The notes beneath the pieces were generated by a model. The model had not been told where the DNA came from. It made no database searches and saw only the letters and a program-made list of their open reading frames with translations. From NCBI GenBank assembly GCA_965209025.1, contig OZ242375.1, positions 258,302 to 322,301 on the forward strand: 64,000 bases of DNA, written 5' to 3'. The translations under genes and the position numbers were made by a program. Positions 1 to 64,000 of the stretch are shown here, one piece after another. This DNA comes from Acidimicrobiia bacterium. Its GTDB lineage: Bacteria > Actinomycetota > Acidimicrobiia > Spongiisociales > ZC4RG35. Positions within the stretch are counted from its first letter, which is position 1. The number at the start of each line of letters is the position of its first letter.

Positions 1-650
1 GCGACCTCCGGATGTGGGACGTGGCGGAGGACGCCCTCCTGCAGTCGATAAGGACCGGCGGCGTCTCCCACCGGGTGGCGGAGGGCGAGGGCGCCTTCTA
101 CGGACCCAAGATCGACATTCACGTGCGGGACGCCATCGGTAGGAGGTGGCAGATGTCCACCATCCAGGTTGACTTTGCGCTTCCCGAGAACTTCGGATTG
201 GAGTATGCCGACTCCGACAACGTGTTTCGTCGGCCTGTGATGATCCACTGCGCGAAAGCCGGATCCATCGAACGGTTCTTCGGAGTGCTGGTGGAGCACT
301 ACGCGGGGGCCTTCCCTCTGTGGCTGGCGCCGGTCCAGGTATCGGTGACGCCGGTGGCAGACCGGCATCTGGACTATGCCCGGGAGGTGGGAGGGCGGCT
401 GGAGTCGGCAGGTCTGCGGACCGAGGTGGATGCTTCGTCCGATCGGCTGGGAGAGAAGATCCGGCGGGCAATGACCTCCAAGCACCCTGCGGTTTTGGTG
501 GTGGGCGACCAGGATGTGGAGAACGGGACCGTGGGCGTGCGCCGTCATGGGGAGAGGCGTGAGAGAAGGGCGGTTCCGCTGGCCGAGGTCGTGCAGAGCC
601 TTGCGGACGAGGCTCTCCCTCCCGGCGGCCTGCCTGAGGGGCGTCCATGA
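1..650 (+). CDS. thrS: Threonyl-tRNA synthetase, C-terminal part (5' end lies outside the window)
   Basis: Translation contains FYGPKIDIHVRDAIGRRWQMSTIQVDFALPENFGLEY and the anticodon-binding region typical of ThrRS. The ORF runs to the window edge. Confidence 0.9.
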   Translation, partial: DLRMWDVAEDALLQSIRTGGVSHRVAEGEGAFYGPKIDIHVRDAIGRRWQMSTIQVDFALPENFGLEYADSDNVFRRPVMIHCAKAGSIERFFGVLVEHYAGAFPLWLAPVQVSVTPVADRHLDYAREVGGRLESAGLRTEVDASSDRLGEKIRRAMTSKHPAVLVVGDQDVENGTVGVRRHGERRERRAVPLAEVVQSLADEALPPGGLPEGRP

Positions 651-1138
651 GCTACCGGAGATCCGATGGGATCGTCATTCCCGAGGAGACGGCGCGCGCC
701 GAGGCCGTCCCCGACGACCTCGATGCAGGGGCGCCGGGCCCCTATCGCTTCCCGGACCCCGGTCGACGTCGGTGGGCCGCCTGGATTTACCTGGCGATGG
801 CCGGGCTCCTGGCGGGACTGGCCCTCTCGGAGCCCGGGCTGTGGATAACCGCTCTCCTCCTGGCCGCGATCGGCGCGTATCAGTGGTGGGCGTCGTGGCC
901 TCTAGTTCTCGACCAGGCCGGCGCCTTGCAGACCGCGGCCGCAAGAGTGCCCTTCGGGGTCGGGCACGCCTCGGTGGCGGTGACGTTCGCGGGGATACGG
1001 TCCCGTCCCCGCTGGCAGGTGATCGTCTACTCCTCGGAGAGCCCGCCGAAGCGCAGGGCGCTGGTGGAGATCGACGGCGTCACCGGAGAGTCCCCCGAGG
1101 ATGTGTTCATAGAGGACCTGGAACCTCCGCAAACCTGA
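647..1138 (+). CDS. Hypothetical membrane protein, 163 aa
   Basis: ATGA overlap with the thrS stop. Two predicted TM segments (WAAWIYLAMAGLLAGLAL, LWITALLLAAIGAYQWW). GC3-rich coding frame. No recognisable domain. Confidence 0.5.
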   Translation: MSYRRSDGIVIPEETARAEAVPDDLDAGAPGPYRFPDPGRRRWAAWIYLAMAGLLAGLALSEPGLWITALLLAAIGAYQWWASWPLVLDQAGALQTAAARVPFGVGHASVAVTFAGIRSRPRWQVIVYSSESPPKRRALVEIDGVTGESPEDVFIEDLEPPQT

Positions 1139-1161
1139 GGTCGGCGGATTCTCAGCTGCCT

Positions 1162-2433
1162 TTAGGAGAGTTTCCTCTCGGTCCGACCCACATAGACCTG
1201 CCGGGGTCGAAAGATGCGCCCCTTGGGATCGGACGCCATCTCCCTCCAGTGGGACAACCATCCCGGCAACCGGCCTATCGCGAACAGCACCGTGAACATC
1301 GCGGTCGGGAACCCCAGTGCCCGGTACAAAAACCCCGAGTAGAAGTCGACGTTGGGGTAGAGGCGCCGCTTTGCGAAGTACTCATCGGCCAACGCCGCAG
1401 CCTCCAAGTCCTTGGCAAGCTGCAGCAGGGGGTCGTCCTTGCCCAACCGGGACAACACCTCCCCGGCTGTCGCCTTGATGATTCTGGCTCTGGGGTCGAA
1501 GTTGCGATACACCCGGTGCCCGAAACCCATCAACCGGAACGGATCGGAGCGGTCCTTGGCGCGGTGCAGGGCCTTCTCGATGTCTCCCCCCTCGGATTGG
1601 ATCTCCTCCAGCATCCCCAGCACCGCCCGGTTGGCTCCTCCGTGGAGCGGTCCGGAGAGGGCGCTGATCCCCGCGGCGATCGACGAGAAAATGCTGGCCC
1701 CGCCCGAGCCCACCAGCCGCACCGCCGATGAAGAACAGTTCTGACCATGGTCGATGTGGAGGATCTGCAGCAAGTCCAACACAGCCACCTCTTCGGGGTC
1801 GGGAAGGGGGGACGAGTCGGATTCCGCCAGGGCGGTGTGGAAGAAACGGGAGGTGTAGGGAAGGTCTTCTCTGACTCTTATGGGTCCCAGTCCCAGCAGG
1901 CGGCGGTTGATGAGCGCGGCCAGCGTGGGAATGTCGGCCAGAAGGATCCGGACCGCCTCTTCGACGGCCTCCGGTCTGCTGGACTGTGAGAACTCCGGGT
2001 GGAGTCCGGCCATGGCCAGGACGCCGGCCGCCAGGGATGCCATCGGATCGCTGGTGGCGGGGAAGGTATCGAGAAAGTCGTCCATGTAGGGTCGGTCGAC
2101 GGCGTAGCGACCGATCTCCTCCTCGAACCGGCCGATGTCGTGGCGGGCGGGAAGGTCCTCATACAGCAACAGCCAGGCAGCCTCCAGGAAGCTGACCCGG
2201 CCGGCCAACTCCTCTATCGGATAGCCGCGGTAGCTCAAGGCTCCGTTCTCGCCGTCCACATAGCTGACGGCGCTGGGATTCTCCGAACTGTTGGCAAAGC
2301 CCCGGTCAACGGTGATAACCCCCAGGTCGGAGCGAAGACGGGAGATGTCAAGCCCCCGATCGCCGCGCGTGGGCTCTACCAGGGGCAACTCCAGCTCGCG
2401 GTCCCCGAGCAGGATTCTTGCATCATCACCCAT
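1162..2433 (-). CDS. gltA: Citrate synthase
   Basis: Motifs LSYRGYPIEELA, GFGHRVYRNFDPRA and NVDFYSGFLYRALGFP are typical of type II citrate synthase. 423 aa. Confidence 0.88.
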   Translation of the reverse strand: MGDDARILLGDRELELPLVEPTRGDRGLDISRLRSDLGVITVDRGFANSSENPSAVSYVDGENGALSYRGYPIEELAGRVSFLEAAWLLLYEDLPARHDIGRFEEEIGRYAVDRPYMDDFLDTFPATSDPMASLAAGVLAMAGLHPEFSQSSRPEAVEEAVRILLADIPTLAALINRRLLGLGPIRVREDLPYTSRFFHTALAESDSSPLPDPEEVAVLDLLQILHIDHGQNCSSSAVRLVGSGGASIFSSIAAGISALSGPLHGGANRAVLGMLEEIQSEGGDIEKALHRAKDRSDPFRLMGFGHRVYRNFDPRARIIKATAGEVLSRLGKDDPLLQLAKDLEAAALADEYFAKRRLYPNVDFYSGFLYRALGFPTAMFTVLFAIGRLPGWLSHWREMASDPKGRIFRPRQVYVGRTERKLS

Positions 2434-2437
2434 GCGC

Positions 2438-4489
2438 TTAATTATCGTCCTTCCGGGAGGCGTTAATGACCTTTTGTGCTTCCTGGGGAGGGATTTCGGA
2501 GTAGTGGTCGAAGGCCACTTCGAAAGTCCCCCGCCCGCTGGTCATGGAGCGGAGGTCCACGGCGTAACGCTGGATCTCCGCCATTGGCACCTCGGCGGAA
2601 ATGATCCGAAGGGACCCGTCGGTGTCCATGCCGTACACGCGGCCCCGCTTGGAGTTGATGTCCCCGATCACGTCCCCTGTGTACTCTTCGGGCACCTTCA
2701 CGGAAAGCTGGGTGATCGGCTCCAAGAGGACGGGACGAAGCTCCTGCGCGGCGGCCCGGACGGCGGCGATCCCGGCCATCCGGAAGGAGAGTTCGTCCGA
2801 GTCCACCGAGTGATACTTCCCGTCGTACACCTCGGCGGAGACGTCGATCACCGGGAATCCGGCCAGCACGCCCCGGGCGAAGGCCTCCTGGATCCCCTTG
2901 TTCACCGCCGGTATGTACTGGCGGGGGATGGATCCTCCCTTGATGGAGTCGATGAACTCATATCCCTCGCCCTGGGCCTGAGGGGCGAACCGCACGAAGG
3001 CGACGCCGAACTGCCCGCGTCCCCCGGTCTGCTTCTTGTGCTTGCCTTCCGCTTCGGCCCTTCCCGTGATCGTCTCGCGATAGGGGATCTTGGGCAGGGC
3101 AGTGTCCACTTCCACCCCGAACTTGCGGTTGATACGGGCCAGGGTCACGTCGAGATGGACGTCTCCAAGCCCTGCCAGGATCGTCTCGCCGGTCTCGGAG
3201 CGTCGCTCCACGGCCAGGGTGGGGTCTTCCTCCACAGCCCTCTGCAGGGCAGTGGAGAGCTTCTCCTCGTCCTGGGTGGAGCGGGGAAACACCGCCAACT
3301 CCATCACCGGCTTCGGGTAGACGGCCGGTAGTATCACGGCGTCCGATCCGGGAGAGCGCAGGGTGGACCCGGTGGTGGCCTTGTCCACCTTGGCCACCGC
3401 GGCCACGTCCCCGCACAGGATCCGGTCGGTGGTGATCGGGTTGCGACCCTGGAGGAAGAACAGGTTGCTGACCCGTACCGCCTGCCCTCCCGCCAACTCC
3501 AGGGTGTCGTCGGACTGGATAGACCCGCTGAACACGCGCAGGATGGAGATCCGCCCCACGTAGGGGTCCCCGATCGTCTTGAACACATATGCCGCCGCCG
3601 CGCCGTCCTCGTCTATCTCGACAGAGCCCTCCGAGAGTGGAGGAGCGGGACGCTCGAGCGGGGATGGAGCGAAACTCTTGACAAAGTCGGCAAGGACGTC
3701 GATCCCGATCATCTGACTGGAAGAGCCCGCCAGTACCGGGAAGATCTCTCCGGCCCGCATGGCTTCCCGGATGACCGACACGATCACCGCCTGTTCGGGT
3801 TCCTCTCCCTCGAAGTAGGCGGTCATCAGGTCATCATCGGTCTCCACCACCGACTCGACCAATTCCAAGTGGGCCTCTTCCAGGACGGCCGCCACCTCCG
3901 CAGGCGCACTGGTAGCCACCGTGCCCCGGGGATTGCCTTCCTCGTAGAGGTCCACCTGGCCCGAACTGACCCGGGCCACGCCCCTCAAGCCTGCCTCCTC
4001 TCCCACGTTGATCACCAGCGGCGCTATCCCCTTGCCGAACGCTTCCCGCAGTTCATCCAGGGTGCGGTTCAGGGAGGAGCGATCCCGGTCGAGCTTGGTG
4101 ACGAACACCGCCCGGGGAGTGCCCTCTTCGGCCGCCACCTTCCACATCAACTCGGTCTGCACCTCCACACCGTCCACTCCAGAGACGACGAAGAGGGCGA
4201 GGTCCGCAACCCGGATGGCGGACCGGGCGTCACCCGAGAAGTCGGCGTATCCAGGGGTGTCGATCAGGTTTATCTTGCATCCGTCCCACTCGAGGGAGGC
4301 GACCGACAGGTTGAGAGAGAGTTTTCTCTCCTCTTCTTCCGGCTCGTGGTCCAACATGGTGGTCCCCCGGTCCACCGACCCCAACCGGGTCGTGACGCCC
4401 GCGGTGAACAGCAGAGCTTCGGCGAGGGAAGTCTTACCACTCCCCCCGTGGCCTATCAGGGCGATGGTGCGAATCGAATCAGGTGACAA
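2438..4489 (-). CDS. Elongation factor G-like GTPase (EF-G paralog)
   Basis: GTPase G1-G4 motifs (GHGGSGKT, DTPGYADF, TKLD) and EF-G domain II-V architecture. Start placed at TTG 4489, which is preceded by GAGGAG with a 5-nt spacer. The ORF-track start at 4609 is probably an N-terminal over-extension. Confidence 0.8.
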   Translation of the reverse strand: MSPDSIRTIALIGHGGSGKTSLAEALLFTAGVTTRLGSVDRGTTMLDHEPEEEERKLSLNLSVASLEWDGCKINLIDTPGYADFSGDARSAIRVADLALFVVSGVDGVEVQTELMWKVAAEEGTPRAVFVTKLDRDRSSLNRTLDELREAFGKGIAPLVINVGEEAGLRGVARVSSGQVDLYEEGNPRGTVATSAPAEVAAVLEEAHLELVESVVETDDDLMTAYFEGEEPEQAVIVSVIREAMRAGEIFPVLAGSSSQMIGIDVLADFVKSFAPSPLERPAPPLSEGSVEIDEDGAAAAYVFKTIGDPYVGRISILRVFSGSIQSDDTLELAGGQAVRVSNLFFLQGRNPITTDRILCGDVAAVAKVDKATTGSTLRSPGSDAVILPAVYPKPVMELAVFPRSTQDEEKLSTALQRAVEEDPTLAVERRSETGETILAGLGDVHLDVTLARINRKFGVEVDTALPKIPYRETITGRAEAEGKHKKQTGGRGQFGVAFVRFAPQAQGEGYEFIDSIKGGSIPRQYIPAVNKGIQEAFARGVLAGFPVIDVSAEVYDGKYHSVDSDELSFRMAGIAAVRAAAQELRPVLLEPITQLSVKVPEEYTGDVIGDINSKRGRVYGMDTDGSLRIISAEVPMAEIQRYAVDLRSMTSGRGTFEVAFDHYSEIPPQEAQKVINASRKDDN

Positions 4490-4647
4490 GCGGGCTCCTC
4501 GTGACAATTTGGCAGGTGAATTCAGGATAGCGCAAACAGCCCGCCCCCTATTTGGCTGCGGCACGCGGTAATTTCGGGGAGCATGGCTCTGTTTGGCAGT
4601 GACGGACAATTGCCGCTTGTCCTGAGAACGGTTAGCGTGAGGGAACC

Positions 4648-5220
4648 GTGATAGACATTTGGGTGCGCCCTCACCTGAGAAGGGTGCTTGATCCTATCGG
4701 GCGTTTCCTGAACCGGTGCGGGATCAGTCCTGCCGCCCTCACCTTCTTCGGTTTGGGGGTGACCATCGTCGGGGCCGTGATCATTTCCCTCGAGTTCCTG
4801 GTGACCGGTTCGGTGATCGCCCTGGCAGGTTCGGCTATCGACGGTCTGGACGGCTCGCTTGCCCGTGCGGCCGACAAGGTCACCAAGAGAGGGGCGTTCC
4901 TGGATGCCTCGGTGGACCGGCTCGGCGAGGTCGCCTGCTTCTCGGGGTTGGCGGTGGCCCGCGCCGGCGAGCCGCGGACGCTGATGCTGATCGTCCTCTC
5001 GGTGTCCGGCGCCCTGATGATCCCATACCTGCGGGCCCGGGCCGAAGCGGAAGGACTGAGGGGGACCGGGGGCTTCATGGGCAGGGCCGAGAGGGTGATT
5101 CTCTTTGCTCTGGGGCTGCTGACCGGATGGGTCGAGCCTATGTTGTGGGCCATGACCGTTCTCTGCTGGATTTCTGCCCTGCCCCGCTTCGTGGTGGCCT
5201 ACCGAGAACTGAAGCGGTGA
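4648..5220 (+). CDS. pgsA: CDP-alcohol phosphatidyltransferase (phosphatidylinositol-phosphate synthase type)
   Basis: DG(x2)AR...G(x3)D(x3)D motif in AIDGLDGSLARAADKVTKRGAFLDASVDRLGE. Multi-TM protein. First gene of the conserved pgsA-acyltransferase-pimA triad. Confidence 0.8.
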   Translation: MIDIWVRPHLRRVLDPIGRFLNRCGISPAALTFFGLGVTIVGAVIISLEFLVTGSVIALAGSAIDGLDGSLARAADKVTKRGAFLDASVDRLGEVACFSGLAVARAGEPRTLMLIVLSVSGALMIPYLRARAEAEGLRGTGGFMGRAERVILFALGLLTGWVEPMLWAMTVLCWISALPRFVVAYRELKR

Positions 5221-6095
5221 AATCCCGTATCGCCTACTGGGGCGTCAGGGCGGCCTCGGGATTCATGCGCATCTGGCCGCTGTGGGTGGTGCAACCCCTG
5301 GGCGGCGCCGCCGGAGTGGTGGCTTCCCTGCTCCTGCCTCGGCGTCGCCGCATGGCCGGAAGGCACGCCGGCAGGACGGGACTGGACGAGAAGCTGGGCA
5401 GCCGCTCCCGAGCGGTCAGAAAGATTTTCGCCAGTTACGGCCAGTACTGGGGGGAGTCCCTCTGGGCCGCTCCCCGCAATGTGAGGCGGATGGCCGGGCG
5501 CTTCCATCTGGAGGGGGCCGAGGTGCTGGAGAACGCCCTGGAAGACGGGAAGGGCGTGGTGGTTGTGTTACCCCACCTGGGCAACTGGGAGATGGCCGGC
5601 GCAGCCGTCTGGGACATGAACGTGGAGGTGGTGGCGGTGGCCGAAAACCTGGCGAACTCCTACATTCGCGATTGGTTTTCCCGGATGCGGGGATTGACGG
5701 GCATAAACGTCGTGTTCGCCCACCGGGGTCTTCTCGGCGAACTCGAGAAAAAGCTTGACAGCCGGACCGCGGTTTGCCTTCCTTCTGATCGGGACCTGAG
5801 CGGCAGGGGCATCCCGGTGCAGTTCTTCGGGGAGGAGACGACCCTGCCGGCCGGGCCGTTGCTGCTGGGCATTCGTTCCGGTCGCCCGGTAATCCCGGTG
5901 GCCGTCTACTTCGAGAAGAAGAGCCGTTACCGGGCCGCTCTGAGGCCGCCCCTGGCCATTCCCGGGGAGGGAAGCCTCTCCGAGAGGCTCAGCAAGGGCG
6001 CGCAACTCATGGCATGCGCATTCGAGGACCTGATCAAGGCCGCTCCCGAGCAGTGGCATCTCCTCCAGCCCAACTGGCCCTCCGACCGGGTTTGA
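5217..6095 (+). CDS. Lysophospholipid / PIM acyltransferase (HtrB/LpxL family, PatA-like)
   Basis: GTG at 5217 overlaps the pgsA stop (GTGA). LPHLGNWE acyltransferase motif. Conserved position between pgsA and pimA. The ORF-track frame starting at 4716 is an upstream extension overlapping pgsA. Confidence 0.78.
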   Translation: MKSRIAYWGVRAASGFMRIWPLWVVQPLGGAAGVVASLLLPRRRRMAGRHAGRTGLDEKLGSRSRAVRKIFASYGQYWGESLWAAPRNVRRMAGRFHLEGAEVLENALEDGKGVVVVLPHLGNWEMAGAAVWDMNVEVVAVAENLANSYIRDWFSRMRGLTGINVVFAHRGLLGELEKKLDSRTAVCLPSDRDLSGRGIPVQFFGEETTLPAGPLLLGIRSGRPVIPVAVYFEKKSRYRAALRPPLAIPGEGSLSERLSKGAQLMACAFEDLIKAAPEQWHLLQPNWPSDRV

Positions 6096-6104
6096 CCCTG
6101 GCTC

Positions 6105-7148
6105 ATGAGGGTCTGCCTGGTCTCACCGTATGACCTGACCCAGGACGGGGGTGTCCAAATGCAGGTGCTGGGCCTGGCAGCATGGCTGACGGGCCAGGGC
6201 GACGAGGTGCGGGTTGTCGCTCCTCGCCTGCCCGGGGACTCCCAAGGGGTGGAGGTGGGAAGGGTGGTGCGAGTCCGGGCCAACCGGTCGGTGGCGCCCA
6301 TCTGCCTGTCGCCGACAGTCTCCGTCCGGATGAAGGAGACCCTCGGCTGGGGTGAGGTGGCGCACATTCACGAGCCGCTCATGCCCATGGTGGGGTTGGC
6401 GGCGTTGCGGACTCGGGGTCCCAAGGTGGCCACCTTCCACGCCGACCCCCCGGGATGGGTGAGCCGGCTCTACCGCGGTCTGCATCCCTGGGTGCGCTCC
6501 CTCAAAGCGCCCCGGACCCTGGTTACCGCGGTCAGCCGTCAGGCGGCGGTGGCCCTGCCCTCCGGGTGGAAACCCGAGGAGATCGTTCCCAACGGAGTGG
6601 AGACGGCCATCGGTGGGGCGGGGGCCGAACGTAGGAGGGGGAGGGTGGTGTTCCTGGGCCGGGACGAGCCGCGCAAGGGTCTGGGCGTCTTGCTGGAAGC
6701 CTGGCCGCGGATCAGGAGTCGCCATCCCCATGCGGAGTTGGTGGTGATGGGCGCCGAGCGCCCGGATCCGCCCGAGGGCGCCGTCTTCCTGGGGAGGGTG
6801 GACACCGACGTCAAGATACGGACGCTGCGGTCGGCCGAGGTCTATGTCGCCCCCAACCTGGGAGGGGAGAGCTTCGGGATAGTGCTGGTTGAGGCGATGG
6901 CGGCAGGTTGCGCGGTAATCGCCTCCGACCTGGCGTCCTTCCGGGATGTCGCCGGCTCTGCGGCCAGGTATTTCACGCCTGGCAGCGTCGATGGGATGGT
7001 GGAACAGGTCCACCGGGTCCTGGAGAGTCCCCCGGTCACGGCTCGGCTCTCGGAGGCGGGCCCGTTGCGGGCGGACAGGTATTCCTGGGACAGGGTGGGT
7101 CCGGCCTACCGGGATTGCTACGAAAGGGTGATTCGCCGGAGCGCATGA
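6105..7148 (+). CDS. pimA: GT4 glycosyltransferase, phosphatidylinositol alpha-mannosyltransferase-like
   Basis: N-terminus MRVCLVSPYDLTQDGGVQ and C-terminal GT4 E(x7)E region (ESFGIVLVEAMAAG). Synteny with pgsA and the acyltransferase. Confidence 0.78.
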   Translation: MRVCLVSPYDLTQDGGVQMQVLGLAAWLTGQGDEVRVVAPRLPGDSQGVEVGRVVRVRANRSVAPICLSPTVSVRMKETLGWGEVAHIHEPLMPMVGLAALRTRGPKVATFHADPPGWVSRLYRGLHPWVRSLKAPRTLVTAVSRQAAVALPSGWKPEEIVPNGVETAIGGAGAERRRGRVVFLGRDEPRKGLGVLLEAWPRIRSRHPHAELVVMGAERPDPPEGAVFLGRVDTDVKIRTLRSAEVYVAPNLGGESFGIVLVEAMAAGCAVIASDLASFRDVAGSAARYFTPGSVDGMVEQVHRVLESPPVTARLSEAGPLRADRYSWDRVGPAYRDCYERVIRRSA

Positions 7149-7201
7149 CGTCGGAACCCTCCGGGTAAACCGTCGCTATTGCGGCCCGCCCGACCGCAAA
7201 G

Positions 7202-8119
7202 ATGGCTACGATTAGGGGGATGGACCAGAGCAACGGTATGAAGACCGGCACGGAGTTGGTCAAGCGGGGACTTGCCGACATGCTGAAGGGAGGCGTGATC
7301 ATGGACGTGGTCGACGCCGACCAAGCTCGGATCGCCGAGGATGCGGGGGCGGTGGCGGTGATGGCATTGGAGCGGGTCCCGGCCGACATCCGCAAGGACG
7401 GAGGAGTGGCGCGGATGGCCAATCCCGCCAAGGTGACCGAGATCATGGGGGCTGTGACCATACCGGTGATGGCCAAGTGCCGGATCGGGCACTTCCTCGA
7501 GGCCCGTGTCCTGGAGGATTTGGGGGTGGATTACATAGACGAGTCAGAGGTGCTCACCCCCGCCGACGAGGAGTTCCACGTGGACAAGTGGCCGTTCACC
7601 ACTCCCTTCGTCTGTGGCGCCCGTGACCTGGGGGAGGGGCTGCGACGGCTGTCGGAGGGCGCCGCCATGATCCGTACCAAGGGAGAAGCCGGTACCGGCA
7701 ACGTGGTGGAAGCGGTGCGGCACATTCGGGCCATCACCAGCCAGATGGAGGCGCTGGCCGACATGACCGACGAAGAGCAGGCACACCAGGCCGAGATGAT
7801 GAGGGTCTCTCCCGAACTGGTCAAGGAGGTGGCTTCCCTGGGTCGCCTGCCGGTGGTCAATTTCGCGGCGGGAGGGATCGCCACGCCCTCCGATGCGGCC
7901 CTGATGATGGCCCTCGGCTGTGACGGGGTGTTCGTGGGCAGCGGCATTTTCAAGAGCTCCCAACCCGCCGCCTACGCCGCAGCAATCGTGGAGGCGACTA
8001 CTTACTGGGACAACCCCGGGGTAATCGCCAAGGTGTCGCGGGGTCTGGGAGAGCCCATGCGGGGCAAAGAGATAGGAACCCTGGAACCAGCTGAGCGTTT
8101 GGCCGCCCGGGGTTGGTGA
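7202..8119 (+). CDS. pdxS: Pyridoxal 5'-phosphate synthase subunit PdxS
   Basis: KGGVIMDVV...AKCRIGHF...[14 protein letters not shown] motifs. Start could be ATG 7202 or 7220 (AGGGGG immediately upstream of 7220). Confidence 0.9.
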
Positions 8120-8694
8120 CCGTGCCGCCCACCATCGGGGTGTTGGCGCTCCAGGGAGACGTGCGGGAGCACCTTGTCGCTCTTGAGCGTCTGGGCGTCC
8201 CGACCCGATCGGTGCGTCTGCCGGAGGACCTGACGGGACTGGACGGGTTGGTCATTCCGGGCGGCGAGTCCACCACCATCGGCCGCCTCGCCGAACGGTT
8301 CGGGCTACTACACCCCCTGCGCGCCGCCCTGGCCGACGGGCTTCCCACCCTGGCCACCTGCGCGGGGATGATTCTGGTGGCAGGCGCCATCGTGGAGGGG
8401 GACCAGCCACTGCTGGGAGCGCTGGACGTGGTGGTGCGCCGCAACGCCTTCGGACGACAGAACGAGTCCTTCGAGATGGACCTGGACGTAAAGGGTCTGG
8501 ACCGGCCTTTTCACGGTGTGTTCATCCGGGCGCCCTGGGTGGAGAAGGTGGGGAGCGACGTCGAGGTGCTGGCCCGGATCGGGGACCGCCCGGTGATGGT
8601 CAGGTCCGGCCGGATTGTCGCCACGTCATTTCATCCGGAGTTGACCGACGACTCCCGCATCCACCGGCTGTGGATGGAAGACACAGGGGGCTAG
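8113..8694 (+). CDS. pdxT: Pyridoxal 5'-phosphate synthase glutaminase subunit PdxT
   Basis: [13 protein letters not shown], catalytic Cys in LATCAGMIL, His/Glu in SFHPEL. Overlaps the pdxS stop. Confidence 0.9.
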
Positions 8695-8700
8695 AGGACC

Positions 8701-9444
8701 GTGGCCGGCCATTCCAAGTGGGCGAACATCAAGCATCGCAAGGGGCGACAGGACGCGGCCCGCGGGAAGCTCTTCGCCAAGATGGCCAAGGCCATCGAGA
8801 CCGAAGCTCGCAAGGGCGGGGGGGATCCGGAGGCCAACTATGCATTGGCGGCGGCGGTTTCGAAGGCCAAGGCGGTATCCATGCCCAATGACAACATCCT
8901 CCGGGCGATCAAGCGGGGGACCGGGGAGAGTGCGGGGGTCGCCTACGACGAGTTGTGGTACGAGGGGTACGCTCCCGGGGGAGTGGCGGTCTACGTGCAG
9001 GTCCTCACCGACAATCGTCGCCGGGCCGCCGCCGACGTGCGGGCGGTGTTCACCCGCAACGGGGGGAGCCTGGGAGAGCCGGGATCGGTGGGTTACCTCT
9101 TCCAGCCCAAGGGGCTGATCGCCACGGCCGGGGACGAGGACGATGTGCTGCTGGCGGCGCTGGAGGCGGGAGCGGAGGACGTAAGGGAGACGGGTGACTC
9201 CTGGGAGGTGATCACCCCGCCGAGGGCCATGGCCGGAGTGCGGGCGGCGATGGAGGAGTCGGGCTTGGCCGTGGAGTCGGCGGAACTGACCCAACTCCCC
9301 ATCTCGGAGGTGGCCGTGGACCGACGCACCGCTCCCCGGGTGCTGAGGCTGGTGGACGCCCTGGAGGACCTCGACGACGTGCAGAGCGTCTTCTCGAACT
9401 TCGAGATCAGCGATCAGATCCTGGAGGCGCTGGCCGGCCCGTGA
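8701..9444 (+). CDS. yebC: YebC/PmpR family probable transcriptional regulator
   Basis: MAGHSKWANIKHRKG N-terminus. Conserved position between pdxT and ruvC. Confidence 0.9.
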   Translation: MAGHSKWANIKHRKGRQDAARGKLFAKMAKAIETEARKGGGDPEANYALAAAVSKAKAVSMPNDNILRAIKRGTGESAGVAYDELWYEGYAPGGVAVYVQVLTDNRRRAAADVRAVFTRNGGSLGEPGSVGYLFQPKGLIATAGDEDDVLLAALEAGAEDVRETGDSWEVITPPRAMAGVRAAMEESGLAVESAELTQLPISEVAVDRRTAPRVLRLVDALEDLDDVQSVFSNFEISDQILEALAGP

Positions 9445-9516
9445 CAGGCGCCGGGGAGGGCGACGGGAGAGGAAAAGGCCGGGATGAGAGTCCGCCTTTC
9501 CTTACACTTTAACTAG

Positions 9517-9999
9517 GTGTTGGTATTGGGAGTAGATCCTGGTCTGGCCCGCACCGGGTACGCAGTGGTAAGCCGGGGCAGCCCCCATCGGGTGGTGGCC
9601 ATGGGGGTGATCAGCACACCGGTGAAGTGGCCGCTCGAAAACCGGCTGCAGGAGTTGGCCGGCGACCTCTCCGACGTCATCCGACGTTACCAACCGGGCG
9701 CCCTTGCCTTGGAGAAGGTCTACATAAAGGGGAACCGCTCGGCGGCGTCGGCGGTGGAGAGAGCCACCGGAGTGGTGATGCTCACCTCTGCGGAGGCGGG
9801 GATACCCGTTCGGGAGTACATTCCCAGCACTATCAAGAAGGTGGTCACCGGTGATGGGCGCGCCACCAAGGAGGCGGTGCAACGGTCCCTGTGGAGGACC
9901 CTGAGGCTGTCGGAGAACGGCCTGCCCCATGACGCCTTTGACGCGGTGGCGGTGGCGATCTGTCACCTCCAGCACCTGCACTTGGAAATCGTGCCGTGA
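9517..9999 (+). CDS. ruvC: Holliday junction resolvase RuvC
   Basis: N-terminus LVLGVDPGLARTGYAVV. Acidic catalytic residues present. GTG start. Confidence 0.88.
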   Translation: MLVLGVDPGLARTGYAVVSRGSPHRVVAMGVISTPVKWPLENRLQELAGDLSDVIRRYQPGALALEKVYIKGNRSAASAVERATGVVMLTSAEAGIPVREYIPSTIKKVVTGDGRATKEAVQRSLWRTLRLSENGLPHDAFDAVAVAICHLQHLHLEIVP

Positions 10000-10565
10000 T
10001 AGGATCCTTACGGGGAACGCTGACCGAGAGAAAACCGGAGGGGATCGTCATTGATGTGGGGGGTGTGGGATACGAGGTGACCATGGCGCCGTCTGCAGTG
10101 GAGGACCTCCCCGGGGAAAGGAGGGAGATTGTGATTAGCACCCACATGCACGTGTGGGCCGACGGGATGAGATTGTACGGATTCGGCCACTCCGAGGAGC
10201 GGGACCTGTTCCGGGTGTTGCTGTCCGCACAGGGGGTGGGGCCCAAGATGGCCCTGGCGGTCCTATCCACCCTGGCCGCACAGGAGGTTCGCGAGGCGGT
10301 GCGCCAGGAGGACGTGGCGGTTTTCACCCGGGTGAACGGAGTGGGGAAGAAGACCGCCCAGCGACTGATCCTGGACCTCAAGGGCAAGCTGGAGTCTTCC
10401 GAAGCCAATGTGTTGGAAGGCGCATCCCGCTCCGCCGACCTGTGGGCGGCGCTCTCGGGTCTGGGCTATCGCAGTCACGAGATCCGGCGGGCCACCGAGG
10501 CGATTGACACCGGCGTCGGGTTCGAGGACCAGCTGAAGGCCGCGCTGGCGGAGCTGGGAAGATGA
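9996..10565 (+). CDS. ruvA: Holliday junction branch-migration protein RuvA
   Basis: MIGSLRGTL...GVGYEV N-terminus, followed by HhH region. Overlaps the ruvC stop. Confidence 0.9.
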   Translation: MIGSLRGTLTERKPEGIVIDVGGVGYEVTMAPSAVEDLPGERREIVISTHMHVWADGMRLYGFGHSEERDLFRVLLSAQGVGPKMALAVLSTLAAQEVREAVRQEDVAVFTRVNGVGKKTAQRLILDLKGKLESSEANVLEGASRSADLWAALSGLGYRSHEIRRATEAIDTGVGFEDQLKAALAELGR

Positions 10566-11584
10566 GAGAGGAACGAGTGGTCGCCCAGCAGCCGGTGAGG
10601 GCGGAGGCCGAGTTGGAAGCCTCCTTGCGCCCCCGGTCTCTGGGGGAGTTCATCGGCCAACCCCTCCTGCAGGAGAGGCTCCGGATCTCCATCGAGGCGG
10701 CGGCGAAGATGGGCATTCCCATGGGGCACGTGCTCTTCTCCGGTCCGCCCGGACTGGGAAAGACCTCCATGGCGGGGGTGATCGCCCAGGAGTTGGGGGC
10801 GAACATGCGAAGAAGCTCGGGCCCCGCCCTGGATCGGCCGGGAGACCTGGCTTCGATCCTGTCGGGCTTGGAGAGAGGCGACATCTTCTTCGTGGACGAG
10901 CTTCACCGTCTGTCCCGGATAGTGGAAGAGGTCCTGTATCCGGCGATGGAGGACTTTGCCCTGGACATCGTGGTCGGGAGAGGGGCGGGCGCCACTACCT
11001 ACCGGCTCAATCTCCAGCCGTTCACCCTGGTGGGCGCCACGACCCGGCTGGGGATGATCTCCTCCCCCCTGAGGGATCGTTTCCAGATCATCGAGCGCTT
11101 CGATTACTACACGCCCGAGGAACTCCGGCAAATAGTCGTCCGCTCCGCAGGGATTCTGGGAGTGAAGATCACCGGCGCCGGCGCGGAGATAATCGCGGCG
11201 CGGAGCAGGGGCACCGCCCGGGTGGCCAACCGGCTCCTTGCCCGGGTGCGCGACTACGCGATCGCCCGGTCGGACGGGTCCGTGACCGGCGAGGTGGCCC
11301 GCCGGGCCCTGGAGATGCTGGAGGTGGACGATCTGGGACTGGACAAGGTGGATCGCTCGATCCTGGAGTCGGTGGTCCACAAGTTCGGTGGCGGGCCGGT
11401 CGGCCTGGGGACCCTGGCCATCGCGGTCGGCGAGGAACCGGAGACGGTGGAGGAGGCCTACGAGCCATTCCTGCTGCAGGCAGGACTTCTGCAGAGGACC
11501 CCGAGGGGGAGGGTCGCCACCGAGGGGACTTACCTCCACCTCGGACTGACCCCTCCGGCCGATCCCCAACTCCGTTTGGTCTGA
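10562..11584 (+). CDS. ruvB: Holliday junction helicase RuvB
   Basis: LRPRSL..FIGQ, Walker A GPPGLGKTS, FVDELHRL, and the winged-helix C-terminus. Confidence 0.93.
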   Translation: MREERVVAQQPVRAEAELEASLRPRSLGEFIGQPLLQERLRISIEAAAKMGIPMGHVLFSGPPGLGKTSMAGVIAQELGANMRRSSGPALDRPGDLASILSGLERGDIFFVDELHRLSRIVEEVLYPAMEDFALDIVVGRGAGATTYRLNLQPFTLVGATTRLGMISSPLRDRFQIIERFDYYTPEELRQIVVRSAGILGVKITGAGAEIIAARSRGTARVANRLLARVRDYAIARSDGSVTGEVARRALEMLEVDDLGLDKVDRSILESVVHKFGGGPVGLGTLAIAVGEEPETVEEAYEPFLLQAGLLQRTPRGRVATEGTYLHLGLTPPADPQLRLV

Positions 11585-11596
11585 CTCCGGCCGGAG

Positions 11597-12625
11597 ATGC
11601 TCACCGTCGAGCTGGATTATCCCCTTCCACCGGAAGCGGTGGCGCAGACCCCGGTCGAGCCGCGCCACGCCTCGCGGCTGCTGGACACCCGGACCCTCAC
11701 GCACCGGACCTTCCTGGAACTGGCCGACCTCCTGGAGGCGGGAGACCTGTTGGTGGTCAACCGGACCAGGGTGCGGGCTGCCCGTCTTCACGGCGTGAAG
11801 GTGGGGACGGGGGGCAAGGTAGAGGCGTTGGTGCTGCGCCGACTCTCCGCGGAGCGGTGGGAGGCGCTCCTGCGTCCGTCCCGGAGGCTTCGCCCGGGGG
11901 TCCTGTTGCAGTTCGGCCCGCTTCGGGCCGAGGTGGTCTCCGGCCCGGTTAACGGAGTGGCGGTGCTGGAGTTGTCCGGCCCCGGCGAGGTGGAGGAACT
12001 CGTGGAAGAGGAAGGGGAGGTGCCGCTTCCCCCTTACATCAGCCGGTCCCTCGAGGACCCCGAGCGTTACCAGACTGTCTTCGCCTCCCGGCTCGGATCA
12101 TCCGCGGCGCCCACCGCCGGGCTGCACTTCACGGACCGGGTCCTGGAGGCCCTGGCCCGAAAGGGGGTGGAGCGAACCGAGATCGACCTGGAGGTGGGGT
12201 GGGCCACCTTCCGCCCGATCGGCGCCGCGCGGATCGAGGACCATCCCATGGGCGTGGAGCGGTTCCGGCTCCCTGCCGAGGCGGCGGCGGCGGTGGAACG
12301 CTGCCGGGCCAGGGGCGGCCGGGTGGTGGCGGTGGGCACCACCGTGGTCAGGACCCTGGAGACGCGCGCAACCTCGGGCGGGCTGGTCACGGCCGGCGAG
12401 GGGCAGACCCGACTGTACGTGACGCCGGGCTACCGATTCCGGGTGGTGGATCTCATGGTCACCAACTTCCACGCACCCAGGTCGAGTTTGCTGGCCCTGG
12501 TGTGGGCGTTCATGGGCGAGGAATGGAGGGAGGCGTACCGGACCGCCTTGGAGCACGGGTACCGCTTTCTCTCCTTCGGGGACGCCATGCTGGCCGAGCG
12601 CCACCCCGGGATGGGCCGGGAATGA
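11597..12625 (+). CDS. queA: S-adenosylmethionine:tRNA ribosyltransferase-isomerase
   Basis: TAGLHFT and VTNFHAPRSSLLALV motifs are typical of QueA. Confidence 0.9.
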   Translation: MLTVELDYPLPPEAVAQTPVEPRHASRLLDTRTLTHRTFLELADLLEAGDLLVVNRTRVRAARLHGVKVGTGGKVEALVLRRLSAERWEALLRPSRRLRPGVLLQFGPLRAEVVSGPVNGVAVLELSGPGEVEELVEEEGEVPLPPYISRSLEDPERYQTVFASRLGSSAAPTAGLHFTDRVLEALARKGVERTEIDLEVGWATFRPIGAARIEDHPMGVERFRLPAEAAAAVERCRARGGRVVAVGTTVVRTLETRATSGGLVTAGEGQTRLYVTPGYRFRVVDLMVTNFHAPRSSLLALVWAFMGEEWREAYRTALEHGYRFLSFGDAMLAERHPGMGRE

Positions 12626-13746
12626 CCCCGGTCTCCTGGACGCCGGAGGCGACCGACGGCCCTGCCCGGGCGGGGACGCTTCACACCCCGCACGGGGACG
12701 TCCCCACACCGGTGTTCATGCCGGTCGGCACCCGCGCCTCCGTCAAGGGCCTGGACGCCGCCGACCTGGAGGGGATAGGGACCACCATGGTGCTGGCCAA
12801 CACCTATCACCTGATGCTGAGACCGGGGTCGGATCTGATCCACCGGATGGGGGGTCTGCACGGTTTCATGTCCTGGCGCCGTCCGGTCCTCACCGATTCG
12901 GGTGGGTACCAGGTCTTCTCCCTCGGTCCTCGGATCACCGAGGAAGGAGCGGTCTTTCGCTCCGTCTACGACGGGTCGGAAGTGAGCCTCACCCCCGAGC
13001 AGGCCGTGCGCCACCAGGAGAGGCTGGGAGCGGACGTCGCCATGGTGCTCGACATCTGCCTGGGCCTTCCCTCCCCGCGGTCCGAACTAGAGGAGGCGAT
13101 GGAGCGCACACTCCGCTGGTCGGAGCGGTCCCTGGCCGCCCATCGCCGTCCCGACCAGGCCCTGTTCGGGATCGTGCAGGGCGGCGTGTCGCCCGACCTC
13201 CGCCGGGCCAGCGCCGCGGCCACCGCCGCCCTGGGCTTTCCGGGTTTCGGCATCGGAGGCCTGTCGGTGGGCGAGCCGGCGTCGGAGCGCAACCTGGCGT
13301 TGGAGGCCACCATGACAGAACTTCCCACCGAGCGTCCTCGTTACCTGATGGGCGTCGGGGACCCGCAGGGGATGCTCGACGCCATCGCCAGGGGCGTGGA
13401 CATGTTCGACTGTGTCTGGCCCACCCGCCTTGCCCGGCACGGGAAGGTCCTGGGACGAAGGGGCGACTACAACCTGCGCTCAGCACCCTTCGCCACCGAC
13501 GAGCGGCCTCTCGACCCCGACTGTGAATGCTCGGTCTGTGGTCGTTACACCCGTTCCTATCTGCGACATCTGCTCCGGGTGCGGGAGATGTCTTCTCAGC
13601 GTCTGATCTCCATTCACAACCTCGCCTATGTGACAGGGTTGATGAGCGCCGCCCGCCAGGCGATAGTTGTGGAAGATTTCTCCGGGTTCTGTCGCCGGTT
13701 CGCAGAACTGAGAGTTTCCCGCGACGCACCCGGCCCGCTAATCTGA
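12622..13746 (+). CDS. tgt: Queuine tRNA-ribosyltransferase
   Basis: ATG at 12622 overlaps the queA stop (ATGA). PVFMPVGT, DSGGYQ, zinc site CECSVCGRY...H. The ORF-track frame from 12199 is an upstream extension inside queA. Confidence 0.9.
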   Translation: MTPVSWTPEATDGPARAGTLHTPHGDVPTPVFMPVGTRASVKGLDAADLEGIGTTMVLANTYHLMLRPGSDLIHRMGGLHGFMSWRRPVLTDSGGYQVFSLGPRITEEGAVFRSVYDGSEVSLTPEQAVRHQERLGADVAMVLDICLGLPSPRSELEEAMERTLRWSERSLAAHRRPDQALFGIVQGGVSPDLRRASAAATAALGFPGFGIGGLSVGEPASERNLALEATMTELPTERPRYLMGVGDPQGMLDAIARGVDMFDCVWPTRLARHGKVLGRRGDYNLRSAPFATDERPLDPDCECSVCGRYTRSYLRHLLRVREMSSQRLISIHNLAYVTGLMSAARQAIVVEDFSGFCRRFAELRVSRDAPGPLI

Positions 13747-13773
13747 TAGCTTTCAGGCGCACTTAAACAGGAG

Positions 13774-14070
13774 TTGTCGGTAATGATTTTCGCTCAAGAG
13801 TCGGCAGGAAGCCCGATTTTCACCTGGCTGGTCCTCGGCGGGTTTCTTTTGTTCTTTTACTTTCTGCTCATCAGGCCCCAGCGCAAGCGGGCCCGCCAGC
13901 AGCAGGAACTGGTGTCGAACCTGGAGTTGGGCGACCAGGTGCAGACCATCGGGGGAATCATGGGACAGGTCCGCAGCGTGGAGGAGGACTCAGTTGTGAT
14001 CGAACTTGAGTACGGGTCGATACGCATCGCCAAGAGGGCCATAGCTTCCAAACAGGCCGTGGAAGGCTGA
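13774..14070 (+). CDS. yajC: Preprotein translocase subunit YajC
   Basis: Single TM segment followed by LELGDQVQTIGGIMGQV, the YajC signature. Start may be ATG 13783. Confidence 0.8.
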   Translation: MSVMIFAQESAGSPIFTWLVLGGFLLFFYFLLIRPQRKRARQQQELVSNLELGDQVQTIGGIMGQVRSVEEDSVVIELEYGSIRIAKRAIASKQAVEG

Positions 14071-14073
14071 TCC

Positions 14074-15603
14074 GTGCTTCGGCGGGTCATCGGCCTGCTG
14101 ATTGTCGCAGGGATCGCCTGGGGAGGCCTGGCTGCCGTCTACCTGCTGGGCATCGAGCCCAAGCTGGGACTGGACCTGCAGGGCGGTACCTCGGTGGTGC
14201 TGACCGCACCCGACGACACGGACCCCGATGTGATGGAGTATGCGGTGGAGATCATGCGCAGCCGCATTGAGGACGTGGGCGGGGTCCAGGAGCCGGAGAT
14301 CTCCATCTCGGGCGGCACCACGGTGCTGGTACAGCTACCCGGGGTCCAGAACGAGCAGCAGGCGCTCGACGCCATCGGCCGGACCGGCCGGCTGTCGTTC
14401 CGCCCGGTGCTGGAGTCCACTCCGGGCCTTGACGGTCCCCTGGTCACCACCACCACTGTGACCACCACCACCATTGCACCGTCGGAGGGTGATGAAGCCG
14501 CCGCGGAAGAGTCGGCTACGACCACCACCGCCCCCGTCACCACCACCACTCTGCCGGACGTCCCGGAGGGAGTGGACCCGGTCACCGGCCTAACGGTCTC
14601 CGATGACCCCGACACCATTGCCTACCTGCCCAACTTCACCCTGTTCGGGATGGAGGTCCTGACCGTCGGCCCCGCCGCCATGACCGGATCGGACGTCTCG
14701 CAGGCCCTTCCCGGTTTCAACAGCGTCTCGGCCCAATGGGTGGTGAATCTCTCTCTCACCTCGGAGGGGGGTGACCTGTTCGCCGCACTCACCGGTGAGG
14801 CCGCCGGCTACCGGATCGGCGACCCCCGCCGCCAGATCGCCATCGTGCTGGACGGACAGATCATCGCCTCTCCCCAGGTCGCCGAGGACGTGGCCGCCGG
14901 GGTGGGCATCACGGGAGGGGACGCGATCATCACCCTGGGCGCCGATCCCGCCGCGGAGGACCAGGCTCAGAACCTGGCGGTGATCCTCCGCTACGGTTCA
15001 CTGCCGGTTGCCTTCGAGAGGAGCCAGGTGGAGAAGGTCTCGGCCACCCTGGGATCGGATTCGCTGCAGATCGGCCTCATCTCGGGAATTGCGGGGTTGG
15101 TCCTGGTGGCGGTGGTGCTGTTGCTCTACTACCGTGCGCTGGGCTTGGTGGCGGTGCTGGGGATCGCGGTCTTCGGATCCCTCCTGATCGCTATCTACGC
15201 CCTGTTGGGCCATTACCAGGGGGTCACCCTCACATTGGCCGGGGTGACCGGAATCATCGTGGCGGTTGGCATCACCGCCGACTCCTACATCGTTTACTTC
15301 GAGCGGATCAAGGACGAACTCCGGGCGGGAAGGACCGTTCCCTCCGCCGCCTCCCAGGGTTTTCGCACCGCGTTTCGCACCATCCTGACCGCCGACACCG
15401 TCTCCATCCTGGGCGCCACGCTCCTGTGGTTGTTGACGGTCGGAGCGGTCAGGGGGTTCGCCCTGTCGTTGGGGATCGCCACCGTCCTGGACATCTTCGT
15501 GGCCCGGACCTTCACCCGCCGGGCCGCCTGGGTGCTGGCGCACAGTCCATTGGGTAGGAAGGGTTGGTTCTCCATGCCCGCCGCCGCGGGAGAGAGCCGA
15601 TGA
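14074..15603 (+). CDS. secD: Protein-export membrane protein SecD (with a Thr-rich periplasmic insertion)
   Basis: SecD periplasmic domain and C-terminal 6-TM bundle. Contains an inserted TTTTVTTTTIAPSEG...TTTTAPVTTTTLP low-complexity stretch. Confidence 0.9.
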   Translation: MLRRVIGLLIVAGIAWGGLAAVYLLGIEPKLGLDLQGGTSVVLTAPDDTDPDVMEYAVEIMRSRIEDVGGVQEPEISISGGTTVLVQLPGVQNEQQALDAIGRTGRLSFRPVLESTPGLDGPLVTTTTVTTTTIAPSEGDEAAAEESATTTTAPVTTTTLPDVPEGVDPVTGLTVSDDPDTIAYLPNFTLFGMEVLTVGPAAMTGSDVSQALPGFNSVSAQWVVNLSLTSEGGDLFAALTGEAAGYRIGDPRRQIAIVLDGQIIASPQVAEDVAAGVGITGGDAIITLGADPAAEDQAQNLAVILRYGSLPVAFERSQVEKVSATLGSDSLQIGLISGIAGLVLVAVVLLLYYRALGLVAVLGIAVFGSLLIAIYALLGHYQGVTLTLAGVTGIIVAVGITADSYIVYFERIKDELRAGRTVPSAASQGFRTAFRTILTADTVSILGATLLWLLTVGAVRGFALSLGIATVLDIFVARTFTRRAAWVLAHSPLGRKGWFSMPAAAGESR

Positions 15604-16670
15604 GCCTCTGGCGAGACATCTCCCGGGGCGAGACCCGCATCGACTTCGTGGGCTTGCGACGCCGGTGGTTCTACATCTCGGCCGTCCTGCTGCTGGTGTC
15701 GGTGGCGACGGTGACGGCGCTGGGTCTCAATCTCGGCTTGGAGTTCACCGGGGGTGTCCAGGTCCAGACCGAGAACCGGAGCGGAGTGACGGTTGGGGAG
15801 TTGGAGAGCGCCATGACGGGCTTGGGGGTCGTCGACTTCCGCATCCAGGAGATAGACGAGGGACAGTCGATTCGCATCCACACCGGGCCGATCTCCTCCG
15901 CGCTGGAGGACGAGATGGTCGCTTCCCTGGCGGTGCTGGTGGGCGCCCCGCCCGAGGACGTCAACCGCCAGGCCGTGGGTCCCACCTTCGGGGCCCTGGT
16001 GGCCCGGAGGGCGCTGTGGGCGCTGGGAGTGTTCCTGGGGGCGGTGGTGATATTCATCTCGATCCGCCTCCAATGGAAGATGGCCCTCTCGGGGATCGTC
16101 GCCCTCCTCCACGACCTGGTGCTGACCATCGGGATATACGCGATCACCCGCTTCGAGGTGACACCCGCCACGGTGGTGGCGGCGCTCACCGTGTTGGGCT
16201 ACTCCCTCTACGACACGGTGGTGGTCTTCGATCGGGTGAGAGAACTCGAGGGTGACTTCTCGGACATTCTCACCTATTCGGAGATTGTCAACCGGTCGAT
16301 GAACATGGTGCTGGCCCGCTCCATCAACACCTCTCTCACCTCGCTGATCCCGGTGGGCAGCATCCTGTTCGTGGGGTCGTTGATACTGGGCGCCGCGCCT
16401 CTGAGGGACTTCTCCCTGGCGCTGTTCGTGGGGATCGCGGCGGGTACCTACTCGTCCATATTCGTCGCCTCCCCCCTGCTGGCCCTGTGGAGGGAGAGGG
16501 AGGTCGCCTGGACTGATCAGCGACGCAGGGTGGCAAAGAAGCGGGGCGGGTCCGACCGGGACTTGCCGGAGGAACCAACCGAGCCCTCCGAGCCGCCCAC
16601 CACCTCCGAATTGTTCTCCATGGAGGGAGGAGCCTCACCTCGCCCGCCCCGCCGAAGGCGTCGCAGATAG
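15600..16670 (+). CDS. secF: Protein-export membrane protein SecF
   Basis: ATG 15600 overlaps the secD stop (ATGA). SecF TM bundle. Basic Pro-rich C-terminal tail. Confidence 0.9.
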   Translation: MSLWRDISRGETRIDFVGLRRRWFYISAVLLLVSVATVTALGLNLGLEFTGGVQVQTENRSGVTVGELESAMTGLGVVDFRIQEIDEGQSIRIHTGPISSALEDEMVASLAVLVGAPPEDVNRQAVGPTFGALVARRALWALGVFLGAVVIFISIRLQWKMALSGIVALLHDLVLTIGIYAITRFEVTPATVVAALTVLGYSLYDTVVVFDRVRELEGDFSDILTYSEIVNRSMNMVLARSINTSLTSLIPVGSILFVGSLILGAAPLRDFSLALFVGIAAGTYSSIFVASPLLALWREREVAWTDQRRRVAKKRGGSDRDLPEEPTEPSEPPTTSELFSMEGGASPRPPRRRRRR

Positions 16671-16700
16671 GTCCTCGCCGGACGGCGGTCGGCTAGACTG

Positions 16701-18923
16701 TTGAGGGTGGCCGAGACCTCGGCGCAGCGCACCGCCTCCAGTCGAATCCCCGGGTCGGACGACCCGCTGGCGAGAGTGATATCGCGCTTTGTGCACCATC
16801 ATCCCCGAGGCGACGTGGAGTTGTTGCGCCGGGCGTACGACGTTGCCGAGAAAGCCCATCGCGGCCAGTTCCGCAAGTCGGGCGACCCCTTCATCGTTCA
16901 CCCCCTCACGGTCACCCGGATCCTGGCCGACCTGGGGATGGACACGGCCACCCTGGCGGCCGGTCTGCTGCACGACACCCTCGAGGACACCGACCTCAGC
17001 TACAAGGTCGTGAAGAAGGCGTTCGGCGCCGAGATAGCCGACCTGATAGACGGGGTCACCAAGCTGGACCGGATCACCTATCCGAACCGGGAGGAAGCGC
17101 AGGCGGCGACCATTCGCAAGATGGTGGTTGCCATGGCTCGCGATGTGCGGGTCCTGGTCATCAAGCTCTGCGACCGTCTTCACAACATGCGGACGGTGAG
17201 CGCTCTCCGCCCGTCCAAGCAGAAGGCGGTGGCGACCGAGACCCTGGATGTGTACGCCCCGCTGGCCCACCGGCTGGGCATCCAGGAGATAAAGCACGAA
17301 CTGGAGGACCGCTGCCTGGCCATCCTCCACCCTGGCCCCTACGCCGAGATCGACGCCAAGTTGCTGAACCTGGCCCCCGAGCGGGGAGTGGTGATAGACA
17401 AAATGGTCGAAGAAGTCTCCGGCGTCCTGTCGGACGCGGGAATCCCCACCGAGGTGAGCGGGAGGCCGAAGCACCACTATTCCATCTACCGGAAGATGAT
17501 GGAGACCGGCAAGCAGTTCGATGAGATCTACGACCTGATCGGGATCAGGGTGGTGGTCCCCCGGATAAGGGACTGCTACGCCACCTTGGGCGAGATTCAC
17601 TCCCACTGGCAGCCGTTGAGCGGGCGGTTCAAGGACTTCATCGCCATGCCCAAGATCAATCTCTACCAGAGCCTTCACACCACGGTGGTGGGGACCGACG
17701 GCAAGGCCATTGAGATCCAGATCCGCACCACGGAGATGCACCAGCTGGCCGAGCGAGGCATCGCCGCCCACTGGCGCTACAAGGAGGGGTCCGGCGCGGT
17801 GGACCTGGAGTGGGTGGGCGACCTGGGGGGACTCCGGGAAGAGTTCGAAGACCCCCGCGAGTTCCTGGATCATCTCAAGTTGGACCTCTACCGAGACGAG
17901 GTGTTCGTGATCACTCCCCGCGGCGAGGTGAAGTCCTTCCCGGCGGGCGCCACCCCGGTGGACTTTGCCTATGCCATCCACACCGAGGTGGGGGACCGGT
18001 GCGTGGGAGCGCGGATCAACGGCCGGCTGCTGCCTCTCTCCACGCCGCTCGCCTCGGGCGACATCGTGGAGATCATCACCTCCCGTTCCCAGGGCGGCGG
18101 GCCCAGCCGGGACTGGTTGAAGACCGTTCAGACCTCCCGGGCGCGGTCCAAGATAAAGCAGTGGTTTTCCAAGGAGCGCCGGTCGATTTCCATCGCCGAG
18201 GGCCGGGAGGTGCTCCTGGCCGAGCTTCGCAAGGCCAAGCTGGGACTGACCGCGGCCGGGCGGGACCGATTGCTGGCCTCCATCGCCGTGGACCTCGGCA
18301 AGTCCGAGGTCGACCATCTCTTCCTGGCGGTGGGACAGGGTGAGATGTCCGCCTCCACCGTGATCCAGCGGCTGGAGAGGGCGGTGAGGCCCACCCTTCC
18401 GGAGGAAAAGGAGAAGGTGAGTCTGCTGACGCCCCCCGTCCGCCGTCGCCGGACCGATACCGAGGGTCCGGGGGTGCTGGTGGAGGGGATGGGGGACACC
18501 ATGGTGAACCTCGCCCGGTGCTGCGCTCCGGTTCCCTCCGACAACATCATCGGGTACGTGACGACCGGCCGAGGGGTCTCGGTGCACCGGACCGAGTGCA
18601 CCAACTTGAAGGTCCGCACCCCGGGAATGGAACGGATGGTGGAGGTGGCCTGGTCTCGGGAACTGATCAGTTCCTTCACCGTCTGGGTGCAGGTGGAGGC
18701 GCTGGACCGCTACCGGTTGCTGCGGGACGTCACCGCGGTGATCTCCGAGATGGGAGGCAACATCGTGGCGGCCACCTCGGCGGTGGGCGACGACCGGGTG
18801 GCTGTCCTGCAGTACGAGGTGGAACTCTCCGACGCCGAACTGTTGCGCCGCCTCTTCTCCGACCTGAGAGGGGTTGACGGGGTGTTCAAGGCTTTCCGGA
18901 TCACCTCCGACGCGCCGTCCTGA
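16701..18923 (+). CDS. rel: Bifunctional (p)ppGpp synthetase/hydrolase Rel
   Basis: HD domain (HDTLEDT), synthetase domain (RVVVPRIRDCYATLGEIH), TGS and ACT domains. TTG start. Confidence 0.92.
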   Translation: MRVAETSAQRTASSRIPGSDDPLARVISRFVHHHPRGDVELLRRAYDVAEKAHRGQFRKSGDPFIVHPLTVTRILADLGMDTATLAAGLLHDTLEDTDLSYKVVKKAFGAEIADLIDGVTKLDRITYPNREEAQAATIRKMVVAMARDVRVLVIKLCDRLHNMRTVSALRPSKQKAVATETLDVYAPLAHRLGIQEIKHELEDRCLAILHPGPYAEIDAKLLNLAPERGVVIDKMVEEVSGVLSDAGIPTEVSGRPKHHYSIYRKMMETGKQFDEIYDLIGIRVVVPRIRDCYATLGEIHSHWQPLSGRFKDFIAMPKINLYQSLHTTVVGTDGKAIEIQIRTTEMHQLAERGIAAHWRYKEGSGAVDLEWVGDLGGLREEFEDPREFLDHLKLDLYRDEVFVITPRGEVKSFPAGATPVDFAYAIHTEVGDRCVGARINGRLLPLSTPLASGDIVEIITSRSQGGGPSRDWLKTVQTSRARSKIKQWFSKERRSISIAEGREVLLAELRKAKLGLTAAGRDRLLASIAVDLGKSEVDHLFLAVGQGEMSASTVIQRLERAVRPTLPEEKEKVSLLTPPVRRRRTDTEGPGVLVEGMGDTMVNLARCCAPVPSDNIIGYVTTGRGVSVHRTECTNLKVRTPGMERMVEVAWSRELISSFTVWVQVEALDRYRLLRDVTAVISEMGGNIVAATSAVGDDRVAVLQYEVELSDAELLRRLFSDLRGVDGVFKAFRITSDAPS

Positions 18924-18934
18924 CCAGTCCTTAG

Positions 18935-19582
18935 ATGCTGATTGACAGTGTCCCTCTGTGGTACACGCAGACCAACTGCTACGTGGTGGCCCCGGAGGCA
19001 GGCGGCCCGTGCGTGGTGATCGACGCACCTCCGGATCCCCGGGGAGTGGCCGAACTGTGTGCCAGGCGCGATCTGGCGCCGGTGGCGTTGGTGGTCACCC
19101 ACGGCCACGTCGACCACATCGGCGGGGCCGGGGCGGTTGAGGAACAACTGGGAGTGGTCACCTACGTGCATCCCGACGACGACTTCCTGTCGCTCAATCC
19201 CCTCCGTCAGGTCATCGCCCTCATGGGAGAGGTACTGCCCGGTGAGTACCGGCCCCCGGCCTCCCGGCGCCCGTTGGCCGACGGCGACGTCCTGGCCCTG
19301 GCCGGGCTGGAGATGGCAGTGCTGCACACCCCCGGGCACACTCCGGGGCATTGTTGTTTCCACCTCTCAGAGGAGGGGGTCCTCTTCTCGGGGGACCAAC
19401 TCTTCCGGGATTCGATCGGACGCACCGACCTGCCGGGCGGCGACTTCGAGACCCTGATGGAGAGCATGCGCCGCAAGATCCTGGGTCTGCCCCCCGACAC
19501 CGCCGTGTATCCGGGACACGGGGAGACCACTACCCTCGGTCGGGAACGTCTTCACAACCCCTTTCTGACTTCCCTTCTCTAG
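18935..19582 (+). CDS. MBL-fold metallo-hydrolase (glyoxalase II-like)
   Basis: THGHVDHIGG and HTPGHTPGH metal-binding motifs. It sits in the rel-hisS interval where mycobacteria carry a glyoxalase II-like gene. Confidence 0.8.
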   Translation: MLIDSVPLWYTQTNCYVVAPEAGGPCVVIDAPPDPRGVAELCARRDLAPVALVVTHGHVDHIGGAGAVEEQLGVVTYVHPDDDFLSLNPLRQVIALMGEVLPGEYRPPASRRPLADGDVLALAGLEMAVLHTPGHTPGHCCFHLSEEGVLFSGDQLFRDSIGRTDLPGGDFETLMESMRRKILGLPPDTAVYPGHGETTTLGRERLHNPFLTSLL

Positions 19583-19585
19583 ACG

Positions 19586-20809
19586 ATGATTATCCGCTCC
19601 CCCAAGGGAACCGACGTGATCGGTCCGCCTCGCTCCGCCCGCTGGAGAGAGGTGCTGACCCTATGGGAGAACCTCTCCGGCTCCTACGGGTACGAGTTGG
19701 TAATCACTCCGGTCTTCGAGTTCACCGAACTGTTCGAGAGGGGAGTCGGCGAGACCAATGAGATGGTCACCAAGCAGATGTACACCTTCCCAGACCGTCG
19801 GGGACGCTCCCTCAGCCTTCGTCCGGAGGGCACCGCCGGGGTGATGAGGGCGTACCTCGCCCAGGGAGGGACGGGACGCTGGAAGGTCGCCTATTCGGGA
19901 CCGATGTTCCGCTACGAACAGCCCCAGGGCGGGCGGCGCCGCCAGTTCTGGCAGATCGGGGTGGAGTGTGTGGGGTCGGCCTCGGCCGCGGCGGATGTGG
20001 AGGTGATCGCCCTGGCCGAAGAGTTCCTGTCGGCGGTGGGAGTGGAGAACGAACTGCTGATCAACAGCCTTGGCGATGCGGAGTGTCGGGGGGCCCATCT
20101 GGAGGACCTGAAGGCGGCGATGGTCCGGTCGATGGCCGACTTGTGCTCCAGCCACCGCGACGTTGTGGAGTTGAACCCTCTCCGGATTCTGGACTGTAAG
20201 CTGTGCCGACCCGATCCCGAGGCCCTGCCGGACATCGCCGATTACTGGTGCGGGCATTGCAGGGACCACTTCGGGGAGGTCAGACAGGGCCTCGACGACC
20301 TGGGAATCGCATACCGGAGGTCGTCCCGGCTGGTGCGGGGGCTCGACTACTACTCCAGGACGACGTTCGAGTATGTCGCCACCACCCTGGAGACTTCCCA
20401 GTCCACCGTGCTGGGGGGAGGCCGGTACGACGGCCTGGCCGAGACCCTGGGCGGCCGTCCGGTGCCCGGGGTGGGGTTTGCCGGGGGGATCGACCGGATG
20501 CTCCTGGCGGCGCCGGGAGAGGACGCCGGCCTGGATGTCTTCCTGGTTGGCGAAGGAGGGATCACGGCCCTCGACCTGATGGAGTGGGCTGCGCCGCTTC
20601 GCAGGGCGGGACTCCGGGTGGGGTTCGAGTTGGACGCCCGGAGCGTCAAGGCGCAATTCCGGGCCGCCACCCGTTCGCGGGCCAGGTATGTCGGAGTCGT
20701 GAGCGGTGTGGGATTGGAGATGCGCGAGGGACGGGATCGCGAGACTCTGGGCCTGGAAGACCTGGAGAAGTGGGGAATGAAGGCGTTCGACGCGGAGACA
20801 AGAGCGTGA
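19586..20809 (+). CDS. hisS: Histidyl-tRNA synthetase
   Basis: Class II motifs: RPEGTAGVMRAY, FRYEQPQGGRRRQFWQ, GGGRYDGL. Confidence 0.9.
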   Translation: MIIRSPKGTDVIGPPRSARWREVLTLWENLSGSYGYELVITPVFEFTELFERGVGETNEMVTKQMYTFPDRRGRSLSLRPEGTAGVMRAYLAQGGTGRWKVAYSGPMFRYEQPQGGRRRQFWQIGVECVGSASAAADVEVIALAEEFLSAVGVENELLINSLGDAECRGAHLEDLKAAMVRSMADLCSSHRDVVELNPLRILDCKLCRPDPEALPDIADYWCGHCRDHFGEVRQGLDDLGIAYRRSSRLVRGLDYYSRTTFEYVATTLETSQSTVLGGGRYDGLAETLGGRPVPGVGFAGGIDRMLLAAPGEDAGLDVFLVGEGGITALDLMEWAAPLRRAGLRVGFELDARSVKAQFRAATRSRARYVGVVSGVGLEMREGRDRETLGLEDLEKWGMKAFDAETRA

Positions 20810-22557
20810 GGAGCCACACCGCCTCCCAGATAGGGTTGGAGACCGTGGGGGAGACGGTCACTCTGGCTGGGTGGGTGGACCGGAGACGGCACCACGGCGG
20901 GGTGGTGTTCGTGGACCTGCGGGACCACACCGGGATGGTGCAGGTGGTGCTGGATCCTGCGGGCATCCGGGAGTCGGCCGAGTTGCGGCGGGAGTTCTGC
21001 GTGCAGGTGGAGGGAAAGACCGTGCGTCGCCCCGAGGGCTCGGAGAATCCCGACATGGCCAGCGGGATGGTGGAGGTGGAGGCCTCGGAGTTGAGCATCC
21101 TGAGCCGGTCGGAGGAACTTCCCTTCCTCATCGAGGACCGCATCACCGCCGAGGAACTGCTTCGGCTGGAATACCGGTACCTGGACTTGCGCCGCCCCCG
21201 CATGGCCCGCAATCTCCGGGCCCGATCGGAGGCGCTGCGTACCGTTCGGCGGACGCTGGAGGACCTGGGGTTCTGGGAGGTGGAGACGCCCACCCTGATC
21301 CGGTCCACCCCCGAGGGGGCCCGGGACTTGCTGGTCCCGAGCCGCCACAACCCGGGGAGCTTCTACGCCCTTCCCCAGTCTCCCCAGATCTACAAGCAAC
21401 TGCTGATGGTGGCGGGGGTGAGCCGCTACTACCAGATGTGCCGGTGCTACCGGGACGAGGACTTCCGGTCCGACCGGCAACTCGAGTTCACCCAGATCGA
21501 CATCGAGGGGTCCTTCTGGGGACAGGAGGACGTGCTGGCCACCGTGGAGAAGGTGATCCTGGCAGTGGCGGCGGCGCTTCGACCGGATCAGACGCTCGAT
21601 GCCCCTTTCCGGCGGCTCACCTACTCAGAGGCGATGAGCCGCTACGGCACAGACAAACCAGACCTTCGCTTCGGCATGGAGATAGTCGAGTTGTCGGACG
21701 TGTTCGCCGACACCGGCTTCCGGGCGTTCGCCGGTGTCCTGGCGGCGGGAGGGGTGGTGAGGGGAATAAACGCCGGCCCGATATCCATGAGCCGGGCCCG
21801 GGCCGACGCCCTGATAGAGAAGGCCCGGCAGTTCGGAGCGGGAGGGCTGGTGTGGATGGTGGTGGAGGACGGGGGTGGTCTTCGCTCGCCGGTTGCGAAG
21901 TTCCTGTCCGACGCCGAACTCGACGGGGTGGTCCGGGGCCTGGGGGGGAATCCGGGCGACGCCCTGCTGCTGGTGGCGGACGCCGAGCGGACCGTCTCCG
22001 ACGTCCTGGGGCGTCTGCGGTCGGAGTTGGGACAGCCCGACGATCCCGAACGGCTGGAGTTCCTGTGGGTGGTGGACTTCCCCATGTTCGAGGAGCGTGA
22101 TGGAGAGATAACCTTCCTCCATCATCCGTTCACCTCCCCGGCGGACGTGGAGACGATGAGGGACCGTCCGCTGGAAGCCGCGGCGAAAGCCTACGACCTG
22201 GTCCTCAACGGCGTGGAGCTTGGTTCGGGGAGTGTCCGGATTCACGACTCCGACGTCCAGCGGAGGGTCTTCGAGATCCTGGGGATCTCCGACGACGAGG
22301 CGGAGGAGCGCTTCGGATGGTTCATCCGGGCCCTGCGTTTCGGCACGCCGCCCCATGCCGGCTTCGCGGTGGGATTCGACCGGCTGGTGGCGGTGCTTCG
22401 CGGGGTGGCGAGCATCCGGGAGATCATTCCGTTTCCCAAGACCCAGACCGGCGCCGAACCGCTGAGTCGCACTCCCGCCTCGGTCAGCAACCGGCAGTTG
22501 AAGGAACTGGGCATCGCGGTCGATCCCCGCCGGATCAAGGCCTCTCCGCCGGCTTAG
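20806..22557 (+). CDS. aspS: Aspartyl-tRNA synthetase
   Basis: GTG 20806 overlaps the hisS stop. OB-fold N-terminus (LAGWVDRRRHHGGVVFVDLRD), QSPQIYKQLLM and FRDEDFRSDRQLEFTQID motifs. The ORF-track frame from 20203 is a 5' over-extension. Confidence 0.9.
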   Translation: MRSHTASQIGLETVGETVTLAGWVDRRRHHGGVVFVDLRDHTGMVQVVLDPAGIRESAELRREFCVQVEGKTVRRPEGSENPDMASGMVEVEASELSILSRSEELPFLIEDRITAEELLRLEYRYLDLRRPRMARNLRARSEALRTVRRTLEDLGFWEVETPTLIRSTPEGARDLLVPSRHNPGSFYALPQSPQIYKQLLMVAGVSRYYQMCRCYRDEDFRSDRQLEFTQIDIEGSFWGQEDVLATVEKVILAVAAALRPDQTLDAPFRRLTYSEAMSRYGTDKPDLRFGMEIVELSDVFADTGFRAFAGVLAAGGVVRGINAGPISMSRARADALIEKARQFGAGGLVWMVVEDGGGLRSPVAKFLSDAELDGVVRGLGGNPGDALLLVADAERTVSDVLGRLRSELGQPDDPERLEFLWVVDFPMFEERDGEITFLHHPFTSPADVETMRDRPLEAAAKAYDLVLNGVELGSGSVRIHDSDVQRRVFEILGISDDEAEERFGWFIRALRFGTPPHAGFAVGFDRLVAVLRGVASIREIIPFPKTQTGAEPLSRTPASVSNRQLKELGIAVDPRRIKASPPA

Positions 22558-22562
22558 GAGCG

Positions 22563-23927
22563 ATGGCCAGCTACGGCGCCGATGACCTGTTCGCCGCCCG
22601 GCGGGCGGAGGTCCTGGCGGAGGTGGCGCCGCTGGCCGAGCGCATGCGTCCGAGGAGCCTGGACGAAGTGGTGGGATTGCCCGATCTCCTGGGCGCCGGG
22701 TCCGCCTTCCGGGTTCTGGTCGAGTCGGGCAGGCCCGTCTCGATGGTGTTGTGGGGCCCTCCGGGGAGCGGCAAGACCACCCTGGCCCGGTTGGTGGCCC
22801 TGCACTGTTCGGCGGCCTTCGAGACGCTCAGCGCCACCTCCGCCGGCGTAAAGCAGGTGAGGGAGATCCTGGCGTCCGCCCGTCGCCGCCTGGAGGGCGA
22901 CGGCCGGCGCACGGTGTTGTTCCTCGATGAGATACACCGCTTCTCCAAGAGCCAGCAGGACGCTCTGTTGCCGGGGGTGGAGAGCGGGACCCTGATCCTG
23001 ATCGGGGCGACCACCGAGAACCCCTTTTTCGAGATCAACAGTCCGCTGATGAGCCGGATGGTGTTGTTCCGCACTCACAAGATCCCTGACGAGGCGCTGG
23101 AGGTGCTGGTGGACAGGGCGCTGTCGGCGAGGCGACGAGGATTGGGAGAGGACGACCTGCAGATTGCCGGGGACGCCCGGGAGGCGCTGGTGACCAGGGT
23201 CGGCGGAGACGCCCGGGGACTGCTGAACGCCTTGGAGGTGGCGGCGCGTCTGGCCAAGGGCAGGGGGTCAGGAGTCATCGAGACCGATGACGTCTCCGAA
23301 GCGCTGGGACGTCGGATAGTTCGATACGACAAGGCGGGAGACCGTCACTACGACGTGATCTCCGCTTTTATCAAGAGCGTGCGAGGTTCTGATCCCGACG
23401 CCGCCCTGTACTGGCTGTTTCTCATGCTCGAGGGCGGCGAGGACCCCGAGTTCATCGCCCGCCGGCTCGTCATCCTCGCATCGGAGGACGTCGGTATGGC
23501 CGACCGGTGGGCGCTTCCGGTGGCGACTGCGGCGGCCCAGGCCCTCTCGTACGTGGGGATGCCCGAGGCCGCCTATCACCTGGCCCACGCCACCCTGTTC
23601 CTGGCTCAGGCGCCCAAGTCGAACTCGGTCACCTCCGCCATGGCCCGGGCGCGGTCGGCGGTCCGGGAGGGGCCCAGTCCCTCCGTCCCCCTTCATCTTC
23701 GCAGTGGTGGCTATCGTGGAGCAGACGTTATCGGACACGGGGAAGGCTACGTATACCCCCATGACCATCCGCACCACATCGTTCCCCAGGAATACTTCCC
23801 GCCCGAGGTGAATCCACAGGTGTTCTTCCGTCCCACCCAGAGCGGTTTCGAAGCTGAAGTCCGGCGACGCCTGATCGAGATCGATCACGTGTTGGGACGA
23901 GCCGGACGCCAGGAGGACCAGGCGTGA
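22563..23927 (+). CDS. rarA: Replication-associated recombination protein A (AAA+ ATPase RarA/MgsA)
   Basis: Walker A GPPGSGKTT, Walker B LFLDEIHRF, MgsA C-terminal helical domain. ATG at 22563. Confidence 0.85.
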   Translation: MASYGADDLFAARRAEVLAEVAPLAERMRPRSLDEVVGLPDLLGAGSAFRVLVESGRPVSMVLWGPPGSGKTTLARLVALHCSAAFETLSATSAGVKQVREILASARRRLEGDGRRTVLFLDEIHRFSKSQQDALLPGVESGTLILIGATTENPFFEINSPLMSRMVLFRTHKIPDEALEVLVDRALSARRRGLGEDDLQIAGDAREALVTRVGGDARGLLNALEVAARLAKGRGSGVIETDDVSEALGRRIVRYDKAGDRHYDVISAFIKSVRGSDPDAALYWLFLMLEGGEDPEFIARRLVILASEDVGMADRWALPVATAAAQALSYVGMPEAAYHLAHATLFLAQAPKSNSVTSAMARARSAVREGPSPSVPLHLRSGGYRGADVIGHGEGYVYPHDHPHHIVPQEYFPPEVNPQVFFRPTQSGFEAEVRRRLIEIDHVLGRAGRQEDQA

Positions 23928-24700
23928 CGGCTTTGGGAATAGACATAGGAGGATCGGGAGTCAAAGGCAATCTGGTGGACACCGCCACCGGAGCGCTCCT
24001 GTCCGAACGCTTTCGCATACCCACTCCCCGCTCGGGGTCCACCGAGGCGGTGGGCGAGGTGGTGGCGGAGATAGCCGAGCACTTCCGGCAAGAGAGCGGG
24101 CATGAAACCCTCCCGGTGGGGTGCGGGTTTCCCGGGGTGATCAGATCGGGCGTCGTAAGCGCCGCCACCCACCTGGACAAGGCCTGGCTGGGCGCCGACG
24201 TGGTCGCCATTCTCTCCGGGGCGGTCGGGAGCCCGGTCACCGTTCTCAACGATGCGGATGCGGCCGGGGTGGCCGAGATCACCTTCGGGTCGGCCAAGGA
24301 TCGGAGCGGCACGATCCTGATGATCACCCTCGGCACCGGGATAGGGAGCGGGATGTTCCGGGACGGCCGGCTGGTCCCCAATTTCGAACTGGGCATGCTG
24401 GAACTGGGCGGTCATCACCCCATCGAGGACCGGGTGGCCTACCGCGTATTCAAGCAGGGGGAGTTGAGTTGGAAGAAGTGGGCCAGACGGTTGAACCGCT
24501 ACCTACGGCATGTCAACGCGCTCTTCGCTCCGGACCTGATAGTTCTCGGGGGAGGAGGGGTGAACAAGTGGTCCCGCTTCGGCCACCGCCTGGATGTGCC
24601 GGTGGATGTGGCCCCCGCCCACTTCGGGAACCATGCCGGCATCGTCGGCGCCGCCCTGGCCGCGGTGAACCCGGGCGCCCTGATGGGGGATCCCGCCTAA
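23924..24700 (+). CDS. ppgK: ROK-family / polyphosphate glucokinase
   Basis: MTALGIDIGGSGVK sugar-kinase N-terminus and ROK-like core. GTG overlaps the rarA stop. Confidence 0.75.
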   Translation: MTALGIDIGGSGVKGNLVDTATGALLSERFRIPTPRSGSTEAVGEVVAEIAEHFRQESGHETLPVGCGFPGVIRSGVVSAATHLDKAWLGADVVAILSGAVGSPVTVLNDADAAGVAEITFGSAKDRSGTILMITLGTGIGSGMFRDGRLVPNFELGMLELGGHHPIEDRVAYRVFKQGELSWKKWARRLNRYLRHVNALFAPDLIVLGGGGVNKWSRFGHRLDVPVDVAPAHFGNHAGIVGAALAAVNPGALMGDPA

Positions 24701-24858
24701 GAGGACCTGGCCCGGTGTGGGTAGGGCTGGCGTACCAGTCATCACGTCCTTGTCCGTTTGGATCACCGGTTCTGAAACACTTTGGATACGGGTCTCCCCA
24801 CCACTCCAGAGGCTTTGGTTGGTCTCCGGGGTCGGTGCTGGGGTTCCGATCCGTGTGT

Positions 24859-25962
24859 TTAGCTGCTGTGGATGGGGGTGGGTAGGGTTTGGTCACCGCA
24901 GTACAGGGTTTGGTCACCGCGGTACGGGGATTGGGGTGGTTCGTTTGTCCAGTATTGGGCCGATGATCCTTTGGGGTAGTCCGCTCCGGGAATGGGTGGT
25001 GGTAACACGGTGGAGTTCTCCGAGCCATCGTAGACCGCACCTACCGCCTTGTAGTAGGTGCGGAGTTCATTGGCGTCGGTGACCAGCAACGGCAGTTTGC
25101 CTATCCCGATCCTCCCTCCGGTGACCGCGGTGCGGTTCTCTGCCGCCGCGCGTACTTGCTGTTCCAACTCGGCGAGGGGCATATTCAACCGGGCACGCGC
25201 TTCCGGAGTCCGAGCCAACCGTATGTTCTGGGAGACAGCTTTGGGTGGGTTGTCATCAGTTTTCTGCACAAACCACACGGCCAGTTCCAACTCGGTGGCC
25301 CAGGCTTCCACGGTGAGAGTGGGGATTCCAAGAAACAGTACGAGTTCTTTTCCTGCGTAGACTTCCTCGGCTCTGCTGGCCGGGAAATTCAACGTGTTGT
25401 CCACCCATGCATCCTCGCCTCCCTGCTGTTCTATAAAGCATTCCCGATACCCTCCATCGGTGGAAAGAAGTAACGACCGGCGATGTAGCGACGCGGTGAG
25501 GACCGGGGGTCCTTCTCCCACCAGATACTCATTTACCCTGACCTCCGCAAAACAATGCACATGCACGTGAGGCCTAGCAATTGAGTGGACACTCTCGCTT
25601 GTAAAGTTCGGCGGTTTGGCCTGGTAGTCGTCACACCGGAACGTGTCCGGTCGCACCGTTCCTCGGATAACTATATGCGGCATCAGTAGAGGTGATGTAA
25701 GATGCACCGGGCCCCATCCCCCTAGTAGTAGTTCGTTGGGGGTTGGCAGAGGATCCGGGAGACGTTCAGACAATTTCAACGAACTATCCGGTTCCCCTGG
25801 TTCGCAGGGATCTATGTCGCTTCCATCGATAGGAACACAGGGAGGGATCACTTGCTCAAGATGTGATTTCAATGTGGGTGTAGCAGCCGAAAACCAACAA
25901 CCGATTAGCCCCACAGCCAAGACCAGTCCCAGGGTTGCCAGTGTTGTTTTGGTTCTGGTCAT
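24859..25962 (-). CDS. Island paralog 1: secreted (possibly lipo-) protein of an unassigned family, 367 aa
   Basis: Signal peptide MTRTKTTLATLGLVLAVGLIGC. Shares with paralogs 2-4 the conserved blocks IPPC.P..G...DPC, VHCF..VRVNEYL.G.GPP, LFLGIPTLTVEAW and LPLLVTDAN.L..YY.AVGAVYD. C-terminus carries a YRGDQTL/YCGDQTL 7-aa tandem repeat. Confidence 0.7.
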   Translation of the reverse strand: MTRTKTTLATLGLVLAVGLIGCWFSAATPTLKSHLEQVIPPCVPIDGSDIDPCEPGEPDSSLKLSERLPDPLPTPNELLLGGWGPVHLTSPLLMPHIVIRGTVRPDTFRCDDYQAKPPNFTSESVHSIARPHVHVHCFAEVRVNEYLVGEGPPVLTASLHRRSLLLSTDGGYRECFIEQQGGEDAWVDNTLNFPASRAEEVYAGKELVLFLGIPTLTVEAWATELELAVWFVQKTDDNPPKAVSQNIRLARTPEARARLNMPLAELEQQVRAAAENRTAVTGGRIGIGKLPLLVTDANELRTYYKAVGAVYDGSENSTVLPPPIPGADYPKGSSAQYWTNEPPQSPYRGDQTLYCGDQTLPTPIHSS

Positions 25963-26095
25963 TCTGGTTCTCTTTGGCTTTGGATGGTCTCCTAGGTTCA
26001 GGGGTCTAGGGGTTCCGAGCCGGGTGGTTGGTCGTCGGCTCCGGGTATGGGTGGTGGTTTGGCGGGTGTTAGGGTGGGGTCGTCGTAGACAGCAT
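25921..26095. repeat. Paralog junction cassette, copy 1 (tail-coding, stop, about 40-nt spacer, start, signal-peptide coding)
   Basis: The tctggttctctttg(g/c)ctttggatggtctcc(t/a/g)aggttc(a/g)gg block and flanking sequence recur at the 5' ends of paralogs 1 and 3 and of the fragment. Confidence 0.6.
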
Positions 26096-26189
26096 CCGTT
26101 GGTGGTGAGTTAGCGGGCGCGGTGCCGCAGCTTTGCCCGACAGCAAGGACCAGTCCCAGAGTCACCAGTGTGGTTTTGGTTCTGGTCAT
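25998..26189 (-). pseudogene. Internally deleted remnant of a family member: signal peptide fused directly to the Pro-rich C-terminal tail (63 aa)
   Basis: The N-terminus MTRTKTTLVTLGLVLAVGQSCGTAPANSPPTDAV is near-identical to the paralog 3 N-terminus. It is followed immediately by YDDPTLTPAKPPPIPGADDQPPGSEP, which matches the paralog C-terminal tails. The whole core is missing. Confidence 0.55.
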
Positions 26190-26330
26190 TCTGGTTCTCT
26201 TTGCCTTTGGATGGTCTCCAAGGTTCGGGCGTTTAGGGGTTACGAGCCGGGTGGTTGGTCGTCTTCACCGGGGGTGGGTGGGGTTCCGTTCGGGGTTTCG
26301 TTTTCTCCGGTGTTGGCGGGCGGGCCGGGG
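26131..26330. repeat. Paralog junction cassette, copy 2
   Basis: Near-identical to 25921-26095 and 28655-28960 by eye. Confidence 0.6.
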
Positions 26331-27475
26331 AGTTGATCGGCACCAGGGACCGGTGGGGGTAGGACGGTGGAGTTTTCCGAACCGTCGTAGACCGCTCCGA
26401 CCGCTCCATAAAAGTCCCGCAGTTTGTTGGCGTCGGTTACCAGCATCGGAAGATCAGATGCCATCCCGATCCGCCCTCCGGTGACGGCAACACGGTTAGT
26501 GGCTGCCGCTTTCACTTGTCGTTCTAGTTCTGCCAATGTCAGGTTCATCCGGGCACGCTGCTCAGAAGTACGCGCCAGCCTTATGTTCCGTTCAACAACT
26601 CTCGGCGGGTTATTACCAGTTTGCTGCACAAACCACACGGCCATTAGCAACTCCGTCTCCCATGCTTCCACAGTGAGCGTGGGGATTCCAAGAAACAGCA
26701 CAAGTTCTTTACCTTCGTAAACCGCGCCTGTTCGGCGAGCAGGAAAGTCGAGGGCATTGTCCACCCATTGGTCCTCGCCCCCGTGCAGAGCTATAAACGA
26801 ATCACGATAGCCTCCATCAGTGGGAAGGTGTACTATTTCCCGGTGCAGCGACACAGTCAATTCTGGAGGTCCTGTCCCTACCAGATACTCGCTTACACGG
26901 ATTTGAGCGAAACAATGAACATGGACGATTAAGTCATGATATGGATGCAGTTCGGCAGCGTAGCTCGCGACCTTTAGTGGATAGTCTTCGCATCTGGTTG
27001 TACCAGGTTGCGGTGTGCCTCTGATGACTACGTGCGGCAGCAACAACGGGTCCGCAGTGCCTTGGGGACTCCACTTTCCTAATAGCAGGTCAGCCATGGT
27101 TGGCAGTGGGTCTGGCAGACCCTCAGAGGAGCCTTCCGCGGCGGCTTTCCGGACTCTGGTCGGTTCTCCAGGAACGCAGGGATCAGCGTCGCTGCCGTCT
27201 ATGGGTGTGCAGGGGGGAATGACTTCTTCCAGATATGCAGGAGGTGTTTCTTCTCGAGCCTGACCTGCCGTCACGTCTCTATAAGTATTGGCATCTTGCG
27301 TTCGCGCAGTTGTGGCTGTTGGTTCTTGAAGTGTGGTTACAGGGGTGGGAACGGTTACGTCGGGTTGGTCCGTGGTAGGTCCTGTTCCTGTAGCGGTTGT
27401 TTTGCAGGCTTGGATAAAAACCAGTGTTGCCAATAGCCACGGCAACGCTCTCCTCTTAGTTGTTGCACCTTTCAT
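26240..27475 (-). CDS. Island paralog 2: secreted protein of the same family, about 411 aa
   Basis: Start chosen at ATG 27475 (AGGAAG SD with 6-nt spacer). ATG 27493 is the alternative. Signal peptide ...LPWLLATLVFIQAC, Thr/Pro linker, conserved family blocks. Pro-rich tail PPPVPGADQLPGPPANTGENETPNGTPPTPGEDDQPPGS. Confidence 0.7.
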   Translation of the reverse strand: MKGATTKRRALPWLLATLVFIQACKTTATGTGPTTDQPDVTVPTPVTTLQEPTATTARTQDANTYRDVTAGQAREETPPAYLEEVIPPCTPIDGSDADPCVPGEPTRVRKAAAEGSSEGLPDPLPTMADLLLGKWSPQGTADPLLLPHVVIRGTPQPGTTRCEDYPLKVASYAAELHPYHDLIVHVHCFAQIRVSEYLVGTGPPELTVSLHREIVHLPTDGGYRDSFIALHGGEDQWVDNALDFPARRTGAVYEGKELVLFLGIPTLTVEAWETELLMAVWFVQQTGNNPPRVVERNIRLARTSEQRARMNLTLAELERQVKAAATNRVAVTGGRIGMASDLPMLVTDANKLRDFYGAVGAVYDGSENSTVLPPPVPGADQLPGPPANTGENETPNGTPPTPGEDDQPPGS

Positions 27476-27568
27476 GGCATTCTTCCTTGTCATCCGTTTA
27501 TCCGCAATGGATGAATCTTGGGCTCTACCTTCCCATGGGGTTCGAGGAGGCCGAAGGATGGCGGTGTG

Positions 27569-28723
27569 TCAGGGTGTGGGAGGAGGTGTTTGGTCATCGT
27601 CTCCGGGCACAGGGGGTTGGTTGTCATCTCCGGGGGTGGGTGGGGTTCCGTTCGGGGTCTCTTCTTCGCCGGTGTTGGCTGGTGGTTCTTCGGGGTCTTC
27701 TGCTCCGGGTACGGGTGGTGGTTTGGCGGGTGTTTGGGCGGGGTCGTCGTAGACGGCGCCGATGGCTCCGTAGTAGGTACTGAGCTGGTTGGCGTCGGTG
27801 ATGAGCAGGGGCAGGTTGGGGTCGGTTCCGACCCGTCCGCCGGTGTTCGCCTTTCGGGTGGCGTCCGCTTGGGTGATCTTGGTTCGGAAGTCGGTTAAGG
27901 AGAAGTCCAATAGTGCTAGGTTTTCGGGTGTCTGGGGGTATTCGTGTTTGTCGGGGGCGATCACCCTTATTACACCGCCTACTTGCTGCACATCCCAGAA
28001 AAACGTCATTTCCCAAGCTTCCATCCGAACGCTGAAGCCAGCGGAGAGGAACAGGACTCCTTCGACACCTTCGTATGTGTCGATGACCTGTTCGTCCAGG
28101 GGCTGGGAGTGTCCAGGATTCGACGGCCAATTCAAACCTGTGATGACGCTCAGTTGGGGAGGTCCTGTTCCCAGCAGGTATTCGTTCACCCGCACATCGG
28201 AGAAACAAAAGAGATATTCCCATCCTGCAAAAGCCTTTCGGATGCGTTCCTCCAAATACGTTGGCAGCGTTGTGGCGTGGATCTCACACCTGGTTGTGTC
28301 TGGCAGTACAGTGCCACGGATAAGAATGTGCGTGGAGCTAGTAGCTACCAGGTCCCAGTAGTTCAAGACTTCGTGGAGTGGGGGAGCGTGAACCTTTGTT
28401 TCTTCTGATAGCATTACACCGTCAGCGGGTTCGATGGAGGGTGGTGGTCCGGTTGCGCATGGGTCTCGGTTGGTTCCGGCCACCGGGGTGCACGGAGGAA
28501 TCGTTTCCTCCAGGTATGTGAGATTCGCCTCTTCTAGTGCAGGTGCGGTAGTTGTAGGGGTAGCCGTGGTAGTTGTGGTTGACCGTGGCTCTTTAGAGGG
28601 ACTGTGAGTGGTGGTTGTGACAACAGCATCCGTTGGTGGTGAGTTAGCGGGCGCGGTGCCGCAGCTTTGTCCGACAACAAGGACCAGTCCCAGAGTCACC
28701 AGTGTGGTTCTTGTTCTGGTCAT
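27569..28723 (-). CDS. Island paralog 3: secreted protein of the same family, about 384 aa
   Basis: Start at ATG 28723 (MTRTRTTLVTLGLVLVVGQSCG). The ORF-track start at 28825 would overlap the paralog 4 tail. Thr-rich linker, conserved blocks, Pro-rich tail. Confidence 0.7.
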   Translation of the reverse strand: MTRTRTTLVTLGLVLVVGQSCGTAPANSPPTDAVVTTTTHSPSKEPRSTTTTTATPTTTAPALEEANLTYLEETIPPCTPVAGTNRDPCATGPPPSIEPADGVMLSEETKVHAPPLHEVLNYWDLVATSSTHILIRGTVLPDTTRCEIHATTLPTYLEERIRKAFAGWEYLFCFSDVRVNEYLLGTGPPQLSVITGLNWPSNPGHSQPLDEQVIDTYEGVEGVLFLSAGFSVRMEAWEMTFFWDVQQVGGVIRVIAPDKHEYPQTPENLALLDFSLTDFRTKITQADATRKANTGGRVGTDPNLPLLITDANQLSTYYGAIGAVYDDPAQTPAKPPPVPGAEDPEEPPANTGEEETPNGTPPTPGDDNQPPVPGDDDQTPPPTP

Positions 28724-28960
28724 TCTGGTTCTCTTTGCCTTTGGATGGTCTCCGAGGTTCGGGCGTTTAGGGTTCCGAGCCGGGTGGTTCATCATCGTCA
28801 CCGGGGACGGGTGGGGTTTGATCATCGCCGGGGGTGGGTGGGGTTCCGTTCGGAGTCTCGTTTTCGCCGGTGTTGGCGGGTGGGTTTTCGGGGTCTTCGG
28901 CTCCGGGGACTGGTGGTGGTTTGGCGGGTGTTTGGGTGGGGTCGTCGTAGACGGCGCCGA
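28655..28960. repeat. Paralog junction cassette, copy 3 (paralog 4 tail / paralog 3 start)
   Basis: Same conserved block. The Pro-rich tail coding sequence of paralog 3 (27590-27760) is also shared. Confidence 0.6.
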
Positions 28961-29939
28961 TGGCTCCGTAGTGGGTACTGAGTTTGTTGGCGTCGGTGAT
29001 CAGCAGGGGCAGGTTTGGGTCGGTGCCGACCCGCCCTCCGGTGTTCGCCGTTCGGGTGGCTGCTGCTTGGGTGATCTTGGTCCGGAAGTCTTCAAGGGTG
29101 TTGTCCAACAGTGCAAGGTTCTCTGTTGTTTGGGGGTATTCGTGTTTGTCGGGAGCGATCACCCTTGTTACACCGCCGACTTGCTGCACGTCCCAGAAGT
29201 ACACCATTTCCCAGGCTTCAAGTTGAAGGTTGAAACCCGTGGAGAGAAAGAGGATCCCTTCGACGCCCTCGTATGTGTCGATGACCTGTTCGTCCAGAGG
29301 CGGCCCCAGACGGTACTCAGGACCCAGCGGCCGATCCCAATTCGTAATCACGCTCAGTTGGGGAGGTCCTGTTCCCAGCAGGTACTCGTTTACCCGCACA
29401 TCGGAGAAACAATAGAGATGCTCCCATCCGGCAAAACGCTTTCGGTCAAAATCATCCCAATACGTTGGCAGAGTTAAGAGGAAGATCTGACACCTGGTCG
29501 TGTCTGGCAGTACAGTGCCCCGCAGAACTATATGAACCGACCTAGCAGGATCCCTGTCTCTGTAATTCAAGACTTCGTGGAGTGGGGGAGCGTAAACCTT
29601 TGCTGCTTCTGATATCATTACACCATCATCGGGCTCGATGGAGGGTGGTGTTCCGGCAGCGCAGGGGTCTCGGTTTGTTCCGGCTACCGGGGTGCATGGA
29701 GGAATCGTTTCCTCTAGATATGCAGCGTTCGCTTCCTCTTTTGCGACCCTTGACGGAGTTGCGGTTGTTGTAGGCGCAGCCGTGATGGTTGTGGTTGGCC
29801 GCAACTCTAATGAAGGGTTGTGAGTGGTGGTCGTGACAACAGCATCCGTTGGCGGTGAGTTAGCGGGTGCGGTGCCGCAGGCTTGCGCGATGACCCATAC
29901 CAAACTTGTGACAACTAGCAGGGTTTTGGGGGTGTTCAT
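28767..29939 (-). CDS. Island paralog 4: secreted protein of the same family, about 390 aa
   Basis: Start at ATG 29939 (MNTPKTLLVVTSLVWVIAQAC, with an AXA-type cleavage site), AAGGA 8 nt upstream, 29 nt after the giant gene's stop. About 80% identical to paralog 3. Confidence 0.7.
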   Translation of the reverse strand: MNTPKTLLVVTSLVWVIAQACGTAPANSPPTDAVVTTTTHNPSLELRPTTTITAAPTTTATPSRVAKEEANAAYLEETIPPCTPVAGTNRDPCAAGTPPSIEPDDGVMISEAAKVYAPPLHEVLNYRDRDPARSVHIVLRGTVLPDTTRCQIFLLTLPTYWDDFDRKRFAGWEHLYCFSDVRVNEYLLGTGPPQLSVITNWDRPLGPEYRLGPPLDEQVIDTYEGVEGILFLSTGFNLQLEAWEMVYFWDVQQVGGVTRVIAPDKHEYPQTTENLALLDNTLEDFRTKITQAAATRTANTGGRVGTDPNLPLLITDANKLSTHYGAIGAVYDDPTQTPAKPPPVPGAEDPENPPANTGENETPNGTPPTPGDDQTPPVPGDDDEPPGSEP

Positions 29940-29968
29940 CTTCTTTGTCCTTTCGTTCTCCCCTGGTG

Positions 29969-32900
29969 TTATGGTGTGTTGTCTGATTGGTAGAGTGCTT
30001 TGAGGGCGACGATGTCCATCGGTTGTGGTGCACATATGCGATTCGTTGTAGGGGCGGTGTCAGTTTTCTTTCTCATGATGCTTTCGTTGGGGTTTGTCGT
30101 GGCGTGTCCCAGACCCCAGATGTGACCCGCTTCGTGAGTGGCAACTTCGAGGCGCAGAGAGCAGTTGTTTCCTCCTGCCCATGTGGCATCCGTGGGTCCT
30201 TTCACGAAAAACATGGCGTATTTGGTGTATCCGCTTACATTGGGATCGAACGGCGGTACGACAGCTAATGCTGTGTCCGAGAGTTTCGGGTAGTACACCT
30301 TTACCTGTGTGCTGGTTTGGAGTGAGACTCTTCTGGTGTCTTCTTCAAGGCAGTTGTCGCCGGATTCTTGGGTGATTACGGATGAGCTGATGTTTCGGCC
30401 GTCTGGTGTGGTGAAGCCTTGCATGGCTGTGGTCCATTTGGTGAATCCTTGTTTGATTTCGTTGATCCATGTTTGGGTCATATCTTTTGTGCATATTTTG
30501 TAGGCGTAGTGGAGGGGTGACAGATCGTGACGGTAGGGTATCCCGGCTACGCTAAACCCGCCGCTGGTTGATGGTTCCTCCGCAGTTGTAAAAACGAGAA
30601 TGGTTTCGCTGGACCAGGGCGATTGGTCTGCTGCGTTGCCGGATCGCACTTGGACGGCGTAAAGGCGGCTGATCCGCAGCCCGGTGATCGCATAAGATGT
30701 GCTGGTGATCTTGTCGGATACCGGGGTCCAGGTGCCGCTGCAGGTCGGGGGATCGGCGCACGTTTTGTATCGGACCTTGTAGTACTCGGCGGTGGTGGCC
30801 GGAGCGTCGGTGGTGGACACGGGGTTCCATGTCATCTTGATCTGGGCTTCGTCGGGTCGTAGATGAACGTGTGCGGTTGGGCTGTGTCCGTTGGCGCGTA
30901 GTCCTGTGGGCGTGGGTGGAGCGCCTGTGACTGTCCAGGTGGTGACGGGTTCGGACCATTGGGATTGGTGGTGTTGGTAGCCGGTGGTGGTGTCGTTGGC
31001 GCGGATGTGGATCCGGTAGTTTCGGCCGATGGTGAGGGTGCTGTGGGTTCCGGTGTTTTTGACTATTTTGACCGTGAACACTCCTTGGGAGTCGGGTGCG
31101 ATTTCCAGTTGGTTTGTGCCGGTGCAGTCGTTCCCGGTGCCGTCTCCTACGCAGTAGGCCTGTTGGGTGGTTACCGTGTCGGGGCAGTCGCTGCCTGTTT
31201 CGACGCAGTATGTGATGTCGTAGCCTTGTGCGTGGGCTACTTGGTTCCATTTGATGTTCAACGCGGGGGTTTGTGGGTGGGCCAGGTTGAACCCGTCGGC
31301 GACTACTCCGGTGGGTTTTGCCAGTAGTAGGGATGTTTCGATGGTGTGGGATCCGAGGTTGGTGGTGGTGGTGCTGGTGCGGCTGATCTCGATCCGGTAG
31401 TCAACGGATCCGGTGGTGAGCCCGGGTGGGTTCCATTCGACGAGGTTGCCGTGCACGGTGGAGGTTTGGGAGGCAAGGTCGGTGGTGGTTCCGACGGTTC
31501 CTGCTGTTATTTCTGCCCAGGTGAGGACGAACGGCACGCTTGAGGAGACCTCGAGTTTGATCTTGTCGGGTGTTACGTCTCTAAGGGTGTATCGCTTGGC
31601 GTAGACGGTTTCGGTGGTGCTGGTGCGATGGACGGCCTTGCAGTCGGTGGTCCAGTCGTGTCTGGTGGTTGTTTGTGGCAGGTCCGTGGTGCAGGCGTCT
31701 GTGGAGGGCGGAACAGTGGTCGTAGTAGTAGTGGTGGTGGTGGTCGTAGTGGTGGTGGTGGTGGAGCGGGTGGTTTGTTTGGTGACGGTTCGTTCGCAGG
31801 TGGGCGGGTTGGTGGTTTTGTTCAGGGTGTATTCGGTTGGGCAGGACCAAACGGGATCGATTGTGGTCGGTCGGGTGGTTTGTTTGGTTACGGTCCTTTT
31901 GCAGGTGGGTGGATCGGTGGTTTCGTCCAAGGTGTAGCCGGTTCCGCAGGACCATTGGGTTTCGGTTGTGGTCGGTTGGGTGGTTTCTCGGGTTACTGGG
32001 CGGGAGCAGGTGGGCGAGAGCCCGGATTCGCCTTCCACACCACCTCCGCTGGCTCCTGATTGGGGACCGATGCCTTTTTGGTATCCGGGCGGGCAGGAAT
32101 AGGTTGTTTGGATGGTGGCGTTGCGCGTGGTTTCTCGGGTGATTGTGCGGGAGCAGGTGGGTGAGAGACCCGATTCACCCTCGACGCCGCCGCTGTTGCC
32201 GGTGGGTCCTGTTTGGCCGCCGATGCCTTTTTGGTATCCGGGGGGACAGGAGAAGGTGGTTTGGGTGGTGGCGTTGCGCGTGGTTTCTCGGGTGATTGTG
32301 CGGGAGCACGTGGGCGAGAGCCCGGATTCGCCTTGGGCGCCACCGTCGCCGCTGCTGCCGGTGGGTCCTGTTTGGCTGCCGAGGCCTTTTTGGTATCCGG
32401 GGGGACAGGTCCAGTCTGTCCGTGATGAAGCGTTGCGGGTGGTGTCGCGAGTGATGGTGCGGGAGCAGGTGGGTGAGAGCCCGGATTCGCCTTCCACGCC
32501 GCCGTCGTCGTTGTTGTTTCCGCTGCTGCCGCCGGCTTGTGATTGGCCGCCGAGGCCTTTTTGGTATCCGTCGGGGCAGGTGAAAGTTGTCCGGATTGAA
32601 GCGGTAAGAGTGGTGGAACCCGACCGCCTGTAAGAACAGATGGACTCGTTTCGGCTGCTGTACGAGTAAGTGGCCGGTGCCGACGGGCACGAATACGATG
32701 TGGTGGCGGTGCGGGTGGTGCTGGTCGACCGCGTGTAAGTACAAGTAGTTCCGCTGCGGCTGCTGTACGTATAGGTGGCCGGCGCCGACGGGCACGAATA
32801 CGATGTGGTGGCGGTGCGGGTGGTGCTGGTCGACCGCGTGTAAGTACAAGTAGTTCCGCTGCGGCTGCTGTACGAATAGGTGGAAGGCGCCGACGGGCAG

Positions 32901-34471
32901 GAGTAGAGGGTGGTGGCGGTGCGGGTGGTGCTGGTCGATCGGGTGTAGGTGCAGGTGGTGCCGCTGCGGCTGCTGTACGAATAGGTGGAAGGCGCCGACG
33001 GGCACGAATATGACGTTCGGGCGGTGCGGGTGGTGGAACCCGACCGCGTGTAATAACACGTCGACCCGACCCGATGACTATACGAAAACGTAGAAGGAGC
33101 ACCGGGGCAGTTATACCCCGCAGTGGGGTGTGCCACAGCCCTGCGGGTAGTGGTCGTGGATCGGGTGTACGTACAGGTGGTGCCGTTTCGGCTGCTGTAG
33201 GAGTAGGTAGATGGCGCCGACGGGCACGAATATGAGGTGGTGGCGGTGCGGGTGGTGGAACCCGACCGCGTGTAATAACAGGTGGAACCACTCCTCCTGC
33301 TATAGGTGAAGGTCCCCAACGAACCGGGACACGAATACGACGTGTTAGCGGTGCGGGTAGTGGAACTCGACCGCGTGTACGTACAAGTGGACCCGCTCCG
33401 GCTGCTGTACGAATACGTAGAAGGAGCAGAGGGGCACGAGTAGGAGGTGTTGGCGGTGCGGGTGGTGGACCCCGACCTCGTGTACGTGCAAGTGGACCCG
33501 CTTCGGCTGCTGTACGAGAACGTGGAAGGCGCAGAAGGGCACGAATACGATGTGGTGGCGGTGCGGGTGGTGCTGGTCGACCGGGTGTAAGTGCAGGTTC
33601 TGCCGCTCCTGCTGCTGTAGGTGTAGGTGGCGGGCGCAGCCGGACACGTGTACACCGTCGTCCCGGTGGCGTCGATCGTCTCGGTGTCCTCATACGTGTA
33701 ATGACAGACAGACCCGTCTCGTCGGACGAACGCCAATCCGTCCTCGGTCGGACACGTGTACACCGTCGTTCCGGTGGCGTCGATCGTCTCGGTGTCCTCG
33801 TAGGTGTAGTGACAGACAGACCCGTCTCGTCGGACGAACGTCAGTCCGTCCTCGGTGGGACAGGTGTACACGGTGGTGCCGGTGGCGTCGATCGTTTCGG
33901 TGTCCTCGTAGGTGTAGTGGCAGACAGACCCGTCCCGCCGAACAAATGTCAGGGTGGCTTCGGTCGGACACGAGTAGGTCGTGGTTCCGGTGGCGTCGAT
34001 GGTTTCTGTGTCCTCGTAGGTGTAGTGGCAGACAGACCCGTCTCGTCGGACGAACGTGTACCCCGCAGGCGACGGACACTCCTCAACGGTCGACGAAGTC
34101 GCTGCTGTGCTTTCGACGCTCTCGTAGGTGTAATGACACGTTGACCCGTCCTTCCGGACCAGCGTGTACCCCGCAGGCGACGGGCACACCTCTTCGGTCG
34201 TGCCCGTGTCAGTAGCAGGTACGCTCTCAACCTCCTCGTAGGTGTAATGACACGTCGAACCGTCCCGCCGGACAAACGTCAGCCCCTCCGGCATCGGGCA
34301 GGCACCGTTGGAACCAGCCTCCAAACTGACCCACCCATTGTCCTCCAGTCCCATCCCGCCGACCGCCAACGGCACAACCGACAACAAAGCCCCCAACGCC
34401 ACAACGGCCACCAGTCCCGACCTTCCCCTCCTCGACCTTCCCCCCCTCGCTCTCCGGTAGGGACTGGCCAT
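29969..34471 (-). CDS. Giant secreted multi-repeat protein (1500 aa) with C-terminal metzincin-type zinc metalloprotease domain
   Basis: ATG 34471 is preceded by AGGAGG with a 5-nt spacer. Arg-rich signal peptide. Three families of Cys-containing tandem repeats, a run of about 17 Thr, beta-rich modules, and HEAGHIWGLGH (encoded at 30104-30136, minus strand) followed by a SIM Met-turn. Confidence 0.85.
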   Translation of the reverse strand: MASPYRRARGGRSRRGRSGLVAVVALGALLSVVPLAVGGMGLEDNGWVSLEAGSNGACPMPEGLTFVRRDGSTCHYTYEEVESVPATDTGTTEEVCPSPAGYTLVRKDGSTCHYTYESVESTAATSSTVEECPSPAGYTFVRRDGSVCHYTYEDTETIDATGTTTYSCPTEATLTFVRRDGSVCHYTYEDTETIDATGTTVYTCPTEDGLTFVRRDGSVCHYTYEDTETIDATGTTVYTCPTEDGLAFVRRDGSVCHYTYEDTETIDATGTTVYTCPAAPATYTYSSRSGRTCTYTRSTSTTRTATTSYSCPSAPSTFSYSSRSGSTCTYTRSGSTTRTANTSYSCPSAPSTYSYSSRSGSTCTYTRSSSTTRTANTSYSCPGSLGTFTYSRRSGSTCYYTRSGSTTRTATTSYSCPSAPSTYSYSSRNGTTCTYTRSTTTTRRAVAHPTAGYNCPGAPSTFSYSHRVGSTCYYTRSGSTTRTARTSYSCPSAPSTYSYSSRSGTTCTYTRSTSTTRTATTLYSCPSAPSTYSYSSRSGTTCTYTRSTSTTRTATTSYSCPSAPATYTYSSRSGTTCTYTRSTSTTRTATTSYSCPSAPATYSYSSRNESICSYRRSGSTTLTASIRTTFTCPDGYQKGLGGQSQAGGSSGNNNDDGGVEGESGLSPTCSRTITRDTTRNASSRTDWTCPPGYQKGLGSQTGPTGSSGDGGAQGESGLSPTCSRTITRETTRNATTQTTFSCPPGYQKGIGGQTGPTGNSGGVEGESGLSPTCSRTITRETTRNATIQTTYSCPPGYQKGIGPQSGASGGGVEGESGLSPTCSRPVTRETTQPTTTETQWSCGTGYTLDETTDPPTCKRTVTKQTTRPTTIDPVWSCPTEYTLNKTTNPPTCERTVTKQTTRSTTTTTTTTTTTTTTTTVPPSTDACTTDLPQTTTRHDWTTDCKAVHRTSTTETVYAKRYTLRDVTPDKIKLEVSSSVPFVLTWAEITAGTVGTTTDLASQTSTVHGNLVEWNPPGLTTGSVDYRIEISRTSTTTTNLGSHTIETSLLLAKPTGVVADGFNLAHPQTPALNIKWNQVAHAQGYDITYCVETGSDCPDTVTTQQAYCVGDGTGNDCTGTNQLEIAPDSQGVFTVKIVKNTGTHSTLTIGRNYRIHIRANDTTTGYQHHQSQWSEPVTTWTVTGAPPTPTGLRANGHSPTAHVHLRPDEAQIKMTWNPVSTTDAPATTAEYYKVRYKTCADPPTCSGTWTPVSDKITSTSYAITGLRISRLYAVQVRSGNAADQSPWSSETILVFTTAEEPSTSGGFSVAGIPYRHDLSPLHYAYKICTKDMTQTWINEIKQGFTKWTTAMQGFTTPDGRNISSSVITQESGDNCLEEDTRRVSLQTSTQVKVYYPKLSDTALAVVPPFDPNVSGYTKYAMFFVKGPTDATWAGGNNCSLRLEVATHEAGHIWGLGHATTNPNESIMRKKTDTAPTTNRICAPQPMDIVALKALYQSDNTP
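31990..32600. repeat. Intragenic tandem repeat family C (about 156 nt / 52 aa, 4 copies)
   Basis: Protein unit: CPPGYQKGIGGQTGPTGNSGGVEGESGLSPTCSRTITRETTRNATIQTTYS. DNA copies are more than 90% identical. Confidence 0.75.
32600..33640. repeat. Intragenic tandem repeat family B (about 105 nt / 35 aa, roughly 10 copies)
   Basis: Protein unit: SYSCPSAPSTYSYSSRSGTTCTYTRSTSTTRTATT. Near-identical DNA copies (the ggtggcggtgcgggtggtgctggtcgaccgcgtgtaagtacaagtagttcc block recurs). Confidence 0.8.
33640..34300. repeat. Intragenic tandem repeat family A (about 108 nt / 36 aa, roughly 8 copies)
   Basis: Protein unit: CPTEDGLTFVRRDGSVCHYTYEDTETIDATGTTVYT. Several copies are nucleotide-identical. Confidence 0.8.
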
Positions 34472-34637
34472 AAATGCCTCCTACCACCCACCCTAAACAC
34501 CATCCGCACACTATGCACACAGAGTTTTCATAAAAATCCCAATCATCTTCACTAAAATATCAACAATTCGACCCGATCACTCCCTATATGGCCACCAAGT
34601 GGGAGCGACTCCCGTCCGGGCCCCGAGCGGGGGTGGG
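34472..34637 (-). promoter_or_regulatory. AT-rich putative promoter/leader of the giant gene, with a consensus Shine-Dalgarno
   Basis: Contains gagttttcataaaaatcccaatcatcttcactaaaatatcaacaattcg. This is the most AT-rich stretch in the window. AGGAGG lies 5 nt before the ATG. Confidence 0.4.
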
Positions 34638-35963
34638 TCAGATGTCGTCGGTCTGGCGGTTAATGAAGGCAGAGAAGCGACTCACCTGGTCGGGGGGGAG
34701 CCTGACTACCAAATCCATTCCTTCGGGGCCCTCGCTCGAGGAGAGAACTTCTCCTGTGCGGTGGAGAGCCGCTAACGCATCTCCTCGGGCGTAGGGCACC
34801 CGCACCGAGATGGTCGAGGAGCGGGCGTTCAGCCATTGGGTGAGGGTCTCCATCAGTTTCTCGGTTCCCTCTCCGGTGAGCGCCGACACGGCGACTGCGG
34901 TCTCGGAGGCTCCTAAGAGGCGCCGGACCACTGTGGAAGACGCCTCATCGATCTTGTTCACCACGATGATGGTCGGCACCGAGTCCGCCCCGATCTCGGC
35001 CAGGACCTCCCGGACCGCCTCGATTTGGCCTTCCGGATCGGATTCGGCGGCGTTCACGAGATGGAGTATCAGGTCGGCGTCGCGGACCTCCTCCAGAGTG
35101 GACTGGAAAGCTTCGACCAGGCGGTGGGGGAGTCTCCGCACGAATCCCACGGTGTCGGCCATGAGCATCTCCCGGCCTCCTGGTAGCCGGAGGCGGCGGA
35201 TGGTGGGATCCAGGGTGGTGAACAGGCGGTCTTCGGTGAGCACCCCGGCGCCGGTCAGCTGGTTTAGGAGGGTCGACTTGCCGGCGTTGGTGTAACCGAC
35301 CAGGGCGATGATGGGCACTGCGGCCTGGACGCGGGATTGGCGCCGGGTTTGGTTCTGCCGCCTAAGGGCGGCGAGGTCCTTCTCGAGGGAGGTGATCCTC
35401 TGGCGGATGCGGCGGCGGTCGCTCTCGAGGCGGGTCTCTCCCGGTCCCCGGGTTCCGATCCCTCCCGCCTGCTGGGAAAGCTCCTCGCCCGTGCCGCGAA
35501 GACGGGGCAGCCGGTAGCGCAGCAGCGCAAGTTCCACCTGGAGCGCTCCCTCCCGGGAGTTGGCGTGCTGGGCGAAGATGTCGAGGATCACCGCTTCGCG
35601 GTCCACGACGTCACATTCGAACAGTCCCTGCAGGTTGCGTTGCTGTGCGGGGGTGAGGGCATTGTCGAACACCACCACGTCGATGTCCTCTGCTTTGGTG
35701 ATGTCGGCCACTGACGCTGCCTGGCCCTTGCCGATGAACAGCCCCGGATCGGGAGCGGGCCGGTTGAACACCTCCCGGTCGACCGGCTCGGACCCGGCGG
35801 TGTCGGTCAGCAGAGCCAACTCTTCGAGGGACTGTTCCACCTCGAGAGATGAGTTGCGCCCCAAACGCACTCCCACCAGGAAGGCTCTCTGGCGGGGTAC
35901 CTCGAGGTCTGCAACCGTGGCGGTGAGCCGGCGGCGTTCCCGGCCGAGATGTTGATAAGTCAT
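34638..35963 (-). CDS. hflX: GTPase HflX
   Basis: HflX N-terminal domain plus G-domain GYTNAGKSTLLN, DTVGF, NKID. Confidence 0.9.
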   Translation of the reverse strand: MTYQHLGRERRRLTATVADLEVPRQRAFLVGVRLGRNSSLEVEQSLEELALLTDTAGSEPVDREVFNRPAPDPGLFIGKGQAASVADITKAEDIDVVVFDNALTPAQQRNLQGLFECDVVDREAVILDIFAQHANSREGALQVELALLRYRLPRLRGTGEELSQQAGGIGTRGPGETRLESDRRRIRQRITSLEKDLAALRRQNQTRRQSRVQAAVPIIALVGYTNAGKSTLLNQLTGAGVLTEDRLFTTLDPTIRRLRLPGGREMLMADTVGFVRRLPHRLVEAFQSTLEEVRDADLILHLVNAAESDPEGQIEAVREVLAEIGADSVPTIIVVNKIDEASSTVVRRLLGASETAVAVSALTGEGTEKLMETLTQWLNARSSTISVRVPYARGDALAALHRTGEVLSSSEGPEGMDLVVRLPPDQVSRFSAFINRQTDDI

Positions 35964-35987
35964 TTCTCCGTCCGGAGGGTTGGGAAC

Positions 35988-36293
35988 CTACAGATACTGA
36001 CCCTCGTCGAGAGCCTGCTCGGGCTCTTCCTCGGCGATGATCTGCGATTGGCGGACCGCCACCACCGGCTTTCCGGTGGGCGGCCACAGAAAACGCCAGG
36101 CGCCGGTGGGGACCGCCCAGAAGTGTCGGCCGGTCACCACGTCGATCAGCGACAGCGCGTCGTTCTGGCCGTTGGCGCCGGTTGACACCAGGAGTCCCGA
36201 GCGGGTGGTGGATTCCTGCGGGACGTGGCCCACCCGCCATCCATTGGACACTTTGTATTCGGTCGCTTCGTTCTGATTGGAACCCATGTTCAC
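35988..36293 (-). CDS. Hypothetical protein, 101 aa
   Basis: GC3-rich frame immediately upstream of hflX on the same strand. No recognisable domain. Confidence 0.35.
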   Translation of the reverse strand: MNMGSNQNEATEYKVSNGWRVGHVPQESTTRSGLLVSTGANGQNDALSLIDVVTGRHFWAVPTGAWRFLWPPTGKPVVAVRQSQIIAEEEPEQALDEGQYL

Positions 36294-36340
36294 TTAGTTT
36301 GGCGCGTCAGCGGGGGACTCTGTCTGTTTCGGTCAGCATC

Positions 36341-37366
36341 TCACCCGCCTATGTAGCTCATCTCCACCTTTTGCCCGATCCCCACCGTCTCGCCCGAGCG
36401 TAGCTCCGAGTACTGGTCCACCCGCTCCGACCAGACCGAGCCGATCTGCCGGCGAAGCTCCTCATCGGATGCCCCGGAGCGGACCGCCTCCCGGAGATCG
36501 GTCCCGAACACCGCGAACAGGCAGGTGTAGAGCTTTCCGTCGGCCGAGAGTCTGGCGCGGGTGCAGTCACCGCAGAAAGGCTGGGTCACCGATGCGATCA
36601 CCCCCAACTCTCCCTGACCGTCGGCGTACCGCCAGCGCTTCGCCACCTCGCCCCGGTAGTTGGGGTCGAGTGGCTCGATGGGAAAGACGGCGTTGACGGT
36701 GCTGATGATCTCGTGCGCCGGGGTCACGTCGTCCAGCCTCCAGCCGTTGGTGACGCCGACATCCATGTATTCGATGAAGCGGAGGATGTGGCCGCTCCCC
36801 CGGAAGTGCTCCGCCATCTCCAGGATGGAGTGGTCGTTTACCCCCCTCCGGACCACCATGTTGACCTTGATGGGAGTGAGCCCCGCATCGGCTGCCGCGT
36901 CGATCCCGGCCAGCACGTCGGACACCTTGGCGCCCACGTCGTTCATGGTCGAGAAGACCTCGTCGGAGAGAGAGTCGAGGCTCACCGTCACCCGGTCCAA
37001 TCCGGCCTCGGCCAGCGCTGGCGCCTTTCGGGGAAGCAAGACTCCGTTGGTGGTGAGGGTAAGATCGGCGACGCCGGGCACCTCGGCCAGCATTCTGACC
37101 AGCTTCTCCAGGCCGGCTCTCAGGAGGGGTTCGCCGCCGGTGAGCCGTACCTTCCTCGCGCCCAGGGAGGTGAAGATCCGGGCGAGGCGGGTTATCTCCT
37201 CGAAGCTGAGGAGCGCCGTGCGTTCTAAGAACTTGTAGTCGCGATTGAAGATCTCCTTGGGCATGCAGTACGTGCACCGGAAATTGCACCGGTCGGTGAC
37301 CGAGATGCGCAGGTCCGCCAGGATCCGGCCCAGGCGGTCGAAAGGCTTGACGTCGAGGTTGCTCAC
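36341..37366 (-). CDS. moaA: GTP 3',8-cyclase (molybdenum cofactor biosynthesis protein A)
   Basis: Radical-SAM CNFRCTYC, C-terminal 4Fe-4S Cys cluster (CGDCTRAR) and GG-tail-interacting region. Confidence 0.9.
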
Positions 37367-37474
37367 TTGGCCATGACCTTAGCAAGGACCGCCCCTCCCC
37401 GATTCGCGGTATTTCCGCCGCTTAGCACCCCGGATCGGCCAGACTAAACCACCAAGCTATCGGTTAGGAGTGCC

Positions 37475-38227
37475 ATGCGAAGCCACGACATCGACTATGA
37501 GATCCGTGGAGACGACCTGCAGTTCGTGGAGGTGTACCTGGACCCGGAGGAGACGGCGGTTGCGGAAGCCGGAACCATGATCTTCATGGACGAGGGCGTC
37601 ACCTTCGAAGCCAAGATGGGGGACGGGTCCGAGCCCGAGGGAGGAGGCGGTTTCTTCCGGAAGGCGAAGAGCGCGGCCGGAAGGGTCCTGAGCGGCGAGT
37701 CCCTGTTCATGACCCACTTCACCAACTCGGGAGGCGGACGGGCCAAGGTGGCTTTCGGCGCCTCGGTGCCGGGCAAGATCGTGCCTCTCGACTTGGCCCA
37801 GATAGGGCGGCCGGTGATCTGCCAGCGTGACGCCTTCCTGTGCGCGGCCCTGGGGACCAAGGTCTCCATGCACTTCAATCGCCGCTTCGGCAGCGGCCTG
37901 TTCGGCGGCGAGGGCTTCATCCTCCAGAAACTGGAGGGCGACGGGATCGCGTTCGTGAACGCCGGCGGCATGGTCGTGGAGCGCCATCTGGCGGGAGAGA
38001 CCATTCGTCTCGACACCGGGTGCCTGGTCGGCTTCGAAGAGGGAATGGAGTACTCCATCGAGCGGGCCGGGGGGCTCAAGACGATGGCCTTCGGCGGCGA
38101 GGGGATCTTCCTGGCCACGATAAGCGGGGTGGGGCGGGTCTGGGTTCAGTCCCTTCCCTTCTCCCGGCTGGCCGATCCCATCATCAGCGCGGCAGTGGCC
38201 GCGGCGGTAGCCGCCTCCAGCAAATAG
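37475..38227 (+). CDS. TIGR00266 / AIM24 (DUF124) family protein
   Basis: Typical length. Gly-rich beta segments ([36 protein letters not shown]). Confidence 0.65.
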
Positions 38228-38230
38228 CTC

Positions 38231-38587
38231 CTAGAGGGCGTGCTTCTTCAGGTCGTCCAGGTTGATCCACTCCAGGGCGGCCACCGAGGTTGACTCCAGC
38301 CGCACCCGCGGGGCCATCCCGGCTTCGAAGGCCTCCTGCCAACGGGAGGCGCACAGGCACCAGCAGTCACCTGGCGCCAGTCCTTCGAACCCGTAGAGAG
38401 GCATCGGGGTGCTGAGATCGTTGCCCCGGGACTTGCTGAACTCGAGGAACTCCTCGGTCATCTCGGCGCACACCGCGTGCACACCTATGTCATCGCCCCG
38501 GGTCTCACAGGACCCGGTCCGGTAGTACCCGGTGAGAGGCTGGATGGAGCAGAGCTCCAGTTCACCTCCGAGCACGTTCACCCGCAT
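38231..38587 (-). CDS. DUF2237 family protein
   Basis: NVLG.EL..CS..PLTG..R.G.C.T...D.G.H.VCA.MT.EFL.FS...GNDLSTP pattern characteristic of DUF2237. Confidence 0.65.
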   Translation of the reverse strand: MRVNVLGGELELCSIQPLTGYYRTGSCETRGDDIGVHAVCAEMTEEFLEFSKSRGNDLSTPMPLYGFEGLAPGDCWCLCASRWQEAFEAGMAPRVRLESTSVAALEWINLDDLKKHAL

Positions 38588-38618
38588 CGATTGCCTCTCT
38601 CCGCCAGCTCGGTCCCGT

Positions 38619-39626
38619 TCACGTGACTTCCCACGTCCCCGCCGAACCGAACAGGGCGTCGAGGTCCGCCGGTCCCCGGTTTTGAGCGTCCACTATCTGC
38701 TGTTGCATCTCGCTTCCATAGGTGGGACGGGAGATGTTGCGGAAGACCCCCAGCGGAGTGGGGCCGTGGGGGGTGTGGGAGAGCCGGCTGATGGAGAACG
38801 CCACGCTGGGGTTCTCCCGGGACGGGTCGTGGACCAGAATCTGGTCGGGATCGACCGAGGACGTGGGCCTGATCCGGGCCTCGCCATCCTCCATCACCAC
38901 GCAACTCTCCCCCGAGCCGCCGAAGACGACCGGCTTGCCCTCCTGCAGGTTGATCCGGTTGACGGTCCGCTCGGCCCGGCCGGTCAGGGCGATGAAGGCC
39001 TTGTCGTTGAAGACGTTGCAATTCTGGTAGATCTCGATGAACGCCGAACCGGTGTGGTTGACGGCCTCGCCGAGGACGTACTGGGTGTGATTGCGGTCCA
39101 TGTCCAGGGTTCTCGCCACGAAGGAGGCTTCGGACCCGATGGCCAGGCTGACCGGGTTGAAGGGAAAGTCGATCGAGCCGAAGGGAGTGGACTTGGTGCG
39201 CTTCCCCACCTCGGAGGTGGGTGAGTACTGACCCTTGGTGAGCCCGTAGATCTGGTTGTTGAATAACAGGATCTTTATGTTGACGTTGCGGCGCAGGGCG
39301 TGAATCAGATGGTTCCCCCCGATGGAGAGGGCGTCGCCGTCACCGGTCACCACCCATACCGACAGATCGGGGCGCGAGGTCGCCAAGCCGGTGGCGATGG
39401 TCGGCGCCCGCCCGTGAATGGTGTGGAACCCGTAGGTATTCATGTAATAGGGAAAGCGGGCGGCGCAGCCGATCCCCGAGACGACCACGATGTTCTCTCG
39501 CGGTATCCCCATCTGGGTCATGAAGCTCTGCACCGAAGCGAGGACCGTGTAGTCGCCGCACCCCGGGCACCACCGGACCTCCTGGTCGCTCTGGAAGTCG
39601 GACCGGGTGTAGGTCAATTTGCTCAC
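38619..39626 (-). CDS. korB: 2-oxoacid:ferredoxin oxidoreductase beta subunit
   Basis: TPP-binding GDG...N motif (VVTGDGDALSIGGNHLIHALRRN) and WCPGCGDY N-terminus. Confidence 0.85.
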   Translation of the reverse strand: MSKLTYTRSDFQSDQEVRWCPGCGDYTVLASVQSFMTQMGIPRENIVVVSGIGCAARFPYYMNTYGFHTIHGRAPTIATGLATSRPDLSVWVVTGDGDALSIGGNHLIHALRRNVNIKILLFNNQIYGLTKGQYSPTSEVGKRTKSTPFGSIDFPFNPVSLAIGSEASFVARTLDMDRNHTQYVLGEAVNHTGSAFIEIYQNCNVFNDKAFIALTGRAERTVNRINLQEGKPVVFGGSGESCVVMEDGEARIRPTSSVDPDQILVHDPSRENPSVAFSISRLSHTPHGPTPLGVFRNISRPTYGSEMQQQIVDAQNRGPADLDALFGSAGTWEVT

Positions 39627-41512
39627 GACTCGAGCACCTCCAGGATCCGGTCCCTTATCTCCCCGATGTAGAAGGGAGTGCCGGTCACCTTGTTGAGACC
39701 GTAGGCGTCCTTCAGGAAGTTGGCCCGGATCACATAGCGCAACTGGCCGGTGTTGAGTTCCGGGATCAACACCTTCTCGTAGGAGTGCACCACATCCCCC
39801 AGGTTGGCAGGGAGGGGATTCAGGTATCGAAGGTGGGCGTAGGCGACCTTGTAACCCTCCCGGTTCAGGTTGCGACAGGCCGCTCCCATCGTGCCTTTGC
39901 TGGAACCCCAGCCCAGCACCAGGAGGTTGGAGTCCAACTCCCCGTGTACCTCAACGGGTGGGATGTCGTTGGCGATGTTCGCCACCTTCCAGGCTCGGGA
40001 GTCGGTCATCAACTGGTGGTTGTCCGGGTTGTAGGAGATGTCGCCGCTGATGTTCTCCTTTTCCAGGCCCCCGATCCGATGTTCCAGGCCCTTGGTGCCG
40101 GGGATGGCCCAGGGACGGGAGAAGGTGTTGAAGTCGCGCAGGTAGGGCAAGAAGCGCCCACCGGCGCCGTTCGGGGCCGACGCGAACCGAACGCTTATGT
40201 CCGGCAGGTCCGCCGCAGCCGGGATCCTCCAGGGCTCGGAGCCGTTGGCGATGTGGTTGTCGGAGAGGAGGATCACCGGGGTCATGTACTTGAGTGCGAT
40301 CCGGGCCGCCTCGATGGTGGTCTCCACCACGTCCGAGGGAGTCGCACAGGCCAGCACCGGGAGGGGCGACTCCCCGTGCCTGCCGAACAGGGAGAACAGC
40401 AGGTCGGTCTGTTCCGGCTTGGTCGGCATCCCCGTCGACGGGCCGGCCCGTTGCACGTTGACGACCACCAGCGGCAACTCGGCGGTCAGCGCCAGGCTGA
40501 TCGCTTCGCTCTTCAGCGAGATCCCCGGCCCCGAGGAACCGGTGACCGCCAGGCTTCCCCCGAAGGAGGCGCCGATCACCGCGCCGATGGCGGCGATCTC
40601 GTCCTCGGCCTGGAAAGTGCGCACCCCCAGCCGCTTGTGGCGGGCCAGTTCATGGAGGATGTCGGAAGCCGGCGTGATCGGGTACGACCCGTAGTAGAGC
40701 GGCAGCTTCGCGCAGTAGGAGGCGGCGATCAACCCCCACGCCAGCGCGGTGTTCCCGGTGATGCTGGTGTAGACGCCGGAGGGAAGGCTGGCCGGCTTGA
40801 CCTGGAAGATGCTCCGCGACGTCTCGGTTGTGATTCCGAAGTTGTACCCCGCCCTCAGGGCGGCCAGGTTGGCGGCGACGACCATCGGGAGTTTGGCGAA
40901 CTTGTTCTCGGTCCAGGTAATGATGGGTTCGAGCGGCCGCTGGAACAGCCACGCCAGGAACCCGAGCGCCACGAAGTTGCGGGAGCGGAGAACCGATCGC
41001 CCGCTGACCTTGTCCGCTACCGCCTCTTTGGTGATGGTGTTCATGGGGATTTCTATCAGGTCGTATTGATTGAGGCTGCCGTCCATCAGGGGACTGTCCT
41101 CGTATCCGGCCTTGGCGAGGCCCCGCTCGTCGAAGGCCTCGCTGTTGACTATCAGGGTCCCTCCCTGGCGAAGATCGGCGAGGTCTGTTTTGAGAGCAGC
41201 CGGGTTCATCGCCACCAGGCAGTCGGGCCGATCACCGGAAGTGGAGATGTCCCAGTCGGCGATCTGGATCTGGAAGGAGGAGACTCCGGGGAGGGTGCCG
41301 GCGGGCGCCCGGATCTCGGCCGGGAAGCTGGGCAGGGTGAACAGGTCGTTCCCGAAGGCGGCAGAGGTGTCGGCAAAACGGTTGCCTGCCAACTGCATTC
41401 CGTCGCCGGAGTCGCCGGCGAAGCGGACGGTTACTTGTCTTAGGGGGGTGATATCGCCGTTGGGGGACGGGTCGGAAACGTCCGCCTCGGCGTGGGCGGT
41501 TGGTGATGTCAC
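39623..41512 (-). CDS. korA: 2-oxoacid:ferredoxin oxidoreductase alpha subunit
   Basis: Pyruvate/2-oxoglutarate:ferredoxin oxidoreductase domains I/III, 629 aa. Stop overlaps the korB start. Confidence 0.85.
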   Translation of the reverse strand: MTSPTAHAEADVSDPSPNGDITPLRQVTVRFAGDSGDGMQLAGNRFADTSAAFGNDLFTLPSFPAEIRAPAGTLPGVSSFQIQIADWDISTSGDRPDCLVAMNPAALKTDLADLRQGGTLIVNSEAFDERGLAKAGYEDSPLMDGSLNQYDLIEIPMNTITKEAVADKVSGRSVLRSRNFVALGFLAWLFQRPLEPIITWTENKFAKLPMVVAANLAALRAGYNFGITTETSRSIFQVKPASLPSGVYTSITGNTALAWGLIAASYCAKLPLYYGSYPITPASDILHELARHKRLGVRTFQAEDEIAAIGAVIGASFGGSLAVTGSSGPGISLKSEAISLALTAELPLVVVNVQRAGPSTGMPTKPEQTDLLFSLFGRHGESPLPVLACATPSDVVETTIEAARIALKYMTPVILLSDNHIANGSEPWRIPAAADLPDISVRFASAPNGAGGRFLPYLRDFNTFSRPWAIPGTKGLEHRIGGLEKENISGDISYNPDNHQLMTDSRAWKVANIANDIPPVEVHGELDSNLLVLGWGSSKGTMGAACRNLNREGYKVAYAHLRYLNPLPANLGDVVHSYEKVLIPELNTGQLRYVIRANFLKDAYGLNKVTGTPFYIGEIRDRILEVLES

Positions 41513-41606
41513 GTTAGATATTCAGACCTCAGTGTCAGGCAACCAATAATACTTGGAGCCGCGACTTTTCAAACCTCTAATTGCAACCTTACCGGGAATC
41601 GTAGCC

Positions 41607-43034
41607 TTACCGGGACTGACGGTGCGGCCAGGCCCCGACTGCCAGGACCGAGCGGGCCACACCTTCCTTCTCCAGGATCGCCGATGCTCGGAGCAACAGG
41701 TCCTCTCTCCACCATGGAGCCACCAATTGCAGGGAAAAGGGGACGCCGGAGGTCTGGTCCGGCTGGGGAACGGGGATGCTGATCGCCGGACAACCGGACA
41801 CGTTGACCAGGGAGTTGAACCAGGACAGCACCGCCCGGTAAGCAAGCCTGCCGTGAGTGACCGTGTCTATCTCCTGGTCGCCGATGACTTTGCGGAGGGC
41901 GCCGGCGGTGGGAAGGGCCAGCAGGTGGAAGCGTTGGAAGGCGGCGCCCATCCGGTGCTGCAGATGGGCCTGCCAGCGTTTGGCGTCCAGCAGCGCCTCT
42001 GCGGGGTGGTCTCCGCCGACTTCCAGCGTCTCCCTGATCCGCCCCGCCACCTCCCTGCCGTAGGGTCGTCCCTCCTCCCACCACCGACGGTGCACCGCGG
42101 CCACCTGGGGGTAGAAGAAGTTTTCGAGCCTTCCCGGAGGGAGCAGAACCGGGTCGTCGAATTGTTCGACAACGGCACCCAGGCTCTCCAGTTGGCCGAT
42201 GATCACGTCGAAGCGCTCCCTGTACCCCGCCGCATAGGGAGCGTTCGCTATCCACTGCTCGGGCAGACCCACCCGGAGGTCCCGGGGTTCCAGAGGGGCG
42301 TTGAGGAGGTCGAGATCGGTGGGCCGGGGAGCCGACCAAGGATCTTCAGGATGCCATCCCGCCAGCGACGCGTAGGCGACGGCGAGGTCCCCGGTGTTGG
42401 CCGCTAGGGGTCCCACCGTGTCGAGGGAAGCGCCCAGCGGGAAGACTCCGGTGAGCGGCACGCGCCCGTGGGTCACCTTGAGTCCGAAGATCCCGCACAG
42501 CGCAGCCGGGACCCGGATGGAGCCGCCGGTGTCCGTGCCTATGGAGATCGGCGCCACACCGGACGCCACCACGGCGCCGGATCCGCCCGACGATCCTCCC
42601 GGGGAAGTGGCCGGGTCGTGGGGATTCCGCACCGGGCCGAACCATGGGTTCTCGGAAGAAAAGCCGAAGGCGAACTCGTGCAGGCCGGCCCGAGCCACGA
42701 TCACCGCGCCGGCTCTCTCCAGCCGTTCGACGACCGGTGCCGAGTGTCGGGGATAGGCCCTATAGAAGGCCGATCCGCAAGTGGTGGGAACTCCGGCCTG
42801 ATCGATCAGGTCCTTGATCACCACCGGCACTCCGCACAGCGGACCGGGATCCTCGCCCGCCGCCACCCGCCTGTCCAACTCCTCGGCGCGGGAGATCGCG
42901 CTTTCGTCTATGAAGGTGGTGAGATTCAGTGCGTCCTGGGAATTGTGAAGGTCGGCCAGGGCCTCTGCGACGCCGTCTCGCGCCGATCGTTGTCCGGTTC
43001 GGACTTGCCGGGCCAGGAACCGGGCGCTCTCCAA
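41607..43034 (-). CDS. Amidase (amidase-signature family)
   Basis: GGSSGGSGAVVASG and Ser-cisSer-Lys triad context (KDLIDQAG...GTDTGGSIRVPA). Start placed at TTG 43034 (GGAGA 4-5 nt upstream). The ORF-track start at 43172 would overlap the upstream gene by 124 nt. Confidence 0.78.
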   Translation of the reverse strand: MESARFLARQVRTGQRSARDGVAEALADLHNSQDALNLTTFIDESAISRAEELDRRVAAGEDPGPLCGVPVVIKDLIDQAGVPTTCGSAFYRAYPRHSAPVVERLERAGAVIVARAGLHEFAFGFSSENPWFGPVRNPHDPATSPGGSSGGSGAVVASGVAPISIGTDTGGSIRVPAALCGIFGLKVTHGRVPLTGVFPLGASLDTVGPLAANTGDLAVAYASLAGWHPEDPWSAPRPTDLDLLNAPLEPRDLRVGLPEQWIANAPYAAGYRERFDVIIGQLESLGAVVEQFDDPVLLPPGRLENFFYPQVAAVHRRWWEEGRPYGREVAGRIRETLEVGGDHPAEALLDAKRWQAHLQHRMGAAFQRFHLLALPTAGALRKVIGDQEIDTVTHGRLAYRAVLSWFNSLVNVSGCPAISIPVPQPDQTSGVPFSLQLVAPWWREDLLLRASAILEKEGVARSVLAVGAWPHRQSR

Positions 43035-43048
43035 CGGGTCTCCAACGC

Positions 43049-44344
43049 CTACCAGGAAACAAGACGCCCGTCTGGAAAGAGGCTGATCCAGGGGCGACCG
43101 GCGGGAACCGTTATGGGAGAACCATCGGACAGCATGAAAGAGAAGGGCTGGGCCGTGTCCGCCCGCTCCCATCTTCCGTCCACCACCTGGCCCTCGGCGA
43201 ACACCAGCGCCCTTCCCTCGCCGGTGGTCTCCATGGTGGGGAGAGTCACACCGCCCTGGGGGGGTGTGGTGTAGAACAATCGGGAGAAGATCACCACCAG
43301 GACATCGGCGGTGATCACTTCCTCCGCCCCCTCGACGTGGGTCCAGGTGTGGGGACCGTCCTCCAGGTGCCGCTCATACGTGCTTCCGTTCCACTTCCAG
43401 GTGACGGTGTTGGTCGGCGCCCACTCCATGGTCACTCTGGAGACTCCGCCCGGGATGCCCGAGAGCGGCAGGTCCCCGATCTCGAACAGAGGGGGTGGGG
43501 GAGTGTTGGGATAGAGGCGCTGGTCGGCCGTGGGCCGGAACTCGGCCGTGTTTACGAAGTAGTTGTGAGGCGCCCGCCGAGTCTCCTCGCGGTACCCTCC
43601 CACGCCGATCTCTCCGATCACCCCCACCCCGTTGCGCGGAAAGGTGTTGATGATCCAGTCCTGGCCCCCGCTGGCCAGCACGGTGGTGTTCAGGTGTCGG
43701 AGCAGGTGGGGATCGGTGGGCCGCACCGAGCGCACCGGCCCCACGTAGGTGGAGTCGACGGAGTGGAACAAGGCTATGAAGCGAGTTATCCCCGACTCGA
43801 CCAGCAGTTCGAATACCGCTTCGGCTTCGCCGATGCCGACCTGGGGACGGGAGTCCCAATGATTGTCGACTTTCACCGCCATGGTCCGTCGGTTCAAAGA
43901 GTCCGGGTCGGCCACGCCCAAACCTGTCAGCGGACTGGGCGTCGGGGGCGGCCCGGGAACGGCGGTGGTCGTGGTGGTGTCCTCGGTGGGGGTGGTCGTA
44001 GCGCCGGGGGTTGCGCTCGTGGTTGTTGTGGTGGTGTCCTCGGGGGTGGTGCCCTCGGTGGTGGTGTCGGTGGTGTCCTCGGTGGGGGTGGTCGTAGCGC
44101 CGGGGGTTGCGCTCGTGGTTGGGGTCTCGCCGGTTGGGGTTGCTGTTGTGGAGGAGGCTGTCGTGTCGGAGGTCTCCGCCGAGGCCTCGGTGGTGGGCGA
44201 CTGGGAGGTGGTTCCCGGTTCTTCTCCGGAGTCTCCGCCGCACGCCGCCGCCAGGACAGCCACAACCGTCGCCACCAGTATTCTTCGCATTAGGAGGGAT
44301 GCTAAACCACCGGCGGCGTTGTTCTGTTTCTTTACTTCTCGCAA
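43049..44344 (-). CDS. DUF3048 domain lipoprotein (YerB-like) with long Thr-rich linker
   Basis: Lipobox LAAAC. About 100-aa T/E/P-rich linker. The MAVKVDNHWDSRPQVGIGEAEAVFELLVESGITRFIALFHS block matches DUF3048. Alternative start ATG 44290. Confidence 0.7.
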   Translation of the reverse strand: MREVKKQNNAAGGLASLLMRRILVATVVAVLAAACGGDSGEEPGTTSQSPTTEASAETSDTTASSTTATPTGETPTTSATPGATTTPTEDTTDTTTEGTTPEDTTTTTTSATPGATTTPTEDTTTTTAVPGPPPTPSPLTGLGVADPDSLNRRTMAVKVDNHWDSRPQVGIGEAEAVFELLVESGITRFIALFHSVDSTYVGPVRSVRPTDPHLLRHLNTTVLASGGQDWIINTFPRNGVGVIGEIGVGGYREETRRAPHNYFVNTAEFRPTADQRLYPNTPPPPLFEIGDLPLSGIPGGVSRVTMEWAPTNTVTWKWNGSTYERHLEDGPHTWTHVEGAEEVITADVLVVIFSRLFYTTPPQGGVTLPTMETTGEGRALVFAEGQVVDGRWERADTAQPFSFMLSDGSPITVPAGRPWISLFPDGRLVSW

Positions 44345-45243
44345 CCCGTTCCACCGGAGATGGACACGAGCGTGTCCTCCGGCCCGGCTCCGGTGAAGAC
44401 TCCCGTCAGGTAGCCCGGTCCGGGGACGTCCACTTCCAGAATCGCTTCCTGCGCCTCAGGGGCCTCCTCGATGGCGTCCTGCGCCTCAGGGATCTCCTCG
44501 GAGGAGTCGTCGGGTGTTTCGGAGGAGTCGTCGGGCGGTTCCGGTGCAAAAATGTAGGTAATGGCGGCCTCGCCGTAGATCGAAGACGCACGGGCCAGGG
44601 TTGTGCCCAGTCTCACGCCCTCGGAGGTGCGGAGTTCGGGTCCGGCCGGCAGAGACTGCCCCTCCAGGAGGGAATAGGTGAAAGAGAACAGGTGCTCGTG
44701 GCCGTCCGGCCCCCAGTCGGTGGGACCGTCGGAGAGATAGACCGTGAGGCTTCCCCAGTTGACCACCCGCGCCCTGACCCCCGGACACCGGAGGATGTCG
44801 AGGTCCGCCGGTACCCATCCCGTGTCGTTGTCCGGGTTCCCGAGCGCTCCGGTCAGAACGGCGATGGTCCTCTGTGCGCCGCTTCCGAAGGGAAGAGGTC
44901 CCAGCCCTTCGGGTTGGAGGTAGAGATCCGCCGCCGCGATGGGCTCCTCCACGAATGTGGCGGGAGGAAGAGTGGTGGCGGGCGGGGACGTCTCGGGAAC
45001 CGGAGTGGTGGCGGGCTGGGTTGGCCCGGTCCCGGGGCTCTGCGACGGAGTGGTGGTGGCGGCGGTGACGGTGGTTGTGTCGGCGCCGGCCGGTCCGCCG
45101 GTCAGACCGGAGCTTCCCAGAGCGTTTCGAATGACCAGCACCACCGCAGTGACGGCCATGATCACCACCAGCGTCCCCAGGGTCACGAGCAGGGTCCTCT
45201 GCCATCTCTCCAAGCGATTGGTGGGCGGGCGTGGCGGATGCAT
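44332..45243 (-). CDS. Membrane-anchored hypothetical protein with Thr/Pro-rich linker
   Basis: N-terminal TM anchor (LLVTLGTLVVIMAVTAVVLVI), T/P-rich linker, acidic C-terminal repeats (ETPDDSSE). Confidence 0.5.
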   Translation of the reverse strand: MHPPRPPTNRLERWQRTLLVTLGTLVVIMAVTAVVLVIRNALGSSGLTGGPAGADTTTVTAATTTPSQSPGTGPTQPATTPVPETSPPATTLPPATFVEEPIAAADLYLQPEGLGPLPFGSGAQRTIAVLTGALGNPDNDTGWVPADLDILRCPGVRARVVNWGSLTVYLSDGPTDWGPDGHEHLFSFTYSLLEGQSLPAGPELRTSEGVRLGTTLARASSIYGEAAITYIFAPEPPDDSSETPDDSSEEIPEAQDAIEEAPEAQEAILEVDVPGPGYLTGVFTGAGPEDTLVSISGGTGCEK

Positions 45244-45259
45244 TGTCCTCGATGACCTT

Positions 45260-45718
45260 CTATGCGGGATGGCCCCCGGACGGCCGGACGGCCGGGGCGC
45301 TCCGGCTCGGGTACCTGAGGATCATCCTGTACATGCAGTCGGTCCCTACCGGCCCGAAGGTTCGGGAGTCGTCCCTGGTAAGTGGCCGCTGGTCCGAGAG
45401 CACGAACACCCTTTCCTGGGGCACTGCCCACCGCCCCTCGGGCACCGAGAACCCGGTTCCCCAGTGGTCGAGACCCGCTTTCCCGTCGATCAGAACTTCT
45501 CCCCCCTCGATGGTAACCATCTCGCCTCCCATCCCCACCACTCGCTTGACCATCCAGAACCCACCTCGGACCGGATGCGGGAAGGCAACGATGCTCCCCC
45601 GGCGGATGGACTCTGCCCGGTGGGCGAGCCGTCCGATGAAGCGGGCGCCATCACCCAGGGCAGGGCTCATCGAGGCGCCGGAGACCGCGAACCGTCTGAG
45701 GCGGAGTCTGCTCATCAT
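45260..45718 (-). CDS. sodX: S26-family peptidase, Ni-SOD maturation protease (SodX-like)
   Basis: Ser/Lys dyad context (VSGASMSPAL ... KRVVG). Short single-domain form. Divergently adjacent to sodN. Confidence 0.72.
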   Translation of the reverse strand: MMSRLRLRRFAVSGASMSPALGDGARFIGRLAHRAESIRRGSIVAFPHPVRGGFWMVKRVVGMGGEMVTIEGGEVLIDGKAGLDHWGTGFSVPEGRWAVPQERVFVLSDQRPLTRDDSRTFGPVGTDCMYRMILRYPSRSAPAVRPSGGHPA

Positions 45719-45768
45719 CGCTATTCTGGCTACAACAGGCTTCCTGTTACCCCCAGAGAGGAGTTAAC

Positions 45769-46186
45769 CATGCCGCTATTCAGGCCTGCCACCGTCGTTC
45801 ATGCCCACTGCGACCTCTTTTGTGGAGTTTATGACCCCGCCCAGGCAATGATCGAGGCTCGCTCGGTGCTCAACGCCTGCACCAAGTACGCCGAATCCGA
45901 CGATCCGGTGTTCCGGGACAGGTGCATCATCATCAAAGAGCAGCAGGCCGAGTTGGTGAAGCACCACCTCTCGGTGCTGTGGTCGGACTTCTTCAAGCCC
46001 CACCACGTTGAATCGTTCCCCCAGTTGCATGATTTGTTCTGGCGGGCCCTCAAAGCGGCCAGTGACGCCAAGAAGTCGATGGACCCCGCTGTCTCCCAGG
46101 GCCTCGTCGACCTGATCGGGGAAATCTCCGGCATCTTCTGGCAGACCGAAGAGTCCAAGGCCGCGGGCGTTTACCCACCCGCCTAA
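45769..46186 (+). CDS. sodN: Nickel-containing superoxide dismutase precursor
   Basis: Propeptide MPLFRPATVVHA, then Ni-hook HCDLFCGVYDPAQ and conserved KEQ.AEL.KHH.SVLWSDFFKP core. The ORF-track frame from 44939 is a 5' over-extension. Confidence 0.9.
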
Positions 46187-46203
46187 CCCGGCTTGTGGCG
46201 GGG

Positions 46204-46221
46204 TAGGGTCGACACCTGCCG
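46204..46221 (+). terminator. Putative intrinsic terminator after sodN
   Basis: ACCTG-ccg-CAGGT hairpin followed by TTTTT, 18 nt after the stop codon. Confidence 0.4.
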
Positions 46222-46537
46222 CAGGTTTTTCCAGAAGCTGTGAAGAAAGTTGCGCGCGGGAGGTTGATTCTGTCCCACCGACGTCTCAAACTGACACCAG
46301 CTAAGCACCAAGGCCGGTCCGCAATGGCGCCGCCCGGACCGCGTCGAGGGATCAAGTCGATCTGATAGGAAGGCCCTGTCCCATGCTGGACGGAGCCCGT
46401 TCGACCCATGGAAAGGTGGTGGCGGGGGAGGGCTTCCCAAAATAGGGGCCGGGAATTTCGCGAGTTACCGCTGTGACAGAGCAGACCCGTTATGTGACCG
46501 CGCAGCCCGGACGATTCGCGTCGGCCTTGGACGGGGC

Positions 46538-48190
46538 TCAGTCCAGGAGGTCCTCGTCCAGCTTGGCGAACAGCGGCCGGGGCGCTTCCAGGACGGCCGG
46601 GACCAACGGGGACCTGGTCCAGCCTCCATCCGCCACCGATCCCGGCTGTCCGAGCATCTCATGGAGCCTGTCTGAGGAAAAGGCCAGGTAGGGAGCGAAG
46701 GCCGTCTTCAGCCCGTTGATGGCCGAGAGGGCGGTGTGAAGCACCGTCTCGGCCCGGCGGGGGTCCTCTCTGCGCAATAGCCATGGGGCCTGGGCGTTGA
46801 GGTAGATGTTGACTGCCTGGGCGCCCTCCATCGCCTGGCGCAGGCCCGCTCGTAACTCCACCTTCTCCAGCATCTTGCCGGTTTGGGTCAGCCCTGCGTC
46901 GACCTTGGCCAGGAGAGCCACATCGTCGGTAGCCGGGGATTGGCCCTCCGGCGTCCTCCCCCCGTACCAGGAATAAGCCATGGAGAGCACCCTGTGCACG
47001 AGGTTGCCCCAGGTGGCCACCAACTCGTCGTTGACCCTCCGGATCAACTCGGCGTCGGAGAAGTCGGTGTCGTTCTGTTCGGGGAGCACCGATCCCAACG
47101 CGTACCGGAGGGCGTCGGGTTGGATGCGGTCGGCGTACCAGCCTATCGAGCGGCCCACTCCCCGGCTGCTGGAGGCCTTTTCCTGGCGGAAGGTCACGTA
47201 CTGGTTGGCGGGTACATCGGTTGGAAGGTTGAGCCCTCCGTATCCCATCAGCATGGCCGGCCAGATGACCGCGTGAAAGGGGATGTTGTCTTTTCCGATG
47301 AAGTAGTAGGACTCGGCGTCCGGGTCCTCCCACCAGCGCTTCCACTCGTCCGGGGTTCCCCGAATCTGTGCCCACTCCTTGGCAGCCGACAGATAGCCGA
47401 TCACCGCGTCGAACCACACGTAGATGCGCTTTTGGTCTCCCAGCCGGTCGGCGGGCGGGGGGAGGGGCACTCCCCAGGAGAGATCACGGGTTATGGCCCG
47501 CTGGGGTAGCCCTTCGTTCACCATGCCCATCGCCCAGTTCTTCACGTGGCGCCGCCATCCCTGTCTGGTGGTCAGCCACTCGGCCAGCCGGTCCCCGAAG
47601 GCGTCCAGGCGCAGGAAGTAGTGCCTGGTCTCCCGGGTTACCGGCGTGGCGTTCGACATCTTGCTGCGGGGATCGATCAACTCGATGGCGTCCAGGGTGC
47701 GGCCGCAGTCGTCACACTGGTCTCCCCGGGCGTCGCGGTAGCCGCAGTTCGGGCAGGTCCCCTCCACGTAGCGGTCGGGAAGGAACCGCTCCGCCTGCGG
47801 ATCGTACAACTGGATGGAGGCCCCTTCGGTTATGTAGCCCTTCTCCAGGAGGCGGGAGAAGACGTCCTGGGTCACGGCGAAGTGATTGGGGGTGCCGGTG
47901 GAGGTGTACAGATCCCAGGAAATGCCCAGCTTCTCCCAATCGGCGACGAACTCGGCGTGATAGCGGTCCACGATCGCCTGGGGCTCCACCCCCTCCTGGT
48001 CGGCGAGCACGGTGATGGGTGTCCCGTGGACATCGCTGCCCGAAACCATCAGCACCCGGTTGCCCGCCAGGCGGTGGTAGCGGGCAAAGATGTCAGCGGG
48101 CAGGTAGGCCCCGGCCAGGTGCCCCAGGTGGCGGGAGCCTGCTGCATAGGGCCACGCCACCGCAACCAGTATGTGACGTGAGGAGTTCAC
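46538..48190 (-). CDS. metG: Methionyl-tRNA synthetase
   Basis: Class I HLGH (AGSRHLGHLAG), zinc knuckle CPNCGY...CDDCG, and KMSNAT(P) = KMSKS. Confidence 0.92.
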   Translation of the reverse strand: MNSSRHILVAVAWPYAAGSRHLGHLAGAYLPADIFARYHRLAGNRVLMVSGSDVHGTPITVLADQEGVEPQAIVDRYHAEFVADWEKLGISWDLYTSTGTPNHFAVTQDVFSRLLEKGYITEGASIQLYDPQAERFLPDRYVEGTCPNCGYRDARGDQCDDCGRTLDAIELIDPRSKMSNATPVTRETRHYFLRLDAFGDRLAEWLTTRQGWRRHVKNWAMGMVNEGLPQRAITRDLSWGVPLPPPADRLGDQKRIYVWFDAVIGYLSAAKEWAQIRGTPDEWKRWWEDPDAESYYFIGKDNIPFHAVIWPAMLMGYGGLNLPTDVPANQYVTFRQEKASSSRGVGRSIGWYADRIQPDALRYALGSVLPEQNDTDFSDAELIRRVNDELVATWGNLVHRVLSMAYSWYGGRTPEGQSPATDDVALLAKVDAGLTQTGKMLEKVELRAGLRQAMEGAQAVNIYLNAQAPWLLRREDPRRAETVLHTALSAINGLKTAFAPYLAFSSDRLHEMLGQPGSVADGGWTRSPLVPAVLEAPRPLFAKLDEDLLD

Positions 48191-49206
48191 GGGTGATCGC
48201 GAAGTTTACCCGCGGCGGGAGGACCGGCGGATGCCGCCCGTCGCCGGTCGTCCTCTCGGTCGGGGCGGTCGCTGACCACGATTCCAATGGCCACCGCCGT
48301 CATTCCCACCACCAGTTGGAGGGTGACCGGCTCCGACAGCAGGACCACTCCCAGAGTGACTCCCAAGAGAGGCGAGAAGTACCCGGTGAGGGATGCCCGG
48401 GCGGCGGTGGTGATGCGGCAGGCCCACATGAAAGCGGCGAAAGAGATGGTGGTGGGAACCACTCCCATATATACGATCAGCCACAGCCCGGTGGCGTCGA
48501 TGGTGAGATACCCCTGGTACCCGTCGAAGGGAATCGACAACAGAGAGAGGATTACCGCCGAGGTCAGGTACTGGGAGACGATCAGGGGGGCGTTCCGGTG
48601 CCGGACCGCGTAACGACGGGTCAACGCGCCGCCCAGCCCTGCCGACAGGGCGCCTCCGGTCATCAGGACTATCCCCAGAATCCATCGGGAGGAGGGCTGT
48701 CCCACCGGCGCCCATCCCATCACGGCGATACCCCCGACGGCCATGGCCAGGCCCGGTAGGCGGGCGATCCTGAAGGTCTCTCCCGGTACCACCCAGTGGG
48801 TCAGGAGGATGGTGGTCAGGGGGATGATCGCCACGATCACCGCCCCGATGCTGGCCGGTATCACCAGGAACCCCAATGTGAACAGGATGGTGGGAATAGT
48901 CATGTTGAACACCCCGATGGCTGCCCCGGCCACCAGCGTTGCCCGGTCCATTCTGAGATTGCGCCTGGTCAGTGCCAGAGTGCTGATGATCGCCGCTGTT
49001 CCGATTGCCTGTTTGAGCGGAAAGATGGTGAATGGGCTGACCCCGAGGAGGAGAATCGCTCGGTTGGCGGCCGGCGCGCTTCCCCAGGCCAGGGAGGCGA
49101 TCATGATGGGAATCCACGGGTTGTGGGTGACTGCGAGCCAGCGCCCGCTCTCCCCGGACGCGGCCCCGCCCAGCCCGTTACGGATGGGGGTCTTGTGGCC
49201 GAACAT
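48187..49206 (-). CDS. DMT/EamA-family transporter (copy 1)
   Basis: 10-TM profile with two EamA halves. Overlaps the metG start. Confidence 0.8.
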   Translation of the reverse strand: MFGHKTPIRNGLGGAASGESGRWLAVTHNPWIPIMIASLAWGSAPAANRAILLLGVSPFTIFPLKQAIGTAAIISTLALTRRNLRMDRATLVAGAAIGVFNMTIPTILFTLGFLVIPASIGAVIVAIIPLTTILLTHWVVPGETFRIARLPGLAMAVGGIAVMGWAPVGQPSSRWILGIVLMTGGALSAGLGGALTRRYAVRHRNAPLIVSQYLTSAVILSLLSIPFDGYQGYLTIDATGLWLIVYMGVVPTTISFAAFMWACRITTAARASLTGYFSPLLGVTLGVVLLSEPVTLQLVVGMTAVAIGIVVSDRPDREDDRRRAASAGPPAAGKLRDHP

Positions 49207-49373
49207 GATTGGCGGTCTCTCCAGATCTGGATTTGGGGCGGCTGGGGTGGTGTGATTCCCTCAGGTGGCTTGTCGGGTTGGAGAGACCCACGGGCGAGAA
49301 AGAGGCGGGGGGCGAGAATGGACACTCTCGCTCCCGCTCCTCCAGCCCTTCGGGGTGACCCTCCCGGATGACT

Positions 49374-50372
49374 TTAGCAACGCGGAGCTGTCCGGGCTGC
49401 GGCTCTCCTTCGGTCGTCCTCTCGGTCTGGACGGTCGCTGAACACGACGCCTACCGCCACCGCCACCACTCCCACGATCAGCTGCAGCGTGACCGGTTCC
49501 GACAGGAGCGCCACTCCCCCCATGGCTCCCAACACCGGCACCAGGTAACCGATCAGGGCGGCCCGGGCGGCGGTGGCGATACGGGAAGCCCACATGAAGG
49601 CCGCGAAGGAGATCACGGTGGGCACCGCCGCCATATAGACGATCAGCCACAGGCTGGCCGCGTCGATGGTCAGGTATCCGGCGTAGCCGTCGAAGGGTAT
49701 CGAGATCAACGAGAGGAGCACCGCCGAGGTGATGAACTGGACGACGATCAAAGAGCGGTTCTGGTAGCGGACCGCGAATCGACGGGTGAAGGCTCCTCCC
49801 AACCCGGCGCAGGCCGCTCCGAGAGTGGTCAGGACCACGCCCAGGACCCATCGGGAGGAGGGTTGGCCGACCGGCGCCCATCCCATGATCGCCACCCCGA
49901 ACATCCCCATCAGAAGGCCTGGCAGCCTGCCTGCCCGGAAGCGTTCTCCGGGCACGACCCAGTGGCTGAAGACAATGGTGGTGAGGGGGATGATGCCCAC
50001 GATCACGGCCCCGATGCTGGCCGGGATTGTTTCGAACCCCAATGTGAACAAGATGGTGGGCACTGTCATGTTGAAGATGCCGATCACGATTCCCGCTTTG
50101 AGCGTGGCAGGGTCGATCCTGGGCAGGCGTCCCACCAGGGCCAGGGCGGAGATCACCATCAGGGCCCCTCCGGCTTGTTTGAGAGGGAAGATGGTGAAGG
50201 GACTCACACCGTTCAACAGAACCGCCTTGGTGGCGGCCGGCGCGCTTCCCCAGGTCAGCGAGGCGATGGCGATCGGTATCCAGGGATTGTGGGTGATACC
50301 ATGCCACCGGGTTCCGGCGCCTGTCCCATAGGCGGGACGCTTTCCTACAATCGGGGCTTCATGGCTGAACAT
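49374..50372 (-). CDS. DMT/EamA-family transporter (copy 2, tandem paralog)
   Basis: About 70-75% identical to copy 1 over its full length. Confidence 0.8.
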   Translation of the reverse strand: MFSHEAPIVGKRPAYGTGAGTRWHGITHNPWIPIAIASLTWGSAPAATKAVLLNGVSPFTIFPLKQAGGALMVISALALVGRLPRIDPATLKAGIVIGIFNMTVPTILFTLGFETIPASIGAVIVGIIPLTTIVFSHWVVPGERFRAGRLPGLLMGMFGVAIMGWAPVGQPSSRWVLGVVLTTLGAACAGLGGAFTRRFAVRYQNRSLIVVQFITSAVLLSLISIPFDGYAGYLTIDAASLWLIVYMAAVPTVISFAAFMWASRIATAARAALIGYLVPVLGAMGGVALLSEPVTLQLIVGVVAVAVGVVFSDRPDREDDRRRAAARTAPRC

Positions 50373-51320
50373 GCGGTGACTATTGCTCCGGGTCGAGCGG
50401 GCGCGGGATTGTCAGAGCGAGAACTCCGGTCTCTTGTGAGATCGGCCCCGCCGACCGACGAGGTGATGGTGGAGGAGCGGGTTGCGGCTCTCGCCACTCG
50501 TTCGATCAAGCGGGAAGCCAAGATGTGGGCCCTGCGGGCCGCCATATCCATGACCGACTTGACCACCCTCGAGGGGATGGACACCAAAGAAAAGGTAAGA
50601 CAACTCTGCCACAAGGCTATCAGGCCGGACCCTACCGACGCCTCCATTCCCTCGGTGGCGGCGGTGTGCGTGTACCCCAACCTGGTGGGGACCGCGGCGG
50701 AGGTTCTGGGGGGCAGTCCGGTCAAGGTGGCGGCGGTCTCCACATATTTTCCCTCGGGGCAGGCCCCACTCGACTTGAAGGTCGCCGAGACTGGGCGGGT
50801 GGTCGCCGACGGGGCGGACGAGGTGGACATGGTGATCGACCGCGGGGCTTTTCTTGCCGGGGACTATGTGAAGGTCTTCGCCGAGGTGGCGGCTGTCCGG
50901 GAAGCGGCGGGGGATGCATGCCTGAAGGTGATACTGGAGACCGGAGAGCTTGGGTCCTATGACAACGTTCGAAGAGCCTCGATGCTGGCCATGGCGGCCG
51001 GCGCCGACTTCATCAAGACCTCCACCGGCAAGGTCTCCCCGGCCGCCACCCCGGCTGTGACCCTAGTGATGCTGGAGTCGATCAGGGACTTTCATCGCAA
51101 CACCGGAAGGGCGGTGGGGATGAAACCCGCCGGGGGGATTGGCTCTGCCAAACAGGCCATCAGGTGGCTCGTGCTGCTCAACGAGACCCTGGGTGTGGAG
51201 TGGATGACTCCCCGACTCTTCCGTTTCGGGGCCTCAAGCCTGCTCAACGACCTGCTGATGCAAATCAGGTGGTTGGAGACGGAGAGGTATCAATCCCCTG
51301 ACTACTTCACCAAGGCCTGA
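50361..51320 (+). CDS. deoC: Deoxyribose-phosphate aldolase (long form)
   Basis: Schiff-base Lys region (ADFIKTSTGK), VCVYP and ADEVDMVI motifs. The ATG at 50361 overlaps the divergent EamA start by 12 nt, so the true start is uncertain. The ORF-track frame from 49368 is an over-extension. Confidence 0.78.
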   Translation: MAEHAVTIAPGRAGAGLSERELRSLVRSAPPTDEVMVEERVAALATRSIKREAKMWALRAAISMTDLTTLEGMDTKEKVRQLCHKAIRPDPTDASIPSVAAVCVYPNLVGTAAEVLGGSPVKVAAVSTYFPSGQAPLDLKVAETGRVVADGADEVDMVIDRGAFLAGDYVKVFAEVAAVREAAGDACLKVILETGELGSYDNVRRASMLAMAAGADFIKTSTGKVSPAATPAVTLVMLESIRDFHRNTGRAVGMKPAGGIGSAKQAIRWLVLLNETLGVEWMTPRLFRFGASSLLNDLLMQIRWLETERYQSPDYFTKA

Positions 51321-51324
51321 GAGC

Positions 51325-52806
51325 ATGGTCAGCCACGACTCCTTGGCGCCGCGTTCCGGGACAGGCCCGCCCATGTGGGAGTACCAGGAGTCCCGGGAGA
51401 ATCCCGACCTGGCCGGGATCCGCCAGCGGTCAGGGTTGTGGATTAACGGAGAGGAAACCGAACCTCTATCCGGAAAGTGGTTCTCCACCATCGACCCGGC
51501 CACCGAGGAGCATCTGTCGATGGTCGCCGAAGCGGGGCCGGCCGACGTGGAACGTGCGGTGGGCGCCGCCCGGGACGCGGCGGCGGGATGGTCCGGCATG
51601 CCCGCCACCGAAAGGGCAAAGTCCCTTTTCCGTCTCGCCCGTTTGGTCCAGGAGCGAAGCCGCGAGTTGGCTGTTCTGGACACGCGGGACGGGGGGAAGC
51701 CGATCCGTGAGGCGCGGGATGTCGATCTTCCCCTGGTGGCCGCCCACTTCTTCTATCACGCCGGGTGGGCCGACAAGCTGGAGTACGCCTTTCCGGGCGT
51801 CGAGCCCCGGCCGATTGGGGTTGTGGGACAAGTGATTCCCTGGAACTTCCCGTTGCTCATGGCGGCCTGGAAAGTCGCTCCCGCCCTGGCCACCGGAAAC
51901 ACCGTGGTCCTCAAACCGGCGGAGACCACCCCGCTCTCGGCGCTGCGATTGGCCGAGATCGCCGCCGAAGCCGGTCTCCCCCCGGGTGTGCTGAACGTGA
52001 TTCCCGGGGCGGGGGAGACCGGGGCTGAACTGGTGGGCCATCGCGGAGTGGACAAGGTGGCGTTCACCGGCTCGACCCAGGTGGGAAAGGAGATACGAAG
52101 GCGCCTGGCGGGCTCGGGGAGGGCGCTCACCCTGGAGCTGGGAGGGAAGGGAGCGCACGTGGTCTTCGAGGATGCACCGTTGGACCAGGCGGTGGAGGGG
52201 GTCGTGAACGGCATCTTCTTCAATCAGGGACAAGTCTGCTGCGCGGGCAGCAGGCTCCTGGTGCAGGAGTCGGTCGCCCCCGAGTTCGTGGACCGTCTCC
52301 GCCTGCGGCTGTCCACCCTGCGGGTGGGGGACCCCCTGGACAAGAACACCGACATCGGCGCCATCAACTCGGCGGCCCAGTTGCAGAGGATCACCGAGTT
52401 GGTGGAATCCGGGCAGGAGGAGGGCGCCCTCATCTACCAGCCCCCGTGCGAACTTCCCGAGAGGGGATTCTGGTTCCCGCCGACCCTCTTCACCGACGTC
52501 TCGCAGTCCCACCGCATCGCCCGGGAGGAGATCTTCGGCCCGGTGCTGTCGATACTCACCTTCCGCACCCCGGCCGAGGCGGTGGAGCGGGCCAACAACA
52601 CGCCCTACGGGCTGGCCTCGGGGGTATGGACCTCCAAGGGGTCGCGCATCCTGTGGATGGCCGACCGCCTGGCGGCAGGGGTGGTATGGGCCAACACCTA
52701 CAACAAGTTCGACCCGGCCTCCCCGTTCGGGGGAGTGAAGGAATCCGGATTCGGCAGGGAGGGGGGCCGGCACGGTCTTGCGGCCTATCTGAGAGGAGTC
52801 GGATGA
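51325..52806 (+). CDS. Aldehyde dehydrogenase (NAD(P)+)
   Basis: GQVIPWNFP, ELGGKG, FFNQGQVCCAGSR (catalytic Cys) and EEIFGPV motifs. Confidence 0.85.
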   Translation: MVSHDSLAPRSGTGPPMWEYQESRENPDLAGIRQRSGLWINGEETEPLSGKWFSTIDPATEEHLSMVAEAGPADVERAVGAARDAAAGWSGMPATERAKSLFRLARLVQERSRELAVLDTRDGGKPIREARDVDLPLVAAHFFYHAGWADKLEYAFPGVEPRPIGVVGQVIPWNFPLLMAAWKVAPALATGNTVVLKPAETTPLSALRLAEIAAEAGLPPGVLNVIPGAGETGAELVGHRGVDKVAFTGSTQVGKEIRRRLAGSGRALTLELGGKGAHVVFEDAPLDQAVEGVVNGIFFNQGQVCCAGSRLLVQESVAPEFVDRLRLRLSTLRVGDPLDKNTDIGAINSAAQLQRITELVESGQEEGALIYQPPCELPERGFWFPPTLFTDVSQSHRIAREEIFGPVLSILTFRTPAEAVERANNTPYGLASGVWTSKGSRILWMADRLAAGVVWANTYNKFDPASPFGGVKESGFGREGGRHGLAAYLRGVG

Positions 52807-53651
52807 TGGGCGAGCGGATGGCCGTTCGGAAGACCTACAAGCTCTTTGTCGACGGGGGGTTTCCACGGTCCGAATCGGGACGCACCTTCCCGTTTGTCTC
52901 CGAAAACGGCTCGGAAGTGGTCCAGATTTCGCGGGCTTCCCGCAAGGATCTGCGGATGGCGGTGCGCGCCGCCCGCGGCGCCTTGGCCGGATGGAAGGGG
53001 CGGTCCGGATACAACCGGGGCCAGATCCTCTATCGGGTGGCCGAGATGGTCGAAGACCGTGCGGCGACCTTCGCCGCCCAACTGGAGTTGGGAGGCTCCT
53101 CGGTCTCCGGCGCCCGCGCGGAGGTGGCGGAGGCCGCAGACCTCCTGGTCTGGTACGCGGGGTGGTGCGACAAATACGTGCAGGTGACCGGGAACATGAA
53201 CCCGGTGGCCGGGCCCTTCTTCAACATCTCCGTCCCCGAGCCGGTGGGGGTGGTGGGGGTGGTCGCCCCCTCCGCACCGGTCTTGCGGGGGCTTGTGGCC
53301 GGACTGGCACCGGTCCTTTCCAGCGGGAACACGGCGGTGGTGGTGGCGTCACCCGCCCAGCCGATGGTCGCCATCACCCTGGCGGAGGCGCTGGCCACGG
53401 CCGATGTCCCGGCGGGGGTGGTGAACATGCTCACCGGCTTTCCCGGAGAACTGGCGCCCTGGCTGGCTGGTCACATGGACGTCAACGCCGTAGACCTTTC
53501 CGGTGTTAATCCCGATGCCCTCCAGGACCTGGAGGAAGCCGCGTCCCACAACCTGAAACGCACCGGCCGCTGGGAGAGCCCCGACGCCAGTCTCTACAGA
53601 ATCTCGGCTTTCACCGAGATCAAGACCGTCTGGCATCCCAAGGGCCGCTAG
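52803..53651 (+). CDS. Truncated ALDH-like protein (about 280 aa, cofactor-binding half only)
   Basis: ATGA-coupled to the preceding ALDH. Aligns by eye to the ALDH N-terminal/NAD-binding region but terminates before the catalytic Glu/Cys region. Confidence 0.6.
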   Translation: MMGERMAVRKTYKLFVDGGFPRSESGRTFPFVSENGSEVVQISRASRKDLRMAVRAARGALAGWKGRSGYNRGQILYRVAEMVEDRAATFAAQLELGGSSVSGARAEVAEAADLLVWYAGWCDKYVQVTGNMNPVAGPFFNISVPEPVGVVGVVAPSAPVLRGLVAGLAPVLSSGNTAVVVASPAQPMVAITLAEALATADVPAGVVNMLTGFPGELAPWLAGHMDVNAVDLSGVNPDALQDLEEAASHNLKRTGRWESPDASLYRISAFTEIKTVWHPKGR

Positions 53652-53744
53652 CAGTCTCCACAGCGACCGGCGGGGCCGCCGGCAGGGAGAGGGCGCCGAG
53701 AATGGAGCCTCTTTTCGTTTACATTCCGTTAAGAAAGGGGGTAT

Positions 53745-53760
53745 CATCTCCAGCGTTCAT
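53745..53760. promoter_or_regulatory. Perfect inverted repeat GTTCA-N6-TGAAC, 47 nt upstream of the liv substrate-binding protein gene
   Basis: Reads gcGTTCAttgaagTGAACaa, inside an AT-rich leader. Confidence 0.3.
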
Positions 53761-53806
53761 TGAAGTGAACAACTTACAGAATTCCTTCGGAACAGAGGAG
53801 AGAAAC

Positions 53807-56377
53807 ATGCTCCGCTTACCAACAACTACAAGGGCTAGGGGACTGCTCAAGTTCCTGGTCGTGCTCTCTTGCGCAGCGCTTGTCCTTTCGGCTTGCGGCG
53901 ACGACGAGACCGAAGAACCGACCGCCACCGCGGCTCCGACCACTGCCGCCCCGGATGAACCTACGGAGGAGATGCCCATGATGGACCATCTCGGAGATGG
54001 TTCGTTGGGTGTTGTGGAGGTGGAGCCGGGTGAGGCTGTCCAGATCCGTTCGTTGAACGCGATCACGGGTGATGTGGCCTTCTTCGGCCTGCCGATCGAG
54101 CGGTCCGTGGTTTTGGCGATCGCCGACTACGGGCAGATTCATGGTTTTGATGTGGATATGGGTACCGGCTTGGATGACCTGTGTTCCAATGATGGGGGTC
54201 AGGCTGCGGCTCAGATCATCGTTGCCGACGAGGATGTGATCGGTGTGATCGGGACTTCGTGTTCCGGGGCGGCCACGGCTGCGGCGCCGTTGATCACCGA
54301 TGCTGGGATGGTGCTGATCTCGGGTGGTAACACCTCGCCTGCGCTTACTTCGGACCTGGCTGGTACGGCTGGAGCGAACTACAGCTACGGGTATTACCGG
54401 ACGGCTCATAACGACCTGTTCCAGGGTCGGGTGATGGCTGAGTTCGTGTTCAACGAACTGGGCATCTCCACTGCGGCTGCTATTCACGACGGAGACCCCT
54501 ATACGCAGGGTTTGGCGAAGGCTTTCACCGATGCGTTTGACGCGTTGGGTGGTGATGTGACCGGTTTCTCGGCTGTGAACAAGGAGGACACCGACATGGT
54601 GCCGGTGCTCACCGAGATCGCGGCGGGGAGTCCCGGGGCATTGTTCTTCCCGATCTTCCAGCCCGCCGGCGACTTCGTAGCCGAACAGGCCCCCGGTGTC
54701 TCCGGCTTGGAGAACACGGTGCTGTTGGCGGCTGATGGTTTGTTGAATACCTCGTATCTGGCTTTGTCGCAGACCGAGGGGATGTACTTCTCGGGTCCGG
54801 ACACCCGGTTCGGTCAGAACGTCAACGCCAGCACCGGTAAGACGGCCCAGGATTTCCTGGCTGCCTACGAAGGGGATTACGGCGAGGCGCCTGCCGCGCC
54901 TTTCTGGGCTCACGGCTATGACGCCACCACCTTGCTGCTCGACGCCATCACCGCCGCCTCCTACGTTTCCGAGGACGGCTCGTTGATGGTTGACCGCCAG
55001 GGAGTCCGCGAGTATCTCGACAACGTAAGGGACTACCAGGGTCTGATCGGCTTGATCAGTTGCGATGACTTCGGTGACTGCGGTTCGCAGTTGATCACCG
55101 TGGTCTACCACCAGAGCGCCGACAATCCGGAAGCCACCATGGGCAATGTCGTCTACTCCGGAGGCGGAAGCGGAGAGGGGACGATGGAGCCCCTCGGCGA
55201 CGGTTCTTTGGGCACCGTTACCGTGGAGCCCGGTGAGGCTGTCCAAATCCGTTCGCTGAACGCGATCACCGGTGATGTGGCCTTCTTCGGCCTGCCGATC
55301 GAGCGGTCCGTGGTGCTGGCCATCTCCGACTACGGGCAGATCCACGGTTTCGATGTCGATATGGGTACCGGCTTGGATGACCTGTGTTCCAATGATGGGG
55401 GTCAGGCTGCTGCTCAGATCATCGTTGCCGATGAGGATGTGATCGGTGTGATCGGGACTTCGTGCTCGGGTGCGGCCACGGCTGCGGCGCCGTTGATCAC
55501 CGATGCGGGTATGGTGCTGATCTCGGGTGGTAACACCTCGCCTGCGTTGACTTCGGACCTGGCCGGGACGGCGGGAGCGAACTACAGCTACGGCTATTAC
55601 CGGACGGCTCATAACGATCTGTTCCAGGGTCGGGTGATGGCGGAGTTCGTCTTCAACGAACTGGGTATCTCCTCTGCGGCTGCCATTCATGACGGCGATC
55701 CTTATACGCAGGGTCTGGCGAAGGCTTTCACCGATGCGTTCGACGCGTTGGGTGGTGATGTGACTGGTTTCTCGGCTGTGAACAAGGAGGACACCGACAT
55801 GGTGCCGGTCCTCACCGAGATCGCGGCGGGGAGTCCGGGTGCGTTGTTCTTCCCGATCTTCCAGCCCGCCGGCGACTTCATCGCTGAGCAGGCGCCAGGG
55901 GTTTCGGGCTTGGAGAGCACGGTGCTGTTGGCGGCTGATGGTTTGCTGAACACCTCGTATCTGGCTTTGTCGCAGACTGAAGGCATGTACTTCTCGGGTC
56001 CGGACACGCGGTTCGGCGAGAATGTCAACGCCAGTACCGGGAAGTCGGCCCAGGATTTCCTGGCTGCTTACGAGCGCGACTACGGTGAACCGCCTGCGGC
56101 GCCTTTCTGGGCGCATGGCTATGACGCCACCACGATGCTGCTGGACGCCATCGCCGCGGCTTCGCACCTCGCTGACGACGGTTCCTTGATAGTCGACCGG
56201 CAGGGAGTGCGTGCTTTCTTGGACGGCGTCCGCAACTATCAGGGTCTGATCGGGCTGATCAGCTGTGATGACTTCGGTGACTGCGGTTCGCAGTTGATCA
56301 CCGTGGTCCACCACCAGAGCGCCGACAACCCGGAGGCGAGCATGGGCAATGTCGTCTACTCCGGCGGAGGCAACTGA
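53807..56377 (+). CDS. Branched-chain amino-acid ABC transporter substrate-binding lipoprotein, tandem double-domain (two LivJ/LivK-like modules fused in frame)
   Basis: ATG 53807 with GGAGAG SD. Lipobox LSAC. Two type-I periplasmic-binding-protein modules, each about 390 aa, with DNA more than 90% identical by eye, joined by an SGEGT linker. Confidence 0.8.
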   Translation: MLRLPTTTRARGLLKFLVVLSCAALVLSACGDDETEEPTATAAPTTAAPDEPTEEMPMMDHLGDGSLGVVEVEPGEAVQIRSLNAITGDVAFFGLPIERSVVLAIADYGQIHGFDVDMGTGLDDLCSNDGGQAAAQIIVADEDVIGVIGTSCSGAATAAAPLITDAGMVLISGGNTSPALTSDLAGTAGANYSYGYYRTAHNDLFQGRVMAEFVFNELGISTAAAIHDGDPYTQGLAKAFTDAFDALGGDVTGFSAVNKEDTDMVPVLTEIAAGSPGALFFPIFQPAGDFVAEQAPGVSGLENTVLLAADGLLNTSYLALSQTEGMYFSGPDTRFGQNVNASTGKTAQDFLAAYEGDYGEAPAAPFWAHGYDATTLLLDAITAASYVSEDGSLMVDRQGVREYLDNVRDYQGLIGLISCDDFGDCGSQLITVVYHQSADNPEATMGNVVYSGGGSGEGTMEPLGDGSLGTVTVEPGEAVQIRSLNAITGDVAFFGLPIERSVVLAISDYGQIHGFDVDMGTGLDDLCSNDGGQAAAQIIVADEDVIGVIGTSCSGAATAAAPLITDAGMVLISGGNTSPALTSDLAGTAGANYSYGYYRTAHNDLFQGRVMAEFVFNELGISSAAAIHDGDPYTQGLAKAFTDAFDALGGDVTGFSAVNKEDTDMVPVLTEIAAGSPGALFFPIFQPAGDFIAEQAPGVSGLESTVLLAADGLLNTSYLALSQTEGMYFSGPDTRFGENVNASTGKSAQDFLAAYERDYGEPPAAPFWAHGYDATTMLLDAIAAASHLADDGSLIVDRQGVRAFLDGVRNYQGLIGLISCDDFGDCGSQLITVVHHQSADNPEASMGNVVYSGGGN
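53990..56370. repeat. About 1.18-kb in-frame tandem direct duplication (copy A about 53990-55170, copy B about 55190-56370)
   Basis: Long runs of identical sequence between the two halves of the SBP gene. Confidence 0.75.
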
Positions 56378-56395
56378 ACCGATAAATAACCACTG

Positions 56396-56450
56396 GACGA
56401 TGCCGGAGCTGCCACGGTCTTCCGTGTAAGCTTCGGCATCGTCTCTTTAA
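56396..56450 (+). terminator. Stem-loop (about 13-bp imperfect stem) plus U-rich tail between the SBP gene and livH: candidate partial terminator/attenuator
   Basis: GACGATGCCGGAGC...GCTTCGGCATCGTC followed by tctttaagg. Confidence 0.3.
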
Positions 56451-56467
56451 GGCTTTAAGGAGCGGCA

Positions 56468-57576
56468 ATGGCGAGCGCGAGCATGTGGGTTCCCAGAACC
56501 AAGGTCGACTGGTTTCTGACGGTCCTGCGAGTCCTCGCTCTTACCGTGGTCACCGTGGGCCTGCTGGCGTTCATCGCCCAGCAGATAAATGTCGACAACC
56601 CCTTTGCCCGGGTAGTGAATCCCGACGCCACGGGTCTCACCGGTCCCCAGTTCCGGGGTTTGGTGATCTCGGGGTTTGCGCAGGGGGCAATGTACGGGTT
56701 GATCGCCCTGGGCTATTCGATGGTCTACGGTGTGCTCGGGTTTATCAACTTCGCGCACGGGGAGGTGTTCATGGTCGGGGCCATGACCGGGATGATCACC
56801 TCCAACAAATTGGACGACGCGGGCCTGTGGGAGACCAACTTCATCGGGTCGCTGCTCTTCATCGTGGCAGTGTCCATGTTGGTCTGCACCCTGACCGCGG
56901 TGATCATGGAGAGGGTTGCTTACCGACCCCTCAGAAAGGCGCCCCGCCTTATCCCGCTGATCACCTCGATCGGCATCTCCTTCTTCATCCAGAACACGTC
57001 GGTGGTGCTGTTGGGCCCGACCAGCAAGGCATACCCCGACATGCCCGATTGGCTCACCGCCAAGCGCACTTTCCTGGAGATCGAAGGCACCAAGATCATG
57101 GTGATTTGCGTGGCGGCGGTGGCGATGCTGGGTCTGTGGCTCCTAGTCGAGCGCACCAAGACCGGCAAGGCGATGCGAGCCGTCGCCGAGGACCAGGAGA
57201 TCGCCGGGCTCATGGGCGTGGACGTCAACCGCACCATCGTAAAGGTCTTCGCGGTAGGCGGCGCCATGGCCGGGGTGGCCGGCATCCTGTGGGGGGTCCT
57301 GTTCCGGAGCGTCATCCACTACACGGGATTCCTGCCCGGAATCAAGGCCTTCAGTTCGGCGGTGGTGGGGGGCATCGGCAACCTGGGAGGCTCCATGGCC
57401 GGCGGACTGTTCATCGGCCTGGCCGAGTCGACCGGGCCCCTGCTGATCCTGGAACCGCTGGGCGTCAGCGGGGTGTCGCAACTGCGGGACGCGGTCGCCT
57501 TCGCCATGCTGATCGGCGTCTTGCTCCTCAAACCCAGCGGCCTGTTCGGCGAACGCCTGTCGGCTGAGGACCGGGC

Positions 57577-57580
<4 letters not shown>
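56468..57580 (+). CDS. livH: Branched-chain amino-acid ABC transporter permease LivH
   Basis: AAGGAG SD. LivH-type TM topology, including a GL..G..MG.MIT-like segment. Confidence 0.85.
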
Positions 57581-59390
<1,810 letters not shown>

Positions 59391-59394
<4 letters not shown>

Positions 59395-60179
59395 ACGGAA
59401 CACCTCTTCTCGACATCCGCAACCTGACTGTGGAGTTTGGAGGCCTTCGCGCCCTGGACGGAGTCGACATCCAGGTGAACGAGGGAGAGATAGTCTCGGT
59501 CATCGGTCCGAACGGGGCGGGAAAGACCACCCTCTTCAACGCCATAACCGCCTCGGTGGAAGCCAACGGGGAGATCCTCTTCGAGGGGGAGACCCTGCTG
59601 GGTCTCGATCCCAACCAGGTGACCTCCAGGGGCGTGGCCCGGACGTTTCAGAACGTCCGCCTCTTCGCCAACATGACGGTGCTCGAGAACGTGATGGTCT
59701 CCCAGCACTGCCGGACCAAGCAGGGCACGTTCGGCGCGCTCTTTTACACGAAGGCCTTCCGGCAGGAGGAGGCCGAGATCCGCGCCCGGGCGGAGAAGAT
59801 CCTCGGCTTCTTCGGGACCCGCCTGGTGGGGTTCCGGCTTGACCAACCCGCCGCGGTGCTCTCCTATGCCAACCGTCGCCGGCTGGAGATCGCCCGGGCC
59901 ATGGCCACCCAGCCCAAGCTGTTGTTGCTCGACGAGCCGGTGGCGGGAATGAACCCGGTCGAGTCGGCCGAACTCACCGGTCTGATCGGTCGCCTTCGGG
60001 AGGAGTGGGGCTTCACGATCGTGGTCATAGAACACGATATGGAGGTTGTGCGGGAGGTGTCCGATCGGGTGATCGTTCTCGACCACGGCGTCATGATCGC
60101 CGACGGGGACTACGAGGAGGTCTCGTCCGATCCTCGCGTTATAGAGGCTTATCTGGGTCACGGGGCCACGACCAAATGA
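59391..60179 (+). CDS. livG: ABC transporter ATP-binding protein LivG
   Basis: Walker A GPNGAGKTT, ABC signature LSYANRRRLEIARA, Walker B LLLLDEP. Confidence 0.9.
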
Positions 60180-60907
60180 CAGACTCCAAGCCCCTGTTGG
60201 AGATGCGTTCGGTCAATGCCCACTACGGCGCCGTCCATGCCTTGAAAGACGTGGACCTGGCCATTTACGAGGGCGAGCTGGTGTGCCTGCTGGGCGGAAA
60301 CGCCAGCGGGAAATCCACCACCCTCAAGACATTGCTCGGCATGCTGATCCCCACCTCGGGCGACGTCCTCCTGGACGGCGAAGTGGTGACCGACCGCCCG
60401 ATCAGCTACCGGGTACGCAAGGGCGTGACCATGGTTCCGGAGAACCGACGCCTGTTCAAGCGCCTGAGCGTGAGGGACAACCTGGAACTGGGCGCCTACC
60501 TGCGGAAGGACACCGGACAGATCGCAGCCGACATGGAGCGGGTCTTCGAGTTGTTCCCCCGCGTCAAGGAACGCCTGACTCAGAAGGCGGGCACGCTGTC
60601 GGGGGGAGAACAGCAGATGGTGGCCATAGGCCGGGCGCTCATGGCGGGACCTCGGGTCCTGTTGATGGATGAGCCTTCCATGGGTCTGGCGCCGGCACTG
60701 GTGCAGCAGAATTTCGAGTTGATCCAGCAGATTCACGAAGCGGGCATGACGGTGTTCATGGTGGAACAGAACGCCAACATGGCTCTCTCCATCGCCGACC
60801 GCGGCTGGGTGCTGCAGACCGGGCGCGTGGTGTTGGACGACTCGGCCCAGAACCTGCTGGCCCATCCTGACCTGCGCACCTCCTACCTGGGTGGTGGAGA
60901 CTCCTGA
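60176..60907 (+). CDS. livF: ABC transporter ATP-binding protein LivF
   Basis: ATG 60176 overlaps the livG stop. Walker A GGNASGKST, signature LSGGEQQMVAIGRA, Walker B LLMDEP. Confidence 0.9.
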   Translation: MTDSKPLLEMRSVNAHYGAVHALKDVDLAIYEGELVCLLGGNASGKSTTLKTLLGMLIPTSGDVLLDGEVVTDRPISYRVRKGVTMVPENRRLFKRLSVRDNLELGAYLRKDTGQIAADMERVFELFPRVKERLTQKAGTLSGGEQQMVAIGRALMAGPRVLLMDEPSMGLAPALVQQNFELIQQIHEAGMTVFMVEQNANMALSIADRGWVLQTGRVVLDDSAQNLLAHPDLRTSYLGGGDS

Positions 60908-60921
60908 CCCGTCCTTCACCG

Positions 60922-61833
60922 ATGGCGGATCACCTAGCTCCCGACGGGGTGCGATCGATCGATCTGGAGGGCCGACATCTCGATTTGAGATCAACCCTGG
61001 CGCCCTTGGGAAAGATGGTCGCCCGTTTCAACGAGGGCGGATGGTGGCGGGCTGCCCGGACCCCCGATGGTGCGGTCACCGTGCAGGTGAGCCGGCCGGA
61101 GAGAGGACGGGTGCTGATCAGGACGTGGGGCGAAGGGACCGACTGGGTCTGTGAACGGGCCGAACGCTGGGTGGGACTGGGTGACGAACCCCGGAGCTTT
61201 GTCACAGACCATCCCTTGGTCAGAAGACTGCATCACTTGAACCCGGGATGGCGATTCGGGGCCACCGGCCTGGTTTCCGAGGGGCTGTGGGCGGCGATCT
61301 TCGCCCAGAAGGTGACCGGACGGGAGGCGGCCAGGAGCATTCGTGCCCTGATCCGGAAGTGGGGAGAGCCGGCGCCGGGTCCGCAGGTGGGGGTGCGCCT
61401 CCTGCCTGATCCCCGAAGGCTGGCTTCGCTCGGCTATTACGACCTCCATCCGCTGGGGCTGGAGCGGAAGAGGGCGGTAACCCTTCTGAGGGCGGCCCAG
61501 TGGCACGATCGCATCGAGAAGACCGCTGATCTCCCATCCGGGGAGGCCCGGCTGTTCCTGGAACGGCTGCCCGGGATCGGCGAATGGACCTCGGCCAAGA
61601 CCGTGGCGATCAGCCACGGGGACGCCGACGCGGTGGCGGTGGGGGATTACCACCTCAAGAATGTGGTGGCGTGGCACATGACTGGTCGCCCGCGGGGGAC
61701 GGATGAGGAGATGATGGAACTGCTGGAGCCGTTTCGTCCGCATCGGGGGCGTGTGGTGAGGCTGCTGGAGAGGGCGGGAAAGGCGCCGCAGTTCGGACCG
61801 AGGATGCCATTGAGAGACTTCCGAAATCATTGA
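60922..61833 (+). CDS. HhH-GPD DNA glycosylase, AlkA (3-methyladenine glycosylase II)-like
   Basis: HhH-GPD motif (LPGIGEWTSAKTVAI...D). AlkA-like N-terminal domain. Confidence 0.65.
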   Translation: MADHLAPDGVRSIDLEGRHLDLRSTLAPLGKMVARFNEGGWWRAARTPDGAVTVQVSRPERGRVLIRTWGEGTDWVCERAERWVGLGDEPRSFVTDHPLVRRLHHLNPGWRFGATGLVSEGLWAAIFAQKVTGREAARSIRALIRKWGEPAPGPQVGVRLLPDPRRLASLGYYDLHPLGLERKRAVTLLRAAQWHDRIEKTADLPSGEARLFLERLPGIGEWTSAKTVAISHGDADAVAVGDYHLKNVVAWHMTGRPRGTDEEMMELLEPFRPHRGRVVRLLERAGKAPQFGPRMPLRDFRNH

Positions 61834-61882
61834 GCGGGGAGCCTTCGGGCGCGGTCCTGTGGGGGGCAGTTGGGTTGTTTGG

Positions 61883-63202
61883 TCAGGAGGCCCCGGCGAC
61901 GAAGGCGTGGATCAATTCCCCGACTCTCTCCGGATCCGTCAGGGCAGCGTGGTTGGTGTGGGGTACCACCTCGAGCGAGACGTGGTGGCCGCCCGCCAGC
62001 AAGGCCTCGGCAAAGCGTTGGGAGTGGAGAGGGAATATCAACTCGTCTTCATCACCCGTGACCAGCAGGAAGGAGCGCTCCGGATACCGGTCGGCCAAGG
62101 TGAGGGGGTTGAGTTCTCTCCACTCCACGGCTTGGTCCGGGGAGGCGCCGGTCAACAGGTAGAGGAACAGTTGCATGGCCATCAGGTCTCCCTGCTCGAG
62201 CAGGGATGCGAGGTTGGGTAGCTCTCCGACGAGGGCTTCGGCATCGAAGAAGTAGTCGGGGACGCCACCGTTCCACAGATCATCGAGGTCATATGGTCCA
62301 CCCAGCCCGATCATGCCCGCGATCTCACCAGAGGCATGGGGGCATCGTGGTGGAAGAGAGCGGTCGGTGAGGGTGGCAAGCGCGGCTAGGTGGGCTCCCG
62401 ACGAGTAGCCCAGCAGCCAGACCGGAGGGGCAGGCAGGGTCAAATGGTCCGCCGCCAGGTGCGGGGCGGCCGCCGCCAGGCAGGCCACCTCGCCTGCCAT
62501 GGAAGAGAGGCGGCGGAGCCGCAGCAGGGTTCGGTGTTCTCCGTTAATCGCCACCACCCCCCGGGAGGCGAGGTAGTGGGACAATTCCGAGAGTTGGGTG
62601 CGGTCACCGATGCTCCAGCCTCTTCCGAAGGTGAGGGTGATGACCGGGTAATTGCCCGGCTGGGTGGGAGCGTGAACGTCGGCGTACAGGCCGGGCATGA
62701 ACTCCACGGTGGAGACCGAGACTTCGTGGAAGGTTGGGGTGCTGACAGTCTCGGGTTCGGGAGCATGGGTGGTGGTCGTGGTTGTAGCGGCGGGGAGGGT
62801 GGTTGTGGTGGTGGTCGGATCGGGGGCAGTAGTAGTTGTGGTGGTGGCGGGGAGAGTTGTGGTGGGAGCAGTTGTCGTGGTGGGGGCTGTTGTGGTAGTA
62901 GTGGCCGGGAGAGTTGTGGTGGTGGTGGTGAGCGGGGGAGACGTGGAGGTCGTGGTCGCTCTCGTAGTCGCCGGTACGGCGGTGGTGGTTGTAGCGAGAG
63001 TGTTGTCCGGGGCGGCGGGGGAGGTGGGGCTGGAGGATGGAGGGGGAGAGGGTGGGTCCGGAGGAGTGATCGTCGTGGCTGAGGTGATCGAGGTGCTCGG
63101 GGCGGGTGGATCGGCGGGGGTCAGTGTGTCCTCCGATCCGGTGACGCATGCTCCCAGGAGCAACGGGGCCATTACCACCCAAGCCGTCAGTTTTCTCGGC
63201 AT
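61883..63202 (-). CDS. Alpha/beta-hydrolase lipoprotein with about 130-aa Thr/Pro-rich linker
   Basis: Start at ATG 63202 (MPRKLTAWVVMAPLLLGACV lipobox). Nucleophile elbow GYSSG, C-terminal His. The ORF-track start at 63466 is an over-extension. Confidence 0.7.
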   Translation of the reverse strand: MPRKLTAWVVMAPLLLGACVTGSEDTLTPADPPAPSTSITSATTITPPDPPSPPPSSSPTSPAAPDNTLATTTTAVPATTRATTTSTSPPLTTTTTTLPATTTTTAPTTTTAPTTTLPATTTTTTAPDPTTTTTTLPAATTTTTTHAPEPETVSTPTFHEVSVSTVEFMPGLYADVHAPTQPGNYPVITLTFGRGWSIGDRTQLSELSHYLASRGVVAINGEHRTLLRLRRLSSMAGEVACLAAAAPHLAADHLTLPAPPVWLLGYSSGAHLAALATLTDRSLPPRCPHASGEIAGMIGLGGPYDLDDLWNGGVPDYFFDAEALVGELPNLASLLEQGDLMAMQLFLYLLTGASPDQAVEWRELNPLTLADRYPERSFLLVTGDEDELIFPLHSQRFAEALLAGGHHVSLEVVPHTNHAALTDPERVGELIHAFVAGAS

Positions 63203-63278
63203 TTGTCCGGAGCGTAGAACTGTTCGGGAGCAATGTTGCCAGGCTATTCGTGAGGGTTCCCCCGGTAGTCTTGGATGG

Positions 63279-63965
63279 ATGGAGTTGGCCGCCGTCCGGG
63301 TGAAGTGGGCTCCGGGAAAGTGGACCACCCTGTGGCCGGCGGGTGATCCGGCTTCGAGGCACACCCTGATTCTGGCCCACGGCGCCGGGGCCGGCGCCGG
63401 CCACCCCTTGGTGACCGGACTCCGGGACCAACTGGTTGCAGCCGGAGCGTTTTGCGTCACCTTCAATTACCCGTATACCGAGGAGGGTCGCCGCCGTCCC
63501 GATCGGATCGACCGGCTATTGGCCTGCCACCGCGCGGTCGCCGACTGGGTTAGGGGCGAGGTGTGCGAGGCGCCGGTTTTGGCGGGCCGCTCCATGGGCG
63601 GCCGTATGGGTACTTACCTGGCTGCCGACGGCGATCCGGTCCGGGCCTTGGTGCTCTACGCCTATCCCCTCCATCTGCCCCGCCGACCCGACCGGCTCCG
63701 TTCCGAGCACCTGATCCGCATTTCGGTTCCCATGCTGTTCTTCCGGGGTAGTCGGGACGCCTTTGCCACTCCCGAACTGTTTGATCGGGAGGTGAGGCCT
63801 CTCAGAACGGCTACGGTGGTCGATCTGGAAGGGCTGGACCACTCGTTTCGCGGTCGGGGCCACCGGGCCGACGAAGTGAATCAGCGCCTGGCCGAGATGA
63901 CCGTCTCCTGGCTGGAGACTCTCGGTCCGAACGGCTTTGGAAAAAGCGCCCGGTCCGGGGCATAA
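63279..63965 (+). CDS. Alpha/beta-fold hydrolase (dienelactone hydrolase / KANL3-Tex30-like), about 228 aa
   Basis: HGAGAGAGHP oxyanion region, nucleophile elbow GRSMGG, C-terminal His (GLDHSF). Start uncertain (ATG 63279). Confidence 0.62.
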   Translation: MELAAVRVKWAPGKWTTLWPAGDPASRHTLILAHGAGAGAGHPLVTGLRDQLVAAGAFCVTFNYPYTEEGRRRPDRIDRLLACHRAVADWVRGEVCEAPVLAGRSMGGRMGTYLAADGDPVRALVLYAYPLHLPRRPDRLRSEHLIRISVPMLFFRGSRDAFATPELFDREVRPLRTATVVDLEGLDHSFRGRGHRADEVNQRLAEMTVSWLETLGPNGFGKSARSGA

Positions 63966-64000
63966 TTGCCTTTCCCCGAACAGGTATGGAGAAAACCACC

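Follow-up and report, generated by a model that had tools for sequence, protein, structure and literature searches.

Lipoproteins encoded beside a giant MMP-like metzincin gene in a sponge-symbiont-type bacterium: an unnamed family of predicted protease partners

What might be the role of four tandem paralogs of an unassigned family placed directly behind the gene of a giant metalloprotease? This question is raised by a locus of an Acidimicrobiia bacterium (contig OZ242375.1), analyzed here within a window of 64,000 nucleotides, the whole stretch of DNA under study, to which all coordinates refer. We consider it about an even chance (probability roughly 0.5) that these lipoproteins bind the proteases of one MMP-like metzincin lineage as their cognate partners, whether they act like inhibitors or are cleaved and released. 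A role as dedicated partners is the most likely one because the family genes are, as a rule, encoded right after an MMP-like protease and the predicted fold resembles that of the TIMPs, protease inhibitors of animals.

An array of paralogs behind a giant protease gene

The array consists of four co-oriented minus-strand genes, whose products of 367 to 411 aa agree with the preliminary description, and a collapsed fifth copy. P4 (28767-29939; 390 aa) starts 29 nt past the stop codon of the giant gene and, adjoining the protease, is taken as its cognate partner; it comprises a lipobox, a Thr/Pro linker, a core of ~270 aa and a Pro-rich acidic tail. P3 (27569-28723; 384 aa from MTRTRTT, with a longest ORF of 418 aa) is a recent duplicate of P4. 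P2 (26240-27475 or 27493; 411 or 417 aa), which corresponds to database protein P0001, and P1 (24859-25962; 367 aa) belong to a second lineage. Pairwise identities had been estimated at ~80% for P3/P4 and ~65% for P1/P2; we measured slightly lower values of 77% and 61%, respectively, and 36-41% across the two pairs, with 40% for P2 against P3/P4. The divergence of P3 and P4 corresponds to a dS of 0.46 at a dN/dS of 0.34.

The reported packing of the genes at 40-95 nt applies to the P4-P3 (43 nt) and P3-P2 (75-93 nt) gaps but not to the P2-P1 gap, which measures 277 nt and contains the remnant fifth copy (25998-26189, minus strand). In this 63-aa mini-ORF, the core is wholly deleted: the C-terminal tail directly follows a P3-type signal peptide, lipobox and linker start. 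A repeat of the 5' UTR is also present. The C-terminal tail of P2 is nearly the same as those of P3 and P4. The almost identical ends of P2, P3 and P4 suggest recombination within the array, and it is exactly these shared ends that the remnant copy joins. The GC content dips across the cassette.

The giant gene (29969-34471, minus strand) encodes a surface protein of 1500 aa. It carries a signal or anchor at its N-terminus and, at its C-terminus, an MMP-like metzincin domain, together with ~25 Cys-pair repeats (35-53 aa each), a Thr run and fn3-like modules. The gene contains 105-, 108- and 153-159-nt tandem repeats. Its catalytic domain of ~200 aa (29972-30574, minus strand) carries HEAGHIWGLGH, a Met-turn (SIM) and a C-terminal C.PQP.DIVALKALYQS helix, and matched Pfam M10 weakly (E 7e-4). 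For the region of the zinc site, a phmmer search of the PDB with this domain returned weak matches to stromelysin-3 and matrilysin, and the catalytic-domain HMM scored it at E 2e-43. No prodomain or cysteine switch was recognizable in the sequence ahead of the catalytic domain.

Sequence, anchoring and predicted fold of the family

The paralogs had been described as secreted proteins. However, their signal peptides end in Cys (LIGC in P1, AQAC in P4, and IQAC and GQSC in the other two), and they are therefore of the lipoprotein type, not simply secreted. Such signals are nearly universal in the family: a strict pattern recognizes a lipobox in at least 118 of the 163 complete members, and most others qualify by eye. 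The proposed common architecture held for the signal peptide and the core, but the Thr/Pro linker is missing from P1, where the core begins only ~12 residues past the lipobox Cys. Across the family, the stretch between lipobox Cys and core is a flexible linker with a median length of 28 aa. In the C-terminal tail, the motif PPPxPG, followed ~8 aa on by PxxTG[ED], is present in 48 of 119 members, compared with 8% of shuffled tails.

The paralogs had no Pfam, NCBIfam or PDB sequence match, in keeping with their previous designation as an unassigned family, and the family HMM matched each of them at E 1e-123 to 1e-142, far beyond chance. This unnamed family numbers 953 cluster representatives. 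Its genome matches are all in Acidimicrobiia (Ca. Spongiisociaceae) or Dehalococcoidia MAGs, and, to date, only bacterial genomes of the sponge-symbiont type have been seen to contain it. Among the distant members, many are fusions with LRR, fn3 or cadherin modules, and double-domain partners also occur. Every motif block listed in the preliminary description was recovered in the alignment of the paralogs. Four invariant Cys (C42, C53, C110 and C137, P1 numbering) and ~35 near-invariant positions are shared by 238 domains, and these Cys form two probable disulfides. The first of them belongs to a conserved YLEExIPPC block, 12 to >60 residues past the lipidated Cys.

In its predicted structure, the core contains a TIMP/NTR-like OB sub-domain, a five-stranded OB barrel flanked by helices, as in the NTR-type fold, and this match covers ~100-130 of roughly 300 core residues. 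The strongest motifs, TGGRIG and LP(M/L)LVTDAN, fall outside the OB part, as do the invariant polar residues H96, R109, E206, E219, R277, R284, D296 and N298 (P1 numbering). A Foldseek search with the whole protein gave no match. Neither TIMP (PF00965) nor NTR (PF01759) was matched by any of 85 members in Pfam, even at E<=10; the hhalign probability of profile A2 against a 4-sequence TIMP N-domain profile was 0.2%, and hmmsearch of PDB sequences with the family profile found no TIMP. The family lacks sequence-profile similarity to TIMP/NTR modules (the N-domains of TIMP-1 to -4, agrin NtA, PCOLCE NTR and complement C345C) and differs from them in further respects. These modules have six conserved Cys in three disulfides, compared with four Cys here, and TIMPs chelate the catalytic zinc via the amino group of a free mature N-terminal Cys1 (Cys-x-Cys), whereas the family has no such residue and its lipobox Cys is predicted to be acylated. 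Moreover, the OB barrel is here embedded in a larger fold of ~300 aa, in bacterial, lipid-anchored proteins.

Conserved synteny and co-divergence with the protease

At 12 of the 18 distinct loci, a family gene directly follows, on the same strand, the end of a homologous catalytic domain. The protease-then-partner order is found in Acidimicrobiia and Dehalococcoidia and thus spans two phyla. Such pairs were present in the window and in L001, L002, L004, L007, L008, L010, L011, L013, L014, L015 (four pairs), L022 (three pairs) and L023, and homologous giants lie upstream of the family genes in L001, L002, L004, L010 and L015. Protease and partner are separated by 0-60 nt or overlap, with a spacing of 300 nt in L001, and the partner arrays comprise one to four genes. 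IS elements adjoin L002, L004 and L007. At the other six loci (L003, L016-L019 and L020/L021), no protease was detected within 10 kb. Judging from these protease-less loci and from the LRR, fn3 and cadherin fusions, a neighboring protease is not indispensable to the domain.

The identity matrices of the proteases and their adjacent partners are correlated (Mantel r=0.775; 0 of 10000 permutations). L011 and L014 represent distinct pair lineages in one genome, each keeping its own partner. Family genes remain intact beside a truncated or frameshifted protease in L007, L008, L013, L022 and L023, as expected of protective partners. In L022, duplicated units of the protease 3' end and a family gene persist, even for LRR-fused members.

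Known systems, alternative explanations and proposed role

The closest known system is Mtz-Tim of Listeria monocytogenes (LMRG_00713/00714; Boichis et al. 2021), in which the gene of a secreted metzincin is immediately followed by a lipoprotein gene without its own promoter (PMC8235301). Tim is a lipobox lipoprotein whose predicted fold, though not its sequence, resembles that of TIMPs, and Mtz cleaves it at about residue 50 (PMC8235301). Both systems share the order of metzincin and partner gene on one strand, an SPII (lipobox) partner with this type of predicted fold, a protease lacking a prodomain and an association with mobile DNA. The proteases are detectably homologous: catalytic profile A6 matched Listeria Mtz (L024:334-894) with an hhalign probability of 94.5% (E 8e-8), over 47 columns comprising the zinc site, Met-turn and C-terminal helix, with the N-terminal sub-domain unaligned. 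For the partners, hhalign probabilities against Tim, whose profiles are very thin, were 12% (signal peptide only), 0.3% with the mature sequence and 1.1% with a 3-sequence Tim profile. Short motifs occur in the same order in Tim and the family (IIIKAT/HIVIRGT, DVQIN/DVRVN and GEEYTLFL/GKELVLFL), without statistical support. In contrast to the ~300-aa core described here, Tim has 223 aa and lacks the four invariant Cys, and Mtz is an enzyme of 187 aa, whereas our protease forms the tip of a 1500-aa repeat protein. Arrays of one to four partners, double-domain partners and LRR/cadherin fusions further distinguish the family, as do the hosts, Acidimicrobiia and Dehalococcoidia versus Bacillota, and the absence of a CI/Cro switch.

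Potempins of the Tannerella forsythia KLIKK-peptidase system (Ksiazek et al. 2022) are surface lipoprotein inhibitors, some with an OB fold, which are co-transcribed with and specific for the neighboring peptidase; their targets include MMP-like karilysin, and they protect the producer's own envelope (PMC9890683). A surface-anchored lipoprotein beside its peptidase gene and, for some potempins, the OB fold are common to both systems, but potempins are small (98-132 aa) single-barrel lipoproteins encoded immediately upstream of the peptidase, unlike the members of the family. Small cognate inhibitors for self-protection are also encoded in the operons of bacterial metzincins of the serralysin type (Pseudomonas AprI, Erwinia Inh and Serratia SmaPI), as PMC8235301 likewise cites. 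These soluble, periplasmic, eight-stranded barrels of ~100 aa, which inhibit via a free N-terminus, are unrelated to the family in sequence or fold. The locus type recalls polymorphic toxin/immunity cassettes (CDI, Rhs) in its giant, repeat-rich surface protein tipped C-terminally by an enzyme, in the small partner genes just downstream, and in the orphan partners (P1/P2) and truncated tip-plus-partner units (L022, L007 and L023). However, the tip always belongs to one protease family rather than to interchangeable toxins, and no toxin-delivery machinery, pre-toxin or demarcating motif was seen; an antibacterial role for the system is pure conjecture. What is new here is an unnamed family in protease/partner pairs akin to the known Mtz-Tim and potempin systems, with a function that is predicted.

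An earlier proposal, that the paralogs are cognate substrates, inhibitors or cargo of the adjacent protease, gains support as a class from the synteny in 12 of 18 loci and two phyla, the co-divergence, the TIMP/NTR-like OB sub-domain and the Listeria precedent (PMC8235301). Under the strict Mtz-Tim model, which we regard as possible though doubtful, the lipoproteins would be pure substrates or cargo: inactive while anchored, they would be shed as globular domains when the giant protease cuts the linker, and would act elsewhere, e.g., on neighbors' cell walls or the sponge matrix, without any inhibition. Consistent with this, the released TIMP-like fragment of Tim carries the phenotype (PMC8235301), the family's linker is flexible, several paralogs accompany one protease, and the C-terminal tail motif could be a processing or recognition site. 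Conversely, P1 is nearly without linker, family genes persist beside a truncated or frameshifted protease, and the co-divergence with the catalytic domain is seen in the globular cores, a pattern not called for by a cleavage site in the linker. This model and that of a protease-binding partner are not mutually exclusive. Four copies per protease exceed the need of a simple inhibitor, and Tim, the Listeria counterpart, is known as an Mtz substrate; both observations speak against the binding-partner explanation, as do the failure to detect sequence homology to TIMP/NTR or to Tim, the missing free N-terminal Cys, the limited extent of the OB match, and the protease-less loci and module fusions.

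The remaining explanations appear less probable. An independent surface adhesin or host-interaction module of sponge symbionts (a eukaryote-like protein), binding a host or matrix ligand and sharing merely a surface or symbiosis island with the protease, is improbable, considering that the adjacency is too tight, too widespread and too fixed in order for co-location alone, that the duplicated units in L022 survive even with LRR-fused members, and that protease and partner co-diverge. We deem it still less probable that the family acts as a maturation factor, i.e., an extracytoplasmic foldase/chaperone or a modifying or activating enzyme for the Cys-rich catalytic domain after export. The tight gene coupling and the invariant polar residues outside the OB part would suit such a factor, and Gram-positive foldases such as PrsA are typically lipoproteins. 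However, comparison with Pfam, NCBIfam and the PDB revealed no enzyme or chaperone family resembling it, protease-less orphan copies and adhesin-type fusions are hard to explain in this way, and disulfides probably engage all four Cys. Least probable is a surface family that varies antigenically, its conserved ends flanking a diversifying core, which the preliminary description had also proposed. It could account for a tandem array with signs of unequal crossover and shared ends, and for the somewhat raised dN/dS (0.6-0.73) in the OB-loop region of P3 versus P4. Yet the core is the part holding conserved motifs across 238 domains, and variability resides in the low-complexity linker and tail; dN/dS between paralogs is 0.17-0.47, with no dN/dS window >0.73 and hence none >1, and all paralogs are under purifying selection.

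In the explanation that we favor, the family members would be lipid-anchored cell-surface partners with a core of ~300 aa that includes an NTR/TIMP-type OB sub-domain. The unit conserved in evolution comprises catalytic domain, short gap or overlap and family gene, so that both proteins are probably made together from one transcript. The partner, tethered by its flexible linker, would bind the catalytic domain at the cell surface and would provide latency and self-protection, in the manner of TIMPs or potempins, for a protease devoid of a prodomain. The protease may also clip the linker and release the partner, as in Mtz-Tim. The near-universal lipoprotein signals, the purifying selection on all paralogs, the intact family genes beside damaged proteases and the potempin precedent also speak for this explanation. 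P4, with its duplicate P3, would be the cognate partner of the giant's protease, and P1 and P2 belong to another pair lineage whose protease is absent in the window; they would be orphan partners kept after recombination, which perhaps protect against neighbors' proteases.

It is tempting, if rather unlikely to hold, to go further and speculate that these proteins are true NTR-fold metzincin inhibitors in a widespread protease/TIMP-like partner system specific to sponge symbionts, serving either as "immunity" against stalk-mounted MMP-like proteases with which symbionts attack one another, with orphans guarding against neighbors, or as shed inhibitors of host matrix metalloproteases. If true, this would constitute a so far unrecognized protease/TIMP-like partner system and would mean that NTR/TIMP-type control of MMP-like enzymes exists in bacteria, independent of or ancestral to the metazoan TIMP-MMP system.

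A lipoprotein gene array behind a giant metzincin gene

The minus strand of the window from 24859 to 34471 carries an ORF for a giant protein of 1500 aa (29969-34471), followed by four paralogous ORFs, P4 (28767-29939, 390 aa), P3 (27569-28723, 384 aa), P2 (26240-27475 or 27493, 411 or 417 aa), and P1 (24859-25962, 367 aa). The preliminary description of this array was confirmed with minor corrections only. All the motif blocks that it listed were reproduced in an alignment of P1 to P4, in which P3 and P4 are 77% identical, P1 and P2 61%, and members of different pairs 36-41%. The spacing of 40-95 nt reported earlier does not apply to the gap between P2 and P1, which measures 277 nt and holds a minus-strand mini-ORF of 63 aa (25998-26189). 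This is a remnant fifth copy, with a P3-type signal peptide, lipobox, and linker start fused straight to the C-terminal Pro-rich tail. Signal peptides are present as described, but they end in Cys (LIGC, IQAC, GQSC, and AQAC) and are thus of the lipoprotein type, not signals for plain secretion. The Thr/Pro linker ascribed to every paralog is missing from P1.

The 5' UTR (...ggagaccatccaaag.caaagagaaccagaATGACCAGAACC) is repeated ahead of both the remnant mini-ORF and P1, and the C-terminal tails of P2, P3, and P4 are near-identical, although their cores are 40% identical. Together with the remnant copy, these features point to unequal crossover among copies in shaping the array. The tails of P2, P3, and P4 (e.g., 26240-26330, 27569-27690, and 28767-28890) and of homologs carry PPPxPG, followed about 8 aa on by PxxTG[ED] (variants PANTGE, PTRTGE, and PITTGE), a combination found in 48 of 119 members versus 8% of shuffled tails. 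A sortase sorting signal (LPxTG/LAxTG-like) was rejected for PxxTG[ED] because it is followed by neither a hydrophobic segment nor a basic tail, and a sulfatase-type CxPxR motif at IPPCTP because the Arg is absent.

GC content drops from 0.65-0.67 in the flanks to 0.56-0.60 over the cassette (window 24000-34000), where the AT skew is strongly negative. The low GC may reflect horizontal acquisition, Thr/Pro-rich coding bias, or both. The cassette is bordered by hflX/moaA on one side and a ROK kinase gene on the other, and a scan for promoters and terminators found nothing above chance. IS21, IS110, and IS3 genes adjoin the cassette in the related loci L002, L004, and L007; L002 and L004 are flanked by IS21- and IS110-type genes and L007 by IS fragments. 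Another low-GC stretch, at 54-56 kb, was dismissed as unrelated to the family. It corresponds to a plus-strand gene (53702-56377), upstream of branched-chain amino-acid ABC permease genes, for an 891-aa lipoprotein with two near-identical LivK-type amino-acid-binding domains that represent an internal duplication.

The giant protein has a basic, hydrophobic N-terminus. Its residues 60 to 1250, approximately (window 30700-34300, minus strand), consist of about 25 tandem repeats of 35-53 aa with two Cys each (consensus CP..G.TFVRRDGS.CHYTYE / YSCPSAPSTYSYSSRSGSTCTYTRS), encoded by tandem DNA periods of 105, 108, and 153-159 nt. Pfam gave no match for these repeats, which have the look of a stalk module of uncharacterised type; the same repeats (YSCP...RRxGSxCxY) recur in the giants of L001 and L002, and the giant of L006 has a different type. 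A run of 16 Thr and fn3-like modules lead to a domain of about 200 aa at the C-terminus (giant residues 1300-1500, approximately) that contains HEAGHIWGLGH, a Met-turn, and a ...C.PQP.DIVALKALYQS helix. Its Pfam M10 match is weak (E 7e-4), as are the matches of the stromelysin-3 and matrilysin PDB sequences around the zinc site. A homolog search with this catalytic domain alone returned 0 matches, and one with a 10-sequence catalytic profile only 2, both truncated.

Extent and predicted fold of the family

That the family is unassigned, as stated earlier, was borne out: Pfam and NCBIfam gave no match for P1-P4, a scan of 85 members at E<=10 none on the family core, and a search of PDB sequences with the family profile none either. 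A word-indexed search found 92 unnamed relatives. Searched exhaustively, 1.84 billion representatives yielded 953 clusters at E<=1e-3 and 521 at E<=1e-30, and single proteins contain as many as four family domains. Two to four complete domains per polypeptide occur in the database member P0098, in P0003 (L001, 10001-12109), and in L002 (14123-16186); such multi-domain members are fused tandem copies, not separate genes. In an alignment of 238 domains, every domain whose N-terminus is present has the same four Cys, and conservation reaches 85% or more at about 35 positions. Nearly all complete members start with a lipobox-type signal, whose Cys is separated from the YLEExIPPC block by a linker of median length 28 aa, and distant members carry LRR, fn3, cadherin, and Big_9 modules after the family domain.

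In a one-genome-per-species collection, all 13 loci came from Acidimicrobiia or Dehalococcoidia MAGs, and several of the Acidimicrobiia MAGs are named Ca. Spongiisocius or Ca. Spongiisociaceae. From such taxon names and background knowledge, we take the host MAGs to be sponge-associated. No family member was detected by a JGI metagenome scan with sequence patterns, and the family core had no tblastn match in phage genomes. The family has no annotation and, within the literature searched, no description either; it merits a database entry (DUF or new Pfam family), since its members are all unannotated hypothetical proteins. In L016 (8253-10933), two tandem divergent members without the TGGRIG block are located between glycolytic genes (pgk, tpi, pgm-like) and genes related to cobalamin, and no protease is close by; their role may differ.

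AF2 models built on an 85-sequence alignment were confident, with pLDDT 86.6 and pTM 0.83 for P1, and pLDDT 82.5 and pTM 0.73 for P4. In the structure comparison, the two columns read 7.6/6.4 for agrin NtA, 6.0/5.1 for PCOLCE NTR, 6.0/4.9 for N-TIMP-3 (from its TACE complex), 5.2-6.0/4.5-5.5 for C3/C4/C5 C345C, 5.4/4.5 for TIMP-1 (from its MMP-3 complex), and 4.1/4.2 for meteorin NTR. On this comparison, an OB barrel of about 100-130 core residues is predicted, most similar to those of the NTR/TIMP subclass. The remainder of the 300-aa core has no solved counterpart, and Foldseek with the whole model against PDB gave nothing significant (best E 0.19). We do not file the family as a TIMP/NTR member because the sequence-level link fails: hhalign against TIMP N-domains, whose sequences were verified against PDB, gave a probability of 0.2%, TIMP/NTR proteins have six conserved Cys whereas the family has four, and the family lacks their free N-terminal Cys.

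Association with a metzincin lineage

HMMs were built for the family and the catalytic domain, and every fetched locus was scanned. In 12 of 18 distinct loci from two phyla, a family gene comes directly after the end of a homologous catalytic domain and in the same orientation; these are the window, L001 (=L012), L002 (=L009), L004 (=L005/L006), L007, L008, L010, L011, L013, L014, L015, L022, and L023. The check proposed earlier, whether homologues always neighbour a metzincin gene, came out positive for these 12 loci and negative for six with no protease within 10 kb (L003, L016, L017, L018, L019, and L020/L021). The two genes overlap or lie 14-60 nt apart in most loci and 300 nt apart in L001, and giants like that of the window stand upstream in L001, L002, L004/L006, and L010. 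The Dehalococcoidia locus L015 contains four alternating protease-partner pairs. In L022 (4928-12184), three units in a row comprise a 130-aa ORF and, within 3 nt, an LRR/fn3/cadherin-fused family gene; of the metzincin domain, the small ORFs retain no more than the C-terminal half (HEAGHAFGIGW...SIMSY...CEPQAYDVVALMANNQSR), a layout resembling orphan toxin-tip/immunity arrays. In L020 (7501-13741) and L021, the LRR/fn3-fused member P0069 lies within a peptide ABC transporter operon of the Opp/Dpp type, between its permease and ATPase genes, a position that hints at a link of the family to peptide uptake.

Across 11 pairs, the identity matrix of the catalytic domains correlates strongly with that of the adjacent partners (Mantel r=0.775, 0/10000 permutations). 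Two old pair lineages (L011 and L014) coexist in one genome, each with closer relatives in other genomes. The nearest relatives of the window protease (57%) and of P4 (68%) are found in L014. The closest relative of P1 and P2 is the partner in L007 (62%). The protease in L007 shares only 25% identity with that of the window, and we therefore regard P1 and P2 as orphans from another pair lineage. Truncation at the 5' end or a frameshift affects the protease in L007, L008, L013, L022, and L023, where the family gene is intact.

Listeria provides a known case of a metzincin paired with a TIMP-like lipoprotein, and potempins are an analogous system. In Listeria, the gene for the secreted metzincin Mtz is directly followed by that for the lipobox lipoprotein Tim, and Mtz cuts Tim about 50 residues from its N-terminus, freeing a TIMP-like fragment that sensitises the cell wall (Boichis et al. 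2021, PMC8235301). That study reports cleavage of Tim by Mtz; inhibition of Mtz by Tim was not part of its tests. Such bacterial pairs have so far been described only this once, with the mechanism unsettled. A Listeria phage record (L024) supplied the Mtz-Tim pair, and we also recovered a Metabacillus pair (L026) annotated as 'matrixin family metalloprotease' and 'hypothetical protein'. The window catalytic-domain profile aligned with Listeria Mtz over the zinc site, Met-turn, and C-terminal helix (hhalign 94.5%, E 8e-8). The family profile had no significant hhalign match to Tim, alone or as a 3-sequence profile, and shared with it only short motifs in the same order.

Proposed role of the lipoproteins

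A dedicated functional partnership of some kind between the lipoprotein family and the metzincin lineage is quite probable. Gene order and co-divergence support, as a class, the earlier suggestion that these proteins are cognate substrates, inhibitors, or cargo of the adjacent protease. With a probability of about one half, the family lipoprotein would bind the protease in an inhibitor-like or latency role, and the protease may also release its partner by cleavage, as in Listeria. We favour this because of the NTR/TIMP-type OB sub-domain, the lack of a protease prodomain, and the membrane tether, and also because the globular parts co-diverge, partners outlast intact proteases, and orphan partners exist. 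Binding, inhibition, cleavage, and co-transcription are proposed steps of this mechanism.

The main rival, in which the lipoproteins serve purely as substrate or cargo, is possible but less probable. LRR/cadherin fusions and the loci without a protease are consistent with an independent adhesin or host-interaction role, which nevertheless appears unlikely beside the conserved pairing. That the lipoproteins act as maturation factors for the protease is more doubtful still. Least probable is antigenic variation around a diversifying core, the other reading put forward earlier. Nei-Gojobori dN/dS was 0.17 for P1/P2, 0.34 for P3/P4, and 0.26-0.47 between members of different pairs, for which dS is saturated, and the highest 60-codon window, in the OB-loop region, reached 0.73; this is purifying selection with some relaxation, not a diversifying core.

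The gene logic of Mtz-Tim thus recurs on a far larger scale. The unnamed family comprises about 950 sequence clusters and is present in two unrelated phyla, with genome hits all in sponge-symbiont-type MAGs; it accompanies giant stalked proteases and has grown into arrays, double domains, and fusions with adhesin modules. Should binding or inhibition of the protease by the partners hold true, they would offer a new scaffold for metzincin inhibition, a data point on whether the TIMP/NTR solution has more than one origin, and a handle on how symbionts living in an animal matrix control a surface MMP-like enzyme.

Follow-up and report, generated by a model that had tools for sequence, protein, structure and literature searches.

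The 63-aa open reading frame F, on the minus strand of the window (the whole stretch of 64,000 nt that was analysed), is probably a genuine remnant, no longer functional, of a fifth C/D-subtype unit in a tandem array of genes for secreted proteins. It joins a signal-peptide head directly to a Pro-rich tail and lacks the core that the four full-length paralogs (A to D) carry between these parts. On the minus strand, the array is read in the order 1500-aa gene, D, C, B, F, A. Its features are as follows:

24690–34650, no strand: strain-specific island of ~10 kb between ROK and hflX, with a GC content of 55–62% vs 65–68% in the flanks
29969–34471, minus strand: first gene of the island, 1500-aa secreted repeat protein with a C-terminal metzincin domain (translation, weak Peptidase_M10 match)
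28767–29939, minus strand: paralog D, 390 aa from MNTPK, type 2, identical to database protein P0001
27569–28723, minus strand: paralog C, 384 aa from MTRTRTT, type 2, closest relative of the F head
26240–27493, minus strand: paralog B, 417 aa, type 1 core with a D-like distal tail
25998–26189, minus strand: F, signal-peptide head fused to Pro-rich tail, 63 aa, ATG start (ORF list, DNA matches to paralogs)
24859–25962, minus strand: paralog A, 367 aa, type 1, module-type head, without the Thr/Pro linker

At the amino acid level, C and D are 77% identical and A and B 64%, while identity between the two subtypes is ~35–40%. Exact look-up in the protein collection retrieved D and B; F, C and A were absent from it. 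A scan for promoters and terminators returned no signal exceeding the shuffled expectation.

The ORF list gives F and its translation (MTRTKTTLVTLGLVLAVGQSCGTAPANSPPTDAVYDDPTLTPAKPPPIPGADDQPPGSEPLDP) exactly as a previous sequence-only reading of the window had reported them; the peptide encoded within F includes CGTAPANSPPTDAVYDDPTL... That reading had named an alignment of the fragment DNA to the paralog termini as the check to be made. The alignment was run and returned two-part homology, to the head of C and to the tails of C and D, in two segments:

26089–26189, minus strand: F head segment (nt 1–101), signal peptide with the conserved Cys and GTAPANSPPTDAV, of the paralog C type
26030–26093, minus strand: F tail-proximal segment AVYDDPTLTPAKPPPIPGAD, of the C/D type

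The first part of the ORF had been assigned to a paralog N-terminus, and this was borne out. The 5' part of F, taken together with 66 nt upstream, is 95.8% identical to the 5' region of C over 168 nt (E = 5e-76). Within the coding part, 97/102 nt are identical, F differing from C at 5/102 head positions, and an exact run of 47 nt (window positions 26089–26135, equal to 28623–28669 in C) stops at the F breakpoint. The assignment of the second part to the paralog C-termini held as well: nt 97–160 of F match nt 967–1030 of C and nt 985–1048 of D with 90.6% identity over 64 nt, which is far beyond chance. This match covers the AVYDDP.QTPAKPPP.PGA segment (52/57 in the segment alignment). Over the tail, F differs from C or D at 8/66 positions and carries private changes that occur in no other copy (Q to L, V to I and E to D). 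Both halves of F are thus of the C/D subtype, yet its neighbours on either side, B and A, belong to the A/B subtype.

The family, defined here as A–D plus ~100 database homologues, has a common architecture of a signal-peptide head, a Thr/Pro linker, a folded core with a predicted NTR/TIMP-like fold and a Pro-rich acidic tail; its members are secreted or lipid-anchored. Of this unit, F keeps the export signal, the conserved Cys, 13 linker residues and 29 tail residues. Its signal peptide ends in the family's conserved [AG]Q[AS]C (MTRTKTTLVTLGLVLAVGQSC). From the family tail GAVYD..PPP.PGA..PP..TG....P.PG, the proximal AVYDDPTLTPAKPPPIPGA and the extreme end DDQPPGSEP are present and the middle PPANTGENETPNGTPPTPG is missing. 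None of the conserved core columns (YLE..IPPC..DPC, RGT..PDTTRC, CF.DVRVNEYL.G.GPP, TGGR.G and TDAN) is found in F, and the invariant or nearly invariant core residues C78, C89, R145, C146, C173 and others are all missing. Because it lacks every nearly invariant core residue, F is unable to perform the (NTR/TIMP-like) function of the family. With nucleotide homology to paralogs on both sides of the gap and the essential parts lost, it has the make-up of a gene remnant.

Two deletion junctions were located in F:

26089–26090, minus strand: deletion junction 1, GT microhomology inside GCT-GT / GCC-GT, in frame (exact-match overlap, codon view)
~26031–26036, minus strand: junction 2, in-frame loss of the PPANTGENETPNGTPPTPG tail segment, with GAC-GAC between two CCCGGNGNNGA(C) repeats (tail alignment, codon view)

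At junction 1, the exact matches on the 5' side (26089–26135) and on the 3' side (26072–26090, to the D tail) overlap by 2 nt. The homology therefore amounts to 2 nt exact (GT), or to 4/5 nt when it is read as GCYGT with one mismatch. In the codon view, F has GAT GCT GT/C TAC, the 5' end of C has GAT GCT GTT GTC and the start of the C/D tail has GGC GCC GTC TAC, so that both partners are Ala-Val codons in the same phase. The DAV / GAVYDD microhomology previously noted at this point is accordingly real and in phase, but very short. Since the junction shares only these 2 exact nt (4/5 in GCYGT), the sequence points to an illegitimate, microhomology-mediated deletion. Illegitimate and homologous recombination had both been considered before; the former is retained here, and homologous recombination between the conserved 5' and 3' segments is not.

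The second gap lies inside the tail, where ~75–90 nt are missing in frame between PG(A/E)(E/D)D repeats. B, C and D all have the PPANTGENETPNGTPPTPG segment removed with them, as does the family consensus of 67 sequences. In addition, the F stop is placed 9 nt (three codons) further downstream, in sequence that is intergenic after B and D: B ends in TCG TAA and D in GAA CCC TAA, whereas F continues with CTA GAC CCC TGA and thereby gains the residues LDP. Both deletions preserve the frame, an outcome expected in ~1/9 of cases with random breakpoints.

The inter-gene blocks of the array consist of a distal tail, a stop, a spacer of ~35–50 nt and a head. F has one on either side:

26089–26285, minus strand: B–F junction block (B distal tail, stop, spacer, F head), 93.4% identical over 197 nt to the D–C block at 28623–28818
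25908–26059, minus strand: F–A junction block (F distal tail, stop, spacer, A head nt 1–55), 87.5% identical over 152 nt to the B–F block at an offset of 227 nt, and 85.5% to the D–C block

The regular block at each end shows that F sits in a normal unit slot. A fifth family member without its core, as the sequence-only reading had suggested, is still the best description of F, given the normal slot and the C/D type, with the amendments that the ancestor is inferred and that a tail segment was lost besides the core. As the whole island is absent from the six related loci examined, the full-length state at the F position is one that we infer.

The array as a whole is recombinationally active, a conclusion for which mosaicism, and not F alone, provides the basis. 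F had initially been proposed as direct evidence of such activity; the activity is supported by the mosaic blocks, but one deletion is no direct evidence for it. In segment alignments, the junction blocks are 84–93% identical vs 63–82% for the gene cores, ranges that leave out the A–C and B–C cores and the comparisons of the C–B block with the others, for which only few bases align. The type-1 core of B is 70% identical to that of A at the DNA level, yet its distal tail is 93% identical to that of D, and the B core gave no blastn match to D. The distal tail of B (window positions 26240–26324, PPANTGENETPNGTPPTPG...) is thus D-like on a type-1 core, and the type-1 gene in the related locus L001 likewise has a type-2 tail. 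Because both of these genes bear a type-2 tail, concerted evolution of the tails across subtypes is suggested. Paralog A has a C-like head (nt 1–55, window positions 25908–25962) that is followed almost directly by the core region, and it lacks the ~45-aa Thr/Pro linker found in B and in the L001 type-1 gene. Paralog A is itself a chimera: after nt 55 the sequence switches (24859–25907), and a new lipobox-like motif, LIGC, appears where it does so. At the nine codons that distinguish the heads of C and A, F agrees with A at 4 and with C at 5, in an interleaved pattern. Around the ATG, C, F and A share 24 identical nt.

The history proposed for F builds on features read directly from the DNA, namely homology in two parts, a 2-nt junction, a second gap, substitutions private to F and junction blocks of mosaic make-up. 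The array would have expanded by unequal recombination, and its tail-intergenic-head blocks would have been held similar through gene conversion. The unit between B and A would then have lost nt ~102–970 (the linker and the whole core, ~0.87 kb) in a RecA-independent, microhomology-mediated deletion of the slippage or end-joining type, at the in-phase Ala-Val GCYGT / GT. A further ~75–90 nt of the tail may have been removed through slippage between the PGxxD-coding repeats, and a 1-nt difference would have shifted the stop three codons downstream. The F head is 95–96% identical to C vs cores that have diverged to 82%, which could reflect a recent remnant, conversion or constraint.

Given this make-up, F is in all likelihood neutral debris. 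As it shares its upstream sequence and start context with C and A, translation may nonetheless persist; a 63-aa pre-peptide could then be processed to a mature Pro-rich peptide of ~43 aa. The preservation of the frame could hint at selection for a translated product, and since the frame was kept through both deletions (~1/9), a small residual chance of function is left. Irrespective of how it arose, F might be a maintained, functional small secreted or lipid-anchored Pro-rich peptide, perhaps serving as a decoy, spacer or regulator for the neighbouring metzincin / TIMP-like system. This reading, which we consider unlikely, is favoured by an ORF that is intact despite two rearrangements, by a start context equal to that of C and A over a 24-nt exact match around the ATG and by the retention of the signal peptide and the conserved Cys. 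It is opposed by the lack of an F homologue at E <= 1 among 5.8 billion clustered proteins (a weak test, in which one candidate shared query words), by a degenerate scan of JGI metagenomes for the head-to-tail junction PPTDAVYDDP that gave 0 matches, and by the absence of such a junction from nine other family loci. No conserved F-like ORF came to light, but the failure to find F in the protein database or its junction in the JGI metagenomes carries little weight, as the relatives lack the island altogether. Relative to C or D, 4–5/8 of the differences in the F tail are non-synonymous vs 1/4 between C and D; these numbers are small and fit relaxed constraint.

F could also have arisen de novo, with no gene lost, through a tandem duplication of ~227 nt that comprised a junction block (tail end, spacer and head). 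The B–F and F–A blocks do form a direct repeat with a period of 227 nt and 87.5% identity over 152 nt, and a duplication with its ends in one tail and in the next head yields exactly a mini-ORF made of head plus tail. Only 152/227 nt are repeated, however, and nt 56–130 of F (QSCGTAPANSPPTDAV and AVYDDPTLTPAK) find no counterpart either in the YDGSENSTVLPPP-type tail of B or in A past nt 55; instead, they are 91–100% identical to C and D. The duplication model therefore requires extra conversion events in both neighbours, and we judge it quite improbable.

More speculatively, the conserved tail-spacer-head blocks might act as portable recombination modules that shuffle, amplify and delete TIMP/NTR-like cores beside the metzincin. 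F would then be a retained 'empty cassette' and not inert debris, either as a translated Pro-rich lipopeptide or as a landing pad that seeds unequal exchange; we give this idea very little credence. The remaining possibility, an assembly artefact in which the repeated modules of either a complete fifth gene or reads from C and D were collapsed or chimerically joined, is the least credible of all: although the region contains three copies of a 150–200-nt module that are 84–96% identical and could confuse assemblers, a chimera of existing copies would be identical to them and F has private changes, exact matches to other copies reach at most 47 nt, the F junction is not covered by any exact repeat and, with only 2 nt shared, could not be bridged by any k-mer, and the source contig measures 2.6 Mb, suggesting a long-read assembly. 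Collapse is thus unlikely in view of the substitutions specific to F and the lack of a junction repeat.

By its neighbouring housekeeping genes, the window belongs to an Acidimicrobiia MAG lineage. A scan of genome contigs with the neighbouring ROK gene showed that relatives lack the island. In six related Acidimicrobiia loci (L002–L004 and L007–L009; ROK 77–93% and HflX 85–93% identical), the island is absent and ROK adjoins hflX at a distance of ~55–400 nt. Within the island, the ORF listing showed no integrase or tRNA gene. None of the other assemblies searched carries the array, the nearest homologues of C being 57–69% identical, and a scan of JGI metagenomes for the 24-nt module around the ATG gave 0 matches. 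Extra copies of the family have decayed in two other loci, which supports the interpretation of F as a remnant: in L086 (5005–6134), the second family copy is frameshifted and split into two gene calls of 117 + 158 aa, and L001 has four intact family copies beside a degraded protease gene. The metzincin gene of L001 (6238–6937) is reduced to frameshifted N-terminal fragments. In L091 (4004–8191), two adjacent genes of 377 and 336 aa are without a Pfam match, the second being family member P0018; on one side of the pair is a fragment (128 aa) and on the other a copy (303 aa) of an Indigoidine_A gene. In L090, which is syntenic, an M10 gene and one family member occupy a different spot. Because L090 and L091 carry members at different spots, the family seems to change position in genomes that are otherwise syntenic.

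Pfam and NCBIfam scans of A–D and F detected no family at E <= 0.1 and returned only sub-threshold noise (Muskelin_N, MXAN_0125). The parent family showed no sequence-level membership in Pfam TIMP (PF00965) or NTR (PF01759), and a search of PDB sequences with the family profile gave no match. AlphaFold models were confident over the core (pLDDT 82.8 for C and 88.5 for the A core). In a Foldseek search, TIMP-2 took the top rank without reaching significance (E = 0.09). The models predict that the core of the parent family forms an OB-type five-stranded barrel with flanking helices, superposable on NTR modules. The eukaryotic representatives of these modules (TIMP-1/-2/-3, agrin NtA, PCOLCE NTR and complement C345C) differ from the family in that its members have no Pfam TIMP/NTR match and contain four conserved Cys residues in place of six core Cys. 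TIMPs, moreover, need a free N-terminal Cys to chelate zinc, whereas the first conserved Cys of the family (IPPC-TP) is internal; a zinc-chelating free N-terminus would probably need proteolytic unmasking. The motif PPANTGE in the tail was considered as a signal for class-E sortase, for which an LAXTG-like motif, a hydrophobic segment and a basic tail are expected, and was rejected because no hydrophobic segment or basic tail follows it.

The 1500-aa protein that opens the array has the metzincin motif HEAGHIWGLGH at its C-terminus. It is composed of several families of Cys-containing repeats of ~35 aa, for example CPTE..LTFVRRDGSVCHYTYEDTETIDATGTT and SYSCPSAPSTYSYSSRSGTTCTYTRSTSTTRTATT, and includes a run of 16 Thr. 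Homologues that are 52–72% identical precede family members in L086, L088 and L089. A family member directly follows a secreted M10/FN3 protein in the window and in L086, L087, L088, L089 and L090; the same order is found in L001, where the protease gene is degraded, and no protease/family-member pairing was seen in L091 and L092. In Listeria monocytogenes, the Mtz-Tim system comprises a gene for a secreted metzincin followed by one for a TIMP-like lipoprotein, which the metzincin cleaves (PMC8235301). The window has this order of metzincin and then partner, with the 1500-aa gene followed by D. The resemblance concerns the parent family and not F: in both cases, a metzincin is followed by a signal-peptide/Cys protein with a TIMP/NTR-like fold (predicted for the family) but without similarity to TIMP/NTR in sequence. 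By contrast, the family proteins are much larger (~380 aa) and contain a Thr/Pro linker, an extra helical/beta region and a Pro-rich tail. In the window, furthermore, amplification has brought the partner gene to four copies and a remnant, a CI/Cro switch is absent, and the hosts are Acidimicrobiia from sponge-type metagenomes. The analogy suggests that the paralogs could act as partners or inhibitors of the protease encoded beside them, which we treat as a lead and not as demonstrated membership.

Among known systems, F is most readily compared with the internal-deletion pseudogenes and gene remnants of bacterial tandem paralog arrays (RecA-independent, microhomology-mediated deletion), which it resembles in being homologous to both ends of intact neighbouring paralogs with the middle missing, in a junction homology of 2–5 nt and in its location within a variable island of lower GC content, with sister arrays that also have frameshifted or degraded copies. 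It is unlike them in that the frame is kept through two deletions, the start context is intact and a complete signal-peptide ORF results. Antigenic-variation systems with silent or partial cassettes, such as pilS, vls and the msp2 pseudogene cassettes, share with the array the conserved 5' and 3' flanks around divergent cores and the segmental exchange seen in mosaic heads and tails. In the array, however, neither a recombinase nor a dedicated site was observed, a single expression site is lacking, and F has no variable core. Programmed cassette recombination was therefore rejected, as every full copy has its own ATG and signal peptide and the array, being missing from the six related loci, is not a conserved system. 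A diversity-generating (DGR) or invertible element was provisionally set aside, since the island ORF listing showed no gene for a reverse transcriptase or recombinase; the repeat search covered direct repeats.

Turnover is fast in this strain-specific array, and F is an ordinary product of it. F is the trace of one microhomology-mediated deletion and should be annotated as a pseudogene or fragment and not as a small secreted protein. More useful than F itself is its context, an unannotated family with a predicted NTR/TIMP-like fold that is usually encoded after a secreted M10 metzincin. The hosts of the metzincin-paired family members are Acidimicrobiia, the closest database relatives being uncultured MAGs, and they are presumably associated with sponges, as read from accession and isolate names. 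If the TIMP-like reading is true, the array would represent a second bacterial pairing of a metzincin with a TIMP-like protein after Listeria Mtz-Tim, and it would reveal rapid copy-number turnover of a putative protease partner in a symbiont.

Follow-up and report, generated by a model that had tools for sequence, protein, structure and literature searches.

The sequence shared by the gene junctions of this tandem lipoprotein array is probably the footprint of repeated non-allelic homologous recombination, by gene conversion and unequal crossing-over, and not a functional element in itself. Within the window, the 64,000-nucleotide stretch of DNA that was analyzed, four paralogous lipoprotein genes and a 63-codon remnant are arranged head to tail on the minus strand, between positions 24859 and 29939. 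The genes are adjacent and share the same orientation, their order of transcription is D, C, B, R, A, and the intergenic spacers measure 35-75 nt. A cassette made of the end of a tail, the spacer and the signal peptide of the next gene was common to three of the junctions (J1, J3 and J4), and it joins genes whose cores belong to two distinct subfamilies, C/D and A/B.

The array lies downstream of a minus-strand gene (29969-34471) for a secreted, repetitive protein of 1500 aa that carries the metzincin motif HEAGHIWGLGH in its C-terminal region; when this product was compared with Pfam, Peptidase_M10 was hit with an E value of 7e-4, which is below Pfam's cut-off. This gene is a conserved neighbor of the first lipoprotein gene, since the same neighborhood was observed in L002, L012, L013, L014 and L017, and the junction between the protease gene and gene D is orthologous to that in L012. 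Gene D (28767-29939, minus strand), the first one after the metzincin-motif gene, encodes a C/D-type lipoprotein of 390 aa, with an upstream region (AAGG at -13) and a signal peptide that are both its own. Gene C (27569-28723, minus strand) encodes a C/D-type lipoprotein of 384 aa, preceded by a cassette-type spacer and provided with a cassette-type signal peptide. Gene B (26240-27493, minus strand) is of the A/B type, with a tail that is D-like from the PPANTGE codons onward, and its start is probably the second ATG, at 27475, as used by P0010. The remnant R (25998-26189, minus strand) has a C-type head fused at DAV/YDD to a shortened tail, and gene A (24859-25962, minus strand) combines an A/B-type core with a cassette-type head and a decayed tail, and lacks the Thr-rich linker. 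The products of D and B matched database proteins exactly, that of D being identical to P0001; with the starts used here, no exact match for C, A, R or the giant protein was found in the protein collection. The array is flanked by housekeeping genes, which encode HflX, MoaA, RarA and a ROK kinase.

The junctions were delimited, all of them on the minus strand. J1 (28622..28893) runs from the PPANTGE codons at the end of the D tail, through the stop codon (28767-28769) and a 43-nt spacer (28724-28766), to codons 1-34 of C, which comprise the signal peptide and the lipobox and continue to PPTDAV. J3 (26088..26324) contains the hybrid tail of B, which is D-like from about 26324, its stop codon (26240-26242), a 50-nt spacer (26190-26239) and codons 1-34 of R. 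In J4 (25861..26061), the final part of the R tail and its stop codon (25998-26000) are followed by a 35-nt spacer (25963-25997) and by the signal peptide of A, which is of the cassette type. C and B are separated by 75 nt (J2, 27494..27568) that do not form a cassette; recurrence is limited there to the upstream C tail (about 27585-27765). Downstream of A, where no gene follows, a degenerate tail end and the first two thirds of a spacer were detected (J5, 24813..24899); this segment showed 71% identity to 28739-28828 by self-BLASTN and is a fifth, decayed copy of the spacer. No further copy of the spacer and signal-peptide module was found elsewhere in the window.

The recurrence of the cassette described in the initial annotation was reproduced at the same positions by a self-BLASTN dot-plot. 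J1 and J3 were 92.5% identical over 147 columns, and a 150-nt stretch shared by them (26089-26238 and 28623-28772) reached 97%. The description of these copies as almost verbatim repeats holds for this pair and for a 41-mer around the ATG, but not for J4, which was only 80-87% identical to J1 and J3. The individual self-BLASTN alignments gave 87% over 155 nt (25905-26059 against 26132-26285), 84% over 152 nt (25910-26061 against 28671-28820) and 77.5% over 427 nt (26089-26483 against 28623-29043), and the start of the R tail (26030-26093) was 90.6% identical to the tails of C (27694-27757) and D (28892-28955). The 41-mer, GGAGACCATCCAAAGSCAAAGAGAACCAGAATGACCAGAAC, matched exactly three places (28713-28753, 26179-26219 and 25952-25992) and was absent from 100 shuffled sequences; in the 41-nt core so defined (28713..28753, minus strand) one position varies among the three copies. 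The heads of R and C differ at 5 of 102 nt, three of the changes being synonymous and two non-synonymous.

Identity along the aligned paralogs was strongly non-uniform in a sliding-window profile, which excludes uniform divergence across the genes. Between C and A, the spacer and signal peptide were 86-91% identical while the profile of the core ranged from 20 to 60%, and the same core range was obtained for D and B, whose 3' flanks were 92-97% identical. It had also been proposed that the gene cores are far more divergent than the cassettes. This is the case between the subfamilies, where A/B and C/D cores share 47-49% of their nucleotides and are saturated at synonymous sites, but not for C and D, with 82% identity in the core and 83% in the tail. 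Within the heads of these two genes, nucleotide identity was 50% over codons 1-20 and 95% over codons 21-34. Replacement of the C head by a foreign one was considered and dropped, as the signal peptide of D is only marginally closer to the heads of the related array L001 (0.65-0.67) than that of C (0.57-0.62).

The breakpoints between these segments could be located, and recombination tests by maximum chi-square were significant for both A and B. In gene A, the break falls just after the lipobox, at about 25861-25905: upstream of it, 64 sites were C-like and 9 B-like, and downstream the counts were 123 and 282, a difference that was reached in none of 2000 permutations. The spacer and signal peptide of gene A are of the C type, and its core is of the A/B type. 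In gene B, the sequence becomes D-like within the tail, at about 26324, downstream of which 92 informative sites were D-like and 10 A-like (0 of 2000 permutations). A breakpoint test of B that takes A as one parent is confounded by the decay of the A tail, a problem from which the comparison of the 3' flanks is free. For A, for B and for the A/B-type gene of L001, none of the 1000-2000 permutations reached the observed value, and the positions of the breaks differ.

Divergence at synonymous sites followed the same pattern. The dS between the cores of the two subfamilies was above 1.7, i.e., saturated, and that between the tails of D and B was 0.52, a contrast exaggerated by constraints on codons and composition in the Pro/Thr-rich tail, since tail dS was also about twofold lower between orthologs of different genomes (0.43 for the tail and 1.05 for the core when D was compared with L4cd). 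In L001, the tail of the A/B-type gene had a dS of 0.16 and 94% nucleotide identity to that of the last C/D-type gene of the same genome, with cores at 48%, but its identity to the A and B tails was just 65-71%. The within-genome signal in the tails is weaker in the window, where B, C and D share the variant ETPNGTPPTPG.

It could be argued that purifying selection on the signal peptide and the Pro-rich tail as protein generated these similarities, with no need for recombination. The tail motif PPPVPG...TGE...PxPG is indeed conserved in 94 homologs that are about 30% identical overall, with P335 invariant, P336, P337 and P339 conserved in at least 90% of them, and the lipobox Cys nearly invariant. 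However, the non-coding spacers are 94-97% identical, and the synonymous sites of heads and tails are conserved as well; these data contradict selection on the protein alone. Moreover, the signal peptides that serve D and B are quite different, the stop codon occurs at three positions, indicating that the final residues are unconstrained, and the boundaries of identity are sharp, both in the breakpoint tests and in the L016 tract described below. We thus regard this explanation as highly improbable. Conservation of the protein does account for part of the similarity of the tails, and the gene conversion that had been put forward is not strictly confined to the junctions.

The same homogenization of 3' ends was found in three other metagenomic arrays. 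In L015, the last 318 nt were 90% identical and the rest at most 68%, and in L016 about 260 nt were 100% identical, in a tract that starts sharply at the LPPPVPG codons and passes through the stop codon into the spacer, with 72-81% identity upstream of it. Copy number varies among relatives: L012 has one gene, L001 has three of the C/D type and one of the A/B type, and the downstream flank is the same. The presence of both subfamilies in L001 indicates that the split between A/B and C/D cores predates that speciation. A scan of genome contigs with gene C alone confirmed no relative, and a narrower alignment gave usable search patterns. Since the source is apparently metagenome-derived and tandem paralogs are hard to assemble, the repeats might have been collapsed or chimeric products of the assembly. 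This is barely credible, because the copies of the cassette differ by point substitutions and indels and are all embedded in open reading frames that are intact, the products of D and B have exact counterparts in the database, and the same architecture was present in four independent assemblies. The low divergence at synonymous and non-coding sites, the significant breakpoints and the recurrence of the pattern in independent arrays support the suggestion that the mosaic arose by recombination among paralogs.

The other explanation offered in the initial annotation was selection on an RNA or regulatory element embedded in the junction. Such a cis-acting mRNA element could be an unstructured, C/A-rich leader that lacks a Shine-Dalgarno (SD) sequence and serves re-initiation of ribosomes after the upstream stop codon, or a hairpin that hides the AUG. 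In agreement with this, no SD lies at the usual distance from the starts of C, R and A, and the reported absence of a strong SD was confirmed: AAAGG at -18 is all that precedes C and R, no such motif precedes A, and the AAGG of D is matched by one at the same distance, -13, from the second ATG of B. The last 35 nt of the three spacers, whose lengths are 43, 50 and 35 nt in J1, J3 and J4, are identical at 33-34 of 35 positions (94-97%), versus 80-87% for the adjacent signal-peptide codons of A, and a possible stem is predicted in which ACCAGAAUGACCAG pairs with CUGGUGACUCUGG. Hits to promoters and terminators were at chance level and none fell in any junction, which is consistent with one polycistronic transcript. 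In addition, hardly any change was seen in the 41 nt surrounding the start codon, J4 included, in spite of 13-20% divergence in the flanks of that copy. This might point to a constraint on translation initiation, although by our estimate the effect does not reach significance once the number of windows is taken into account.

Nevertheless, most of the evidence went against an element of this kind. Rfam gave no match in the cassette, its sole hit being a chance snoRNA (E value 0.37) elsewhere in the region. The folding z-scores of the three copies were 0.01, -1.62 and -2.53, J1 was no more stable than shuffled sequences, and each copy had a different minimum-energy structure. With alifold, none of 26 predicted pairs was compensatory, the covariation term was +0.89 and two J4 substitutions break pairs, but three copies as similar as these give the analysis little power. 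The 43-nt spacer is absent ahead of D and B, which use other leaders and have their own, mutually different upstream regions and signal peptides. It is also missing from L001, the closest related array, where the spacers are of 9 nt (ACACATCAA) and the 33 extra nt have no homolog, and the junction pattern was not found in JGI metagenome contigs. Finally, the high identity is not limited to the spacer, as it runs about 100 nt into coding sequence, synonymous sites included, and into the remnant gene. Selection on an mRNA element is therefore an unlikely reason for the conservation of the cassette, and no sign of a new regulatory element was obtained.

Recombination within the array could operate as follows. 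Each family member has a lipoprotein signal peptide at its start and a Pro-rich tail, conserved as protein (LPPPVPG..P..PP..TGE..PxPG), at its end. Where such genes are arranged in tandem and the spacers are short, the two ends adjoin and would form a stretch of 150-300 nt similar enough to pair, probably through a RecA-type pathway. Exchange tracts would then begin at the paired ends and run through the stop codon and the spacer into the head of the next gene; junctions would be homogenized while the cores diverge because the tracts start at the conserved gene ends, which may be why the cores escape. At least three events of different ages are probably recorded in the array: an older fusion that put a cassette head onto an A/B-type core and generated gene A; a deletion of a C/D-type core through microhomology, which left the remnant R; and a recent exchange, after which the B tail, its spacer and the R head would have become 93-97% identical to the D tail, its spacer and the C head. 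The direction and order of these events are tentative; a unique series of duplications and deletions was sought, and none could be derived.

Several by-products of recombination were recognized in the array, namely the remnant R, a 27-nt indel in a tail repeat, the three stop positions and the decayed cassette after A. Homology between cassettes had been suggested as the substrate for the deletion that produced R, but the core was lost at the short microhomology GCYGT, in Ala-Val codons, and both cassettes were retained.

Gene conversion and unequal crossing-over in tandem families are known, textbook processes. One example of concerted evolution of tandem paralogs is provided by PE_PGRS pairs of M. 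tuberculosis (PMC1762029, PMC12046097). The array described here shares with that type of evolution the tandem, co-oriented paralogs, tracts of near-identity that cover synonymous and non-coding sites, sharp breakpoints, deletions and chimeras as by-products, and copy numbers that differ among relatives. It differs in that the homogenized tract straddles a gene boundary, from a tail through the spacer to the next signal peptide, and in that it joins two subfamilies with cores saturated at synonymous sites.

The layout also resembles systems of programmed variation, in which the cassettes would be dedicated recombination sites for swapping cores, as in antigenic-variation loci. The leader and the tail are conserved, as opposed to the divergent cores, in which hypervariable patches (50-57% identity in 60-nt windows) are embedded in sequence at 85-100%. 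The dN/dS of the cores is about 0.33-0.40, and the number of copies differs among relatives. In Mycoplasma, the vsp and vlp lipoprotein genes are clustered and have a highly conserved 5' region and signal peptide followed by variable mature regions; these loci vary by site-specific inversion or through phase-variable promoters, and their variable part is made up of internal repeats. In contrast, neither a recombinase, inverted repeats nor a phase-variable tract was seen here: no recombinase or invertase is encoded by the flanking genes, and the inverted repeats found were at chance level, with no meaningful ones among them. All the copies are co-oriented and each has its own start and signal peptide, which is not the arrangement of an expression site with silent copies. 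Integron gene cassettes were rejected as well, for the junctions have no palindrome and no integrase was present among the seven flanking ORFs scanned. A dedicated variation system is, consequently, decidedly improbable.

A similar layout is that of the Borrelia burgdorferi erp, or "upstream homology box", genes, which have a shared upstream region and leader and divergent mature parts that recombine; they occupy allelic positions on cp32 prophage plasmids, and their conserved box has a promoter and an operator (PMC10016077). Both systems thus consist of lipoprotein genes with a conserved upstream region and leader peptide and with divergent, recombining parts for the mature protein. Unlike erp, the genes analyzed here are chromosomal and in tandem, with no detectable promoter in the cassette; their conserved block takes in the tail of the preceding gene and is present at only three of the five starts. 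Recombination anchored at the gene ends is the explanation that we favor.

Regarding the encoded proteins, the lipoproteins have an NTR/TIMP-like fold, of the OB type characteristic of NTR. Scans of A-D against Pfam and NCBIfam returned nothing, a profile search yielded only noise among PDB sequences, and Foldseek found nothing significant in the PDB. As encoded, the proteins begin with a lipidated Cys, after which comes a linker of about 50 residues, and the free N-terminal Cys1 of TIMP is not present; judging from the sequence, the TIMP mechanism of zinc chelation would require proteolytic release of the lipoprotein. A similar gene arrangement is known in Listeria monocytogenes, where Mtz-Tim is composed of a secreted metzincin and a TIMP-like lipoprotein (PMC8235301). 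Both loci have a TIMP/NTR-like lipoprotein gene directly downstream of a metzincin-motif protease gene and without its own promoter, a likeness of arrangement for which no sequence homology is claimed. Here, the protease is giant and repetitive, the lipoprotein gene is amplified and each lipoprotein has a Pro-rich tail; the Listeria pair bears on the genes and not on the cassette. A broader, and doubtful, interpretation is that the cassettes could anchor recombination in a diversity-generating array of NTR/TIMP-fold lipoproteins paired with a matrixin-like protease in sponge-associated Acidimicrobiia, in which cores with hypervariable loops would be exchanged or deleted in interactions with the host or with competitors, and the SD-less spacer would couple translation of the operon.

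Collectively, this locus is a clean, well-bounded case of protein-conserved gene ends that act as homology anchors, keeping tandem junctions uniform while the cores diverge, and giving rise to chimeras, remnants and copy-number changes. A more useful lead comes from the lipoprotein family itself: an unannotated, NTR/TIMP-like family that repeatedly adjoins metzincin-motif proteases and is amplified in apparent sponge-symbiont genomes, and that merits attention in its own right.

The cassette junctions fall within a minus-strand tandem array, transcribed in the order protease-like protein, D, C, B, R and A. The first gene (29969-34471) encodes a 1500-aa repetitive protein with a metzincin motif, HEAGHIWGLGH, at its end and a Peptidase_M10 match that stays under Pfam's cut-off (E 7e-4). 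It is followed by the paralogous lipoprotein genes D (28767-29939), C (27569-28723) and B (26240-27493), the 63-codon remnant R (25998-26189) and gene A (24859-25962), which is convergent with a ROK-family gene. Housekeeping genes flank the array, RarA and ROK on one side and HflX and MoaA on the other. Pfam and NCBIfam scans of A-D gave no match. C and D form one subfamily (77% protein identity), and A and B the other (66% nucleotide identity between cores), with 47-49% nucleotide identity between the cores of the two. D and B correspond exactly to the database proteins P0001 and P0010, from one NCBI contig of 2,607,473 bp. A collection of 15 billion proteins contained D and B of this genome but neither C nor A with the start codons used, which may reflect annotation of these two as pseudogenes or from different starts; the 1500-aa protein with this start codon had no entry either. 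The G+C content of the block at about 24-34 kb was 56-60%, versus 65-67% in the flanks, and the plus strand of this block (~24000-34000) was strongly skewed toward G over C, i.e., the mRNA strand is C/A-rich. The low G+C may point to horizontal acquisition or merely reflect Thr/Pro-rich coding.

The initial annotation had reported that the end of the Pro-rich tail, the stop, the spacer and the signal-peptide codons of the next gene recur as a unit, and self-BLASTN and a repeat finder reproduced its coordinates. By self-BLASTN, the junction of the R tail and A head (J4, 25905-26059) was 87% identical to that of the B tail and R head (J3, 26132-26285) and 84% identical to that of the D tail and C head (J1, 28671-28820). 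The stretch covering J3 and the end of B (26089-26483) aligned with J1 and the end of D (28623-29043) over 427 nt with 77.5% identity, including 150 nt at 97% (26089-26238 versus 28623-28772), and the first part of the R tail was 90.6% identical to the C and D tails. Direct alignments of 147 columns each gave 92.5% for J1-J3, 80% for J1-J4 and 84% for J3-J4. A 41-mer around the ATG occurred three times (0 in 100 shuffles), and the three spacers agreed at 33-34 of their last 35 nt. The sliding-window identity profile was strongly non-uniform, not the uniform divergence that the initial annotation had named as refuting it: C and A shared 86-91% across the spacer and signal peptide, and D and B 92-97% in the 3' flanks, while the core of either pair stood at 20-60%. 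The claim that cores are far more divergent than junctions held between subfamilies but not for C and D, with 83% in the tail and 82% in the core. The leaders and signal peptides of D and B differ from the cassette type, the C-B spacer (27494-27568) is unique and contains no cassette, and downstream of A (24813-24899), the tail end and spacer recur as a fifth, decayed copy. Between C and D (28664-28723 versus 29880-29939), signal-peptide codons 1-20 were 50% identical in nucleotides and the next 14 codons 95%; this sharp change at the lipobox could be another breakpoint or the mark of a very fast-evolving signal peptide.

Between the subfamily cores, dS exceeded 1.7 and was saturated; for the D and B tails, it was 0.52. 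The 34-codon heads of R and C differed at 5 of 102 nt (three synonymous and two non-synonymous changes), and this equal conservation of all site classes indicates that the event was recent and argues against selection. Maximum chi-square tests, also made at the codon level, placed a breakpoint in A just past the lipobox, at ~25861-25905; upstream of it, 64 informative sites were C-like and 9 B-like, and downstream 123 and 282, respectively. In B, the breakpoint was at ~26324, in the PPANTGE codons, and downstream of it 92 informative sites were D-like and 10 A-like; in neither gene did any of 2000 permutations reach the observed value. R, a gene of the C/D type, lost its core at the microhomology GCYGT, with DAV and YDD on either side of the deletion, and its tail, like that of B, shows additional deletions between PPxPG repeats. 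A point change and a 1-nt indel put the stops of the three cassettes at three positions, and the final residues are therefore free of constraint.

Around the ATG, 41 nt are almost invariant, and none of the cassette starts has a Shine-Dalgarno sequence at the normal distance, with AAAGG at -18 before C and R and none before A. The initial annotation was correct on this point; D and B have AAGG at -13. These features would suit an unstructured C/A-rich leader, which may have a role in translation or re-initiation; however, the absence of the cassette leader from D, B and the related arrays contradicts such a role, and it is unnecessary to account for the data. The proposed embedded RNA or regulatory element found no support: Rfam gave no match, the minimum-energy folds of the three junctions had z-scores of 0.0, -1.6 and -2.5 and structures unlike each other, the consensus fold of these three close copies contained no compensatory pairs and lost two pairs to J4 substitutions, and neither a promoter nor a terminator was predicted in any junction.

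Signs of exchange between paralogues were also observed in other genomes. The closest related array, L001, lies on a 166-kb ENA metagenome contig and opens with one A/B-type gene, with three C/D-type genes behind it. Its A/B-type gene has a C/D-type tail; this tail and that of the last gene share 94% nucleotide identity (dS 0.16), versus 48% between cores, and the breakpoint lies at TDANQLS (4 versus 47 informative sites; 0/1000 permutations reached the observed value). The heads of the three C/D-type genes were 94-97% identical, and the cores 79-81% in two of the three pairs. The L001 spacers have only 9 nt (ACACATCAA); their likeness to the window spacers is confined to the first ~10 nt past the stop, and the remaining 33 nt of the window spacer have no counterpart in them. 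In L012, a relative of L001, a single C/D-type gene lies between the protease gene and a downstream flank 98-100% identical to that of L001, so copy number varies between relatives. In a more distant array, L015, two paralogues were 90% identical over their last 318 nt and at most 68% elsewhere. In another, L016, two neighboring genes shared a 100%-identical tract of ~260 nt, which started sharply at the LPPPVPG codons and, past the stop, extended at least 100 nt into the spacer, with 72-81% identity upstream. Both behave like the window and L001 arrays. An assembly artefact was rejected, as the copies differ by substitutions and sit in intact frames, and the same architecture appeared in four independent assemblies.

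In alignments of 28 and 94 homologues, all family members were lipoproteins with a nearly invariant lipobox Cys and four more conserved Cys. At the protein level, the Pro-rich tail is conserved throughout the family as the motif LPPPVPG..P..PP..TGE..PxPG, with P335 invariant and P336, P337 and P339 at least 90% conserved; therefore, part of the tail similarity is ordinary purifying selection. This selection also preserves nucleotide identity sufficient for homologous pairing. We infer that the tail and the adjoining signal-peptide region act as anchors, with exchange tracts spreading over the short spacer. The cores would be exchanged less often, or their exchanges retained less often. Core dN/dS was ~0.33-0.40, and the cores hold hypervariable patches of 50-57% identity amid 85-100%, which suggest localized diversification of surface loops. 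Such patches, scored in 60-nt windows, were seen between close paralogues or orthologues in L001 (10001-13519) and L012 (3462-4622).

Collectively, the cassette is a fresh case of a known process, the concerted evolution of a bacterial paralogue array by gene conversion and unequal crossing-over. The same process has been described for mycobacterial PE_PGRS pairs (PMC1762029, PMC12046097). The layout recalls the Borrelia erp lipoprotein genes, which have a conserved promoter and leader; unlike erp (PMC10016077), the window array is chromosomal and tandem, and its cassette has no promoter and includes the tail of the preceding gene. A programmed variation locus was rejected because there is no recombinase among the flanking genes, there are no meaningful inverted repeats, and no copy lacks a start codon or signal peptide of its own; likewise, neither an integrase among the seven flanking ORFs scanned nor meaningful inverted repeats supported an integron.

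The relatives are MAGs carrying the labels Acidimicrobiia, Ca. Spongiisociaceae or Spongiisocius, and Dehalococcoidia, names that suggest a sponge-symbiont origin of the window. In three of these genomes, insertion-sequence transposases lie within or next to the protease-lipoprotein loci (L002 6377-7570, L017 3383-4375 and L016 11309-12691; one ORF resembling a transposase by eye, plus IS110 and DDE_Tnp_1 types), and the L002 protease gene appears truncated. In L001, an extremely acidic 507-aa protein rich in Asp, Glu and Pro (6992-8515) precedes the array, in the position taken by the protease at other loci, and fragments resembling the repeats of the giant protein lie just upstream of its gene (6408-6914).

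Relative to the NTR/TIMP-like match, generic OB folds scored lower for B and overlapped for C, and Foldseek found nothing significant for the lipoproteins, leaving the predicted NTR/TIMP-like similarity of the family moderate. Gene order is independent support for the TIMP-like reading. A family member lies directly 3' of a large protein with fn3 and Peptidase_M10 matches in the window (29969-34471), L013 (2190-3653), L014 (4283-7840) and L017 (345-2234), and, in L002 (about 7600-7953), of one with the metzincin motif HExxHxxGxxH. The large uncharacterized protein before the L012 member (1-3426, cut by the contig end) has the same terminal residues as the window's protease and is probably the same kind of protein. 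The window protein (29969-34471, minus strand) also contains several families of Cys-containing repeat modules, e.g., CPSPAGYTFVRRDGSVCHYTYE and SYSCPSAPSTYSYSSRSGTTCTYTRS, and a run of ~16 Thr, in addition to its C-terminal metzincin motif. In Listeria, a secreted metzincin is paired with a TIMP-like lipoprotein (Mtz-Tim), which the protease cleaves (PMC8235301), and by analogy the gene pair suggests a protease-partner or protease-inhibitor pair similar to Mtz-Tim. An IPPCTP motif is conserved in the family, e.g., at residues 75-80 of protein C (about 28484-28501), with Cys-Thr-Pro nearly invariant after IPP and reminiscent of the Cys1-Thr2-Cys3 N-terminus of TIMPs; it is pure speculation that a cut in front of this Cys would create an N-terminus like that of TIMPs. 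The cassette itself is of modest interest, and the NTR/TIMP-like fold of the family, together with its protease link, is the more promising lead.

Follow-up and report, generated by a model that had tools for sequence, protein, structure and literature searches.

What use would a bacterium have for a protein of 1500 aa, most of it cysteine-containing repeats, that ends in the zinc-binding motif of a protease? The question is raised by a gene in the window analysed here, a stretch of 64,000 nucleotides of DNA from an Acidimicrobiia bacterium. In our judgement the gene's product is probably a zinc endopeptidase of several domains, exported by an Acidimicrobiia-like actinobacterium and carried on a scaffold of two-Cys modules. 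The catalytic part can be assigned to a recognisable family; the repeats have required a description of their own.

The gene and its product

The ORF lies on the minus strand and is uninterrupted across 4503 nt, with a Shine-Dalgarno sequence (GGAGG) 6 nt upstream of the ATG. Read from the N-terminus, the protein has a signal-like segment, 6 + 10 + 4 + 2 two-Cys units and 16 Thr; beta-rich modules follow, the last of them an FN3 domain, and a metzincin domain closes the chain. The parts are listed here.

29969..34471, minus strand: whole ORF, 1500 aa plus stop codon (ORF call)
34337..34471, minus strand: N-terminus, aa 1-45, Arg-rich and then hydrophobic at aa 19-38 (hydropathy)
33647..34300, minus strand: A array, aa 58-275, six units of 36-38 aa, CP..G.TFVRRDGS.CHYTYE... 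(unit alignment)
32579..33646, minus strand: B array, aa 276-631, 10 units of 35-39 aa, CPSAPSTYSYSSRSGTTCTYTRSTSTTRTATTSYS (unit alignment)
31949..32578, minus strand: C array, aa 632-841, four units of 49-57 aa (unit alignment)
31739..31948, minus strand: D units, aa 842-911, two of 35 aa, C.TGYTL...PPTC.RTVTKQTTR (unit alignment)
31715..31762, minus strand: run of 16 Thr, a linker, aa 904-919 (Tandem Repeats Finder and direct count)
31307..31714, minus strand: beta-rich module, aa 920-1055, with Cys pair C927 and C944 (conserved in orthologs)
30911..31306, minus strand: probable first FN3-like module, aa 1056-1187, with a Cys-rich insertion (PTG..A.G start motif)
30584..30910, minus strand: FN3 domain, aa 1188-1296 (Pfam FN3, PF00041, at or above cut-off, and beta-sandwich fold)
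29972..30583, minus strand: predicted metzincin (matrixin-like, M10-type) catalytic domain, aa 1297-1500 (motif, profiles and modelled fold)
30104..30136, minus strand: zinc-binding motif HEAGHIWGLGH, aa 1446-1456 (sequence)
30074..30076, minus strand: Met1466 of the Met-turn, ESIM (sequence and family alignment)

Much of this layout had been anticipated by a first-pass annotation made from the DNA alone, which reported the single ORF, a signal peptide, about 10 copies of a 35-aa unit, four of a 52-aa unit, two CPTEYTL-type units and two Cys per unit, which we recover, the signal peptide as a probable one; its approximately eight copies of a 36-aa unit reduce to six, and its run of about 17 Thr exists with a length of 16, overlapping the end of the last D unit.

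The segment at aa 19-38, behind the Arg-rich start, is the only strongly hydrophobic one in the whole protein, and homologs have an N-terminus of the same type. It is probably part of a Sec signal peptide spanning aa 1-45, although it may alternatively act as an uncleaved signal anchor. Searches of the protein for a lipobox, a twin-Arg motif and LPXTG or LAXTG found none of them, so no anchoring motif was detected and attachment as a lipoprotein, export by Tat and LPXTG anchoring were all rejected. Exact look-ups of the protein sequence and of the sequence P0175 returned no record, a literature search on the repeat module or the architecture in Acidimicrobiia gave nothing relevant, and a tRNA and Rfam scan of the whole window revealed no features that might mark the boundary of an island.

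A divergent matrixin-like metzincin

The C-terminal 204 residues are assigned, from sequence and modelling, to a divergent matrixin-like (M10-type) metzincin domain with an intact zinc site, a predicted catalytic Glu and a Met-turn, the latter defined as in PMC1266349. Across 16 aligned family members the H, E, H and G of the zinc motif are invariant, the third ligand is H or D, and Met1466 is found in 16 of 16. The isolated segment aa 1188-1500 scores 24.5 bits against Peptidase_M10 (PF00413; cut-off 24), with only profile positions 109-158 of 159 aligning, and the full-length protein scores 19.9 bits, below the gathering threshold of 24. The same profile is matched by 13 of the 16 close family members and by 35 of 40 more distant relatives (best E 6e-11). 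A profile search of PDB sequences with the domain retrieved stromelysin-1 at E 1e-4, and the modelled fold is of the metzincin type, with a beta-sheet, an active-site helix and a C-terminal helix. Motif, Met-turn, profile, fold and family conservation thus agree with the metzincin proposed in the first-pass annotation, which had also noted the SIM sequence of the turn and the FN3- or Ig-like character of the modules in front of it.

The protein resembles the matrixins and bacterial MMP-like peptidases (MEROPS M10; MMP-3, MMP-9, fragilysin) in its HExxHxxGxxH motif, in a Met-turn about 10 residues past the third His and in that Pfam M10 is its best-matching family. It differs from them in that only the C-terminal third of the profile aligns, with a score at the cut-off, and in having four Cys of its own in the domain, invariant across the 16 members. 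The domain runs to the very end of the protein, where a conserved tail, ...YQS(R), is found. The PRCGxPD cysteine switch of matrixins is missing; a search of the whole protein for PRCG found none, no pro-peptide is recognisable, and only about 25 residues lie between the FN3 domain and the first catalytic-domain strand. Several family members (P0003, P0004, P0008, P0012, P0013, P0020 and P0021) have HExxHxxGxxD and so use Asp as third ligand, as do snapalysin (M7) and other Asp-zincins, which are likewise small secreted metzincin-type domains of actinobacteria. The window protein itself has His at this position, and Peptidase_M7 matches only one of the 16 family members (E 0.016). Divergent but recognisably matrixin-like, the enzyme does not represent a new type of catalyst.

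The FN3 domain preceding it is supported by both score and fold. The module at aa 1056-1187 opens with the same PTG..A.G motif as this second FN3 and is probably FN3-like, a reading based on the motif because Pfam gives no match. For aa 920-1055 there is no match in Pfam or among PDB sequences.

One module in four variants

The novelty of the protein appears to lie in the carrier. The N-terminal 60% consists of 22 tandem copies of about 36 residues in variants A6, B10, C4 and D2, with exactly two Cys in every unit (44 Cys in 22 units). The repetition is far beyond chance: Tandem Repeats Finder gives scores of 480-968 with 73-87% matches, and Cys, Tyr, Arg and Gly positions are common to 95 distinct units from 23 proteins. 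The consensus built from those units is C-P-x2-P-x2-Y-x-Y-x2-R-x-G-x2-C-x-Y-x-R...T-R-x-A, in which the spacing of the two Cys is fixed at 16-17 (C-x16-C) and P2, P5, Y8, Y10, R13, G15, Y20, R/K22, R28 and A30 are each conserved in 58-94% of units. It shows a strict two-residue periodicity typical of beta strands. In the C units the common module is lengthened by a Gly/Ser-rich stretch inserted between its Cys residues. By alignment, then, the A, B, C and D units are variants of one module, in place of the separate families that had been ascribed to three arrays.

The module is also without a match in the copies of Pfam, NCBIfam and PDB that were searched, which bears out the earlier failure to recognise it. 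The B, C and D arrays gave no Pfam match, NCBIfam gave no real match to the repeats, a profile search of PDB sequences gave 0 matches at E<=1, and in 23 homologs the repeats carry no precomputed Pfam annotation. Scores for Ribosomal_L24e, DUF3310, HicA, YdjO and others in the full-length Pfam and NCBIfam scans were rejected as spurious sums over repeats; 0 stretches pass on their own, including those of the A array. These families merely have an R-x-DG hairpin-like pattern in common with the repeats. An AF2 model of four B units from a 35-row alignment shows hairpin secondary structure at low confidence (pLDDT 45.6, unreliable), so that neither the hairpin and rod picture nor the disulphide pairing is established by it.

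The module is not confined to the window. A search of other sequences, metagenomes among them, finds it in about 23 protein clusters, where arrays are fused either to FN3 and a metzincin or to phospholipase A2 (PLA2) and a ricin lectin. About 16 related proteins have the array-metzincin architecture as well, and five homologs carry PLA2 and lectin in place of the protease; the architecture, once described as unusual, is so only in a qualified sense. The homologs P0003-P0026, unannotated proteins of metagenome-assembled and NCBI genomes, share the two-Cys module; those with a metzincin also have the Thr-rich linker, the FN3 domain and, at the C-terminus, the protease domain with its final YQSR. 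Their units are all of B type and number 6-13, whereas the window protein, like L001 and P0016, its orthologs, has 22 units in four variants, an extra beta module and a second FN3-like module. The nearest genomic relative was located in an Acidimicrobiia MAG. A genome scan with a 3-member alignment gave only 6 loci, one of them (L003) informative, and scans of metagenome contigs found no relatives.

The carrier makes up 60% of this protein, and the same module carries unrelated hydrolases that are secreted by members of an actinobacterial class about which little is known. Its definition would give the databases a further domain family, improve gene calling at loci now split or truncated (P0001, P0016) and help in studying how extracellular enzymes are displayed or targeted by uncultured Acidimicrobiia.

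What the arrays may do

In the explanation we favour, each unit would be a disulphide-stapled beta-hairpin in which an R-x-G turn joins a short strand to a long one whose faces are Ser/Thr on one side and Tyr/Arg on the other. Joined in tandem, such units would form an extended, protease-resistant and possibly O-glycosylated scaffold which, after Sec export, spaces the catalytic head from the cell. The Tyr-rich B segment, with a net charge of +34, one acidic residue in 356 aa and 51% Ser+Thr, could keep the enzyme attached to something anionic, whether envelope polymers of the cell itself or the surface of a target, and the head would then degrade extracellular proteins. The module probably serves for spacing or for binding to anionic surfaces; its composition suggests that it could bind polyanions. 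Not every variant is cationic, however: the A array, with a net charge of -26 and a pI of 4.2, is acidic and the C array neutral, so that charge does not define the module. Tentatively, and as a possibility on which we would not insist, the unit may found an undescribed fold family, a disulphide-stapled, Tyr/Arg-laddered beta-hairpin forming a rod of fixed architecture and about 9-10 units with an odd unit in mid-array, which serves Acidimicrobiia-type bacteria as a general device for targeting or retaining secreted lytic enzymes (metzincin, phospholipase A2) on anionic cell surfaces, and of which the adjacent polyanionic A (-26) and polycationic B (+34) segments of the window protein could pair or switch binding.

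Binding might instead be the main function. The module would then be an adhesin or targeting device more than a spacer, delivering hydrolase 'warheads' (protease, PLA2) to competitor or prey cells; we think this rather unlikely, and propose with the same reserve a teichoic-acid-like wall polymer, an acidic polysaccharide, eDNA or a membrane surface as candidate ligands. Every array of B type is polycationic, with charges of +12 to +58 and pI 8.7-10.8, and is about 12% aromatic, the array is common to two unrelated types of lytic enzyme, and the PLA2 versions carry a lectin as well. Known wall-binding repeat modules often directly follow a signal peptide, and the array here has that place behind its probable one. 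The argument is nevertheless a compositional one, the window protein also has a polyanionic array, and the Pfam, NCBIfam and PDB searches brought up no known module for binding walls or carbohydrates that resembles the repeats. A ligand-binding role overlaps with the scaffold that we favour and does not exclude it.

Age and reality of the arrays

The first-pass annotation had described many repeat copies as identical in nucleotide sequence and read this as recent expansion or ongoing homogenisation. Neither the identity nor the recent expansion survives comparison of the units. Pairwise DNA identity is 55-97%, with most pairs at 60-88% and none identical, and the sole recent pair comprises the units at aa 525 and aa 560 (97% DNA identity, dS 0.04). 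Mean pS between units is 0.45-0.51, a value at which synonymous sites are nearly saturated, and dN/dS, at 0.04-0.3 for the most part, stays far below 1. The arrays are therefore old, and strong purifying selection acts on them. Homogenisation stands in part: units of one genome are closer to each other (DNA identity 73-97%) than to those of an ortholog (63-79%), yet the process appears only partial.

The one full comparison of arrays is with L001, from an independent metagenome assembly, whose C-terminal region is only 52% identical to that of the window protein. In L001 the arrays again run A-B-C-D, the B units again number 10 and the longer 'odd' unit again stands at position 5; its C array has three units against four in the window, and its A array is cut by the contig end. 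As an independent ortholog agrees in order and B count, the arrays are not an assembly artefact, a point tested here by orthology. The concern that such loci are prone to collapse in assembly is well founded, since L001 runs off its contig inside the arrays, P0001 is mis-called and the gene call of P0016 is frameshifted. That the arrays are collapsed or chimeric repeats, or the gene a decaying pseudogene, is most improbable: damaged or badly assembled relatives exist (L001 and P0016; L003, where the gene is interrupted by an ISL3 transposase; L009, which keeps only a C-unit remnant), but the window ORF is unbroken with a good ribosome-binding site, its units are distinct enough for unambiguous assembly, their order and number agree with L001 and they are under purifying selection.

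The same data bear on a comparison with periscope proteins (PMC8201768) and the stalks of fibrillar adhesins (SasG, Rib, SHIRT repeats; PMC8201768, PMC8286594). In those proteins, too, similar small modules, repeated many times in tandem, separate an export signal from a functional head, and the window arrays likewise show signs of intragenic homogenisation. If the repeat region were a stalk of this type, recombination between repeats would shift copy number and hence the reach of the protease from the cell. The greater similarity of units within the genome, the single pair at 97%, the four C units against three in L001 and the range of 6 to 22 units across the family would fit. We nevertheless judge such a stalk unlikely. 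Periscope repeats are near-identical, whereas only one pair here reaches >=95% and synonymous differences are near-saturated; B copy number, exactly 10 with the same odd unit 5, is conserved between two divergent orthologs, and a longer mid-array unit recurs in distant family members. The head is a C-terminal enzyme where theirs is an N-terminal adhesin, the module of about 36 aa with its Cys pair is much smaller than Ig-like stalk domains, and the wall anchor, LPXTG, is lacking.

Distinctly unlikely, too, is an unstructured, mucin-like, O-glycosylated linker in which the Cys are incidental. The Ser+Thr content of the B array, the 16-Thr run after the arrays, the low confidence of the AF2 model and the lack of a known domain would suit a linker, but it would not account for invariant Cys at fixed C-x16-C spacing, ten further positions conserved in 58-94% of 95 units from 23 proteins, dN/dS of 0.04-0.3 with saturated dS, or the beta-strand periodicity.

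Linked downstream genes

Immediately downstream of the protease gene lie four tandem paralogous genes, whose maximal ORFs were compared.

24859..29939, minus strand: four tandem paralogous genes (ORF calls and comparison)
28767-30035, minus strand: maximal ORF 1 (ORF call)
27569-28825, minus strand: maximal ORF 2 (ORF call)
26240-27493, minus strand: maximal ORF 3 (ORF call)
24859-25962, minus strand: maximal ORF 4 (ORF call)

Their products, of 367-422 aa, are probable lipoproteins of an uncharacterised family. The genes are linked to that of the protease in the nearest relatives too, and this conserved association of a protease with an uncharacterised lipoprotein family offers a further testable lead.

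Architecture of the 1500-aa protein

The first-pass annotation described a secreted protein in which Cys-repeat arrays precede a C-terminal metzincin; the feature is real and rightly placed, and unit cutting and motif positions show this protein-level layout to be essentially correct. ORF calling in the window gives a single unbroken ORF (29969..34471, minus strand; 1500 aa), with a Shine-Dalgarno sequence, GGAGG, 6 nt 5' of its ATG. The product contains 20.7% Thr, 12% Ser and 56 Cys residues. Its sole strongly hydrophobic stretch by hydropathy, aa 19-38, lies behind an Arg-rich N-terminus and would suit a Sec signal peptide, or may alternatively be an uncleaved signal anchor. With the first Cys of every unit as the cut point, four types of repeat are delimited, A to D, each with two Cys.

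Layout of the protein (aa positions; gene on the minus strand)
aa 58-275: A array, 6 units of 36-38 aa each
aa 276-631: B array, 10 units of 35-39 aa each
aa 632-841: C array, 4 units of 49-57 aa each
aa 842-911: D units, 2 of 35 aa each
aa 904-919: Thr run, 16 Thr
aa 1446-1456: zinc motif HEAGHIWGLGH
aa 1466: Met of ESIM

The 36-aa unit reported at first is present, in six copies rather than about eight. Long ORFs in alternative frames also lie over the repeats, e.g. 31993-33693 (minus strand, 566 aa).

The protein is a secreted multi-domain metzincin, which is a known type; the new part is its carrier module. Judged from sequence, nothing in the family and structure libraries searched matches this module, which other enzymes carry as well. 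The architecture resembles the stalks of fibrillar adhesins or ‘periscope’ proteins (PMC8201768) but lacks their defining features: the DNA identity of its units is mostly 60-88%, its B copy number is constant between orthologs, a C-terminal enzyme forms its functional head and it has no wall-anchor motif.

The two-cysteine module

Although the repeats were initially taken for separate families, A, B, C and D share one frame, C-P-x(3-5)-[YF]...turn...C-x-[YR]-T...T-R-x-A...[YW]-x-C, and are one module. The C type is set apart only by a Gly/Ser-rich insertion between its two Cys, which are spaced 29-37 residues apart as against 15-17 in the other types. A consensus from 95 distinct C-x16-C units, taken from the window protein and 22 homologs, starts with C1, P2 (85%), P5 (82%), Y8, Y10, R13 (86%) and G15 (88%) and ends with T17, C18, Y20 (94%), R/K22 (91%), T27, R28 and A30, with a further Tyr two residues ahead of the next Cys. 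Past C18, residues of a Ser/Thr face alternate with those of a Tyr/Arg/Ala face, a periodicity that beta strands have. An AF2 model of four B units has a short strand, a turn and a long strand in each. As its pLDDT is only 45.6, we go no further than to suggest that each unit would form a beta hairpin. In many homologs one mid-array unit is 2-6 residues longer than its neighbours.

The module matches nothing in Pfam (protein scanned whole and array by array) or NCBIfam, and a 35-row profile search of PDB sequences gives 0 matches at E<=1. Matches of the A array to Ribosomal_L24e and others were rejected: each is the sum of six sub-threshold matches with no stretch passing alone.

Age and evolution of the repeats

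The arrays had been called nucleotide-identical and attributed to recent expansion. Neither description holds. Tandem Repeats Finder reports 73-87% matches within arrays; pairwise DNA identity between units ranges from 55 to 97% and no two are the same. By Nei-Gojobori counts on equal-length units, mean pS is 0.45 for A and 0.51 for B, mean pN is 0.09 and 0.14, respectively, and dN/dS is mostly 0.04-0.3; the sole young pair (dS 0.04) comprises those that start at aa 525 and 560. It follows that the repeats are old and that purifying selection acts on their protein sequence.

An assembly artefact is excluded by an ortholog on an independent metagenome contig, L001, whose ORF leaves the contig end within the arrays. 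The order A, B, C, D is retained, with exactly 10 B units as in the window, and in both proteins the single over-long B unit is at position 5 (...HPSGGYN in L001, ...HPTAGYN in the window); L001 then has 3 units of C type and 2 of D. At the sequence level this agreement also speaks against a B array that varies freely in length. The nearest DNA match of each window B unit is nevertheless another window unit (73-97%) rather than an L001 unit (63-79%), and so some concerted evolution or local re-duplication has followed the split. The proposal of ongoing homogenization thus survives in a weak form.

The C-terminal half

The metzincin assignment was right: it is borne out by the zinc motif, the Met-turn, Peptidase_M10 matches and invariance across 16 family members. 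With aa 1188-1500 in isolation, Pfam fn3 scores 29.6 bits (cut-off 25) and Peptidase_M10 24.5 bits, barely at its cut-off of 24; in the full-length scan the latter falls below it, at 19.9. An alignment of the FN3 and catalytic regions of the 16 members shows H, E, H and G of the zinc motif, the Met of the Met-turn, four Cys and a C-x-P-x3-D ahead of the C-terminal helix to be invariant, the third zinc ligand being His or Asp. Snapalysin has Asp as third ligand, where this clade alternates between the two.

Exhaustive HMMER searching of 1.84 billion cluster representatives with a 3-sequence catalytic-domain profile gives 399 matches at E<=1e-3, 81 at E<=1e-10 and just 3 at E<=1e-30, with the domain at the extreme C-terminus in nearly all. 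Peptidase_M10 is found in 35/40 of the matches scanned and fn3 in 19/40, a pattern that identifies the domain, by sequence, as a divergent matrixin-like metzincin branch usually preceded by FN3. Its predicted working mode is that of matrixins, but it lies at the edge of Pfam M10 and lacks their cysteine-switch pro-peptide; a motif search of the 1500-aa protein finds no PRCG, and the interval between FN3 and catalytic domain is too short for a pro-domain. The region aa 920-1187 is kept in orthologs and has no Pfam or PDB sequence match. Its second half is probably another FN3-like module with a Cys-rich insert, since it opens with PTG..A.G as the FN3 domain does.

Relatives and modular reuse

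The non-repeat half as query retrieves two proteins only: P0001, a faulty gene call covering the 3' part of the L001 ortholog, at 52% identity, and P0002, a distant relative. The repeat half retrieves 23 clusters (E 1e-80 to 1e-26), all with a signal-like N-terminus followed by 6-13 B-type units and a Thr-rich linker. After the linker, about 16 clusters have FN3 and a metzincin ending ...YQSR. Five (P0006, P0007, P0009, P0011, P0019) have a phospholipase-A2-like domain (CKAHDYCYD; Phospholip_A2_3 E 2e-6, just under cut-off) and also bear ricin-type lectin or Calx-beta domains. Joined to either head, the array therefore serves secreted hydrolases of different kinds as a portable module at the N-terminus. 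The 22 units of the window protein form the largest array found.

At 8751-9944 and 9900-10327 in L003, an Acidimicrobiia MAG, the orthologous protease gene is cut by an ISL3-family transposase, leaving a C-terminal remnant of only the last ~100 codons (55% identical). The window probably stems from a related genome of Acidimicrobiia type, and its GC content of 65% fits such an origin. Two JGI metagenome scans gave no further orthologs. The P0001 call takes in 487 aa of an ORF (L001 1-3653) that is at least 1197 aa long and over whose repeats spurious opposite-strand genes are called; the call of another ortholog, P0016, starts in a wrong frame that is rich in Arg. Protein databases therefore probably under-represent the family.

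Charge and proposed role of the array

Net charge is +34 in the B array (pI 9.8), whose 356 aa include one acidic residue, and -26 in the A array (pI 4.2); the C array is neutral. Homolog arrays are all cationic (+12 to +58), with aromatic residues making up about 12%. Within aa 58-631 (32579-34300), polyanionic A directly adjoins polycationic B, both built from the same module. Motif search finds no LPXTG, lipobox or twin-arginine motif in the protein.

After Sec export, disulfide-stapled units would build an extended, protease-resistant scaffold, possibly O-glycosylated, which would space the catalytic head. The polycationic Tyr/Arg-rich segment may retain the enzyme at anionic surfaces belonging to the producer's envelope or to a target, where the head, a predicted protease, would degrade extracellular protein. 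The module would matter more if its fold turned out to be new and its function to lie in targeting.

Downstream genes for probable lipoproteins, and surroundings

Four paralogous genes directly follow the protease gene, with intergenic gaps of about 30-280 nt.

Genes around the protease gene (paralogs as maximal ORFs)
28767-30035, minus strand: paralog 1, directly downstream of the protease gene
27569-28825, minus strand: paralog 2
26240-27493, minus strand: paralog 3
24859-25962, minus strand: paralog 4
34638-35963: hflX, flanking gene
36341-37366: moaA, flanking gene

The four products (367-422 aa) have invariant Cys and Pro-rich tails and are probable lipoproteins. Besides the window (24859-30035), their tandem family (367-425 aa) occurs in L001 (3671-6134), L003 (10261-11538) and a further related locus, L009 (8738-13519), each time 3' of the protease gene or its remnant. 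Among its conserved motifs are YLEE.IPPC.P..G..DPC, RGTV.PDTTRC, VRVNEYL.G.GPP and TGGR.G...LPLL.TDAN.L..YYGA.GAVYD, then the Pro-rich tail. A search of 5.8 billion proteins yields only 21 clusters, and the family has no Pfam or PDB match. One member, P0178, would likewise follow the protease gene of P0016, as each comes from a contig of 9382 bp. The linkage is confined to the nearest relatives; the family does not adjoin the more distant protease relatives in L010 and L011. It appears that the protease gene has repeatedly been lost and the lipoprotein genes kept. In L009, all that is left of the former is a C-type repeat remnant (about 6408-6914), which lies upstream of the paralogs.

GC3 of the five-gene block is 0.52-0.71 as against 0.78-0.88 in flanking housekeeping genes such as hflX and moaA, and its GC (24000-34500) is 0.56-0.60 as against 0.65. 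The low GC3 suggests an accessory or acquired region, and the block may be such an island; no tRNA or Rfam feature and no integrase was seen at its edges. Another stretch of lower GC (0.61) contains an 891-aa ORF (53702-56377, plus strand) with a lipoprotein-like N-terminus. It consists of two ~400-aa halves that are almost identical, a whole domain being duplicated in tandem within the protein. By eye, each half resembles a branched-chain amino-acid ABC-type periplasmic binding domain.
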